Below, piece by piece: positions 1 through 64,000 of a stretch of 64,000 nucleotides of DNA. The notes beneath the pieces were generated by a model. The model was not told the DNA's origin. It saw only the letters and a list, made by a program, of their open reading frames with translations, and did not search any database. How positions within the stretch are numbered: position 1 is the first letter of the stretch; every line of letters begins with the position of its first letter. Source of the stretch: Eledone cirrhosa (Eukaryota); the NCBI GenBank assembly GCA_964016885.1, contig OZ024743.1, positions 359,848,001-359,912,000 of the forward strand, given 5' to 3'. Made by a program: the position numbers and the translations under genes.

Positions 1-235
1 TCAATAGATTAGAAAATGTCCTCTTATGAAGGCGATTCAATCGGACAATGGACACTCAGCTACTGGTGGTGGCAAGGTCTAAATCAGTGATCTAATATCT
101 GATCAGTAAATTCTAATTTTCAACATTATCAGCATTTAATACGTATCTAGAATATTACATATATATATTATACATACACACACACATAGACACACAAACA
201 CCCCCCCACACACACACACACACATACACACATAT

Positions 236-285
<50 letters not shown>

Positions 286-481
286 TATATATATATATTT
301 ATATATGCATAAAATATTCTAGACGTGAATTACTCTACATTATATATCAAATATACATGTTCATAATCATATATATATAAAATATATATTTGTCTCTCTC
401 TCTCTCTCTCTGTCTCTCTGTCTCTCTCAGTCTCTCTCTCTCTCACTTACTCTCTCTCCCACTCTCTCTCTCTCTCTCTCT

Positions 482-517
<36 letters not shown>

Positions 518-520
<3 letters not shown>

Positions 521-1495
521 AGGTCACTTTTGAGTCCTACTGGTAACAAGTAAACCACTACAACCTGTCGCATGGTCGAGTCTTCGGCGACTAAACTGGC
601 AAGCCCACCAAGTTTACTTGGTGAGGAGGTGATTTTGGACACTCTGCAGGACAAAAAACAAAACCTGACAAAGGGCGGAAGAACTCATAAGAGGCGACGG
701 CCATCCAAAAATGTGTAAATATGTATATACACATGTACATATGTTTGTGTATGTATATGCGTGTGTATATGCCTGGGGTGTCAGGGAGGGGCATGTACCT
801 CTGTAGGGAGGGCTAGCCATGCCCTTTTCAGGACAGCTCATCCTGCATTGGATTCCACCTGACACTCAGCTCTCACCCGTGGCCCCAAGAAGCTGTAGCA
901 TGCGACAGTGGCCACACCCCGGTAAATCGCCTTGGCTGGCGGGGCGAACCAGGTTGCGGGTAGCCGGACGGATCTGAAACCCCACGGTGAGTTAGATAGG
1001 GGATGCCTGCCCCTGCATGCGAAGACTGGACCCGGCGGAGTGAGTGGTGGAGGACAGCATCGTCCCAACGGTCACAAAGGCGGCGACAGCAAGCGGTGTG
1101 GAGCGCTAGGGCACGGCAAGGCACTACAGACGTCGTGGCTATCCACTGCAGCCAAGGAAGTCCCTGGTCGTGACGGTCCTCCGTACCACCGGATTCTGGC
1201 TTCTGCGGTCAAGTAAGTGGGACCGTCACTGTGCACTTGCCCTCCCACTATAAACCTTTCCCGCACAGGTTTATTTAGCGTGCACTCCCAATACTCTGCG
1301 GCGATGGGCGAGAGGTGGAGGTAACAGGTGGAGATAAATTCTGGGAGTTGCCAGTCTGACTCCGGTCTCTTCCCCTTCCCCCACTGTCCCAGGACCTGCA
1401 AGTCAAGGGTCGGCCTCCTCATCCACCTTCGTGCCCACGGCAGACGGGAACAACAATAAATAAGATGTCATCATCGTTTACGATGGATATCCAAA
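518..1495 (+). mobile_element. Non-autonomous bipartite RTE-type LINE derivative (5' UTR fused to extreme 3' end)
   Basis: GC-rich island between (TA)n tracts. 1370-1438 translates to FPFPHCPRTCKSRVGLLIHLRAH, a degenerate C2H2 finger like those ending RTE ORFs. Short 3' UTR with hairpin CATCGTTTACGATG. No EN/RT coding sequence in between. Confidence 0.6.
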
Positions 1496-1617
1496 ATATA
1501 TATATCCTGGGAGTGTAACTTGGTGTTACTGTAGCTTCACCCGGGTGAGCACTCGAGGTTTAGGTTCACTTCAGTGTCGAGGTGTAGAGCTAGACAGAGT
1601 GTATTATAGTGAAATAC

Positions 1618-1804
1618 GATAACAAGGACGATTGGTTACTCCCCCATTACGTTTATTGGTTGGTGACGCGCGTTTCTCCACCGACGAGCCGCGGATTACA
1701 GAGTAAGGTCAGATCGATACAGATCGAACCTTGGGCTGATCGGTGGAAAAAGGCGCGTCACCCACCAATAAACGTAATGGGGAGTAACCAATTGTCCTTA
1801 TTAT

Positions 1805-1806
<2 letters not shown>
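1618..1806. repeat. Inverted repeat (~66 bp arms), probable inverted PLE pseudo-LTR remnant
   Basis: 1618-1684 is the near-perfect reverse complement of 1740-1806. The arm contains GAAACGCGCGTC (3' half of a minimal hammerhead) followed by AATAAA. Abuts (TA)n. Confidence 0.6.
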
Positions 1807-1850
<44 letters not shown>

Positions 1851-1879
1851 GGTGTATATATATGTGTGTGTATATATAT

Positions 1880-3479
1880 ATAGTATACCTATGTACTATA
1901 AATTCAGGTAGTTTAGCATGACATTACATTGGCTCCACAGCTGGGGAGTTTAAGAAAAGGTGGTACGGTACGTCGATAGAAACTCTATGATTAACAGGAA
2001 CCTTTTAAATACAATGACTCTCGCCAATAAAATCTGGCAACTCAAGGATGCACACATGGAATATATAATCAGCTGGGCGAAACTATCAAAAGCAACGGCC
2101 TATCAAATTGGTATGTCCCACTGCGGTCTCTGTAATATGGAACATTTCCAAATTTTGAATTACAACAAAATGCTTCTTAACAGTAAAATTGAAAGAACTA
2201 TTTTCTGTCGGCATAAATCGGCGACCAAATTTGAGAACTATAGACCGGCTTAATTTCATCTTATCTATTCTATAACCCAAATTGTACCACTTAGATCTAT
2301 TATAATATCACATTATGATCATCATCATCATTATTATTATAATTGTCATCATCTATCAATGAACAACATTAAAACCTCTTATATTTACATTCTTATTTGA
2401 TATATCTCTATCTTTCACTCTCTAACTTTATATTTCTTTCCTTAAATGTATTTCGTCTCTGGCATTTTATTTTATCATATAATATAACTTACAACTAATT
2501 AATTAATTTATTTATTAAAATAACCAATATACACATAAACCTATTAAACATTATCATATTTATACCTTCCTATCTCTCTATATGTTACATTTTTACTTAT
2601 TTATTTTTATATTTTCATTTTTCATTTTTCACATTTTATAACATTTTATATCATATTAGATGTAATTTATTTATTTATTTAATTAATCATTTATTTATTT
2701 ATTTATATATTTATTTTTATTTTTATTTACATTTATTCATGTATTAACGTTTATTCATTTAGTGCTGATATCATTATTTTCCCTCTATTTTTCTTTCTCT
2801 CCTACATTATTTCTCCTTATGCTTGTCTCTCCTCTTTCTACCATCATTTCTCCATATATTTTCTTCTCTGTATTTTCTCTGTATTCATTTCTCCTTTTTC
2901 TTTTTCTTTCTCTTTTTCCTTTTCTTTTTCTTTTTCTTTTTTCTTTTTCTTTTTTCTTTCTTTCTTTTTTTCTTTCTTTCTTTCCTGTATCTATCTCCCT
3001 TTCTTTCTTTTTTTCTCTCTCTATCTTTATTATTAATATTATTATTGATGACGTAGTTTGAATTTGTAAATTTTCCGGTTATACTCTTTTACCTGTTTCA
3101 GCCATCCGGCTGAGGCCATGCTGGGGCACCGCCCTTTTATATATACTTTTTGTAACAGTTTCTGAAGATTTGATCGAGATAGCATTGTATTTGAAATTGA
3201 GTGGCACTGCTCTAGTGTTCAGCAATTTTTAGACAACTTAATCAGAGAAACAATTGTTAGACTATAAATAAAACCCCTTTTTTGTATTGTTGACCATGTT
3301 ATTCTCCACTTTTTCAATTTTATTACTCCGAGATAAACTTACATAGGAATACAAGTAAAATCACAAACTCGTCATCTAAGTAAACCTCTTGTTGAGTCAA
3401 ACAACGCCGTACGCTAAAACTATCCATAATAATAAGTATTCACAACCTCTAACTGGATTACCGATAACGATATTTTATC

Positions 3480-3480
<1 letters not shown>
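1880..3480 (+). mobile_element. 5'-truncated Penelope-like element (GIY-YIG C-terminus + pLTR)
   Basis: 1880-2253 encodes decayed VYLCTI..HYIGSTAGEFKKRWY..TLANKIWQLK..CGLCNME..LLNSKIERTIFCRHK, collinear with the C-terminus of ORF 60206-61744. Flanked by (TA)n. Hammerhead at 3157-3263. Confidence 0.85.
3157..3263 (+). ncRNA. Type-I hammerhead ribozyme with expanded (78 nt) stem II
   Basis: AGTTT-CTGAAGA(3162-3168)-TTTGATCGAG...CTTAATCAGA-GAAAC(3247-3251)-AATT-GTT^-AGACT. Stem I AGTTT/AGACT; palindromic CAATTG stem III. Confidence 0.65.
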
Positions 3481-3553
<73 letters not shown>

Positions 3554-5045
3554 AGGAAAATGGAAAAGCTAGGCATAAGGAAGCTGTTAAAACAGCAAAA
3601 TGCCGTCGAAAGGACATTACCTCGAAGGACAGAAATCAGCGGCTCGGAGTGAGTTGACTCGATGAATTGATAGGAAGGAATTAATAAAGAAATAGTATGG
3701 ATGAGAAGAGTTCACAAACATTAAAATACGCTCATCAGGAGTTTGTGTGGAATACAGATATACACAATACAGAGAACTCAATCATGTGTGAAAAGTTTCA
3801 ATTCCATATTTATATACAAATCTAAAGCCTAGCGAAAGGTTTATCCTGAGCATCTTGGAACATACGTAGCTGCTTTATTTCTTTGTAAACCCAGTAGTAT
3901 ATAGAGACAACCTTTCGCACATACTTACACACACACATATATTTTTATATTCACATATTGCTGTTAGTCATTATATTATGGTCATGCTGACATATATTCC
4001 ATTAATCGTTTACTTTCAGGCATTGGCTTGGACAATTGCCCATTTTGAGGGAATATCTTCTAGCGTTTTAGTTCGTTATAACACCACTCGATATTTATGT
4101 TTATCATAGTTAAGTCATCAATTTTTATTAATCTAATGCATCAGTTACCTTGTGAGATAAAGGGACACAATTCAACATATTCTTTATTACAGATGTACAG
4201 AAATATAAACACACACACATATATACAGGCATAAACATATCTATGTACTTTACAGAACGATTAATTACAATAAAATCGCGGTTCAAAAACGGTCATCTAA
4301 AAGTTAACTGAAACTTATTTCCATAAAACCAGAACGTGTAGTGCAAAGTCTCATATGATGACAAGATCAGTTGCTGATGACCAAATCAACAAAGAAGATA
4401 GTATAAAGAGGTAGAAATCTCAGAGCATTATATAGATTGATTATGAGAACTCGTTTGTGATTGTTATCCACCATGGTTTTTGAAAACTTTTGTCAAACGT
4501 ATCACCAATAAGAGTGGGGAACACAAACCTTGCTAACATAAATGCTAGACATGCTTCTTGTTTGTTGAGGTCACTGATTCTCTCCATCAACTTTAAAAGC
4601 ATATGATATATATACTTAATACATTAACATAAAAACCCATTAGCGATACTCCGACCAATTTCCAACTCACTCAACAAACATTAGGAAATACCTAAGTATA
4701 TTCCCAATTATACGTTTGGGGTGCTAACTATATTGTATTGTGTGGATAATCGGCTGTATTATTTTATATGAGACATAATTAAATAAATCTCATCCCCATA
4801 CGATCGTTTCATTATAAGATTTCTACAAAGTGGGAGAAAAGTGTCCTAGCTATGTAGAAGCTTGTATAAGATCAATGGATTCCCATGCAAGTGGGCTCTT
4901 ATAACTCTTCAGTGGGATGCCCAAGTAACATCAATATTAATAACCAAATCAATATTAATATTTAGAGATAATCACCGTCAGTGCTAGAGAGAGCCGCTTA
5001 GTTTGAAAGTCCAGCAGTTCTACAAAAGAAATCTCACACTGTCCC

Positions 5046-5153
<108 letters not shown>

Positions 5154-5222
5154 TGTGTGTGTATCCCGGGTTCAATCGGAGATAACCACACTAAGTAGAG
5201 TACTCAATACATAACAGAGTAA

Positions 5223-5329
5223 ATATATTTAATATAGACATGGCTTCTACAGGCCTAGAACTGTTTCATTCGGAGGAAATCATCGGGAAAGCCCTCGTCC
5301 TGTAGAAGCCATTTCTATATTAAATATAT
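5223..5329 (-). ncRNA. Hammerhead-like motif inside a short fold-back element
   Basis: Minus strand TTC-CCGATGA-TTTC-CTCC-GAAT-GAAACAG-TTCTAGGC-CTGTA^-GAA. Flanked by ~31 bp inverted arms (5223-5253 / 5299-5329). Related copy at 11147-11285. Confidence 0.55.
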
Positions 5330-5355
5330 ATATATATATATATATAAGTTAAAAC

Positions 5356-5533
5356 AATTGTCTCTACTTTAGGCACAAGGCCAGCAATTACCCAGTGCAT
5401 TACTGGTACTTTATTTTATCGACCCCGTAAGGATGAAAGGCAAAGACAACATCGGTGGGATTTGAACTCAGATCGTAAAGGGAGGTAACTATGCGGGAAA
5501 GCATGGCGTCCGACCCTCTACTGATAGTGCCAA
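5356..5533 (-). mobile_element. tRNA-derived SINE
   Basis: Homologous to other copies in the window; pol III A-box-like TGGCACTATCAG and B-box GAGTTCAAATC on the minus strand. Confidence 0.85.
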
Positions 5534-5725
5534 AATCAATGAAATAAAAAATCAAGTCATTAGAGATTGGATTTTTTATTTCATTGTTTTAACTTATATC
5601 ATGGCTCTGTTTTCCTTTTAATGTTTTATTGTTTTTCGGGATTTATCTTAACCGACAACATTTTCAACATATGGATTACATCGAGTTCTTCATGCAGAAT
5701 AGACCCCACAACTTACTGTGGATAC

Positions 5726-5768
<43 letters not shown>

Positions 5769-5939
5769 TCCAGAATTAGCCGTCGAAACGGCTTGACCTC
5801 AGCCGGCGGGGTCTTACTGGTTCCTATTACCCACTCTACTACCCTAAGTATTGGGTACTTTGGTGCGTTATGGTCCACCTGGTTCCTTACCACATTTCCT
5901 TCGTTATATATATATATATATATATATAGATATATATAT

Positions 5940-8545
5940 AATAGAAAACGAAAAATCAGTGATTGATCTGAACTCAATTTATTGTGTTACAATTGTTTCT
6001 CCGGCGGACAGCTCGGGACACGATCATTGTGTGGATCTGTCTGATTCTGGACCCACAGATTCGACGGACACGTCTAATGATTTCAGTTCATATTCTCTCA
6101 CTGGGGTATCTGACCCTCTGGGCCAGTCCCGTCAAAAACTACATCCTCTTCGCGCGTCCTGTGATTGGCCGGTGGTTGTCGACGTCATCATAATTCTGAC
6201 CTCAGGTATCAGTCCGCTGACCATCAGGGCGTAAGCTGTCCCATGTCTGCTACACTTCAATAAATTACTGCTGTGTTTGGTTGTTCATATATCCACGCGC
6301 GCGCACACACACAGGCACAGGGATAATGACAGTCATACGCATGCACTCGCTATACACACACATTTAAGGAGAACATATAAATATACGCATACATGCATCC
6401 AGAGAGGCACGTATACACACAGGCACATACCCACATGCCCATATACGTCAACATACACGCACACATACATGTGCATACACATGCACAGGCGTATATATAT
6501 ACGCGTACATAAAAACACGTACAGACATATACATAGAACGCACACACATATACAGGTACCCGCACAGATACACACTGGTGCGCAAACACACATATATACA
6601 CACAAAACGGCACATAAAGATACACAGTGGGCTATACATGAAAGGATGCACCTTTTTATATGTGCCTACACAGATGTTGTTACGTTGCGAATATGGATCA
6701 ATTCAGGTATGGAATCCTCACGCAAGGCCACCTAATGTGCGTTCACGGTATTACAGTGAGTAGTATGCGAAGAACGTACATAGAAAATGCGTGCAGAATA
6801 TATATAAAAAAGAAGAAACGTGTATGCATATGAGAGAGTACATACATCTGAGGTATAAAAGAGAAGTATGAGATACACACGTGGGTCTGTATACGGAAAA
6901 TACATTAGGTGTTACAAAATGGAATGCGTGGAGAGTATGCATTCTCTACTGAACAGATACACATGCAGGGGGTGCGTGGACAGGCCATACTGGAGCACGT
7001 CACTGCGAGTGAGGTATAGTGTCTTATAGTGTAAGACACGGCACTGAATATCAGTGGAATTTGGGTCAACCTGTCCCGGCTCAGGTGATGTTGTTGCTTA
7101 GGGTGACGTGCAGAGTCGGGTAGGCATCCTGGGTTATGTCGGCTTACACCACGGGGCATATATAGTCAACAGGATATGGTGTCTGATCTTCTGAACCCGT
7201 TTCGCCGCTCTGGCCGGCGTGCGCTCACCCGCATGCCTTTAGCTTGGGCTGCCCGGTGGATTCCATGCGGAGAGTGTGCACCTTCTCTGGTGTCTGCACG
7301 TCATGATTATTTCCGATTTCAGGTTGATCGCATCATCCTACAGTCTGACTATCTCCATGGTCTCGGATAGGCATATCATACACTTTCTATTTCCAGTCGA
7401 ATATGCATGCGCATGCCGAAAGATACTCCAGTTGAGGTCATACGTGGTGCCTTTGTTTTCAAGTTCCACACCAGGTCCGCCAGCCTAGTAGAGTGCCTCT
7501 TGCTCCGGTCCTTGAAAGATTTTGTGTGGTTATACATCCTCTATTTAAAGGTTCTGGATGTTACGCCGATGTAGGTGCGCTTTGTGTTGTGAGTGATAAG
7601 CACACATTTATATACCAGGCCCTTCATTAGACATCTTCCCTGCAGAAGGCACTGTGTGCCCGCTCTGCAGTTGCACGTTCTGTCATTATATTGTTCATTG
7701 CGGACGCCTGGCCCTTGATCCACCACGGCCCTCTCCCGATTCTCTGGGCGTTTTCTGCCGACACGGTGGTCTCCCCTCCGCCACTCCTTTCCGCTCGGCG
7801 TTGGACTGTATCGTCTTCCGCGGGCATGGCTGCCGCTGCAGGGGCCTGGTTGTAGTTGGAAAACCCGTCTGCAAGGGGCCCTCCGGGCTCCGATGGACGG
7901 TCATTCGGCCGCCGCGGTTGACGTTAGAGGTTTCCGATCTTCGCCGCGTTGGTTTTGGCAATGTAGTCTGCCAGGTTAGGTGCGGTGGAGAATGAGAATT
8001 TCACCATGTGGCGGAGGAAAATATTGTGGTATCTGCTCGACGGCGGGAAGCACTGGTCCAACGCTCGGAAGAAGAGGCCTGGTACATTGCTGCATACATG
8101 CTTCGAATACGGCACGTTAAACCATGTAACGGCCTTAGACCTTGTCTCGTTCCTTCATGTGTATGTAGTAGTGTGAATGTGTGTTGGGTCAGGTGTCCGT
8201 CCCGGGTTTTGCCCGCCCGTTATTTCGCCCCCTGTATTGCCGCTATCTATATATCTACCGTGGGCGTCTGGGTCACGACGTTCGCTTACTGAGGTATTCC
8301 GTTTTGTATTGTCGGCTCTACTGTTAGTCTCGTTAATGCTATGCGGTGCTGTTGTCGAGGCTATATCATTGCTACTGGTCCGGGTCTTTCCTCTACCAGG
8401 CTCCACGGCCGTACTTGTCCTTACCCTGTCCCTAGTTCTAGTGTCCGCGATGCATGTGGTGCGCGTGCTGGGATTCTGTCTACGTGTACTCATACGCTCT
8501 AGCTGGCTGGGGTTTCTCATTTATATCACCGAGGAATTGATATAA
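5940..8545 (-). mobile_element. Decayed 5'-truncated Penelope-like element (GC-rich family)
   Basis: Minus-strand fragments PYSKHVCSNVPGLFFRALDQCFPPSSRYHNIF..KFSFSTAPNL and CNCRAGTQCLLQGRCLMKGLVYKC..TYIGVTSRTFK (CxCx5C + GIY-YIG). 3' region homologous to 50168-53010. Degenerate hammerhead at 5984-6071. Confidence 0.85.
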
Positions 8546-9769
8546 TTATCTGTACAGGTAATGTTCTTTCATGCTCATCTTACAGACAACTTTACATAAA
8601 TAGGAGGCCGTATAATTTGTAAGGAATTTCTTCACAACCGTAAGAAAGGATAACCGTTCACGTGCTGCAATGAATTTTGGAAACGGGAGATCTCAATCAG
8701 AAATCATCTTTAGCTCTTTTGTCACATGATATTTAATGTATCCACCCTGCTGGTCCAAGTTAAAATTACCATCTTTTGATCCACATTAGAACGACTGTCC
8801 CATGTCCTAGACTCATACCAACTGAGCGACAAATTGGGATTTTTCGACGTTGCCTTTGTTTAGAACGCATATTAGGCTCCACCTGGAGCTAACTAACAAT
8901 CACCACCATTCCTCTATTACATATTCGAATATGTCCAGTTTGATTAGAAATCATCTCACATTGTTGCAGAAGATTACCCTGGTCTAAGGTAAGTTAAACC
9001 CTTTCTCTGTTGCGGTGTAACGTGATTTATATTTCTGCTAACAGCTTTGAAGTTAACAATTCAGATGATTTCTTCAAAAACGTAAGTTCCTTTTGTCATT
9101 TTGTCCATATATGCTTTGTTGGTTATGAATTGATCAACTTGTCAGTGTTATCAAAGATGGTTAAACGATGTGATATGTATCTCATCTAAATGTGCAACAG
9201 AACGTTAACCAGAGTCTATGTCAGAATACGTCCATTCATGCCATTTATATAAGCCAAACAAAAGTAATAATCATCACTGTGGTGTTTATGTTCTCCCCAT
9301 ACCATTAATATACTTAATTTCAGGCACCTTCTTTTTCTATTGATTCATTGCCTCAGATGCTACGCTGCTACGTACACGTTTTATACACACATCACTAATA
9401 TGTTTTCTGTGTTCATGAACGTTCAGGCTCTTCAATAAAAAACAAATTAATCAGAATGATTTAAACATATTTGTCATCATGAGGACTTGTCAATACATAT
9501 TACAAGAGGTTCACATTAGTATATGTTCAATACACACAAAAAAAAAAAAAATTCAGTAAATCATCAGCAGAATTAACTCATAATTCATTTTCAGAAGCGT
9601 AATAAAGTAGGTAATGACGTATGCAATATCTCAAAAACTAGGGCTGTTACGGATGGTATTTTCTGAATTAGTGGTGGGAATAGTGGTTTATTAACAATGT
9701 ATTTTGCTCTCCAATGTAATATACAGTTACATGAAACATGTTATAAATAAACAATTCTGCGGATAAAAT

Positions 9770-9900
9770 AATTTTTTCTACTTTTGGCACAAGGCCAGCA
9801 ATTATCCCAGTGCATTAGTGGTACTTTATTTTATGGACCCCGTAAGGATCTATGCTGAAAAGCATGGCGTCCGATCCACTACCGATACTGCCAATCCACC
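9770..9900 (-). mobile_element. SINE, internally deleted, with target-site duplication
   Basis: Same family but lacks the B-box segment. Flanked by TGCGGATAAAATAAT (9758-9772) and TGCGGATAAGATAAT (9901-9915). Confidence 0.85.
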
Positions 9901-10438
9901 TGCGGATAAGATAATACAGGGAAATATTAGTAGAAACGGATCCTGACAAAAAGTAAATAATTTTACGGAGAATCCAGGTCTCAGCTTCTATACTACATTG
10001 TGTTAATATCTTTTATCTACAGGATGAAGCATAAATACTATGGGGAACTGAAATATCTAACGTTTGTATGTAGATAACTTCAAACAGTATCATGTGAATG
10101 AGAAAGAACTGGGAACACTTACAAATAGTACAGAAATATAGTAGACAAAACGACAGGAAATTTGGTTTAGAAGGCAATATTGAAGGGGGGAGGGAGAAAT
10201 AAATAAAATTCATTTATGCTATGATTATAATATTCTTAGGAGGAACGTAAATGAATTAGATAGAATAGACAAGAAAACAAGTAAAATTAACTACATTATA
10301 ATACACTACAAAAAAGCTAAGTAATTATTTACCATGGGTATTTACTACTAAAAATATTATGGAATATGGGATTTCAGAAACATTTATGTAGAATTTCAGA
10401 AAAATATTTCAAAAATATTTCAGAAATATTTAGAAATA

Positions 10439-10623
10439 ATTGTTTCTACTTTTCGCACAAGGCCAGCAATTATCCAATACATTACTGGTACTTTATTTTA
10501 TCGACCCCGTAAGGATGAAAGGCAAAGTTGACCTCGGCTGGATTTGAACTCAGAATGGAAAAGGCCGTAACTCTATGCGTCAAAGCATGACATCCGACCC
10601 TCTACCGATACTGCCAATCCACC
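10439..10623 (-). mobile_element. tRNA-derived SINE
   Basis: Full-length homolog with A box TGGCAGTATCGG and B box GAGTTCAAATCC. Confidence 0.9.
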
Positions 10624-11146
10624 AATAAAATGTGACTAATAGTGACAAGACATAAGAACCAAATCTGTTTTACTACTAACAACACACTAGCATGTTGGTA
10701 GTTTTAGAAATGCAACACGTGCGATGGCTCACTTGCAGATTTGTATTAGATGTGTAAGCACAGATCGTTAAATATTCCCCCTTGCTGAAGATCCAAGTTT
10801 TGACTACTGTGACTTTACGGATTAACGGTGAAATATATTTCTTTAATGAAATATATACAAGGAGGATTAATCATTTTTTAAATAGGTAATATTTGAAGCT
10901 CTAGTTAAACTTTAATTAGTTACCTACATAACTATGTGTGATTACACACTCTAAAAATTATCCCCTGTGATTGTTTCATGTGTTTATTTTAAACTTATGT
11001 ATGTCAATTAATTTATAGTTGATTTAAAATGCTCGGATCTATTCATTGGAATTTTTGACCTTATTCTACGGTGGATATGGCGCATGTCTCGTACATGACT
11101 CCCTTAATTTAATTTAATTAAATTAATTTTATATATATATATATAT

Positions 11147-11190
11147 AAAGAATGAAACAGTTCTAGTCCTGTAGAATCTCATCTCTCTCT

Positions 11191-11235
<45 letters not shown>

Positions 11236-11282
11236 TGAGATTCTACAGTACTAGAAGTGTTTCATTCTTTAGAAATCATCAG

Positions 11283-11285
<3 letters not shown>
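11147..11285 (-). ncRNA. Hammerhead motif in inverted-repeat mini-element
   Basis: Minus strand TTC-CTGATGA-TTTC-TAAA-GAAT-GAAACAC-TTCTAGTA-CTGTA^-GAA at ~11240-11285. The 3' half is repeated in inverted orientation at 11147-11190 around a (TA)n spacer. Confidence 0.6.
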
Positions 11286-11342
<57 letters not shown>

Positions 11343-12325
11343 ATGTGTGTGTGTGTGTGTGTATGTGTGTATTATGTATCCGTATATATACATATATATA
11401 TATATTATATTTTGACGAGATTATAGGAAATATATTCGCTACAATACCGATTGCTCACAATTACTCAGTCAAAGAGATATGGTTTGAACGTAAAGCGAGC
11501 TGACGCGTCTCAGAGTGGTTATCTGGATCTCGCCGTTTCTATCAATGCAGTAATCTCCGATAAGGTCAATTTGTAACTTAACGAATACACTGACTGCACA
11601 GTTGAAAGCAATACTGCAAAAACCTCATAAGCAGTATCGATAATTACAGTGTGAGAGCGAAGCCATCTATCTAGACTGAGCATGAACAAATTGTTGCTAG
11701 CATGTGGGAGTCGGCAGAAATTAGTGACGTCATAAGTGGAAGAATGAATAGTCGCTCGCTATTTGATAATACTAAAAGCGGCAACAATTCAAAATAAAAT
11801 ATATCTTGAATTTATAGCCAGCATTTAGATCCGAACCTTTTGGAAAAAATAAGAACAGACTTGCAAAGAAATACAGAAGTAAAAAAGGATGACAGACATA
11901 CCATTTCCTCACATGTACGTTTGTTTTGTTAACTGGGGGAAAAAAATACGATATATTGACAAGGCTATAAGGAATTATATTCGTTATAATCCCGATTACT
12001 TACAATCACTCACTCAAAGAGATATGTTTTGTACATATATCGATCTAACGTGTCGCAGAGTGCTAACAAATGTATATTCGTAATGTGGCAGTTGCACTTT
12101 ATTGCCCGGACCCCGAGGTTTGTGTCAATGTAGTAAGCTCTGATAAGTGCAGTTTACAACTTACCGAATACAGTGGCTGCACAGTGTAAGCCAATACTGC
12201 GAAAAAGTCATGAGCGGACGTGATAATTAAAGCGAGAGAGTGGCGATATCTACCCAGACTGAGCGTGGACGAATTTCTACTAGAATATGGTAGTCGGCAG
12301 TACTTACTGATGTCACGCGTCGAAG

Positions 12326-12371
<46 letters not shown>

Positions 12372-12849
12372 TCGGACATGACACCCTTAATTTAATTTGC
12401 GATATATTACGGCCCCTTAATTGTAGAGCTAGCTCAGTTGAAAGGACTCAGCTGCTATTTCTAGCTGTCGATAATCCTATTCACGCCACTGGGATGATGC
12501 TGGTACGATGTGTGTATTTTTCAAAAATGCAACACGTGCGACGGGTCATTCGCAGATTTGCATTTGCTGTGTAAACACAGATAGTTAAATCCTGTTGAAA
12601 ATCCTGTTGAAAATCCTGAATTTGACTACTGTGATTTACGGATTAATGGTGAAATATATTTCTTTAGCTTACAAATTTATAAGGGCCCTAAATAAACATA
12701 AACTCAATATTAAGATAGTAGAAAGACCAGGTACCTCCGTAAAAACACTTATTAGCAAGACATACCCTTTTCAAAGACCCTCATGTATAGATAAGTAATG
12801 TGTAACCTGTAAAATAAGCCCCCATATTAACTGTAAAATTAGAAATGTA

Positions 12850-13167
12850 GTGTATAGCATAAGATGTACTGAAGGACAATGTAGAGACAAAAATATAGTG
12901 TACATAGGTGAGACAGCTCGTAGTGTAGGGGAACGGATAAATGAACACTGGCGAGACCTTCAAGATAATAAAGAATCATCTGTACTCTACCAACATGCTA
13001 AGATAGAACACAAGGGTAAATTAGAGAACATAGAAATAAAAATAGAATCTACACACAGAAAAGACGCAATGTTTAGACAAATTACAGAGGCAATAAACAT
13101 AAAAGAATTACAACCAAAATTAAATAGAAAATATGAGTGGAACAGCAATATCACAACTTACAATTAA
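12850..13167 (+). pseudogene. GIY-YIG endonuclease domain of PLE (truncated ORF)
   Basis: VYSIRC..C....VYIGETARSVGERINEH..S.LYQH....H..R..EAINI....PKLN motif, preceded by Cys-rich linker remnants with a stop codon. Confidence 0.85.
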
Positions 13168-13367
13168 GGACAAAATGAAAACACACACACACATAGAACA
13201 AACAACCAACCAGTAACATGTAAATAAACAAATAGATAAATGAACATAAACACACACAGACACCCGGATGTGGCGCATGCGCAGACTGAGCACACAACAC
13301 ACACACATAAACAAAATGGCGTAGAACAGAACAAAGGAGAGGCACAGAAACAAAGAAAGGAATCCCC

Positions 13368-13412
13368 AGTCACTGAAGAGGTCACAGAGTGTGTGACGAA
13401 AGAACTATGGCT
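13368..13412 (+). ncRNA. Minimal type-I hammerhead ribozyme (PLE pLTR)
   Basis: AGTCA-CTGAAGA-G-GTCACA-GAGTG-TGTGAC-GAAAG-AA-CTA^-TGGCT. Stem I AGTCA/TGGCT; 6 bp stem II. Confidence 0.8.
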
Positions 13413-13799
13413 ATATATAAACAACTATCTGGTTGTGGAACCAACCAACCAACCAACCAGAAATTTATAAATTTGTAAATTTATAAATATATAATAAATT
13501 GAAGTGAAAGCAACTGGTGCGTGTGATTCTTATTGGCAACATGACCCTCCCAAAGTATAACAATATATTTCTTTAATAAAATATATACAAGGAAGATTAA
13601 TCATTTTAAAAGGTATCTATATTTGAATATGTAGTTAAACTTTAATTAGTTACCTACCTAGCTGTGTGTGCTTACACACTTTACAAATTATCCCCTGTGA
13701 TTGCTTCATGTGTTTATTTTAGATATATACATATATGTCAATCAATTTCTAGTTGATATAAATAAATATATATATATACTATATAAAAATAAATATATA

Positions 13800-14719
13800 T
13801 ATATACTATATAAAAAGCAAGTTTGCTTGTTTGATGACCTGGATTTACGCTAAATCCTGAATAAATTGGTAATAATTAAAGTATTTACTGGAATTGCTCT
13901 CTGCAGATCTAGTCACTATACCTTTCGCTTTTTTCTCCATGAATTTCCTTGAATTTTAATCGATTTTCTTTCGATATTTTTTTCCAATAAGAATCTAAGG
14001 GAGCTAAATCACTTAAACATTGTTTAACATTAATTTATACAATTTGCCAATAACTGTTATATACACATATTGATTGATACATGTGTATGCATAAACATAT
14101 ACATATTTATGCATGTGTGTATCATCATCATCATCATCATCATCATCATCGCCGTTTAACGCCCATTTTACCTTTAAACGGTGATAATGATGATGTTGTA
14201 TGTATACATGTATATATTTATACATGTATATATTTATACATGTATATATTTATACATGTATATATTTATACATGTATTTATTTATACATGTATATACATG
14301 TATAAAATAAATTCTCAGGGAGATTCACAATATGTACGCCTAAATGTAATCCTCAGCAAGATTCAGCATATTTATGCTTAAATATACTTCTCAGAGAGAT
14401 TCAGCATATGTACGCTTGAATGTTATTCTCAATGAGATTCATGAAGTGTATGCTTAAATGTTATTCTCATGGAGATTCCGCATTTGAATGCTTACATGTA
14501 ATTCTCCTGGAGACTCAGCATGTGTACGCTTAAATGTAATTCTCAGGGAGAATTACATTTAAGTGTACACAAGTGTACACATGCTGAATCTCCCATCAAT
14601 TGAAGAATAAATGGAATTTAGAATAAGTACTTCCTATATTACATGTTTTTCTTTCTTGTTATATACTTATATATCAGGGCCAATTTCATTCCCGGGCGAC
14701 GCCGGGTATCCCTGTTAGA
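13800..14719 (+). mobile_element. Non-autonomous Helitron-like element
   Basis: 5' TATACTATATAAAAAG start. 3' hairpin CCCGGGCGACGCCGGG followed by TATCCCTGTTAG (CTAG variant). Internal mini- and microsatellites. Confidence 0.55.
14310..14594. repeat. 38 bp minisatellite (~6 units) capped by one inverted unit
   Basis: Unit ~AATTCTCAGGGAGATTCAGCATATGTACGCTTAAATGT. 14551-14594 is a reverse-complement unit. Confidence 0.85.
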
Positions 14720-14745
14720 ATATATATATATATATATATATATAT

Positions 14746-15670
14746 AAACATGAGAAGAATGAATACTGCGTGGTTGCACATGGGTTACATATGATAACAA
14801 TAGTCCTTCATCAGTGATTTTCAAACCTTCATTGGTATTACATCACTTTAAAAATCATATACCTCCAGTTGGTGCGAGCAATAGCTAAATAAAGCTATTG
14901 GGACAAGGAAATCGCGTAAAGCGAGCGAGACAAGTAAACAAACATAGAAGGATAGCAACGCAAAGATAGGAAAAAACAAGCACAAGGGAGTCCGATCAGC
15001 TTAAGCTGTGTGGATTTCATGAGCGAGAGGAAACAGACCGTACGCGCGTGTGAGGTGTGAGCAAGAGAGGACCCCACTTTAGGCCAAACGGGAGGAAGTG
15101 AGAAGGGGAGAAGCAGTGAGTGGGTGAGTGGAAGTGCGAGGAAGAGGCCAGTCGAGAGAAAGTGTAACTGACAGAGGGGGCGAAAGAAGGTGAGAGAAAC
15201 AGAGAGAGGGGGAAGCAGTAACAGATAAACAGACACACGCAGCTGGGGAAAATATATATAAAACATGAGAAGAATGAATACTGCGTGGTTGCACATGGGT
15301 TACATATGATAAAAATAGTCCATCATCAGTGATTTTCTAACCTTCATTGGTATTTCATCGCTTCATAAATCATATACCTCCAGTTGGTGCGAGCAATAGC
15401 TAAATAAAGCTATTGGGACAAGGAAATCGCGTAAAGCGAGCGAGACAAGTAAACAAACATAGAAGGATAGCAACGCAAAGATAGGAAAAAAACAAGCATA
15501 TGGGAGTCCGATCAGCTTAAGCTGTGTGGATTTCATGAGCGAGAGACAACAGACCGTGCGACGCGAATGAGCAGTGAGCAAGAAAGGACCCCACTTCAGG
15601 CCAAACGGGAGAAAGTGAGGAGGGGAGAAGCAGAGAGTGAGTGAGTGGAAGTGCGAGGAAGAGGCCAGAG
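14746..15670. repeat. Tandem duplication, ~515 bp unit (1.8 copies)
   Basis: AAACATGAGAAGAATGAATACTGCGTGG starts at 14746 and 15261; highly similar throughout. Confidence 0.9.
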
Positions 15671-15805
15671 ATGTATATATATATAGATTTCATATTTCTA
15701 AAGAAACACGGTATATTTACAGGTAAACATTTAGAAAGCCGTAGTTATGCAAAAATCACCGGGGCTTACGCCCTGTAGTCGTGTCCAGCAGAAGCTAGGG
15801 GGTCA

Positions 15806-15849
15806 ATCGTCGATGCATTTCGGACTTAACTGCTCCACATCAGGACGAT
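15806..15849 (-). ncRNA. Minimal hammerhead-like motif (A9 variant)
   Basis: Minus strand ATCGTC-CTGATGT-GGA-GCAGTTAAG-TCC-GAAA-TGCA-TC^-GACGAT. Perfect 6 bp stem I and palindromic ATGCAT stem III; the core A9 is T. Confidence 0.65.
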
Positions 15850-16806
15850 GCCTCCTACACTTGCGACTGCTGGACTTCAAAACAGTCGAGAATATATACT
15901 TTTCTCGTCTATGTAAATGAAGAACGTACAGATATCCCTCTCTGTGTCTCTGTTTCTGTCTTTATATATATATATATATATACGTGTGTGGGGGGGGGGG
16001 AGGGTATGTGTGTGTGTGTAAAGCAGCGTTCGTTGCCACACTTTCTCTCTCTCTCTATCTGAATATCAAACACTTTAATAGTACCTCTCTCTGTATAACG
16101 GCCGATCTCACTCTCTCTCTCTCTGTCTCTCCCTTTGTGTCTCTCTGTGTGTGTGTGTCTATGTACGTGTGTGTGTGTGTGTGCGTATGTGTGTCCATGT
16201 GTAATGTTCGTGTGAAACATCTCTCTTTTATATTACATATAGATTTGCAATGTAAAAAGCATTACTATTTATAAATTGCCCGATTTTACATATAAATACA
16301 ATTATCAGAACGCTGAGAAAAATACAATTACCATTAAAAGAATAAATCATCAAATATTTCTCCCTTACTTCAGCATTACTTCAGCAAATATAAGGTCCAA
16401 TACAATAAAATGAGCCAGAGATAAATATCTATTAGACATCTTTGAAATTTTCAACTGTTCTAATACCGAAGATAAATATTCACAAGGAAAAAGAATTACT
16501 GATGAAATTTTAATCATATTTATTCATTTTTCTAGTGTATGATATCAAAATAATATAGTAATAATGTTTTAATTCTATTAATGGGTGCAATCATTTAACT
16601 GCGGCCATACTGCGGCATGACCTCAAACAGATGTTAGCCGACTGACTCGACCAAGAACGTATTTGTTGGAGTGTGGTACTTAAATTATTGTTATTCATTT
16701 CACGAACGACTAAGTTACGGGCATAATCAAGCTCAGAAAACTGACACATATAAATATATAAATACCCCCACCCCCACCCCACCCGCGCCCCTCCTTTCTT
16801 TCTCAC

Positions 16807-16884
<78 letters not shown>

Positions 16885-17126
16885 CGGAAGTTCGAGATAA
16901 AAACTCCCAATAACCACCTACAATCAAATAAGCTCAAGGAACACACTGCAAGCTCTTTATAAAACAGTAAGGAGAGAAATACACACAAACATACAGGTTT
17001 CCGATAATAGGGGATATAAAACCACCAAGGTGAGGAACATATAAACTACGAATGGAACGGTGTATACAAATTGATTAAATGAATAAATCAAAGTATATAA
17101 ACCACCCATTATAACTATAACTAAAA

Positions 17127-17314
17127 GGGCGGTGAATTGGCAGTATCAGTAGAGGGTTGGACGCCATGCTTTCTAGCATAGTTACGTCCCTTTACAGTCT
17201 GAGTTCAAATCCCGCCTAGGTTAACTTTGCTTTTCATCCTTACGGGGTCGATAAAATAAAGTACCAGTAATGTACTGGGTAATTGCTGGCCTTGTGCCTA
17301 AAGTAGAAACAATT
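17127..17314 (+). mobile_element. tRNA-derived SINE
   Basis: GGGCGGTGAATTGGCAGTATCAGT..GAGTTCAAATCCC..GTAGAAACAATT. ATTATAACTATAA is repeated on both flanks. Confidence 0.9.
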
Positions 17315-18151
17315 ATAACTATAAACAGCTGGACATAATCAAAGTAGAATTATAGTTTACTATAATATGTGAAGAACTCACAATACAAAGGTAGCGCATC
17401 GGTGGATCTCCCTGTAAATATGAACTTTACATCATGACAGCGAAGAGATAACTAACATGGTTTCAACAGGAGAGCTATGTAAGTCAGTTCGGCTAAGGTG
17501 GCGTGAACAGGATATGAGGCTGCTAAAATAGCAGCCCAGAACCATTCTTCTAATGTAAATTGATAAACTAGGAGCTAAATATATGAAGTCAAAATGTCGA
17601 GTTCAAAACTCTAAATAATAACTGACAATCAAATAAGCTCAAGGGACAAACTCCGAGCTCTATAAGAATGGCTGTCTTACAAGCATTGATCAATAAGTGT
17701 CTATAATAGAAGACAATTGCTTAAGATGCTTAAGATGCAGACAACGTGGTTGGGAAGCAAGCTTGATCACAGTCAGGGCAGTGCTCAAATTTGATATAAA
17801 AGCGAAATGTATTTCTACATCAGCTTAAAAGAATTAGAAAAAATAATGTCTATCAATGAAAATAATAAAGTTTACCTCATCTCTGGTTGAAGGTAAGATT
17901 TGTAAAATTCATGAAAATTCAAGTGTTATTTTCAAAACATATGTGTAGTTTCAAGTGCCATTGCTACGAGATTGTTTTAAATCATTGGCAAAAGATGTAA
18001 TAAAAGAACGTTTTAATTATCAATGTAATTGCATTACACTTAATCAATATCATAGAAACTAAACTTAGAAAACGTCCTAAATAAAAAAGGAATAGCACAC
18101 ATTCACATATATTTATGCAAACACACACACACACAGACACAGACACACACA

Positions 18152-18205
<54 letters not shown>

Positions 18206-18363
18206 ACGGATTTCTTCAGTTTCCTTCTACTAAATTCATTTTACAAGGTATTGGTCAAGTCGAAGCTATTATAACCGACACTTGACCAAATTAACGAGCA
18301 GCAGGAAGTTTCCTATACTATAACCATATATATATATGCCTATATGTGTGTGTATGTGTGTGC

Positions 18364-18416
<53 letters not shown>

Positions 18417-18431
18417 CATACACACACGCAT

Positions 18432-18544
<113 letters not shown>

Positions 18545-18789
18545 GTGTCTGCGGGCGTCCAAAAACATTAGGTAGCATTTAATACTGAAATCTGTCTTGA
18601 TTTACCACTTTTTAAAATTTTGTTTTTATGCAGTGGTTGGTGTTTGAAATAATCTTGCATAACCTGTTTCCTTCAGGCCGTTTCAATTATAACTAATTGA
18701 AAACCAATTGTCCCATGAGTATTTTAATTTGTCCTCACAAGAATGGTGCTGCGTCCATAAAATCTGATCGCATTGTTGTTAAGAATTAG

Positions 18790-18805
18790 GATAATGATTA
18801 GGAGA

Positions 18806-18850
<45 letters not shown>

Positions 18851-18945
18851 TCGATGTTGGTGATAATACTGATGCCGATTATGATGATGATGATGGTGAT
18901 GATGATGATGATAATGATGATGATAATGATGGCGACAATAATAAT
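18790..18945. repeat. (ATG)n microsatellite, imperfect
   Basis: Directly visible; the source of the poly-Met ORF. Confidence 0.95.
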
Positions 18946-19292
18946 GCTTCTACTTGAGGTGATGCGTACGTCAGGATAACTCTTTTTTTTTTATAAGAGG
19001 AAATCTAACACGCTTCCTTTTCATTTGTCCAATTTGTTCAATTAAATTTCGATTGCTTCGTCTCATAATGATAGTAAAGACAGTAAGAACAACATATCCA
19101 TTAACTACAATGGTTGATTTCATTGGAACATGGCCACACACTCATGAACGAAAGTTATAGTCAATTTAGTCGATAACGTAGATGTTTAGTAGATATCTTA
19201 TTGACCTTGGCATGTCCTACGAAGTTTGAAGTCAGAATATTAAGTCACATAATTAAGATCCGTTAAAGTTAAAGCGATTGAATCAAACGTGC

Positions 19293-19349
<57 letters not shown>

Positions 19350-20291
19350 GGATTTCTTTATTAACCACAAGGGTTTACATAAAGTAGACATTAAGGACAG
19401 TGCAGGACAATGCAGGACGGTACAAATGGGCATTTCTGCGTGTAAAAAACAAAAACAGAGGATGTAACAAAAATAACAATGAAAAATTCCCCAATAGGGG
19501 GGAGACTTCGGAGGGACATTTGTGGTGAAAGCCCAGTAAAAAGCCACAATGACCCTGACCACCAAGGCAAGTGCCCTCTCCCAGTTTTCCACCTTTAATT
19601 TACAGATATATACTCAGAGTAGGCCCATTCACTCGGGCCATTCTTGCTTCTCTCACCCATCTTTCAACAAAATGCTGGGAAGAGAGCACTTCCCTCTCTA
19701 CTCTGATTTTCCTTTTCAAATGAAATTTGAAAAAGTCAATCAGAGCATCACCGAAGAGGTAAGTGCTCGTCTTCAGCCCTTTCAAACGTGTCCACCATAC
19801 TATCTCTTTCACCATGGCCACCAGGCAGATAAAAACTGCCTGCCCTTCCCGGCTAAAGGAGGAGGGCGGGGCAATCCTCACGATGGACTCAGATGATAGC
19901 CGGATCCGTCCTAAACGCGACAGCAGGTGTTCGACATAAACCCACAAGTCAGCAATTTTCGGACACTGGACGAGTGCGTGCAGGACGGTTTCGTCGCCCT
20001 GCGCGCATCTCGGACATGCCCGGCTGACGGCACCTCCATGCCTGTAGAGTTTATCCCGAACTGGCAAGGCTCCTCGGTAGCACTGCCAGGCCAGAGATTT
20101 CTGGAAGTTGTCCATAGGCCCTGGCCCGAAAGTTCTTCCGAAGAGATTGGCTAGTTGATTTTCGTCGACGCCTAGAGTTTCCCCAAGTACGCCATCGCTC
20201 TTCCCCTCCACTAATCCTCTATAGAACGCCGAGGTGGAGTTTCCACCGATCACATTGCCCGATTGGTCGAGGGCTGTGAGCGCCTGAAGAC

Positions 20292-20292
<1 letters not shown>
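19350..20292 (-). mobile_element. 5'-truncated Tx1/L1-type LINE (ORF2 C-terminus + 3' UTR)
   Basis: zf-RVT-like CPRCAQGDETVLHALVQC; AATAAA then (TTA)n. Close paralog of 21775-22693; (AAT)n on both sides. Confidence 0.9.
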
Positions 20293-20348
<56 letters not shown>

Positions 20349-21724
20349 GGTTGATCAGAAGTGACGGGATCCAGATACCAACAGGTGAGATGATAAAGGA
20401 AATTGACTCTGAGGAAGGATACAAGTATTTGGGCGTTCTGGAGGCTGATGGCATAAAGAACAAAAAAATGAAGGAATTGTTAAGAACTGAATACATTCGG
20501 AGAGTAAGGAGCGTATTGAAGTCACATCTGAACAGCAGAAATGCCATAAGCGCAGTAAATTCCCGAGCTGTGTCTATTATTAGGTACAGTGCGGGAATTC
20601 TGAGATGGAATGTTGCTGAACAAAAAGAAATGGATAGGAAGACTAGGAAGCTATTGACTATCTACAACATGTTCCACAAGAGGAGTGATGTCGATAGACT
20701 CTACCTAAGGAGATCTGAGGGTGGAAGAGGTCTTATCAGCATAGAGGACTGTGTTCAGATGGAGAAAAACAACCTATACAAATACGTGACCTATAGTAAG
20801 GAGCCAATGCTCAGAGCTGTACTGAAGGAGGGGACAGTAGGCCAGGGGATACCCAAGGAGGAAATAACATCAAGGAGGAAGAGCAGCCTTAAGGGAAAAT
20901 CCCTTCATAGTACCTTCTTTGAGAAAACTGAATTTAGAGATCCACAGACATGGAACTGGTTGAGAAGAGGAGACCTCAAAAAGGCTACAGAAGGAATGCT
21001 AATGGCTGCGCAGGAGCAGGCCCTCAAAACGAAGTGGTTGAAGCACCATATCTACAAGGAGGAGGCTAGCCCACTGTGCAGGATCTGTGGAGAGAGAGAG
21101 GAGACTGTGGCTCACATTGTGTCCCAGTGTAAACACCTAGCCCAGACCCACTATAAGGGCTGGAGACACGATGTGATGGGCAGGGTGATCCACTGGCACC
21201 TATGCAAAGTAAACAATTTACCACATTCTGAGAAATGGTATGAGCATAGGCCAGAGGCGGTGATGGAGAACAATCAGGTGAAGGTGCTGTGGGATTTTAG
21301 GATACAGACGGACAAAAAACTGGAACACAATAGACCTGACCTGGTGGTTGTGGACAAAGAAAAAAGATCGTGTCTGATTGTGGATGTGGCCTGCCCGTTC
21401 GACACGAGAGTGCAAGAGAAGGAGAGGGAGAAAATTAACCGATACCAGGACCTAAAGTGGGAGGTGAAAAGGATTTGGAACTGCCATGAAGTCAAAGTGA
21501 TCCCGATTGTCATAGGCGCACTGGGGACTATCTCCAAAAGTTTCCAGGGATGGTTAAAGAAAATCGGCCCCTTCACGCTTTTTGGAACGCTTCAAAAGGC
21601 ATGCTTGCTTGGAACAGCAAGAACCCTCCGATACGTCCTGAATATCTGAGGCTGCAGGTAGTGGCTTGATATTCAATCCAACGGACTTTCCAGTTAACCA
21701 ACATCAATGACTGAGATTCAAGGA
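20349..21724 (+). mobile_element. 5'-truncated R4/Dong-type non-LTR retrotransposon
   Basis: Open frame 20351-21649: RT thumb, CRICGEREETVAHIVSQC, RHD, NRPDLVVVD..IVDVACP..EKINRY (RLE). Nearly identical to 28734-30109; (AAT)n on both sides. Confidence 0.93.
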
Positions 21725-21732
21725 ATAACAAC

Positions 21733-21775
<43 letters not shown>

Positions 21776-22019
21776 CTTTCTTTATTAACCACAAGGGTTT
21801 ACATAAAGTAGACATTAAGGACAGTACAGGACAATACAGGACGGTACAAATGGGCATTTCTGCGTGTAAAAAAAAATAGAGGATGTAATAAAAAGTAACA
21901 ATGAAAAATTCCCCAATAGGAGGGAGACTTCCGAGGGATATTTGTGGAGAAAGCTCATTAAAAGGCAACAGTGACCCTGACCACCAGGGCAAGTGCCCTC
22001 TCCCAGTTTTCGACCTTTG

Positions 22020-25000
22020 ATTTACAGACACACACTCGGGACATACTTGCTTCTCACACCCATCTTTCAACAACATGCTGGGAAGAGAGCATTTCCCTCT
22101 CTACCCTGATTTTCCTTTTCAAATGAAATTTGAAAAGGTTAATCAGGGCATTACCGAAGAGGTAAGTGCTCGTCTTCAGCCCTTTCAAACGTGTCCACCA
22201 TACTATCTCTTTCGCCATGGCCACCAGACAGATAAAAACTGCCTGCCCTTCCCAGCTAAAGGAAGAGGGCGGGGCAATCCTCACGATGGACTCAGCTGAT
22301 AGCTGGATCCGTCCTACACGTGACAGCAGGTGTTCGACATAAACCCACAAGTCAGCAATGCTCGGACACTGGACGAGCGCGTGCAGGACGGTTTCGTCGC
22401 CCTGCGCGCATCTCGGACATGCCCGGCTGACGGCACCTCCATGCCTGTAGATTTTATCCCGAACTGGCAAAGATCCTCGGTAGCACTGCCAGGCCAGGGA
22501 TTTCTGGAAGGTGTCCAGAGGCCCCGGTCCAAAAGTTCTTCCGAAGAGATTGGCTGGTTGATTTTCGTCGACGCCCAGAGTTTCTGCAAGTACGTCGTCG
22601 CTCTTCCACTCCACTAATCCTCTATAGAACGCCAAGGTGGAGTTTCCACCGATCACATTGCCCGATTGGTTGAGGGCTGTGAGCGCCTGAAGACATTCCA
22701 GTCTCCAAGCGCTCCCTCTCGTTCTTCGCTTGACCCAGGACTGTAGCTCCGTCAAGGAGACAAGCTGGGGAAAGATGCGTCTAGCAAACGGCAACCACAC
22801 CTGATCACCGTCGAGGAAGAGGTGGAGATGTCGTAGCCTGAGCGCGTGTCTGCGCATCATCAGCCACGGCATGCCCAGCCATCCACGTAGCGGGTGTTGA
22901 CAGCAGATGGACCGCCTGACCATCGGAGCGCGTCCCTTCCACAAAAAGCGAAAGAGCATACGCTCCAGCGCAGTCAGGCGGGGCTTAGGACAAGGTACGA
23001 CGGTCAGGAGGTAGTAGATGACGGACGCGATGTACGCGCTAGCCACCTCCGCTCAACCTTTCAGGGAGAGCTTCCTCTCCGTCCATATCTGGGTGAGTGA
23101 AGCCACCCTGCTCGTCATATCGTCCCAGTTTTTGTCCGTCAAGGTCCAGACCGAACCAGAACCCTAGCAATTTAACCAGTCCGTCCGTCCAGCGCCCGAC
23201 GACGCTGTTGGACGGCATGGACCTGCCTTTCCAAGTGCCGAACTGCAGGACCTCTGACTTTTCCTGGTTGATAATTGTTCCTGTCACCGCTTCGTATTCT
23301 CTTAGTGTAGTGTCGATCGCGTCGATGTGTTTGGCGTTCGACACCACTGCGGTAACATCGTCCGCTTATGCTGACACGGATCTTCCGCATTCTAGTTCGC
23401 GCGGGATCACCCTTAACGTCTCCAGTTGTACAGTAATGGCTCGAGAGTCAATACGTACAAGAGGGACGAGAGGAGACATCCTTGGCGGACCGAGCGCATG
23501 ATGTTGAACGGTTCTGAAAGGTGACAGTTCACTCTCACCACAGAGCAGATGTCCCTGTGCATGGCAGCGATCCAGCCTCTGAAGACGGGTCCAAAGCCAG
23601 CCGCCCTCAGGACTGCCGCTAGTTAACGATGGTCGACCATATCGAAAGCTTTCGACTGATCTAAATTGATCAAGGACCCACCCGTGCCAGGTTCCTTAGC
23701 AACCCTCTCCACGATGTATCGCATGAGGTGGAGATTGTCGTGGATGGATCTGTCGGGAATGGCGCATGTCTGCGCCTCTCCCACCAGACCACAAACGATA
23801 AGCGCCACTCTCTTTGCTAGAAACTTCGGCCAAAATCTTGAACTCTGTGTTTAGCAGAGTTATGGGCCTGATATTATCTATGTTATCCCCCCTTTTCGGA
23901 TCCTTTCTCAGCAGCGCCACAGCTCCTCGGCTCACAGAGCTGGGAATTCTCCCGTCCTGTTGCCAGTTGCAGTAGACGTCCGCCAAGAGGCCTCCGAACA
24001 AGTCTGGCATCTGTACGTAAAGTCATAGGGCAGACCATCCAAAACAGGCGATTTACCCCTTGTGCAGCCAGTCATTGCCTCCCGTACTTCAGCGGCTGTT
24101 ATCGACTTTTCGCAACACTCCGCCTCAGTGGCCGAGAGCCGCGGCGGTCCGTCGAAGTAGACACTAAAGTCCATCCCTCGATCCGGCCCGCCGCTGCCCC
24201 CGAACAGCTGAGCGAAGTATCGCTGAAAAGCTTCACACATTTGCCCGGGATCGAGTAGCATGCGCTCGTCGTGGTCCACCAAAGACCGGATCGTGGCTTT
24301 GTTGCCACGATGCGCCTCCACCACTCGCACCCATTGAACGGCTTTCGTCCCCTCGTGTCTGAGAGCACGCACCCTAGCTCTGACAACGCAGCTTTCGTGC
24401 TTTGCATTTAAGAATTGGTCAAGGGCCAATTTCGCCGCAAGTACGTCGGTCACGATGCCTTTGATAAGCGCCTCGTCTAATTTTCTAACTAGTTCTCCCT
24501 CTGCTAAAGCCTTACTATACCTAATGGCCTCTATTCTAATCGCTCTTTTCAGAGCAAACCACCACTTATTGTTGACGATGGCCCCCGTCAACGCCCGCTT
24601 AACTAGTTCGCTAATACGGTCTCTGTAGGCCTTGCGCGCTGGTTAGGACGCGTTCAGCTTCCAGTAGCCGGGTCCTCGTCTATGAAGCCTATGTAAATCA
24701 AGCACAGATCACGAATTTGTGGTCCGTGTAGCTGACTATCTTGAATTGGGGTGCCATTACTAGACCTATCTATTTCCCTACAAAATACTCTATCTACATA
24801 TGATCTGGATGACCCTATGCTGTTTTTCCAAGTCCACATTGGCACATTCTGGAAATCCAATCGGTACCTGTCAGACAGTTCGAAACGCCTGAGCAGGGTG
24901 GTGAGGCTCTTATACCCTCCTCCCCTATCCGCTAATCCCACGCAGTCCCAGCGTGCATCTAATATCCCGTTTCAGTCACCCACTAACACTAAAGAGCGGG

Positions 25001-25389
25001 ACGTTCCAAGAAAGGTCTCCAGACGCCGGAAGAAATCAAGCCGCCCTGCTGGGGAAAATGGCGACTAGCCTGAAAGCTTGCCCGTCTCCGCTGGTTACGT
25101 CCAGCACCACCATCTTACCTTCTGGGTCCAGGAAGTTGGCCCATATGGTGAGATCCAAACCTCTCCGAAAAAGCACAGCAACTCCTCCCCCCGATCCCGG
25201 ATGGCTGGGAGATGCGTACACATGGTACCCGCCGAAGATCGGTGCGAAGGCCCGTGCTTCGGAGATTCTGGTCTCGCTGATGACCACTACATCTATGTTT
25301 AGTAACATGAGGTCGTTGAGCAGGTGGCCCTGCTTCCAATACGACCCCAAGCCACGCGCATTTATGCTGCCTATTCTGAGTGAGGTCAT
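22020..25389 (-). pseudogene. Tx1 ORF2 (APE endonuclease, RT, zinc finger), disrupted
   Basis: LRIGSINARGL..VISETR; KSPVLDGLP; IRPITLLNTEFKIL; NLDQSKAFDMVDH; YADD motif mutated to stop-ADD; FLWKGR; CPRC..ETVLHALVQC. Spread over several frames. Confidence 0.9.
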
Positions 25390-25429
25390 GTTGAAATGGA
25401 GTGGAAAAGATGGGAAAGACCACTTACCT

Positions 25430-27355
25430 TACTTCTCGTAGAGGAAGGACGGTTTCTCCATCCTTTTCACTGCTTGTGGCCTCCTCAGGAAGGATGTCCT
25501 TATAAATCCTCATGGAGAGTGCTTGTCGGAAGTCTCCGATGTCTTTGGGGAATTTTTGTTTTAGTGTCATGTATGTTTACTGTGTGATGCGAATGATTTG
25601 TATGTGTGGAGGTGGTGTTAACTTTTGGGGTGTTGTGTAGTCTCTTTCTGTGATGCTGGTGTTGTGTTGGATGTAGTGTAATCATTGGTTGTTGTTCAAA
25701 TTTGATGCTGTGTAGTGTGTATCGTTTTGGTTGTTTTGTTTTGTTTGAGTTTGTTGTGGGTTTGTTTCTGTTTCGCTTTTTGGTGACTTATGCTGTGCTG
25801 GTGATGGTGGTGTTGGGGTTCATGATGGTGATGGTGTTGGTGTTTGGGGTGATGGGGTTGGTGATGCTGGTGTGGATGGTGGCGTATCTGTCCTAACTTT
25901 TTTGTTTGATAGTTTATTTGTTTTCCTCTGTATTTTGTTTTTGGAGGGGGAAGGAAGAGAATTTTTTTCTTTTTTGGTTTCTTTTTTTCTTTTTTCTTGA
26001 TACCGTTTCCCACTCCTCGTCGTCACAATCTGTCTCCAGTTGTGATAGGCCAGTGAGTGGAAAATCCTCCACAGGCGTTAGTTTTGGTTGTGGTGTGGTG
26101 GATGGAGTAGGCGCTGGTGCTAATTCTGGCGCGTTGGGTAGTGGTGGTATTGGTTTTCTACTGTTGCTGGGGTTGTTGCTGTTACAGTTGCTTCTGTTGT
26201 TGCTGCCATCTCTGCTGCTGGTAGTGTTGATGGTTGAGTCACTGGGGTGGATATGAGAGGTGGCCTCAACCTTTTAGCCTGAGGGCAGAAAGCCCTTAGG
26301 CGGGTTCCTTCACCACAAACTACACACCTAGGCCTTCTGCCCTCGACAATTACGGTGAGGTGGCTGCCGTCACTGAGGTCTATTACCTCTGGGATCTCCT
26401 CAATGCTTTTTGGTCCGCTTGGATCAGGAGCTCCATCCCAGATCCGGACCAGTTCTCCTGCGTTTCTTTCGCTATTTCGATTATCTTGGTGTTGGCTTCG
26501 ATACGGGCGAGGACGGCAGCTATTATCCAGGGAATTTCGATGGCCGGTGGAACGTGGGTTACCCTGATCTTTACGAGTCTCTGGCCACAATAGCTTGAGA
26601 CGAGTGTGAAGTCATCACTTCTTAATGGGGCCATGGAGTGTTCTCTAGCCTCCTCTGGTGTTTCAAAGAACACGTCCACGGTTCCATACTTCTGCCCACG
26701 TCTGATGTGGGTTTTTCTTTGCCCACACATGTCCCAAAGCGTTTTGGATTTGGGACTCGGATGCCCGTTCCACTCGGCGCGATTTTATGTTAATTGTTCG
26801 TTAAGACACGGTGGATAGGCGCCGATGATCCATTTTATTTGGTGGTGCTTGAGGCTGACCCTGTACCCATCTTTCTTTACCATTTTTTTGGCTTCTTCTA
26901 ATTTCTCCTGAGTTACCTGAAATGCTTCGCACTGTTTTGCTACTCTGGCAAAACTCAGGGTGGTTTTCTTAATGTCATTGTTGCTGTTGTTGTTACCGTT
27001 ATTTTTGTTATTATTCATTTTAGTTTCAGTTGTGGTGGTGGTGGCGTCAGTGGTGTTTGGTTTGGAAGAGTTCATTTCGGTGGAATTCATTTCGATATCA
27101 CGAGTAACTTTACTTTTTTCTTTTGTTTCTGTTGTCTCTGTGGTGGTGGTGTTGGTGGTGGGGGTTGTCGCTGTGGTGGTGGTGGCGACTTTAACACCTG
27201 CAGTCATTGGTAATGGCGGGAAATGAAGGTCTGCCTGAGACAAAAATATTGCTACTGCTTAAATTTTTAGTGTTGGCAAACGTTGTAATATTTACAATGG
27301 TGGTGTCGGTGTTAGGTGTTAGTTTGTGAGGAAGGTGTGACTCTAAGTCAGCCAT
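25430..27355 (-). pseudogene. Tx1 ORF1 (low-complexity, RRM-like, zinc knuckle), disrupted
   Basis: Thr/Asn-rich N-terminus, SFARVAK, YGTVDVFFETPEEA, VEGRRPRCVVCGEGTRLRAFCP (degenerate CCHC). Confidence 0.75.
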
Positions 27356-27582
27356 AATTTTTCAAAGAAATTTTTTTTTTGTTTGATAATTATAAAAAGT
27401 TTAAGTTTTGGGCTCCAGGCCCCAATATTTTTGAGTTTCCTTTTCAGAAATCAATGTATGTGCACTTATATACAGTTAACAATAAAAGTTTTCCATAAAT
27501 GGCAGTTTTAAACAACTGAAAATAACAAACCTATGCAGAGCTCACGATGATACGATTTACTACGTAGGTCGCCAATAATAAC

Positions 27583-27648
<66 letters not shown>

Positions 27649-27651
<3 letters not shown>

Positions 27652-27836
27652 TGTTTCTACTTTAGGCACAAGGCCAGCAATTAACCAGTGCATTACTGGT
27701 ACTTTATTTTCTCGACCCCGTATGGATGAAAGGCAAAGTCAACCTCGGCGAGATTTGAACTCATATCGTAAAGGGACGTAACTATGCTGGAAAGCATGGC
27801 GTCCGACCCTCCACCGATACTGCCAATCCACCGCCC
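27649..27836 (-). mobile_element. tRNA-derived SINE embedded in (AAT)n
   Basis: Full-length copy with A/B boxes; (AAT)n on both flanks. Confidence 0.92.
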
Positions 27837-27842
27837 TAATAA

Positions 27843-27902
<60 letters not shown>

Positions 27903-27904
<2 letters not shown>

Positions 27905-30107
27905 CCAGGCCCAGATGGTGTGCAGGGGTATTGGATTAAACATTTAACATCCCTCCACCCGAAGCTGACGGCCATGTTCAATGACTGCTTGGTGTCGGGT
28001 GAGGTGCCAGAGTGGTTGACAAAAGGTACCACAGTTCTGATAATGAAAGACCGAATCAAGGGTAATGATGTTAGCAACTATAGACCTATCACATGTCTGC
28101 CCGTAATGTGGAAACTGTTGACGAGCATTGTGTCTGAGGAAATCTACCATCACCTCCACACAAACAACTTGTTGCCGGACGAACAGAAAGGATGCCGAAA
28201 GAAGTCACGTGGTACAAAGGACCAGTTGCTTATTGATAAGATGGTAATGGGGAATTGCAGGAGGAGACACACTGATCTTGCCATGGGATGGATAGACTAC
28301 AGAAAGGCATTTGACATGGTGCCTCATTCCTGGATCACCAAAAGCCTGGAGATCTTCAGGGTGGCAGATAACATCAGACAGTTGCTGGGCAGGAGTATGG
28401 GGTCCTGGGAGACAGAGTTGACATCAACTGGAGTATCCTTGGGAAGCGTGAAGATCAAGAGAGGTATCTTCCAGGGAGATAGCCTGTCCCCTCTGTTGTT
28501 TGTCCTTGCCCTGATGCCCTTGACCATTATGCTGCGAAAAGTGAGAGCAGGATACAAGTTGGGAAGGGGAGAGCTTACCATCAATCACCTCCTCTTCATG
28601 GACGATCTTAAGCTCTTCGGGAAAAGTGAGAAGGAGTTGGATGTGCTTGTTGACACTGTCCGTATTTTCAGCAGTGATATATGTATGCAGTTTGGTATTG
28701 GTAAATGTGGAGTCATTGTGATGAGGAGGGGTAGGTTGAGCAGAAGTAACGGGATCCAGATACCAACAGGTGAGATGATAAAGGAAATTGACTCTGAGGA
28801 AGGATACAAGTATTTGGGCGTTCTGGAGGCTGATGGCATAAAGAACAAAAAAATGAAGGAATTGTTAAGAACTGAATACATTCGGAGAGTAAGGAGCGTA
28901 TTGAAGTCACATCTGAACAGCAGAAATGCCATAAGCGCAGTAAATTCCCGAGCTGTGTCTATTATTAGGTACAGTGCGGGAATTCTGAGATGGAATGTTG
29001 CTGAACAAAAAGAAATGGATAGGAAGACTAGGAAGCTATTGACTATCTACAACATGTTCCACAAGAGGAGTGATGTCGATAGACTCTACCTAAGGAGATC
29101 TGAGGGTGGAAGAGGTCTTATCAGCATAGAGGACTGTGTTCAGATGGAGAAAAACAACCTATACAAATACGTGACCTATAGTAAGGAGCCAATGCTCAGA
29201 GCTGTACTGAAGGAGGGGACAGTAGGCCAGGGGATACCCAAGGAGGAAATAACATCAAGGAGGAAGAGCAGCCTTAAGGGAAAATCCCTTCATAGTACCT
29301 TCTTTGAGAAAACTGAATTTAGAGATCCACAGACATGGAACTGGTTGAGAAGAGGAGACCTCAAAAAGGCTACAGAAGGAATGCTAATGGCTGCGCAGGA
29401 GCAGGCCCTCAAAACGAAGTGGTTGAAGCACCATATCTACAAGGAGGAGGCTAGCCCACTGTGCAGGATCTGTGGAGAGAGAGAGGAGACTGTGGCTCAC
29501 ATTGTGTCCCAGTGTAAACACCTAGCCCAGACCCACTATAAGGGCTGGAGACACGATGTGATGGGCAGGGTGATCCACTGGCACCTGTGCAAAGTAAGCA
29601 ATCTACCACATTCTGAGAAATGGTATGAGCATAGGCCAGAGGCGGTGATGGAGAACAGTCAGGTGAAGGTGCTGTGGGATTTTAGGATACAGACGGACAA
29701 AAAACTGGAACACAATAGACCTGACCTGGTGGTTGTGGACAAAGAAAAAAGATCGTGCCTGATTGTGGATGTGGCCTGCCCGTTCGACACGAGAGTGCAA
29801 GAGAAGGAGAGGGAGAAAATTAACCGATACCAGGACCTAAAGTGGGAGGTGAAAAGGATTTGGAACTGCCATGAAGTCAAAGTGATCCCGATTGTCATAG
29901 GCGCACTGGGGACTATCTCCAAAGGTTTCCAGGGATGGTTAAAGAAAATCGGCCCCTTCACGCTTTTTGGAACGCTTCAAAAGGCATGCTTGCTTGGAAC
30001 GGCAAGAACCCTCCGATACGTCCTGAATATCTGAGGCTGCAGGTAGTGGCTTGATATTCAATCCAACGGACTTTCCAGTTAACCAACATCAATGACTGAG
30101 ATTCAAG

Positions 30108-30109
<2 letters not shown>
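27903..30109 (+). mobile_element. R4/Dong-type non-LTR retrotransposon, 5'-truncated at RT domain 0
   Basis: Starts at PGPDGVQGYW directly after (AAT)n. ~75 bp 3' UTR runs into (AAT)n(AAG)n. Confidence 0.95.
27920..30034 (+). CDS. Reverse transcriptase + CCHC finger + restriction-like endonuclease (uninterrupted 704 aa, lacks N-terminus)
   Basis: NYRPITCL, WIDYRKAFDMVPH, RGIFQGDSLSP, HLLFMDDLK, YKYLG, CRIC..ETVAHIVSQC, RHD, RPD..D..EK..Y. Confidence 0.92.
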   Translation: MQGYWIKHLTSLHPKLTAMFNDCLVSGEVPEWLTKGTTVLIMKDRIKGNDVSNYRPITCLPVMWKLLTSIVSEEIYHHLHTNNLLPDEQKGCRKKSRGTKDQLLIDKMVMGNCRRRHTDLAMGWIDYRKAFDMVPHSWITKSLEIFRVADNIRQLLGRSMGSWETELTSTGVSLGSVKIKRGIFQGDSLSPLLFVLALMPLTIMLRKVRAGYKLGRGELTINHLLFMDDLKLFGKSEKELDVLVDTVRIFSSDICMQFGIGKCGVIVMRRGRLSRSNGIQIPTGEMIKEIDSEEGYKYLGVLEADGIKNKKMKELLRTEYIRRVRSVLKSHLNSRNAISAVNSRAVSIIRYSAGILRWNVAEQKEMDRKTRKLLTIYNMFHKRSDVDRLYLRRSEGGRGLISIEDCVQMEKNNLYKYVTYSKEPMLRAVLKEGTVGQGIPKEEITSRRKSSLKGKSLHSTFFEKTEFRDPQTWNWLRRGDLKKATEGMLMAAQEQALKTKWLKHHIYKEEASPLCRICGEREETVAHIVSQCKHLAQTHYKGWRHDVMGRVIHWHLCKVSNLPHSEKWYEHRPEAVMENSQVKVLWDFRIQTDKKLEHNRPDLVVVDKEKRSCLIVDVACPFDTRVQEKEREKINRYQDLKWEVKRIWNCHEVKVIPIVIGALGTISKGFQGWLKKIGPFTLFGTLQKACLLGTARTLRYVLNI

Positions 30110-30155
<46 letters not shown>

Positions 30156-31149
30156 GAAGAAGAAGAAGAAAAAAAGAAGAAGAAGACGCACGTGGTGGAT
30201 AGAAGGTCATGAAATCGCTCCCTTAAGTATTTGATTTTTAACATATTCAAAACAATTGTGATATAACAATTCTTAGTACAAATGATACATAAAGCACCAG
30301 ACTCAACTCTCAGAAAATTCGGATCCACAATATTCTGTTATATCGCTCAATTATTCAATTTTGTATTATAAATTTTATATTCAAAAAAGAAAATGGTTAT
30401 AAATGGAGGAAAAAAACCCCTCTGTCTACACTATATAGAACAGCCAAATAACAGCAATTTCACCAACACCACAAACTAGATACACCACCTATCCCATCAC
30501 CCCTCTGTGTACACTAAATACAACAGCCAGATAACGGCAATTTCACCACCACCACCACCAATCCCAGCATAATAATAATAATTACTATTATTATTGTCTA
30601 AAGTTTTCACAAAATGTTTAATTCCAATATTAAGAATATATGTCAACACATATATTAAACATACCGACAAACCACAATGATACACAGAAAAAAAAAACTA
30701 CAGTCTATTCAACAAAACTCAGTAACGACAACGACATCGCTAAAGTCACCGCCGCCACCACTCCATCCATCATTGCTACCACTATCCCATCACCACCGCC
30801 ACCACTCCTTCATTGCTATCACCACTATTCCCCCATTACTTTCTGTTAACTTAAGAAAGGGGAAGGTGGCGGTATCACTAGACAAGGGAGAGGCTAGCAA
30901 AAGATATCAATAGATTGACTTAGTGACCCGGCCACCGACCAAACGTCAACGACTATGGCACTGCTGGCTCCCGCCTTCCCCACCAACAATAGAGAAAGCC
31001 CCAGCTCCACCACCGACATAGCCAACAACAATAACAGGCAACCTCAGCAAAAAGTATATTATATTATTAATAATAATTTCATTCTTAAGCCACGCAATAC
31101 TCACATTAAGGAACCACTCATGATAATAACAATTTAAAATAACAACAAA

Positions 31150-34100
31150 AAAGAAAACCCCGTGACCAAGAAATGCCGGGATGGCGGCCGGCGGGGAATA
31201 GCCGTGTCTCTAGGGGAGGACGACCCCTCTAGTCATGGTTGACACTCGTCCTAGCAGTGGTAACACGAAATGATTACCCCTTGGCGGATAAGGATAAAAC
31301 GCGACAAAATAAAGTAAATGTCAAATGATAAAATCTCATACCGGATCGGCCGTCACCCGGGTCAAAAAGGGCCGCGTCCCTCAGAGAGGAACCAGACAGG
31401 GGTCGAAAAATCAGCTAATGGTTCAAACCTTCCCATCACTCCGGAGCTGGAGACCTCCCATAACCGGAATACTCCTACTGTTGGCCCTCCATGCTCACCA
31501 CCAAGAAATCCAAAGAAAAAGAGAGAAAAATGGTCAAGGGAAGACAATAAAGAAGTCCTTGAGGCTTTCTACACTACCATGTACTACCCATCAAATACAT
31601 CGAATACAGAACAGACATATATCAACTGGATAAAGAAGCATCCCGAAAACAGAGGCTATATTGACAGTAACAAACTAGCCAATATACGAAGAAATATTGT
31701 AAAAAAAAAAGTTACTAACTGATACAGAAATTGATCAGATCAAGCTATTAGCACAAAGTCAGCGAAGGGAAAATGAAACATGTGTCAGTGAAAACGAGGT
31801 AAATTGTAACACTTCGAATCCCAGGGTTGGGGCGGAATCACTGACAACAGAACAAATTAAAGAAAGGATCGAAAAAGTGGAGGGAGTGCATGCGCAAGAT
31901 GAAACTCAAAATGAAAAATCAATGAGATCGTAAATGATAAAGAAATGAATGAGAATGAACTTGCCAACTTGAAGAATGAAATTATGATCGAATGGATGAA
32001 AATGAAAGAATCTGAGATGGGGGAAGGTGACACCCTTCCTAAGATCCAGAACTCCAAACAGAACCAAAAGATAATACACAAGACTAACATAATTCTCAAA
32101 AACATTATCATCAGAAACAAACTAAAGATTACTGATTTAAATCATCTCTATTATGCATCAGCTAAAGTCACCACTCACTTATGTGGAGTCGAGATGAAAA
32201 AACAAAGGATTTCCCACAAAAAATCTACTTGGTAAGAGAACATCAATCGCCAAATAAACCTTCTCCGATCTGACATAGACATTTTAACAAACTATAAAGT
32301 AGATGAACATGTTAAACAAACTAAACTTAGAAAATTTAAAAGAAAGTACTGTATAAAATCAACAAGTGACATAGACATGCTGATAGAAATAATCAAGCAA
32401 AAAGTGTCGGCCAAAGCTGCTCGTATAAGGCGCTTTGAAAAACGATCTAGATTCTATAAGGACAATAATATGTTCAAAAACAACCAAAGAAACTTCTACA
32501 TAAAAATTGGTAAGTCAACAATGACTGCTAAATCAATACCACCCAAGGAGGAAGTGCAAGAATTCTGAGAAAAGATCTGGGCCGAAGAAAAAGTTCATAA
32601 TATTCATGACCCATGGATAAACAGACAAATGAAAGACAGCTCACCTTGAGGAACAAATATGGGAAAATATAACAGTTGAACAGTTGCGTTTGGCTCTTAG
32701 AAAAACCAGCAAATGGAAATCCCCAGGAAAAGACAAAATACAACATTTTTGGATAAATGCCTTCACAGAGTCTCATGAGCTGTTAGCCCAACTTTACAAT
32801 GAAATAGTTAAGGAGCCAGAAAAGATACCATCATGGCTTGTTAACGGCATTACATTCCTGCTTCCGAAGAATGATGAGACAAACAATCCCAACAATTACA
32901 GACCGATAACTTGCTTGACCACAATGTATAAAATTTTAACATCATTCCTAACTGAATATACATATGACCACCTGATAACAAATGACCTATTTCCCATTGA
33001 GCAGAAAGGGTGTAAACGAGGCTCATAGGGCTGTAAGGATCAGCTTTGGTTAACAAAATGATACTGGAAGATTGTCATAATAAACACAAAAATCTATCAA
33101 TTGCTTAGATAGATTATAAAAAAGCATTCGATAGTTTGCCACACAGTTGGATTGAAAAATGTTTAGAGATTTTCAAAATATCTCCCGTTGTCAGGAGGTT
33201 TTTGTCGTTCAGTATGAAGACATGGAAAACGACACTCCTTTTGAATAGTGAAACAAAATCACTGGAAGCTGGAGAAGTTGATATTAATTGTGGAATTTTT
33301 CAGGGTGACTCTTTATCACCGCTTTTATTCCGCATCGCACTTATACCATTAAGTAAAATGCTCAATGAAACAAAACATATATATAAAGTCTATGACAAAA
33401 CCATTAATCACTTGTTCTACATGGATGACCTGAAACTATTTGCAAAAAATGATGAACAATTGCAAGAGTTTTTATCCACCGTGGAGCAGTTCAGTGATGA
33501 CATTAAAATGGAGATTGTATTAGATAATGCGCCAAAGCAACGTTCACCAGAGGAAAGCTGCTGAAAAGTTCAGACATAAATCTTGATCGAGGGAATGTGA
33601 TAAGAGAACTTGATCAAGAGGAAACTTACAAATATCTAGGTGTTTGTGAAGGAGACGGAATCAAGCACTCGACAATGAGGGAAAGTATAAGGAAGGAATG
33701 TTACCGCAGAGTAAGAGCAATCTTAAGAACGGAATTGAATGCAAGGAATAGGATCGATGCCATAAACACGCTTGCCATACCAGTAGTAACCTACAGTTAC
33801 AATGTCATAAACTGGTCAAGCACAGAGATCCGTAGGCTCGATACAAATATTCGAAAATTCTTAACCATGCACAGAATGCATCACCCTAAGGCAGATACAG
33901 AGAGAATATATCTCCCTAGGAAAGATGGAGGACGTGGGTTAATCAAGTTAGACATTGCGTTGAAAACTGCAACAATTGGATTATATACATATCTAAGGGA
34001 ATCACATGATTGGATGATCAAACTCGTTTTGAAACACGAAAGCATCAAAAGATCATACTCCATTACAAAAGATGCACAAAGATACAGTAACGGACTACAA

Positions 34101-34625
34101 ATATCCGAAGTCCCATTTACTGCTGAAATGGAAAACACAGAAAAAGCAAAGCAGGTAAAAGTAACTGCAAAGAAAGAACTGCTACAGAAACTGGCTAAGA
34201 AATGGCAAGAAAAGCCTGTGTATGGAAAATAACCAGAACGAGCTAACAATCCTGATGTTGACAAAACTTTAACCCATCAGTGGTTGGCATCCTCTGGACT
34301 GAAATCGGAGACTGAAGGACTGATTATATCAGCACAAGATCAGTGTCTGCCAACAAAAAATTACCAAGCCAACATAATAAAAAATGGATGCAGCCCATTA
34401 TGCCGTGTATGTAAAAAACAACCAGAGACCATTGACCATATAATTTCAATGTGCAGTCCTATAGCTCCAACCGAATACCTAAACAGGCATGACAGAGCTG
34501 CACAATACATACATTGGATAATGTGTAAGTATATTGACCTGCCCCATCAAAAGAATTGGTGGGAGCATCAACCACCTCCCATACTTGAAAAAGATCACAT
34601 CTTAATCTTGTGGAACTTTAGCATC
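31150..34625 (+). mobile_element. Older near-full-length R4/Dong-type element (5' UTR + disrupted ORF)
   Basis: N-terminal KREKWSREDNKEVLEAFY; WKSPGKDKIQHFW, NYRPITCL, GIFQGDSLSP, HLFYMDDLK, CRVC..ETIDHIISMC, RHD. Many stops; ends abruptly at ILWNFSIQ. Confidence 0.9.
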
Positions 34626-34629
34626 CAGC

Positions 34630-36075
34630 AAACTTTAGCATCGCAGCAATCCAACCCCTGAAAACGGGCCCAAAGTCGGCCGTCTCGATGACCGCCGCCA
34701 GGTACCGATGGTCGACCTTATCAAATGCTTTAGATTGATACAAGTTTATCAGGGAGCCTCTCGTACCGGGTTCCTTAACCAACCTCTCTATGATGTATCG
34801 CATGAGGTAGACTTTGAGGTGGATGGATCTTTCCGGAATGGCACAAGTCTGCGCCTCTCATACCAGATCACCGACGACAAGCGCCTATTTCGTTGCTAAC
34901 ACCTTGGCCAAAATCTTGAACTCTGGATTTAGCAGAGTTAAGGGCCTGGAGTTATCTATAACCTCCGCCTCGTTCGGGTCTTTTATCAGCAGAGCCACCG
35001 CTCCCCTGCTCACAGAACCGGGAATGCTACGTACTGCTGCCAGTTGCAGTAGTCGTCTGCCACGAGGTCACCGAAAAAGTCTAGCATGCACGCATAAATC
35101 TCGCAGGGCAGTCTATCTGAAGCTGGCGATTTGTCCCTCATGCAGTCAGATATCGCTTCCTGTATTTCATCGGCTGTTATCGGCTTTTCGCAACACTGCA
35201 CTGCGGACGTCGAAAGCCGCGGTAGTCAGTCGAGGTATTCAGCGAGGTCCATATTCCTATCCGGCCCACCGCCTTTCCCGAACAGTTGAGCAAAGTGCTG
35301 CTGAAAAGCCTCACACATCTGCTCGGGTTCGAGCAACATGCTCCCCTCGTGTCTCAGAGCACTCGCTCTAGCTCTGACAACGCAGCCTTCGTGCTTTGCG
35401 TTGAAGAATTGATCGAGGTCCAGTTTCGCTGCAAGCACGTTGGTCGCGATGACTTTACTATGAGCCTCGTTTAGTTTTCTAACTACTTCTCCCTCTGCTT
35501 TATTCATCTTTATTGCTAACGCCTAACTAAATTTAATAGATTCTGTTCTAATCGCCCTTGTCAGAGCGAACCACCATTTGTTGTTGACGACTGCCCCCCG
35601 TCAACGCCCGCTTAACTAGTTCGCTAAACCTGTATCTGTAGAATTAGTAACCGGGTCGCTGTCTATTAAGCCTATCTACGTCGACCACACAGATCACGAA
35701 TTTGTGGTCCGTGTAGTCGACTATCTTGAATTGTGGACAACCTATGCTAGAACTATCTACTACCTTAGAAAATACTCCGTCTAGATACGATCTGGATGAC
35801 CTGATGGGGTTTTTCTATGTCCAAATTGGCACATTCAGGAAATACAGTCGGTACCTGTCAGACAGTTGGAAACGTCGGAGCAGGTTTGCGAGGCTTTTTC
35901 ACCCCCGACCCTATCGACCAATCCCACACAATCCCAGCGCGATTGCAAGATCTCGTTCCATTCGCCCACTAACTAGGAATGTCTCCAGACGCTTGAAGAA
36001 ATCAGGCCGTCAAACCCCGGTTGAGGCATAAACAGCCTCTAGCCTACAAGCATAGCCTCCGCTGCTTTTGATATA
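34630..36075 (-). mobile_element. Internal Tx1 ORF2 fragment (EN to RT), decayed
   Basis: Collinear with ~23560-25100 (NLYQSKAFDKVDHRYL, KHEGCVVRAR). Confidence 0.85.
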
Positions 36076-36084
36076 TAAAACTAT

Positions 36085-37150
36085 ACTTCAGGATAGCAAG
36101 AGTAGAAAAGCGAACTTGACTATGCCCTGGATCGATTATCGCTAATGCTATGTTATGATTCCGCACTCTTGCGTTAACCTATTTGATATTGCATCAAATG
36201 TTGAGCGATTCTTAATAAAAAGTATGTAAGAGTGAAAGACTGAAGTGGCAGCACACGGAGGAAAGTAAGGTACTATAGCAGTCAAGAATGGTACATTCCA
36301 AAGAGACAGCCTGTCACCACTGGTGTTTATTCTGTACATGATACCACTGAAAATGATTTTGAGAAAAGCTAAGGCTGGGTATGAATTCAAAGGTCACAAG
36401 CAAAACACCAACCACTTATTATTCATGGACGACGTCAAGCTTTATGGTAGGAATGACTCCCAGCTTGGTTCCCTCGTTGATACGGTAAATATATTTAGTG
36501 TTGACAGCAGAATGGAATTTGGATTAAAAACGTGTGATGTGTTCATCTTGAACAGAGGCAACATTAAAAGCATTGAGGGGTTGCTGCTGCCACCTGGAAA
36601 GGCTATGAAGCAAATAGAAGAGGATGGTTATAAGAACTTGGGGATATTGGAAGTTGATAAGATAATTCAGGAGGAAATTAAAGACAAATTTAGGGTCGAA
36701 TACATGCGTAGGCGAACTTATTCTCAAGTCGAAACTAAATGGACGGAATAAGATGGAAGCTATCAATACATGGGTGATATCACTCCTTAGATATGGGACG
36801 GGGGTATCACGTGGACAGTAGTAGAACTAAACAGTTTAGACCGAAAGACAAGAAAAATATTGACCAGATATGGGGTATTTCACCCAAAGAGCGACACAGA
36901 CAGATTATATGTGTCAAGAAGAAAAGAAGGAAGAGGACTGATAGGGTGTGCAAACAACATTAGAACAGAAGAAAATAATATGGTGTGGTAAACTACAAAA
37001 TCCACAGAACCGCTGTCGCTGGAAGTACAGAAGGTCAGGCATGTGCAAAATAGGAGAATTGCAAGGAAAAATCGCAAACAGACATTTGAAGATGGATGAA
37101 ACTGAAAAGTAGATAGACAGAGAAAATAATGTAGGGACAATTAAAAAAAA
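36085..37150 (+). mobile_element. Decayed R4/Dong-type RT fragment
   Basis: WIDYR, GTFQRDSLSPL, HLLFMDDVKLYG, YKNLG, HPKSDTDRLYVSRRKEGRGL. Confidence 0.85.
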
Positions 37151-37305
37151 ATGCAATGCTGAGAAGAGCTCGAATACTCCGGGGGGGGGGGGGGTAATCG
37201 AAAAATAACAGGTGTTAAATAACGGGTGTTACCTCAGTTCACTGGTAGTGAACAACTAAAACTGTAATATATCTACAGCTGAGCGAAGAAATAATAATAA
37301 TAATA

Positions 37306-37378
37306 ATTGTTTCTACTATTGGCACAAGGCCAGCAAATATCCAGTATATTACTGATATTTTATTTTATCGACCCCTTA
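37306..37378 (-). mobile_element. SINE 3' fragment next to (AAT)n
   Basis: TTGTTTCTACTATTGGCACAAGGCCAGCAA..TTTTATCGACCCC matches the SINE 3' half. Confidence 0.8.
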
Positions 37379-37384
37379 ATGATG

Positions 37385-40300
37385 ATTTCATTTATTGGCA
37401 ACAATGATTGGCGACATATAAAGGATAAGGCAAATACAGGGACAGTGGGGGTTTACAATGAAATCGAGTCAAAAATACATAATAACAAAGACTATTAACA
37501 ATCAAATATATAATAATATGTAGAAATATAAGAATATATAACAATATAAAATAAATTTCCCCAACAGGGGCTGAACCACCCAAGGGCAACTCAAGTACCC
37601 ACCAACCTGAACCACTCGACGCTTCGAGGGCATGCGGGAAGGGCACCCATCTCCATCTCCCTCTCAAATTAACCAGCCTACAGGCGCATGCTGAGAGTAG
37701 GCCCATTCACACGGGCCATTCTCGCCACATTCACTCACCTTTTAGCGGGGGCAGCACTTCTCTCTCCACCCTTACCTTCCTTTCCAAGTGAAACTTGAAA
37801 AGGTCGACGAGGGATTGACTGATGAGAAAAGTGTCTGTGTTCTGTCCTTTCAACCTGGTCGCCCGGGCAAATTCTTTCGCTGCAGCCACCAAGGAGAAAA
37901 TGGCATGCCCTTCCCAGTGCCTGTAGAATTTATCCCGAACCGGCAATGCCCTCCGGTAGCACTGCCGAGCGAGGGATATCTGGACGTTATCCTTAGCCAC
38001 CGACTTGAAAGTCCTCCGGAACAGACTGGTCAGTTCGACTTTGTCGTCGCACTTTAATGCCACTCTATAGAACATGAGAGTGGAAATTCCACTGACCGCA
38101 TTGCCCTTCCGGTAGAAGGCAGTGTGTACCTGGCATAATTTCAGATGCGAGGCGCCCAGTCTCGGTCATCTTTTGCTCTAGGACTGCAGGTCATACAAAG
38201 AGATGATCAGCGGAAATGCCCGTCGCACAATCGGCGAACAAACCTGTTTACCGAAGGCAGAATATCTGGAGATGCTGCAGCCTCAACACATGGCATGTCC
38301 ATCCATTCACGTAGAGAGTGCTGGCAGCAGATGGACGGCCTCAACAACGGAATCCATCCTCTCCACAAAAAGTTGAAGAGGAGCCTTTCCAGTTTGCCGG
38401 GGCGGGAACAAGGGGAAAGCACGAAGGCCAGGCGATGGTAGATAACGCACGCGATGTACTCGTTTCCGGGAATGCTTCCCCTCGGCCCACTTCTGGGTGA
38501 GAGTGGCTAACCTGATCGTAACCTCGTCCAAATTCCTTTCCACCTGGAGATCGTCTCCGAATGAAAACCCGAGCAACTTTATCTGTCCTTCCATCCAGCC
38601 CCCGAAGACGCTTTTAGATTGAATGGACTTGTATTTCCACATGCCGAGCTGCAAGCCCACCGACTTTTCATTGCTTAGTTTTGCCCCGTCAACATTTCAT
38701 ATTCCTGCAAGACGGTCCCGACCACCTCGATTTCTGAGGTGTCCGACACAATCACCGTGATGTCGTTCGCATATGTAGACGATACAGCCTTCCCGCGTTC
38801 CTGTTCGAGCGGGATGCCCTACAACAGCTCCAGCAGTGAAGGCTTTAGAGTCAATTCGTACTGAAGAGGGGAAAGAAGGCACTCTTTCCAGACCGATCGG
38901 GAGATCTCAAACGGTTTCGAAAGCTGGCCATTAACTTTGACTTTCCGAGCAGATGCTGCTGCGCATTGCAGCGATCCAGGTTCTGAAGACGAGACCGAAG
39001 CCAGCTGTCTTCAGGACAGCCTCCACCTATCAATGGTTGACCCTATCAAAAGCTTCTGATTGATCTAAATTGATTGGAGCTTCACCGAAGCCAGATTAGA
39101 CCCTACCCTCTCTATGATGTATCTCGTGAGGTGGAGTTTGTCATTTAAGGTCCTGGTTGGCATTGTGCAAATCCTCGACAAGTTCGAACCTTTTTGCTAA
39201 GACCTTGGCCAAAATCTTAAACTCTGTGTTGATCAGAATTATGGGGTCGAAATTATCTATGTGTCCCTCTTGTTCAACTTATTCCTCATTAGCGTCACTA
39301 GGGCCCGGGCTCACAGATCTGGGAATAATTCTACTGTCATTTGCAGTACAAGGGGATCGGAGAAGGAGATCTGGCGTATCTACGTAAAGGTCATAGAGCA
39401 GACCATCCAAACCTGGTGACTTGCGCCTCGTGCAGCCGACTAGAGCATCCCGAATTTCGGCCGCAGTTATCAGTATTTCAAGCGCCCAGCGAGAGAGGTT
39501 GTTGGCTTCGCGGTAGGGACTGAATCCGCCACCGTCTCTGACTGACTCAAAGCAGTTGAGCAAAACGCTGGTATAGGTTGTTGACATATCTGCCTGGAAT
39601 CGTTCAGCTGACGTCCGTCTCGGTCCGTCAAAGACTGAATTGTAGTTTTGTTACCACGCTGCGCCACTGCCTCGCAGGCCCATCGAACAACTTTGATTCC
39701 CTCGTTTCTTAGAGTACGCGCCTTATCTCTGACAATGCAATCTTCGTGTTTCACATTGAAGAAATGGTCTAATGCAATTCTCACCGCGAGTACGCCAGTT
39801 GCAATGCTCCTACGTCTAATTTATTTACCAGCTCCCATTTCTTTCTATTTTTCTTAAATGATACTTCTTTGCTAAATCTATTCAAATTACTCTACTCTCT
39901 TTTGAGAACCTCCCACTACATGTCGTTGATGACTCCCTTCTGTCAACCTTTGCTTAACTAAATTGTTGACACGGTTCCTATAAGCCTTACATGTTTAGCT
40001 TCCGGTAACAACGTCCTAATATGCATGTCTTATCTAGATCGACCAAACAGAACACAAACTTGTGATCTGAATAGGTGACTGTTTGAAAGTGTGGACAATA
40101 TATATTATTCTTAACTATTGAACTAATGAAAAACCTATCTATATACAATCTAGATAACCCTATGCGGTTGGTCCAGGTTCACACTGGCGCATTAGGGAAA
40201 GCTAGTCGGTATCTGTCAGACAATTGGAACTGGCTGATCAGGTTCTAGTGTCTTTTGCACCCCACCTCCAATCAGCTATTGTCATATAATCTCAGCGTGC

Positions 40301-42658
40301 GTCTAAGATACCGTTCCAGTACCCCGCTATCAGGAAAGTGAGAGACGTTCCCAGAAAAGCTTACAGGCACCTAAAGAAGTCCGGCTGCTGCTATTGTTCA
40401 CATCCAGGACTACCAACGAAATGGTACGGGCCCCCTTATATTGACATTACCTCGAGATTGAGACCTTTCCTAAACAGCACTGCCACCCACCTCCTATTCC
40501 GGGCAGACAGAGAGAGGCGAAGATCTGACAGTCGTCGAAAATGGTGTCAGCGCGAGCGTGTCGAAAATCCTGGTCTCGCTGATGGCAATCACATCTATAT
40601 CTAGCAACCTGATGTCGCTGAGCAGGGGACCCTTCTTCCAGGATGAGACCAGGCCACGAATATTTAAACATCCACCTCTTAGGATTGTCGTGTTGGGAGG
40701 CTAAATGAAAGAGAGGAAAGGTTTACTTGCCTCCCGGGGACTTGTGGAGGTCGGTTGGTCCATGGTTGGCGTGGTTTCTTTTGTGAACCCCTTTAATAGT
40801 CTTGAAGCCTGAGGAAAGCTCTCTCTAATCCCTTTATAGGAGTCGAGCGACATTCGTACAAGTAGTAAATTATCTAGCACTTGAAATGTGCTCGTTCCAA
40901 AAATCTCTTCCTCTTTTTCTATTTCCTGCCTTCGTGCTACCAGTGCTATCAAATCCTTGTTGGTCGTTTTACCAACACGAATTTGTATGTCCTGTTTTGT
41001 TCTCATATTTGTAGTGATGGTAGTGCTAGTGTTGGTGTTGGTGTTGTGGAGGTTTTTGTTGTGTGTGTGGTGTCTGCATTTTCTGTTGTGGGTGTGTGTG
41101 TGATGTGTGGAGTTCTTTTTCTGTCTATCATTTTTGTTTTTTGGCTTTAGGCTTGCCTAATCTTCGCTACTGGAATGCGAGATGTGTGTGCCTATGTGTG
41201 TGTTTGTGTTTGTGCTAATGTTTGTATTTTAGTGAGGAGAAAATGGGAGAGTTTTCCTCGTTTTTTCCCCTGGGTCTCCAGATTTGGTGGTGGCATTTCC
41301 GCTGGTGTTTCTGCTGGTGGTGTTGCTGGTGTTGGTGTGGCTTCCCGCCTCGGGTCGGCAGCAGTGGGGGGCTTAAGACCCCTTGCATTTTTCAGTTGAG
41401 GGCAGAAGGCTCGCAAATGCATTGTTTCTGCTCAGATGAAACAGTGCGGCCATTTGCTCTCGGGCATTACAGGCAGACTCTCCCGTTTTGGAGACGGAGG
41501 TGGTCTGGGATTTTTCTCGGGTGTTCAGGCCTAATCTTGAAAAGTATCTCTATGTCAATACCGGACCAGTCCGCCCTGGCTGTTCTCGTCACCGCGATCG
41601 GAACAGTATTTGTCTCCACCACAATGACGCATTCCATTAGCCACCACATAACTAGTCTTGTGGTAATCCCGGGAATGCGGACTCTTTCCGTTACTTTTAC
41701 CATGTAGGAGGGTTACAAAATGGCCTTGCTGATTTTGCAAGGAGCCACGGAGTGTTTCAATGCGAGGGTTTCAGACATAAACAGCACTGACAGGATTTCG
41801 TAATTTCTGCCGCTACCTGTATAATCAGTGTCATCGCTGATGCCGCTCTGCGCAGCTTCAATTTCTGCTTGTGGTATTATTGCCGCTTTTTGTCTGCACT
41901 GAAATGTATCTAAAGTTCACCGTTCTCCTCTCCATGGCTTCTATAGCTTCAGCCGAGACAGTTATGTTGGCTCAGGTTTGCTCTTGTTTAATAAGCTTCT
42001 AAGCCTGAGCCAACTTTTTCTGCATTTCACTGAGGTCCATGGTGAAGAATGGCCTCTTTTTGGCTGCTGCAACAGCGAAAGTGTTCTTGTCCGTGTTGCT
42101 GTTACCGGTTCTGTTGGTGGTCACATTGTTGTTGGTGATGTTGTTGTTGGTGTTGTCGTTGTTGTTGTTGTTGTTGTTTGTGGTGGTGTTTTGTAACTGT
42201 TGCAGTTGGTGTTGTTTTTAATTACGTTTTTGCTCTTGGAGTTGTAGTTGCTTTCTTTACTTTTTTCATTGTTGCTGTTGTTGTTATCGTTATTCATGTT
42301 GTTTGTGGTGGTGTTGCTAAATACGTTGTTGTATGTTGTGTTGTAATCACTTTTTGTTGGTCCATATTTGTGCTTGTTATTGTGTCGCTCCTCTCAACTT
42401 TTAAGTTGCTATCACAAGATGATAGACTTAGTGTTGGGGTGGGGCTGGGGCGTGTCTCATTTTAAATACGCAAAAAATATATATAGTTCAAATATTTGGG
42501 CCAAAATGCCAAAATATTACGAAATCTCCCCTTCACAGGGCACGGAGGGAAGTCTTACAACCCCTTTTCAAAAAGTACATAATTAATTAGAACGAAACAT
42601 TTTGAAAATGTACTACCATGTGAAGCTCACAATAACATGTCTTCACACTCTGACAGCC
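37385..42658 (-). mobile_element. Second, divergent full-length Tx1-type LINE, heavily decayed
   Basis: Collinear homology to 21775-27573 in the 3' UTR, ORF2 (ARQCYRRALPVRDK, KSPGLDGL) and ORF1 (HLRAFCPQ, ADWSGIDIEIL). 5' end abuts (AAT)n. Confidence 0.85.
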
Positions 42659-42672
42659 AATAATAATAATAA

Positions 42673-42888
42673 TGGTTTCTGATTTAAGCATAAGACCAGC
42701 ATTATGGAGTGAGGGGATATTCGATTAAATCGACCCCTGCACGTGACTGGTACTTTATCTTATCGACCCAGTTAGGATGAAAGACAAAAATAACCTCGGT
42801 GGGATGTGAACTCAGAATGTAAAGGGCTGTAACTCAATGCCGCAAAGAATGTTGTCCAAAGCCCTATCGATACTGCCAAACCACAGCC
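42673..42888 (-). mobile_element. tRNA-derived SINE, divergent subfamily
   Basis: A/B-box head and TCGACCC/GGTACTTTAT body with a longer 3' segment; (AAT)n tail. Confidence 0.8.
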
Positions 42889-42899
42889 ATAATAGTATT

Positions 42900-44018
42900 T
42901 GCTAGGGCAAATGTTGCAGCTGACTTGTCGAGAATTAAAAACGAAAAGAGACTAACAGGCAGCCATGGTAGAAGAGAATGATTCAGGACAGCGTTACAAA
43001 ATTGGAGAATGAAAATATGGAAGGTTACAGAACGAATGGAAAAAAGGAGTAGTGGTTAGAAAAGTGAATCAACGAATAAAGGCAAATAATGTAACACTAA
43101 AATAAATGAAAAGAAAGAAGTAACCGATAAGTGCAGAATAGATTCTTTCATATCAATTACAAAAGATTGTTTGATAAACTGGAGAGAATGGAAAGGAACA
43201 ATGGTGCAGAAGAAAGCATTGCTTTTTGGAATGACATTTGGAGCAAATCCGTTCAACACAAATGATACAGCAGATTGGATGACGAAGTTTGGGAAACAGG
43301 TAATAGGTATATAGAATCAAGAAAACATCAAAATAACAAAAGATATAATGAAAACCCAGTTGCAAAAGATGCCAAAATGGAAAGCAAGTGAACCAGATCA
43401 TTTAAATGGATACTGGTTAAAAAAAACATCAGCAACCTACATGTGGTAATAACTACATAGTAAGATGAGATCTTAAGTTCTGGAGAAACACCAGAATGAC
43501 AATATGACGCACATGTTTGATATTGAAAGATGAAAGTAAGTGTAGCAAAGTTTCGAATTTCACAGCAATTGCACGCCTTCCTTTGACGTGGAAACTTCTA
43601 ACAGGAATATTAGCTGCGGAAATGAATGTACACTTGTAGAGAGAAAGTCTGCTTTCTGAGACCAAAAGTGGTGATGGTAATGATTGATAAAAAGGTATTG
43701 AAAAACTGCAAAAAGAGGCTCAAAATCTGTCCCTTGCTTGGATTGACTACAACGAGGCATTCGGCATGGTGCCAAATTATTGGATTCTTCACCGCTTGAA
43801 AATGTGTAATATATCAGACATCAAGATCCTTATGAAGAAATCAATGGCTAAATGGAAAGTAGAATTGATATCAGCTGGAGAAAGTTTAGGTGAAGTGAAT
43901 ATATTTTGTGTTTTTGTTGTAATGTTACCACTGTCAGTTGTTATTAAAAGCACGCCAGTTGGATAGAGACTAGGAAAAGATAGGAGCGATATCAATCATT
44001 TATTGTTTATGGATGATT
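42900..44018 (+). mobile_element. Highly decayed R4/Dong-type fragment
   Basis: MPKWKASEPDHLNGYW, LPLTWKLLTGIL, WIDYNEAFGMVPNYWI, INHLLFMDD. Confidence 0.75.
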
Positions 44019-44140
44019 AGAAGAAGAAGAAGAAGAAGAAGAAGAAGAAGAAGAAGAAGAAGAAGAAGAAGAAGAAGAAGAAGAAGAAGAAGAAGAAGAA
44101 GAAGAAGAAGAAGAAGAAGAAGAAGAAGAAGAAGAAGAAG
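44019..44140. repeat. (AAG)n microsatellite, ~40 units
   Basis: Directly visible. Confidence 0.97.
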
Positions 44141-44750
44141 ATATTTACCCCAGTGTGTAAATTAACGCGTTCAGATTCAATGTTGTATGCTGTTACTCGA
44201 TCTGCCAGAAAAGCAACTAAATATTCAAATCAAAATACAGTCTCAAGAAACAGAAACACACATGCATTGCTTGATGTATACACACATGAAATAATGATCG
44301 CTGCAATTGATTTGATCATATTCAACCTGAGTTTAAATAAAAACAACCACAAAAACAACTACAGCAGCAACAAAGACAAAAGCAACAATATTATTAAGTG
44401 GGTGCATTAATTTTAATAAGATATATGTGGAAGTTAAATGCAATGACAGCCATAAGGGGGTCACATTTAAAAAAAGAAATCTAAAATAGAATCCTGTTTC
44501 GTTCAGTAACGAAACAAGTGATAAGAGATAATGTATGATAACAAAAGAATATGTCGAACAATGTATCAGGTGAAAGATGTATCCAGGAATACAAAGGTGA
44601 GCGTGCCATGCTTCAAGGCAATGGAAAAGCGTGAAAAAGTGTGAATAGATATGATATGTAATAAAGAGAAGATATAAAGGAAATCATATTTTAATTGTCA
44701 TTCTATTCCTAATCGCCATTTTTCGTGTTCATAATCATCATTATTATATG

Positions 44751-44930
44751 ATGGATTGGCAGTATCGGTAGAGGGTCGGACGCCATGCTTTGACGCATTG
44801 AGTTCGGCCCTTGCCATTCTGAGTTCAAATCCCGCCGAGGTTAACTTAGCCTTACGGGGTCGATAAAATAAAGTACCAGTAATGCACTGGATAATTGCTG
44901 GCCTTGTGCCAAAAGTAGAAACAATTATTA
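44751..44930 (+). mobile_element. tRNA-derived SINE
   Basis: TGGCAGTATCGGTAG A box, GAGTTCAAATCCC B box, ATTATTAT tail. Confidence 0.9.
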
Positions 44931-45559
44931 TAGGATTGAGTATACTCGAATGTTGGATTATAGGTGAGGATTTAAACTTTAGTGACGCAAAAAGTATATT
45001 TAGGAGTTGCAGCGTATTATTTGAACGCTATAACGAAACCACAACTATGGTCGCCAGCATTATGGATATAAGTTATAATACGTCTAATGAGGTGGTAATC
45101 CTTGCCATTAGCTTCTGGAATGTCTCTCCTGCGAGTGTCACTGTTGATATATGGATATCTGTTTTGCTACTTCCCATAGCTTCACCTGTAACACAAGCCT
45201 CGGATGCTATGGGGTGCTATTTTTGCCAAAGAGCAGCCTGTTTGGTCCCGCACGGCCTATTTCTATACGCACCATTGGCCTCCTATATCTAGAGGTAAGA
45301 AATAATCAGAAAATTAAATTTAAAATATTTCTAGTATAGTCAAAGTTGTTATAGACATGTAATTCAAACAATGAACTCTATCAGGAACAAGGAAGGCTAA
45401 ATGGTCATTTGGTTACGTAGACCTCGGATTCTTCTATCCTCTACCCGCCTGGCTTCCCGCTAAGATAAATATTCAACTTGTTCAACTAAACCAATCAATC
45501 AACCAATCAATACAGCAGCAGCAGCAGTAGTATAGGTAGTATTTATAGCCTAAAATTAC

Positions 45560-45890
45560 CTCTTCCTACCTAACAACCACAAGGATATGGTCCGAACGTG
45601 GAAGAGCCGAACTCCCACTGTCATCGCCTCAATCTCTCTCGCCCTCCCCATCTCTCCGTATGGTGAGCAAATAGGGTCCCACGTGCTGGCCTCCCCACAA
45701 ACTGGTGGACAGAATGGAGAAGGCGTTTCCCCGGAGGATGGTAAGGGAGATGCGCTGGAAGAGCCATTCCAACTCGCGAGGCTCACACCTGCGGCTGGCC
45801 AGCTCAGTGCCTATGATGGTGAGTAGGGAGGTAGCCCTGGGGCCAAGGACACCAGAAGTCTCCACCTCCAAGGGCATGGCCGCGAACCTG
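45560..45890 (-). mobile_element. 3' fragment of a CRE-like RLE non-LTR element
   Basis: FAAMPLEVETSGVLGPRA..LFQRISLTILRGNAFSIL matches the C-terminal P..E..G..G / QRIS...RGNA signature of CRE-type RLE domains. Confidence 0.65.
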
Positions 45891-46199
45891 TAAGATAAAT
45901 AGATAACGATTTATAGTATAGGCGCAATACTCTATATCGTGTTTGAAGGTAGGGCTATAGTCGATTATATCAACTCCAACACATTACTAGTACTTATGTA
46001 ATTTATACATATATAATGGTAAAGGCAAACGTAACGAAAACGGATTTCAAATCCAGAAGATAAAGAAACAAAATTAATGCAAATGATATAGGCTCTGTTA
46101 ACTACAGTATCACACAATTCCCAGCAGACAATGATAATGATTTCTAACCAGGGTATGCACCATAAATTTAAGTTGGGGTTGTGATGGAGGTGGCGTTGT

Positions 46200-47770
46200 G
46201 TCATATGTACTTTTATTTGTGGCGGGTGTGTTCTGTGCGTTAGTGTCTGGCAGGTCGTGTTGTCTGACTTTTTGTATGTGTATTCCTATTCATTTTCTAG
46301 GTTTGTCTGTTTCCTCATTTTCTTTAGTGGTAGAAGAGGTGGTGCATGTGTCTTATAATGAAGGGAATGCAAGGATGTTTGTGACTGTATGTGTGTGTGT
46401 TTAAAGCGGAGAGAGAGTAAAAGCGCTGTCTTTACAGAGACCCTGTGTGGTTTGTTGGAGTTTGATGTAGTTGGTTTTGGTGTTTCAGTTACTGCTGTTG
46501 GTGATGTTGTTGGTCTTGGTGCTGTCATTGATGCTGCTGCTGCTGCAGATGCTGTTACTGTTTTTTTTTATGTTGTTCTTGATGTTCTGGTGTCAGTAAC
46601 AAAGTAACACTGTAGTTTCCTGTCTTTTGTTTAGAGCAAAATGTTTTTAAATGTCCATTTCCCCGCGCAAAAATGACAGCTGGTATTTTTACCCTCAACT
46701 CTGATCCTTAACTCAATGCCGTCCGGAAGGCAAACTATGACTAGGATCTTTTAGGACTTCTCAGATCCACTATATATATATTTCTGGCTGGATCTCAGAT
46801 ATGCGGATTTTGATTGCTCTTTTTCTCATGTCAGAAGGAAACAAAATAAATTGGTCAGTTTTACAGGGAACTCAGGGTACTTTTCAGCAAGGATATCGCT
46901 ATTGAAGAGCACCGAGATGTTCCCATCCTGCTTGGCCCTTTCTCCGTTTTGAATATCTGGCATTATTCCCTTCAGCGCTGTTTCCATCTAGGAAGGTGGC
47001 GCCAGCTCCAGCTTTTTGGACTTAATGCCAATACATCTGTAAGTCAAGATTTGTTCTCCTTTGCTGCGAACACCCCAGGCGCAACATTTATGTTGGCCCA
47101 GGTTTTATCCATTTTTACTAGTTTGGCTGCCTGAGCCAAACATCATCCTTTCTTAGTGATGTCCATATTAAAAAGTTCGGTTATTTTGGCAACCGTAGCT
47201 GCAAATGTAATTTTGTTATTGTAGATTTGTCCTTGTTGTTGCTGTTGTAGATTTGTCCTTGTTGCTGCTGTTGTTGTTGTTGCTACTATAATTGTTTCTG
47301 TTGCCATTACTGTTGTGATTTTCCTGTCATCGTCGTTGTTCAAGTTGTTGTGGTTGTTGTGATTGTTGTTGCTGCAGCTGTTTTTATTATCGTTGCCGTT
47401 GTTGCTGTTGTTAATTTTGTTCTTGGCGATGGCGGCATTGTTGTCTGTAGTAGTGATAGTGATAAACAGTGGTGACGCAGGTAGTGGGGGAGGTGATGAC
47501 GTTACTGTTGACCTTTGAGTCACTCTCACGTGGCAGCTCACTCAAAGTGGAGAGACATATCTCATCCATTTTTTTGTAAAGCTTGTAGGCGGGGAAAATA
47601 AAATAAAATTCAAATATTTAGAACTTTGGCAAAAAATATTATGAGATCACCTTTCCGAGAACTGCATATGATACATTGTTAGCAGTTTGTAGCCAAAATA
47701 CGTCAAATAATCACACCACAAACAAACAAAACTTACGGATCGATGTGTGTACGCGTCTTCATAGACTCAA
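46200..47770 (-). mobile_element. Tx1-type 5' UTR/ORF1 relic
   Basis: Thr/Asn-rich N-terminus with ITFAATVAK (cf. LSFARVAK), same organisation as ORF1 of the two other Tx1 elements. Confidence 0.55.
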
Positions 47771-47782
47771 AAACAAAGATAA

Positions 47783-48267
47783 TCTAAACTATAATAAAGT
47801 AAGAAGCGTGGCATTGCGTACGCTTTATAATTTTTTATCCCTTTCGTAAAATAAGTTGGATTACTTTGAATAAATAATGAATGAATATTACATAATTTAT
47901 CTACTAAATTTGGTGGCTGTTCATTAAATATATTTTCTTATTTATTTAAAGATTCACTGCTTTAAAATTTTCAAATGTAAACACTTGCGGTGGCGATCGC
48001 TTAAGTAAATATTCATATATTTCCGTCACTAAGTTTCTCCTAATGCAGTTTATATATGATATCGTCTTTTTTTTTAATGTATCATGGATTACATTACTGA
48101 TTACATAAGACAATGTAACACAGTCTTCGTTCAATTTCTGTGTATATTGTCAATTACGATTTTATTTGATTTATCCTATCTACATGCATATACACTTGCG
48201 TAAAATATCAATATACACACCAAACATACTAGCAAAAAACCACCCGAAGGGTGTTTTTTTCTGCTAG
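47783..48267 (+). mobile_element. Non-autonomous Helitron
   Basis: A^TCTAAACTATAATAAAG 5' end; 3' hairpin CACCC-GAA-GGGTG then CTAG^T. Confidence 0.65.
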
Positions 48268-48282
48268 TAATAATAATAATAA

Positions 48283-48521
<239 letters not shown>

Positions 48522-50167
48522 TTGAAGTCTTTCTTCCCCCTCTTGACATATTGAGAATATGAAACTCTACTTCATATATACACTTCATGTAAAATGCTCC
48601 ACTTGGCCATTTTAACATCCACCCTTTGTTAACACACATAATTATCGTATATTGTCTTTCCTTTTTAATATCTCTATATACATCACAATTTTAATGTAGT
48701 AATCTTGTTATGTGAATATGATTTGCTGACGAGATATAAGATCGAAATATGTATATTGTATTCAACAGTTTGGCATACAGACAAGCTCCACTTCCATTAC
48801 ATTGTGTAAAAATAATCACAAACAATTTCAAACAGATCTCACTGTAAAAGAGATTTCTGTGTCTCATGCCTATCAGGATTTGAACAGCGAAAAATGAGTT
48901 CTTGAAATTGTGTGGAACGTCTCAGTAGATTCGCCATATTTAGAATGCCATATTATACTTGCATATATGTATAATTCGTGCAAAGCAACATTTCGCTCTC
49001 TGTGTTTCCCACTCTCGCCTTCCCCATCTTTCGTTTCCATCTTACCCGTATCTTCCTCGCCTGTCTACGTATTCTTATCGTTTCCCGCTTTGTCCAATCT
49101 TCCTTTGACCTTTGCGAGCATCACTTGAAGAAAAAGGAAAAAGTGGGAAAAATGCTGCTCTCCGGTATATTTACAGAAACTTGGGTGAAACTGTTATAAA
49201 ATATGTACTAAACAAGAACTGGAGTTGATATAATTGACTTATTAATAATATTATTAATATTAATATTATTAAATGGTAACAGCAGTAGCAACAACAATGA
49301 TAATGTATAATATTCACAATAATATTGCTTTGTTTATTTTGATAATTTGAAAAAATTGTTTATAATAGAAATAAACAGAAATATAATAAGTACAAACATA
49401 ATACGGTAGTGTTTGGTTTTTTCCATTTAATCCATAACAAAGACATACAATAGAGTTTCTAATTAAACCAATTGCACTGTAAATAACTTTGCAGAATAAA
49501 ACATAGTCACGGCTATTGAGAATCTCGCTTCCAACATTCTAATTATGACAATAAAATAAAACAAACTTACAATAAAATTTCTGTATCTCCATAAATGCAA
49601 AATAAAGAAACAAGCTACAAATATAATTGGTAAACACAATAAATAGAAAAGTATATCTAAAAAAGTCTTTAAAAATGTTCGAGTGCATATCATAAATAAG
49701 TATCGAAAGGGAAAAAAAGAAACGAAGACAAATTAAACCCTTCGAACAAATCGGATCTTCGATGCAGATGAAGCGTAGAGATATAAACACTTTTTATATA
49801 CTCAGAAAAGTTTCGTTACATGATACAGTACAGTAAATAATGTAATGCTATTGTATTATTGACGTGGGAACGTATCCTATGCATCCGATCGTGTTTATAT
49901 AGGTTGTTGGTTGGTCATGGGATTAAGATATGTATATATGCATATCTGTCTGTCTGTCTGTCTCTCTTTCTCACACTCTCTATCTATCTATCTATTTATC
50001 TATCTATATATCTATCTATCTACCTATCTATCTATCTAATCTATCGCTCCCTCTCTCTCACTCTCCCTATATATATATATATATGTGTGTGTGTGTAATG
50101 GTAGCTATGCTGCTTCCATAGGCGGTATGCGAGTTGAGCACTCTATGTTCTTACAGAGCAGAGTGTG

Positions 50168-50576
50168 ATATAATATAAAACGAAAAATCAGTTATGCATC
50201 GGGACTAAATGTATTGTGTATTACAATTGTTTCGCCGGCAGACAGCTCGAGACACGATCATTGTATGGATCTGTCTGATTCTAGAACTGCAGGTTCGTCG
50301 ACACTTCCAATAATTTCGGAACACATTTTCCAACTGGGGTTTTAGCTTCAAAAAACATCTTCCTTGCTTGTCCTGCTGTTGGCTGTTCTTTTTCTACGTC
50401 ATCATACATTCTGGCCAATAATTGCTGCCAAACTGTTCATCAGCTACTCCTCGTCCGACACACTTCAATGAATTCATGCCGGCTTTGGCATTTCACAAGT
50501 CACTCACACACACATATACACAGACATACACACAGACATATATACATATATACATACACATATACACACACACGCG

Positions 50577-50629
<53 letters not shown>

Positions 50630-50943
50630 GCACACACGTACATATACACACCCATATACATATACACACACACTCTCTCATACACACACACACACGACCA
50701 CGACCATATAACTAACAAGATGCGCGTCCACAGGCGCCTACCTACATTTCCTCGTTCATTACCTCTCCCACGCACACGCGCGCACACACACGCACACGCA
50801 TACAAGGACACACACATGCGTACGCGAACATCTACTCATATACACAAATACGTACAGACATATACATAGACACGCACACACACATACATACGCCTGTCCA
50901 TACAAAGATGCACAAAGACAGACACGCTTCCAAACACACACAT

Positions 50944-50976
<33 letters not shown>

Positions 50977-51394
50977 CATATGTTTATATGTACGCACACA
51001 TAAACGTACTCACTATCAATCCCTTAGCCTGTTTTAGGTGCACGTACACACACACACACACACACATACCTACGCACACTAGCTCATATACATTCAAACA
51101 AATACGCGCCCAAATACCTCCGTGCCCACGTACATCCACAAAGATACATACACTTACACTTATATCTCTGTTCGTACTCAAATGTGATTTACTCACAGTC
51201 ATATAAATCTGCACAAAAGGTCATACAGGGTCATCCATGAAAGGATGCATCCTGTTATTCATGCACGAGTATAAACAATGTAACCAAATACATACATCCA
51301 TACACATACATGCAAGCCTGCATACACAGATATAATAAATAAATAAATAAATAAATAAGTAAATAGAAAAAAAAAAATATATGAAAGTATATAC

Positions 51395-51451
<57 letters not shown>

Positions 51452-51842
51452 TACATATACATATACACACACATATACACACACCCACACACACACATAT
51501 ATATATATTTACGCACATACACACCACATATATGTATATGTGTACATACACACACATACATACACATCAAAAGAAAAACAACAATATACCAAAATATACG
51601 TATAACGTCATACATAATAAACTAAATATACAATATACAATAAAATAATTATACAATATACAGTAAAATAAATACATAAAAAATAAATATACAATACCTC
51701 CATACACATTCGCGTAAGCTATACATATACACATATATATACACACACACATATATATACATACACATATATATATATATATATATACATATTCATATAT
51801 ATATATATACACAGATATATATCTCTACACACACACATATAT

Positions 51843-51924
<82 letters not shown>

Positions 51925-53305
51925 ACACACGCCTACGCTTATAAACACATAAAAACAATAAAATAAATATACAATATATTAAAATATGCATATAACGTCA
52001 CATAGAGATATATAAAAAAAAGAGAGGAGAAAGGAGAAGGTATGTGTATGCGTGTAATATAGTACGTATGGGGAGTATAATGTGCACACTTAGGTCTGTG
52101 TACGGAACAAATAATGTGTTCCAAAATGGAACACATGGGGAGTATGTATTCACGATTGAAAAGGTACACATGCATGGGGGCGCGTAGCCCGGTCATATTG
52201 GGGTCTGCCACTGTGGTTGAGGTGTGTTGTCCTATAGGTGCAAAGTACCTGACTGAGTGACCGTGGCATCCGGGTCAACCTGGCTAAGTACAGGCGATGT
52301 TCCTGCCTAGGGTGACGTGCAGAGTCGGGTATGCATCTTGGGATATTTTGGTTTACCCCACGGGGCATATAATGTCATCAGCGTATGGTGTCCGATACCT
52401 TGAACCCGTTTCGTCGATCTGGTCGGCGCGTACTCCGCCGCATGCTCTTAGCCTGGGCTTCCCGTGGGATTCCATGCGGAGAGTGTGCACATTCTCTGGT
52501 GTCTGCAGGTCATGATAATTTCTGATTTCAGGTTGACCGCTTCATCCTTCAGTCTGACTATTTCCATGGACTCGTATAGGTATAAGCTACATTTTCTACT
52601 TCCAGCCGAGTATGCATTCGCATGCCGAACGATACTCCAGTCAAGGGCGTACGGGTGCTTTTGACTTTCAGGTCCTACACCAGGTCCGCTAGCTTAGTGG
52701 AGTGCATCTTGCTTCGGTTCTTGACATCCACGATTAAAGGGCGTGGATGTTGCGCGGATGTAGGTGCGCTTTACATTGTGGGTGCTAACAACACATTTGT
52801 ATACCAGGCCCTTCGTCAGGCATTTTCCCTGTAGGGGGAACTGGGTGCACACTCTGCAGTTACAAATTCTGTTGTTATTTTGTTCGCTTCGCACGCCTGG
52901 CCCTAGATCTGCTATGGCCCTCTCACGATTCTCAGGGTGTTGTTCCGGCGGCTCGGTGATCTCCCCCTTGCCACTCGTTGCCACCTGGCCGCCTTCCGCG
53001 GCGGCCGTGTATGGATATATGAATTTGGTTACATTGTTTATATTCGTGCAAGTATAACAGGATGCATCCTTTCATGGATAACCCTGTATGACCTTTTGTG
53101 CAGATTTATATGACTGTGAGTATATCACATTTGAGTACGAACAGAGATATAAGTGTAAGTGTATGTATTTTTGTGGAATGTATATGGGCACGCAGGTATC
53201 TGGGCGCGTATTTGTTTGAATGTTTATGTGTGTGTGTACGTGCACCTAAAACAGGCTAACGATTGCTGGTGAGTACGTGTATGTGTACGTACATATACAC
53301 ATATG

Positions 53306-53342
<37 letters not shown>

Positions 53343-54100
53343 ATGTGTTTGTGTTGGAAGTGTGTCTGTCTTTGTGGCTCTTTGTACGGACAGGCGTGTG
53401 TATGTGTGTGTGCGTGTCTATGTATATGTCTGTACGTGTTTGTGTATATGAGTAGATGTACGCGTACGCATGTGTGTGTCCTTGTATGCGTGTGCTTGTG
53501 TGTGTGTGCGTGTGCGTGCGTGTCAGAGCTCTTGTACGAGGGCATGTAGACAGGCGCCTGTTGACGCGTATGTTGTTAGTTATATGGTCGTGAGCGTGTG
53601 TATATGTATATGAGATAGTGTGTGTGTATATGTATATGGGTGTGTATATGTACATGTGTGCGTATGTATATATATATGTATATATGTATGTGTGCGCGTG
53701 TGTGTATATGTGTATGTATATATGTATATGTGTGTGTGTGTGTATGTGTGTGTGTGTGTATGTGTGTGTGAGTGACTTGTGAAATACCCAGCATGAATTC
53801 ATTGAAGTATGTCGGACGGAGAGTAGCTATGGGCAGTATGGCAGCAATTATTGGTCAGAATTTATGATGACGTAGACAATAACAGCCAACAGCAGGACAA
53901 GCGAGGAAGATGTTTTTTGAAGCTAAAACCCCAGTGAGAAAATTTGTTCCGAAATTATTGGAAGTGTCCGATGAACCTGCAGTTCTAGAATCAGACAGAT
54001 CCATACAATGATCGTGTCTCGAGCTGTCTGCCGGCGAAACAATTGTAACACACAATAAATTGAGTCCAGATGCATCACTGATTTTTCGTTTTATATTATA
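50168..54100 (-). mobile_element. Penelope-like insertion: truncated minus-strand copy (50168-53010) plus inverted pLTR (53030-54100)
   Basis: CNCRVCTQFPLQGKCLTKGLVYKC..TYIRATS at 52694-52984. 50168-51290 and 53030-54100 are reverse complements. Same family as 5940-8545. Confidence 0.88.
53964..54051 (+). ncRNA. Hammerhead-like motif, CCGAUGA core variant, 61 nt stem II region
   Basis: GTGT-CCGATGA(53968-53974)..CAGACAG/CTGTCTG helix..GAAAC(54036-54040)-AATT-GTA^-ACAC. Confidence 0.55.
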
Positions 54101-54907
54101 CTAGCATTAAAGCCCGGCATTGCTCGGGGTCATTAAGTTACCAAAGTTAGGTTGCACCACCCATTTTATGGCAGCACTTTTTTGTCTGCCAGGCACTGGG
54201 TGAATGAATTGCAGACCTGGAAGCAGGAGCTGCTCCAGTAGTGACAATTGTAGTTTCGCCTATGGATATTATCTCTGTGCAAAAAAGTGTTGAAATTTAT
54301 TGTTTCACAGTACTTGCGCAACACGCGCGTAGACGATGCCAGCCGAACAACAGAGCTGCGATGGAGTTGTTCTGCATGGTTGTCTGTGTGTTTTCTAAAT
54401 TTAAGACAGTAGGGAGGGTTGTGATATGAGGGAGAGTTAGCTGTTGTTTCTAGCAGGTTTAGTGACCTCATAGAGGATATGTGTTTTCTAAATTTAAGAC
54501 AGTAGGGAGTGGTGTGATATGGGGGAGAGTTAGCTGCTGTTTCTAGCAGGTTTAGTAACCTCATAGAGGATATGTGTTTTCTAAATTTAAGACAATAGGG
54601 AGTGGTGTGAACGGACAGTATCACCATCAAGCTTGGAAAGAGAAAATAGCAGAAAGTATGAAGTTGTATAGATTTTGAATGGTAGTGGAAAGAGTTTAGC
54701 AGTTTAAATGACAGAGAAAAATCGTAAAATATTGAGTTTTATCTATTTTTTTGCGTAATTGTGGGTGAAATTGAAAAAATTATCTGCGTCAAGACGCAAT
54801 CGAAACTATTTCGAATACTGAATTGTTAATTTCAATTGAAAAAATTCTATATCGTAGATTTCTATAACGAAGGAGCATGACCACACACTGAACTTTATAG
54901 ATTATGA
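54101..54907 (-). mobile_element. Non-autonomous Helitron with internal 93 bp tandem repeat
   Basis: Minus strand TC start; CCCGAGCAATGCCGGG hairpin then CTAG end; inserted between A and T. Repeat units begin at 54387, 54480 and 54573. Confidence 0.8.
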
Positions 54908-55849
54908 TACATATACCCCCCCTCTCTCTTTCTCTCTATCTATATATATATGGTCCATCACCATCACCATACAACCATAACACAGCATATATATATTTAT
55001 TAACTTTGGTGCAAATTGAGGAGAACAAATTCAGTACATGGATAGAGTGATATATATTTTTTCTTATCTATGGTGGGGTTTTCCTAGGATCAGAAGCCTT
55101 AGGGTTAGTTTCGATATCGCTGAAAGAAAGTTCCTGTCCACAGATGCTGACAAGAACCAAAGATATCTGCTTTTCTGTTAATTATTTGCAGTCCACCTCT
55201 GATTATCTCAAGGGTTTCACTCAGAGACAGAAAATTCAGGAGTCACATCCGTCTGGAGGCACATCACGATCATTGTACCAAGTTTCTAAATCTGATCCGA
55301 AAGGGCTGGGCTTTCTCGTTTATCGATCCTACTAAAGGAGTGGTGTTGAATGTAATATTTTTCCCATGAAGCTATTTCTCCTGGTCCTACAAAAATTGTT
55401 GCATCATCCCTACTTACTCCTAATTAACTGAGATGTTGTTGCAGCCTTGACCATTGTTGTTGAAGCGATGATAGTTAACCACATCTTCCCGCGCCATCGT
55501 CATCTAAGTTTCATCATCATGTAAACCCTACTGGTAAAGTATTTACAATTGATCTGATTCCAGAGTGAGTGAATGATCTCAGTCCTTAGAGTCACTGGCG
55601 AATTCAAGAAGGCTAGGAGCATGTAGGTTTGGAACTATTCTTAAGCAATAGATAGATGTTGTTTACAACCATTGTGATGCTACTCTGATGCTGTTTATGC
55701 TAGCCCATATGATAGAAGGCCTTTGAAGGAGCCACATGAATAACCCGCCCGTGACGTATGACTGAATGAAAACATGAGTAATTTTACCTTTATTTTTGTT
55801 CACGCCATCTTATTATAATTTATGTAACTTTCTATTCATGCAATAGCTG

Positions 55850-56600
55850 CCTGATACAACCCATCATAGAAGCTCCTCCCACCCTATTGATAAACATGTA
55901 GGTTCAAATATACCTAAATGGTTCTTTAATATAATAGACAATGTTTTCCACAACCAAATAAGTACCATAAATTACTAAAAAAAAAACAATGCTATAAAAC
56001 TTTCATCTTCAACAACATCTAACTTACATGAATATTTAATAGCAAGTAATAATGCTAAATTGAATAAATATAATGTAGTATCTGATAATTCAGTAGATGC
56101 TAGCATGACATAAGCACAAGTAATTATAAAGAAATCTCATCCTTGTAGAAGACTGAACGAGTGTAATAACCCTAACACTCATGCTAACCAACGTAATAAC
56201 CAATAATCATGCTAACCTATTAACGATCTATAACTGCAACTATAGACATCCACAAAACTGCTCCTTGACATGTTTGTGCTTCACTACTAACTTAGTTTAT
56301 CAATGCATTGTCTCTGCATCTAATGGAACTAATCCTTACGTAGGGGACATGATTAATGTGTTTATATCACATCACTATTCCCACCTCCACTCTTTTAAAT
56401 ATGTTAAACTGAGGAATTCTATTTCGCTTGCAAGTCACATATTGTATTTGAAAAGCAATAGTATTTCTTACTCCATGTCTTGGTCAGTATTGAAACCTGC
56501 AAACTCCTATGAGCCAGGAAAATAAATGCAAAAGGGAATGCCTCCTGATAATAAAGTCCAATCTAGAAGTCCGAAATAATGTCTACATGCCCCCATAGAA
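55850..56600 (+). mobile_element. Decayed Penelope-like C-terminal fragment
   Basis: NIPKWFFNII..KYHKL..IKLSSST; CNYRHPQNCSLTCLCFTTNLVYQC..YVG..SLASHI..SWSVLK. Collinear with 60970-61600. Confidence 0.8.
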
Positions 56601-56944
56601 ATTTCTCTTGTTTTATTTTACTATTTTAAATGTAATCAAACAAAATAAACAATTTAATGGATCTTTTAAAACTAAGTCATTATCACATTTACTTACCTAT
56701 AGCTCTAATAAACAACACGCCTTTTTTTAATTTTAGATGCCTTAGCCACTTAACATTAATGGTAAAATTCTTCTCAATCCGGTCCATACCTTTGTATATG
56801 TTTATGTGTGCACTTTTTTACGTTTGAACTCTCTCATAATGTGTAGTATACCGTATTTAAAAGAATGCGCACTTGTAATGTAACTATCTAACAAAAAAAT
56901 GATCTACAGAAAAAAAAAAAATGGTGACACAATCTTATAACTTA

Positions 56945-57805
56945 CTAGCAGTAAAGCCCGGCGTTGCTCGGGGTCGCTCAGTAGCTGTGTTAAAGTTACA
57001 ATGTTAAGTTTCTTTCTTGGCTTAAAAACTGTAGTGTCTACTGTGCAGACTTGCATGTGGTGTTTTTGATTAATATTCCCTCAACCAACAATATGCCTTA
57101 TGAAGTTAAGAAAACATAACGATAACCCGAATGTTATAACAAAAGAGGATGCTGGGGATAGAAACTGCACTGCTTATTTATTAACAAAGATCGAAAATGT
57201 AAACACTGCAACGCAGAGAAAAACATTAGCGTAACCAAATTATCAGTTATGTCTGTCTGCACGCCTATATCACCTCTCTGCACGCCTATGTCACCTCTCT
57301 GCACGACTGTCTGTCTGCACGCCTATATCACCTCTCTGCACGACTGTCTGTCTGCACGACAGTCTGTCTGCACGCCTAACGACGAAATATTTGCTTGTTT
57401 TACGTAGTCTTTAAATAGACTTGTTTTCAAGTAAAAATATTGTTTTAAAATGCTTTTAAATGGAAATGAAGCAAAACGGAAGCTTAGTGTTCGAACTGAT
57501 GAATTTTGCAGGTCAATATTTTGCTGGCTCGACAACTGTTAAAGCCAGCGTAATTTTTTACGTAAGACGCTCAATGTAAACAGAACAAAGGGAAATAACT
57601 GATAACTTACGCTCAAAAATCGATACATTATATTCGATTTCGTCACATAGGGTGGGTCAATTTGAAATTTCTTTTTTCCGATGTCTTCGCTAGGGCTCAA
57701 TGTACAAGTATAGCAATTTCAGTGCAATTCCGTGAGAGATTCTAAGAGGAGATGTGTGCCAAAAATCCATAGACAGACAGACAACCACAGTTTTATATAT
57801 ATAGA
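56945..57805 (-). mobile_element. Non-autonomous Helitron
   Basis: Minus strand A^TCTATATATATAAAA ... CCCGAGCAACGCCGGG-CTTTACTG-CTAG^T. Internal TCTGCACG minisatellite at 57250-57378. Confidence 0.88.
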
Positions 57806-57928
57806 TTACAGTGGTATCATTTATAAAAATCATTATTTAAATTACACCGCCAAATGTTTGAAATTACGCCATATATATATATATATATATAGAAAGATTT
57901 GAATGGATACAGTTTAGTTGAAAGGAAT

Positions 57929-58048
57929 TTATTGACACGTGTTTCTATAACAGTTACATAACCTAAAACAGCTGCTATCTACAAACTTTTAGTTATGCAG
58001 ACATTCAATATTTCAATGTTATTATTTACTGTCATTTCATCAGAATAA
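57929..58048 (-). ncRNA. Hammerhead ribozyme (inverted pLTR copy)
   Basis: Reverse complement of 59073-59192. Confidence 0.7.
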
Positions 58049-58130
58049 TATTACTGAGGACCTATTTAGTTTTTATAGAGAATATTAGGAGGGAGGGGTG
58101 AAGTTGTTAGAGGAATAAAGAACTAAAACC

Positions 58131-58450
58131 CGTCACAGAACTAAAACCCTTTTTTCCCACTACAAGCCGAATATTACATAAAAGAGGGACATCCCCCAAC
58201 TATATAAACCTTAATCTAGTTAGAAAAATATAAAAACAATCTCTTCTCAACATATATTAATAACCTTAAATTACCACACTAATAATGGAAAGATATGCTG
58301 ATGAGAATAGGTACAAATATGCGATAATGAATGTGTCTAAAAACGTCCATAAGTATGTATATATATGTGAAAATGTATATAAATAAGTAAATATATATAT
58401 ATATGTTTGATGTGTATAGTTAGATGTAAGTGTATTCATGTATTAAAGTG

Positions 58451-58501
<51 letters not shown>

Positions 58502-59347
58502 ATGTATATATGTGTATATGGATGTGTATGTATGTGTATGTGTGTACACATGGACTAGAGTATGTATGTATATATGTGTGTGTCTATACGTGTGTATATA
58601 AAGATAAGTTGAGTATGAAAATGTATACACATGAGCGCGTATGTATGTACATGAATACATGTGTGTATATATATGTGTATGCATGTGTATATATATGTAA
58701 GTATGAATATGTGAATTGTGAGTATATGTATTTTGTAGAGGTGTGCAAATATATTTGTTTGTGAATGCGTGGGTGAAAGGATACGTACACTTGAAAGAAA
58801 AATTTAAGTCTGAACGTTAATTAAGTGCAAACACAAAACCAACCACGCATATCTTTACTATCTCTACTATCTCTAATCCTTCTATAGATTTAGAAAAATA
58901 ACCAATAATATATTCTATAAAAAATGTCAAAACAACAGATGGGAATCTAATTACTCACTGCCACCAAGAATTCTCACTGCTATCGAGAAACCACTCCTTC
59001 AACTATTCTTCTAACAACTTCACCCCTCCCTCCTAATATTCTCTATAAAAACTAAATAGGTCCTCAGTAATATTATTCTGATGAAATGACAGTAAATAAT
59101 AACATTGAAATATTGAATGTCTGCATAACTAAAAGTTTGTAGATAGCAGCTGTTTTAGGTTATGTAACTGTTATAGAAACACGTGTCAATAAATTCCTTT
59201 CAACTAAACTGTATCCATTCAAATCTTTCTATTTTTCTCCGGATTACTTTTGGAACTACAACTGGAACCGTCGAGCAAACTCTACGTGAGCTGATAATCT
59301 ACTGTGTGTAATATTTATATTACAACACAACGGAAAATACTGTATAT
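58131..59347 (+). repeat. 5' pseudo-LTR
   Basis: Direct repeat of 61667-62889; begins with the last codons of the ORF, as expected for pLTRs. Confidence 0.92.
59073..59192 (+). ncRNA. Type-I hammerhead ribozyme with 91 nt branched stem II
   Basis: TTATT-CTGATGA(59078-59084)-A-ATGACAGT..ACTGTTAT-A-GAAAC(59176-59180)-ACGT-GTC^-AATAA. Confidence 0.72.
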
Positions 59348-59396
59348 TTACCTCCTGTAAAGTCGAGCAACCCACACAGCAAACGCAACCACAACA

Positions 59397-61744
59397 ATGG
59401 AAAAACACTACCTGGATATGTCACTCAAAAACATACCAACCCAAGGTAGAAAGGAATATTTATTGAGTATGATTCAAAAAACTAATGAATTCATTCGACG
59501 TGTCAGGTGGAAAACGCTCCACTATGATAGAAGCCGTATGAACTCAACATTAGAAAGTGGTGTAAACAACAAATTCGGTTTTAGGACTTGTAAAAACCCA
59601 CCCACCAACCCACTATTAGATGCATTTGAGCAGGACCTTATGAACTTAATCCTTAAAATTAAATTCAAAGGACGCAACACCAACAGCAAATTACAGAAAG
59701 ATATAAAAAAACTACTGGACGACCTTAAAAACACCAAAGGAATTGTAGTAAAAGCGGACAAAACATCAAACCTGTACACTATGGATTGCACTACATACAA
59801 CAACTTCATTCGAAAAGAATTACATAAAAAATATAGAAAAACGAGTGAAGTAACCCTTAAGCACATCAATGATGAGGCATGCGAAATAGTGAAAAATCTC
59901 GGAATCGAAGATAGGACAGGACCACTCTTACCGGCGGTACCCACCTTCAATCTTAAGAACCACAAGTTAACTTTGATAATGACCCTAAAATTAGATTAAT
60001 CTGCCCCTCTAAATCAGATATAGGTAAAATAAGCAAATATATCTTAGATAGAATCATCCCCCAAATTAAGGCTAAGGTTAACATTAAACTCTGGGGGAAG
60101 ACCCAAGAAGCAATAAGATGGTTTAATAGCATTAGCAATAAGAATAAATCTAAGTTTATCCAGTTTGATATCGATGAATATTACTCATCGATATCACCTG
60201 AAACTTTGAATAGAGCCATTAAGTTTGCTAAGGATAACTCTGACCTTACAAACGACGAAATTAAGATTATATTAGAAGCTAGGAAAACTATAGTCAAATT
60301 TGAGAACAGTTATTGGGTACGTAAAGATAGACCCTCTAACTTTGACATAACAATGGGCTCTAACGATTCGGCGGAAATAACTGATATTGTGGGGTTATTT
60401 ATCGCCTTTAGACTCCAGGAAAAATTCAGCAATCTCCACGGCGGAATATACCGCGACGATGTTCTCCTCCTAGCTAAAAACCTTAATAACCAAAAACTAG
60501 AAAAACTACGCAAAGATATAAGAAAACTACTACTCGAAATAGGACTAACTATAACATATGAATACAACCTTAAAGTAGTTAACTTCCTGGATGTCACACT
60601 CAATTTAAACTCTGGTTTGATTAAACCGTTTCATAAATTGAATGAAAATCTCAAATACGTAAATGTTGGGTCTAACCACCCCATCTCTATAATTAAATCT
60701 ATCCCTAAAAATATTTCCCTTAGAATCTCGGGTCTATCTTCTAACATACAAGTATTTAAGGAACACGCCGAGTACTACGATAACGCCCTTAGTAAAGCAG
60801 GCTACCTCAACAAAATAGAGTACATAGATGGGAACAATCAAAACACCCAAAATAAATCCCACATCGGTAGATATAATAACACAACACCAAACCACACTTA
60901 CTACCATAGTATGCACACCAGTAAACCAACAAACAAAACTAATAGAAAGCGATGCAAAGAGTACTTATGGTATAACCCCGAATACAATAGTTCCATTAGT
61001 ACAAATTTACCAGTACTCTTCTTTAAAATAATTAAAAGACATTTTCCCACATCACACAAATACCACAAAATCCTAAACCCTACCACTATAAGACTGTCAT
61101 ACTCTACAGCGTTAAACCTTGAACAACACATAAAAAAGATCAATACTAGAAGGTTAAACGAAAACACTAAGAACTTAAGTACAAAGAACACAAAAAAAAC
61201 AGTAAACAATACACTACAGAACATAAATAAACCACACCTAAGTTCGTCCGCAATACTACTCCAGAGAAAACCCAACGTACACAACTGTAACTGCACCTAT
61301 CCTGACAACTGCCCCCTCGGCAATAACTGCCTGGAAAAAAATATTATTTATAAGTGTACCATTAAATCCGGAGGCAACGAGTGGTATTACGTAGGATCAA
61401 CGGCAACATCGTTTAAATCTCGATTGTATAGGTATTCTTACTCAATAAAACACCAGAGCCAAAGAAATGTAACAACTTTAGCAGAAAAAGCTTGGACGCT
61501 CAGGGATAGCGATCAAAGGTTTACCCTAAAATGGGAAAAATTAGCTAAAACCCAAAGCTTTTCCAGGAGCCAAAATTTCTGCAAATTGTGTAATCTTGAG
61601 ATTTATTACATAATCACACACAAGAAGAAACTGCTGAATAACAGAATTGAACGAACATTATTCTGCCGTCACAGAACTAAAACCCTTTTTTCCCCACTAC
61701 AAGCCGAATATTACATAAAAGAGGGACATCCCCCCACTATATAA
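59397..61744 (+). CDS. PLE polyprotein (RT + GIY-YIG endonuclease), one frameshift near 59966
   Basis: SLKNIP..FIRRVRWK, VKADKTSN, NLKNHK/NF..PKIRLICP, QFDIDEYYSSI, FDITMGSNDSAE, IYRDDVL, NFLDVTLNL, YVNVGSNHP, WYNP, CNCTYPDNCPL, IIYKC..YVGST..FKSR, CKLC, CRH. Confidence 0.9.
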
Positions 61745-61971
61745 ACCTTAATCTAGTTAGAAAAATATAAAAACAATCTCTTCTCAACATATATTAATAA
61801 CCTTAAATTACCACACTAATAATGGAAAGATATGCTGATGAGAATAGGTACAAATATGCGATAATGAATGTGTCTAAAAACGTCCATAAGTATGTATATA
61901 TATGTGAAAATGTATATAAATAAGTAAATATATATATATATGTTTGATGTGTATATTCATGTATTAAAGTG

Positions 61972-62044
<73 letters not shown>

Positions 62045-62882
62045 ATGTATATATGTGTATATGGATGTGTATGTATGTGTATGTGTGTACACATGGACTA
62101 GAGTATGTATGTATATATGTGTGTGTCTATACGTGTGTATATAAAGATAAGTTGAGTATGAAAATGTATACACATGAGCGCGTATGTATGTACATGAATA
62201 CATGTGTGTATATATATGTGTATGCATGTGTATATATATGTAAGTATGAATATGTGAATTGTGAGTATATGTATTTTGTAGAGGTGTGCAAATATATTTG
62301 TTTGTGAATGCGTGGGTGAAAGGATACGTACACTTGAAAGAAAAATTTAAGTCTGAATGTTAATTAAGTGCAAACACAAAACCAACCACGCATATCTTTA
62401 CTATCTCTACTATCTCTAATCCTTCTATAGATTTAGAAAAATAACCAATAATATATTCTATAAAAAATGTCAAAACAACAGATGGGAATCTAATTACTCA
62501 CTGCCACCAAGAATTCTCACTGCTATCGAAAAACCACTCCTTCAACTATTCTTCTAACAACTTCACCCCTCCCTCCTAATATTCTCTATAAAAACTAAAT
62601 AGGTCCTCAGTAATATTATTCTGATGAAATGGCAGTAAATAATAACATTGAAATATTGAATGTCTGCATAACTAAAAGTTTGTAGATAGCAGCTGTTTTA
62701 GGTTATGTAACTGTTATAGAAACACGTGTCAATAAATTCCTTTCAACTAAACTGTATCCATTCAAATCTTTCTATTTTTCTCCGGATTACTTTTGGAACT
62801 ACAACTGGAACCGTCGAGCAAACTCTACGTGAGCTGATAATCTACTGTGTGTAATATTTATATTACAACACATCGGAAAATA

Positions 62883-62889
<7 letters not shown>
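61667..62889 (+). repeat. 3' pseudo-LTR
   Basis: Direct repeat of 58131-59347. Confidence 0.92.
62616..62735 (+). ncRNA. Hammerhead ribozyme (3' pLTR copy)
   Basis: CTGATGA 62621-62627, GAAAC 62719-62723, ACGTGTC^AATAA. One A>G change in stem II converts A-U to G-U. Confidence 0.72.
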
Positions 62890-62949
<60 letters not shown>

Positions 62950-62952
<3 letters not shown>

Positions 62953-64000
62953 AATGAATAATGACAGGTAGACATCATAAAAAGGTAATTTATTCCGTGT
63001 CCTTACAAGTGTTTCCACGGTGGTACTACAGCCTAGTTATGCTATGTGCAAATTCACAGGTACTTGCAGAACTCAAATATCCAATGCTGTGAACACTGTT
63101 TCCTCAGAGCAGAATGGTAAAATGTACAATGTAAATACCATTAAGTGGGGTTGTTGGGGAAGATAGAGTAGAAAAGGAAGAGAGAAAAGTAGGGGAGAGG
63201 GAGAGAGAGAGAAAGATATGCAGGGATTGGAGAAGTAGGAGAGAGGGTTTGTAGATATCTTAATCAAAATGTTATGGTAGGGGTTTTATTATACTGGTTA
63301 CTTTTGGAGAGATGCGTTGATAGTTAAGGTCGGAATTATTTATTGCCCCAGAGGGCAGGTTCATAGATGTTGAGAGGGAAGTAGGCCAAAGGCGAGAGAG
63401 AGAGAGAGAGTGTAATGGATGTAGAGAGAGAGGTAGAGAGGGGACAGACGAAGTTTGGTGGTGAGTGAACTTTGGGTTTGTAGTAGTAATCTAGGAATTG
63501 CACTGAGTTACCATTTATAGTGATAAGCAGTGTATTGTCTTGTAGTGTGGGGGGAAGAGAAGGTGGTTAGCTAGAAAGCGGTGTTATAGTTACGGGTTCG
63601 AATGTTAAGTTATTTTATAGTGAGAGAATTTAGCTTTTAGTTTGTGGTTGCAGTATAATGATCGTTCAATTCTATCGTTAAGTAGTTTGTTTTTGGATTT
63701 TAATATGTAAAAGAGCTCAAGGTTACATAACCTGCAGTACTTCAATCCACACCGATATGCACTAGCGCTGGAAAGTATATCCCATTTTAAGGTGAACTGT
63801 TGGTTGTGTTCACGGAGTTGCCAGGTCTTGTTGGCGAGCGTGGTCACAAAACGGTGATTATGATGTTTGATTGAGAATCGATGACGGTACCAGCGAGATT
63901 TAAACGAGGTGGTGGTAGACCGCTATAATACCATTTCCGGTCGTTCGATTCAACCGTGCATTGGTAAACAATGTTGGACTTTAGGCATTCATTCTTCAAT
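62950..64000 (-). mobile_element. 3' end of another Penelope-like element (runs off window)
   Basis: CLKSNIVYQC..FKSRWYRH..TTLANKTWQL..CRLCNLE..LLNDRIERSLYCNHK. Hammerhead-like motif at ~63000-63111. Confidence 0.88.
63000..63111 (-). ncRNA. Hammerhead-like motif with 85 nt stem II, partly degenerate
   Basis: Minus strand CTGAGGA-A-ACAGTG..CACCGT-G-GAAAC-ACTT-GTA^-AGGAC, then AATAAA. Stem I is imperfect. Confidence 0.5.

Follow-up and report, generated by a model that had tools for sequence, protein, structure and literature searches.

Hammerhead motifs with long stem II arms in terminal repeats of Hydra-clade Penelope-like retrotransposons from Eledone cirrhosa

Does a sequence in which the two catalytic boxes of a hammerhead lie 91 nt apart still belong to the hammerheads of Penelope-like elements (PLEs), and what might the RNA between the boxes be for? 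The question is raised by positions 59073-59192 of a 64,000-nucleotide stretch of the Eledone cirrhosa genome, referred to below as the window. The first-pass annotation had listed six such sites, and all of its coordinates and spacer lengths (91, 91, 91, 78, 85, and 61 nt) were correct. All six motifs are real; the list omits a further family, termed E below (4794-4917), and two degraded copies of family D. The three 91-nt sites are likewise present and come from one young element, 57929-58048 being its inverted copy at the 5' end.

The family A hammerhead and its host element

The 91-nt sites belong to an element of family A, which comprises the following features in the window:

59073-59192, +: type-I hammerhead in the 5' terminal repeat (descriptor match, covariation)
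59073-59077 with 59188-59192, +: stem I, five A-U pairs
59078-59084, +: core box CUGAUGA
59085-59175, +: stem II arm of 91 nt, one irregular hairpin by predicted folding
59086-59093 with 59167-59174, +: stem II pairing
59099-59103 with 59159-59163, +: next helix of the arm, with a middle helix beyond
59104-59158, +: conserved twin 3x3 loops
59104-59106 opposite 59156-59158, +: proximal loop
59116-59118 opposite 59144-59146, or 59147-59149 in another register, +: distal loop
from 59119, with 59138-59143, +: distal helix
59176-59187, +: GAAA box, palindromic stem III (ACACGTGT), and GUC triplet
62616-62735, +: second hammerhead, lying 3543 nt downstream within the 3' terminal repeat
57929-58048, −: third hammerhead, inside the 5' inverted segment 57889-58117
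58130-59350, +: 5' direct repeat (partner 61666-62893)
59397-61744, +: Hydra-clade RT-EN reading frame with RWK, DKT, and CxCx5C and without CCHH, by translation

Within 59073-59192, stem I is followed by CUGAUGA, the 91-nt spacer, GAAAC, ACGU, GUC, and the second strand of stem I, and the cut site is predicted after 59187. The CUGANGA and GAAA boxes and an NUH triplet thus occur in the order that marks a type-I hammerhead. Across 11 families, the catalytic boxes and the triplet displayed 85.5% and 100% identity, values that derive partly from the selection of matches. As the conservation check proposed in the first-pass annotation required, the cores were far more conserved than the 5' flank, which was at shuffle level (42.8% versus 38.5–42.3% in shuffled sequence, with 0 invariant columns). 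The arm retained 8 invariant columns, compared to 0 in three shuffles, and the 3' flank retained 3. A G10.1-C11.1 pair at the base of stem II was not a constant feature: the first pair was A-U in 9, U-A in 6, C-G in 3, and G-C in 1 of 21 rows, and was often C-G in the D type. Since this position also varies among published Hydra hammerheads (PMC8557442, File S2), the missing pair lowers the expected rate and leaves the identity of the motif unaffected. Searches against Rfam yielded no match up to E 10 for 59000-59350, no hammerhead among the 150 of 183 matches listed for the window, and 0 matches at gathering score in 13 loci. As short-arm Hydra hammerheads among these loci were missed as well, the blank result does not discriminate. 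Sequence and predicted structure place the long-arm motifs among the dimeric type-I hammerheads found in PLE terminal repeats, and they are predicted to act like them as well.

The Hydra clade has been defined by RWK and DKT motifs, a CxCx5C linker, and a GIY-YIG-type endonuclease lacking CCHH (PMC8557442). All of these were found in family A translations, with the endonuclease at the C-terminus, and the protein has 41 homologues at 28–42% identity. The reading frame in the window carries a frameshift near 59970; in other copies it is open over 785 residues. Insertion into (TA)n, terminal direct repeats, and an inverted 5' segment (57889-58117 in the window) likewise agree with the clade. The one deviating feature is the hammerhead itself: the long families carry arms of 75–104 nt in place of the canonical short stem II, which is present in sister families (20–38 nt) and in metagenome relatives. 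Pfam gave no match for two reading frames examined. The host elements are Hydra-clade Penelope-like retrotransposons with the motifs sitting in their terminal repeats, and the earlier assignment of expanded hammerheads to CxCx5C elements is supported. The terminal repeats are long and full of microsatellites. Family A is very young, since 40 of 40 scored full matches, among 810 candidates, were identical.

The window also contains other repeats. A dispersed 200-nt SINE-like repeat occurs at 5323-5550, 10405-10632, 17108-17322, 27616-27855, 42735-42897, and 44739-44932, and elsewhere it has inserted into two hammerhead arms (L299, L303). Within 19300-30158 there are several LINE fragments encoding RVT_1 and zf-RVT domains, among them two near-identical pairs (99% and 91%).

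Abundance, spacer lengths, and origin of long arms

Further hammerheads and remnants of their host elements were located in the window:

3157-3263, +: family B hammerhead with a 78-nt arm (79 nt in most copies), twin-loop clade
1862-2232: family B endonuclease remnant
63000-63111, −: family C hammerhead with an 85-nt arm, twin-loop clade
63623-63999, −: family C endonuclease remnant
53964-54051, +: family D hammerhead with a 61-nt arm and one A.G/R.A loop, separate lineage; an inverted copy
52481-52882, −: endonuclease remnant of the family D source element
50218-50305, −, and 5978-6077, −: degraded family D copies
4794-4917, −: family E hammerhead with a 95-nt arm and a three-way junction, separate lineage
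13368-13412, +: short-arm hammerhead with 18 nt between the core boxes, the comparison case of the first-pass annotation

Each of families B, C, and D has its own Hydra endonuclease remnant upstream in the window. The protein link is weakest for family E, in which a Hydra endonuclease stands at a fitting distance in one locus (L052) and an upstream match was obtained for 2 of 26 copies. Its three-way junction displays compensatory changes, as judged by eye. The stem I mismatch of the family C copy in the window is absent from the other 6 copies.

In the 3.0-Gb genome, the pattern CTGAWGA-N70-100-GAAAC-NSSN-GTH had 4543 matches compared to 53 for the reversed pattern, indicating that the long-spacer motif is not a product of chance. 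In 80 evenly spaced 10-kb stretches (800 kb), the descriptor matched 80 times, against 2 in reversed sequence. Spacers measured 6–20 nt in 33 of these matches, 21–30 nt in 15, 31–45 nt in 14, 46–60 nt in 7, 61–75 nt in 4, 76–90 nt in 3, 91–105 nt in 3, and more in 1; a few long singletons in this sample and in the long-fold set are probably chance. Families were also sampled protein-first by a CxCx5C-PL codon pattern (29261 genome matches versus 970 in the control), because a protein search of the genome returned near-identical copies only. The Hydra families obtained in this way had spacers of about 12, 13, 20–23, 26–27, 30–32, 36–38, 54–56, 61, 75–91, 95, and 99–104 nt. Spacer length is continuous from 13 to over 100 nt, and the discrete class of expanded hammerheads proposed earlier dissolves into this range. 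A pattern with 40–69-nt spacers (21294 versus 1317 matches) was rejected as a hammerhead count, since it is inflated by the RT coding stretch of another retroelement, which made up about one third of 100 listed rows; this stretch (L162-L167 and similar) mimics the core with a 54-nt spacer and represents a trap for descriptors. In two Hydra groups the hammerhead was not located, as their repeats ran into gaps or past the stretch examined.

The range of lengths is also specific to the lineage. Among 79 metagenome Hydra loci, 54 had a sense-strand match, and 62 of the 65 matches had spacers of 12–29 nt. The three outliers lie within the reading frame or far outside, at loci that also hold a 25-nt hammerhead. 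No match was obtained in the other 25 loci, whose contigs are often short. A search of the 79 loci with a covariance model of the long arm gave no long match (best score 25.3 bits). Hammerhead counts in animal genomes are bounded by the length that a descriptor admits, and the stem II domains found here form a natural series running from 13 to over 100 nt.

Several other families and arrays were noted during this sampling. One Hydra family with a U3-A8 core variant and a 54–56-nt arm (L267, +, approximately 7070-7170; L135, L265, L266) has a long stem III that is almost self-complementary and could close within a monomer, and a short-arm U3-A8 family occurs at L291. In another Hydra family, represented by element 3' ends (L271, L254, L272), the core reads CAGAAGA (U4 to A) in 3 of 3 copies and the stems are otherwise intact. 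A sister of the 99–104-nt family (L261, L262, L264) has an internally repetitive 3' repeat of more than 3 kb, and its hammerhead was not reached within the stretch examined. An 83–88-nt GC-rich arm with a predicted multi-branch fold (z −4.4) and a CUCGAG palindrome occurs at L136-L138, L143, and L419, with no Hydra protein within 1.5–3 kb upstream. Very abundant retrozyme-like tandem arrays (L094, L099, L103, L129, L208-L220) consist of units of approximately 310 nt and 430–480 nt, each with a hammerhead of 14-nt spacer.

The relationships of the families were inferred from a maximum-likelihood protein tree (LG+G4) of 46 rows, 15 of them less than half filled, drawn from the genome and metagenome relatives only, with 14 of the 79 metagenome loci as outgroup. 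L294, whose arm belongs to the twin-loop (A/B/C) clade, was left out. All 32 genome rows grouped together (support 100/99). Families A, B, and C formed one clade with six further families (100/100), and family E was placed among families with 26–38-nt arms (100/100). Arms of at least 60 nt require most simply 5 changes on this tree, and at least 3 are forced by well-supported branches. A single clade of all long arms was rejected (p-AU 0.0015), a test that was chosen after the tree had been seen and that uses arm length as its label. The tree alone does not separate gain from loss; at least three separate gains are favoured, because all outgroups have short arms and each long lineage has a different fold. 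Further long families fold in yet other ways.

Arm structure, predicted cleavage, and a possible role of the loops

The arm of family A is predicted to form a single long irregular hairpin that continues stem II (−26.8 kcal/mol). Its distal TCTGCA/TGTAGA helix had a pairing probability of 0.98–1.0 in 18 of 19 family A variants. The sub-helix TGCATAACTAAAA/TTTTAGGTTATGTA named in the first-pass annotation had a pairing probability of about 0, and natural deletions remove it and spare the distal helix. Nor does the term 'split' hammerhead fit, as this would call for unrelated intervening sequence and the arm is a continuous covarying hairpin. The notion of four unrelated families with one architecture gives way to a homologous arm shared by A, B, and C, a separate arm in D, and the three-way junction of E.

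When 21 members of the A/B/C clade were aligned by sequence only, two conserved 3x3 loops emerged, the proximal reading Y-AUU opposite UAG-R and the distal G-ARU opposite YAG-C. Both follow the letter scheme A.G / R.A or U-A / U.Y, and they are 11–12 nt apart on the 5' strand and 9–10 nt on the 3' strand, corresponding to about one helical turn. In the proximal loop, A.G was present in 20 and U.Y in 21 of the 21 rows; in the distal loop, A.G was present in 18 and U.Y in 20. For 12 of the 21 rows, the fetch pattern itself had demanded the distal YAG (7375 versus 111 matches), which makes the conservation of this strand circular in part; the pattern did not include the other three loop strands. 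Among 18 further copies from other loci, chosen by a model trained on the 21 rows, A.G was found in 17 distal and 14 proximal loops. The D lineage has one similar A.G/R.A loop (A.G in 17 of 24 rows, G.A or A.A in 22 of 24). By eye, the loops have no counterpart in E or in the 84-, 95-, and 99–104-nt families. A kink-turn or SECIS core was considered and rejected: such cores consist of tandem 5'-GA/5'-GA sheared pairs, and the loops read 5'-AG/5'-AG, which is the opposite order.

Pairing was evaluated on structures drawn by hand from the same sequence-only alignments, since RNAalifold recovered only stem II in the twin-loop set and no structure in the D set. In the twin-loop clade (n = 21, about 11 related subfamilies, so that cells are not independent events), 84.6% of the cells of 25 drawn pairs were paired, with 107 two-sided changes, compared to 31–39% paired in slid controls. 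Pairing, two-sided changes, and the covariation score were each reached by 0 of 500 shuffles; two of the five measures, both pair counts, were reached by 71 and 39 of 500. For the D type (n = 24), 81.1% were paired and 0 of 500 shuffles reached any of the five measures. The covariation called for in the first-pass annotation was observed: two-sided changes occurred in 4 of 5 stem I and 7 of 8 stem II pairs in the twin-loop clade, and in 4 of 5 and 7 of 7 in the D type. Folding z-scores of the arm had a median of −2.5 in the 21 twin-loop rows, with 13 at or below −2; folding was weaker in the D lineage (median −1.4). A joint within the arm was found in none of four runs of unspecified kind over all contigs, which weighs neither way.

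Might these arms merely be tolerated? The second loop of a dimeric hammerhead could accept any self-folding extension, and arms could have lengthened repeatedly in a large, repeat-rich genome with selection acting on a stable hairpin only. A.G and U.U are favourable mismatches under thermodynamic rules, so the loops could persist for folding alone, as non-canonical pairs without a partner. The continuous spacer lengths, the at least three and most simply five tree changes with different folds, and the long, microsatellite-rich terminal repeats all agree with such growth. On the other hand, the same mismatch letters are kept at two positions while the 5' flanks are at shuffle level and helix pairs swap freely, stability alone would be served by Watson-Crick pairs, and a similar A.G/R.A loop is found in the separate D lineage. 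We regard tolerated growth as possible and, on this balance, unlikely.

Contacts of the loops with other RNA, namely stem I and its flanks or the arm of the partner, would offer protein-free, faster dimer cleavage and substitute for the loop I–loop II contact of fast natural hammerheads. Peripheral contacts between stems I and II do speed natural hammerheads (PMC3088659, PMC4209133), and an AAUAAA-like tract follows stem I in most families. Yet stem I has approximately 5 bp without a paired extension, the loops lie 13 or more bp out on the arm, and the column pairs listed contain no covarying run between the arm and the stem I flanks, making this explanation improbable. The AAUAAA-like hexamer itself lies 0–10 nt past the cut site in most families (59188-59193 in family A, overlapping stem I) and is a possible polyadenylation signal coupled to the ribozyme.

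The conserved YAG-R could also be read as a spliceosomal 3' splice site whose use would excise either a piece of the arm or the ribozyme's 5' half. In most rows the proximal UAG is followed by a purine, a GT...AG pair within the family A arm would leave a short canonical stem II, and PLE introns beside hammerheads are known, the intron of Drosophila virilis Penelope abutting the hammerhead (PMC4209133). We consider splicing highly unlikely, as the donor GT is not conserved across families, several families are purine-rich before the AG, a second YAG lies 10 nt upstream, and the D lineage has GAG at the corresponding place; moreover, the positions preceding the AG change in concert with those opposite, the Y-R pair being present in 21 of 21 rows (U-A 13, C-G 8).

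Stem III is palindromic in most families, with AAUU, ACGU, AUAU, and GUAC as variants related by compensatory change, which upholds the minimal palindrome described earlier except in family C, where a non-palindromic ACTT was seen in all 7 distinct copies. The stem comprises 2 bp and is nearly invariant (outer pair A-U in 19 and G-C in 2 of 21 rows; inner pair complementary in 18 of 21, one G-U). PLE hammerheads have been reported to cleave weakly, and as dimers (PMC4209133; for dimer cleavage also PMC6765202), and the palindromic, unstable stem III that distinguishes them was found here in most families, family C being an exception. The monomer core fold is predicted to lie 4.6 kcal/mol above the minimum-energy fold, and pairing of one stem III strand with another is predicted to give an intermolecular duplex of 8 bp (−10.3 kcal/mol). 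From the palindrome, the unfavoured monomer core, and the predicted duplex, cleavage is likely to need a dimer.

Of 64 ends counted in family A copies, 29 fell sharply at 59232 and 30 at 59350. These positions lie 45 and 163 nt downstream of the predicted cut, and we infer that they are the start sites of reverse transcription; they match the initiation at two sites described for PAc (PMC11167929). With both starts mapping 3' of the arm, priming does not take place at the arm itself. The suggestion that the insert is a separate RNA module gains support from the two conserved internal loops, which the first-pass annotation had not noted. The tail between the starts (59233-59350) measures 118 nt and has predicted hairpins. 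Of 39 family A copies that span the whole frame and reach the upstream repeat, 30 read on past the cut site, and 1 of 21 5' truncations within the interval examined fell at the cut site. With no pile-up of family A copy ends at this position, there is no genomic trace of cleavage, and the continuation of inserted copies past the cut indicates a template that is uncut or re-ligated, as has been reported for PAc.

The missing pile-up would also fit a catalytically dead motif whose hammerhead-like fold is retained only as a binding scaffold, as would the PAc hammerhead mutants that still insert in vitro and the lack of PAc RNA reads ending at the cut site (PMC11167929). The catalytic boxes, the NUH triplet, and the palindrome are nevertheless retained, with the identities and the selection effect given above, and a dead scaffold appears very improbable.

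We favour a reading in which PLE hammerheads carry long covarying stem II arms, probably cut only as dimers, and use the twin loops to dock the RT-endonuclease of the element; as a whole, it may be right or wrong with about equal chance. Docking, a likely step, is suggested by the protein-dependent PAc hammerhead, the read-through copies, and the two loops on the same face of the helix. In PAc, the one PLE studied with purified protein, the hammerhead cleaved only when the protein was present, and a protein dimer was predicted (PMC11167929). In the favoured sequence of events, the monomer would be inactive, its core fold being disfavoured as given above; two hammerheads would pair via their stem III palindromes; the protein, docked on the two loops that share a helix face, would keep the dimer together or set its timing; and the cut would be made late, or the cleaved RNA would be re-ligated into a circle, so that the integration template would stay continuous. 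A contrary point is that transposition does not depend on any such loop, given that the loops are absent, by eye, from other long arms and that Hydra families with short arms abound.

A stronger version, in which the twin loops, one helical turn apart, form a purpose-built docking site for the telomerase-like RT-endonuclease of the element as a dimer, the ribozymes are protein-gated, and arms were invented repeatedly, is tentative, and we rather doubt it. If true, natural ribozymes would exist that cleave only as part of an assembled transposition particle. A single animal lineage would then have evolved such control domains several times independently, in the form of long arms, and standard searches would have overlooked extended hammerheads in the tens of thousands. 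PLEs keep hammerheads that barely cut alone; one study found that protein is needed, and no binding site is known. The young family A provides a well-delimited RNA feature that lies apart from the catalytic core and can be mutated, and its short-arm sisters are natural controls, so that protein-assisted cleavage is directly testable.

Comparison with known systems

Among the closest known systems are the Hydra-clade PLE hammerheads (Craig et al. 2021, PMC8557442, File S2), which share the type-I topology, the CUGANGA and GAAA cores, the short palindromic stem III, the position in terminal repeats, the CxCx5C/RWK/DKT protein, and insertion into (TA)n. By our count, the Hydra rows of File S2, including Hydra-1_oBim, have approximately 12–26 nt between the core boxes, whereas protein-linked families here have up to 104 nt with internal loops or junctions. 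The minimal, dimeric PLE hammerheads (Cervera and de la Pena 2014, PMC4209133) are likewise similar in their unstable palindromic stem III implying dimer cleavage, in a proximal helix II of 7–8 bp that is longer than canonical, and in the unpaired base opening stem II. The example descriptor of that study allows at most 7 bp in stem II and at most 10 nt in loop 2, and its available part describes no distal domain; long arms cannot be found under these caps, as the first-pass annotation had anticipated for length-limited descriptors. An enlarged loop 2 (approximately 47–54 nt, counted here) also occurs in Selaginella PLE-X1 hammerheads of the Chlamys group (PMC8557442, File S2); these are two isolated, shorter cases from another clade, marked as deviating, for which that table gives no structure or conserved loops.

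PAc (Frangieh et al. 2024, PMC11167929) resembles family A in having a hammerhead upstream of two internal reverse-transcription starts that define a tail, and in that uncleaved RNA appears to be the template. It differs in belonging to the Poseidon clade, and the available part of that study mentions no extended arm; the Penelope tail measures 30–40 bp, compared to the 118 nt of family A.

The mammalian Clec2 discontinuous (split) hammerhead is of type III, with stem I interrupted by hundreds of bases. It shares the long stretch between the core halves; here, in contrast, it is stem II that is lengthened, and its helix runs on without interruption.

A search of article texts and some of their supplements, outside subscription journals and Repbase, took in PMC10085705, PMC6962438, PMC3088659, and preprint 10.64898/2026.07.22.740005 and turned up no account of extended arms or twin loops. 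Type-I PLE hammerheads themselves are known, and the long-arm hammerhead is apparently an undescribed variant of them.
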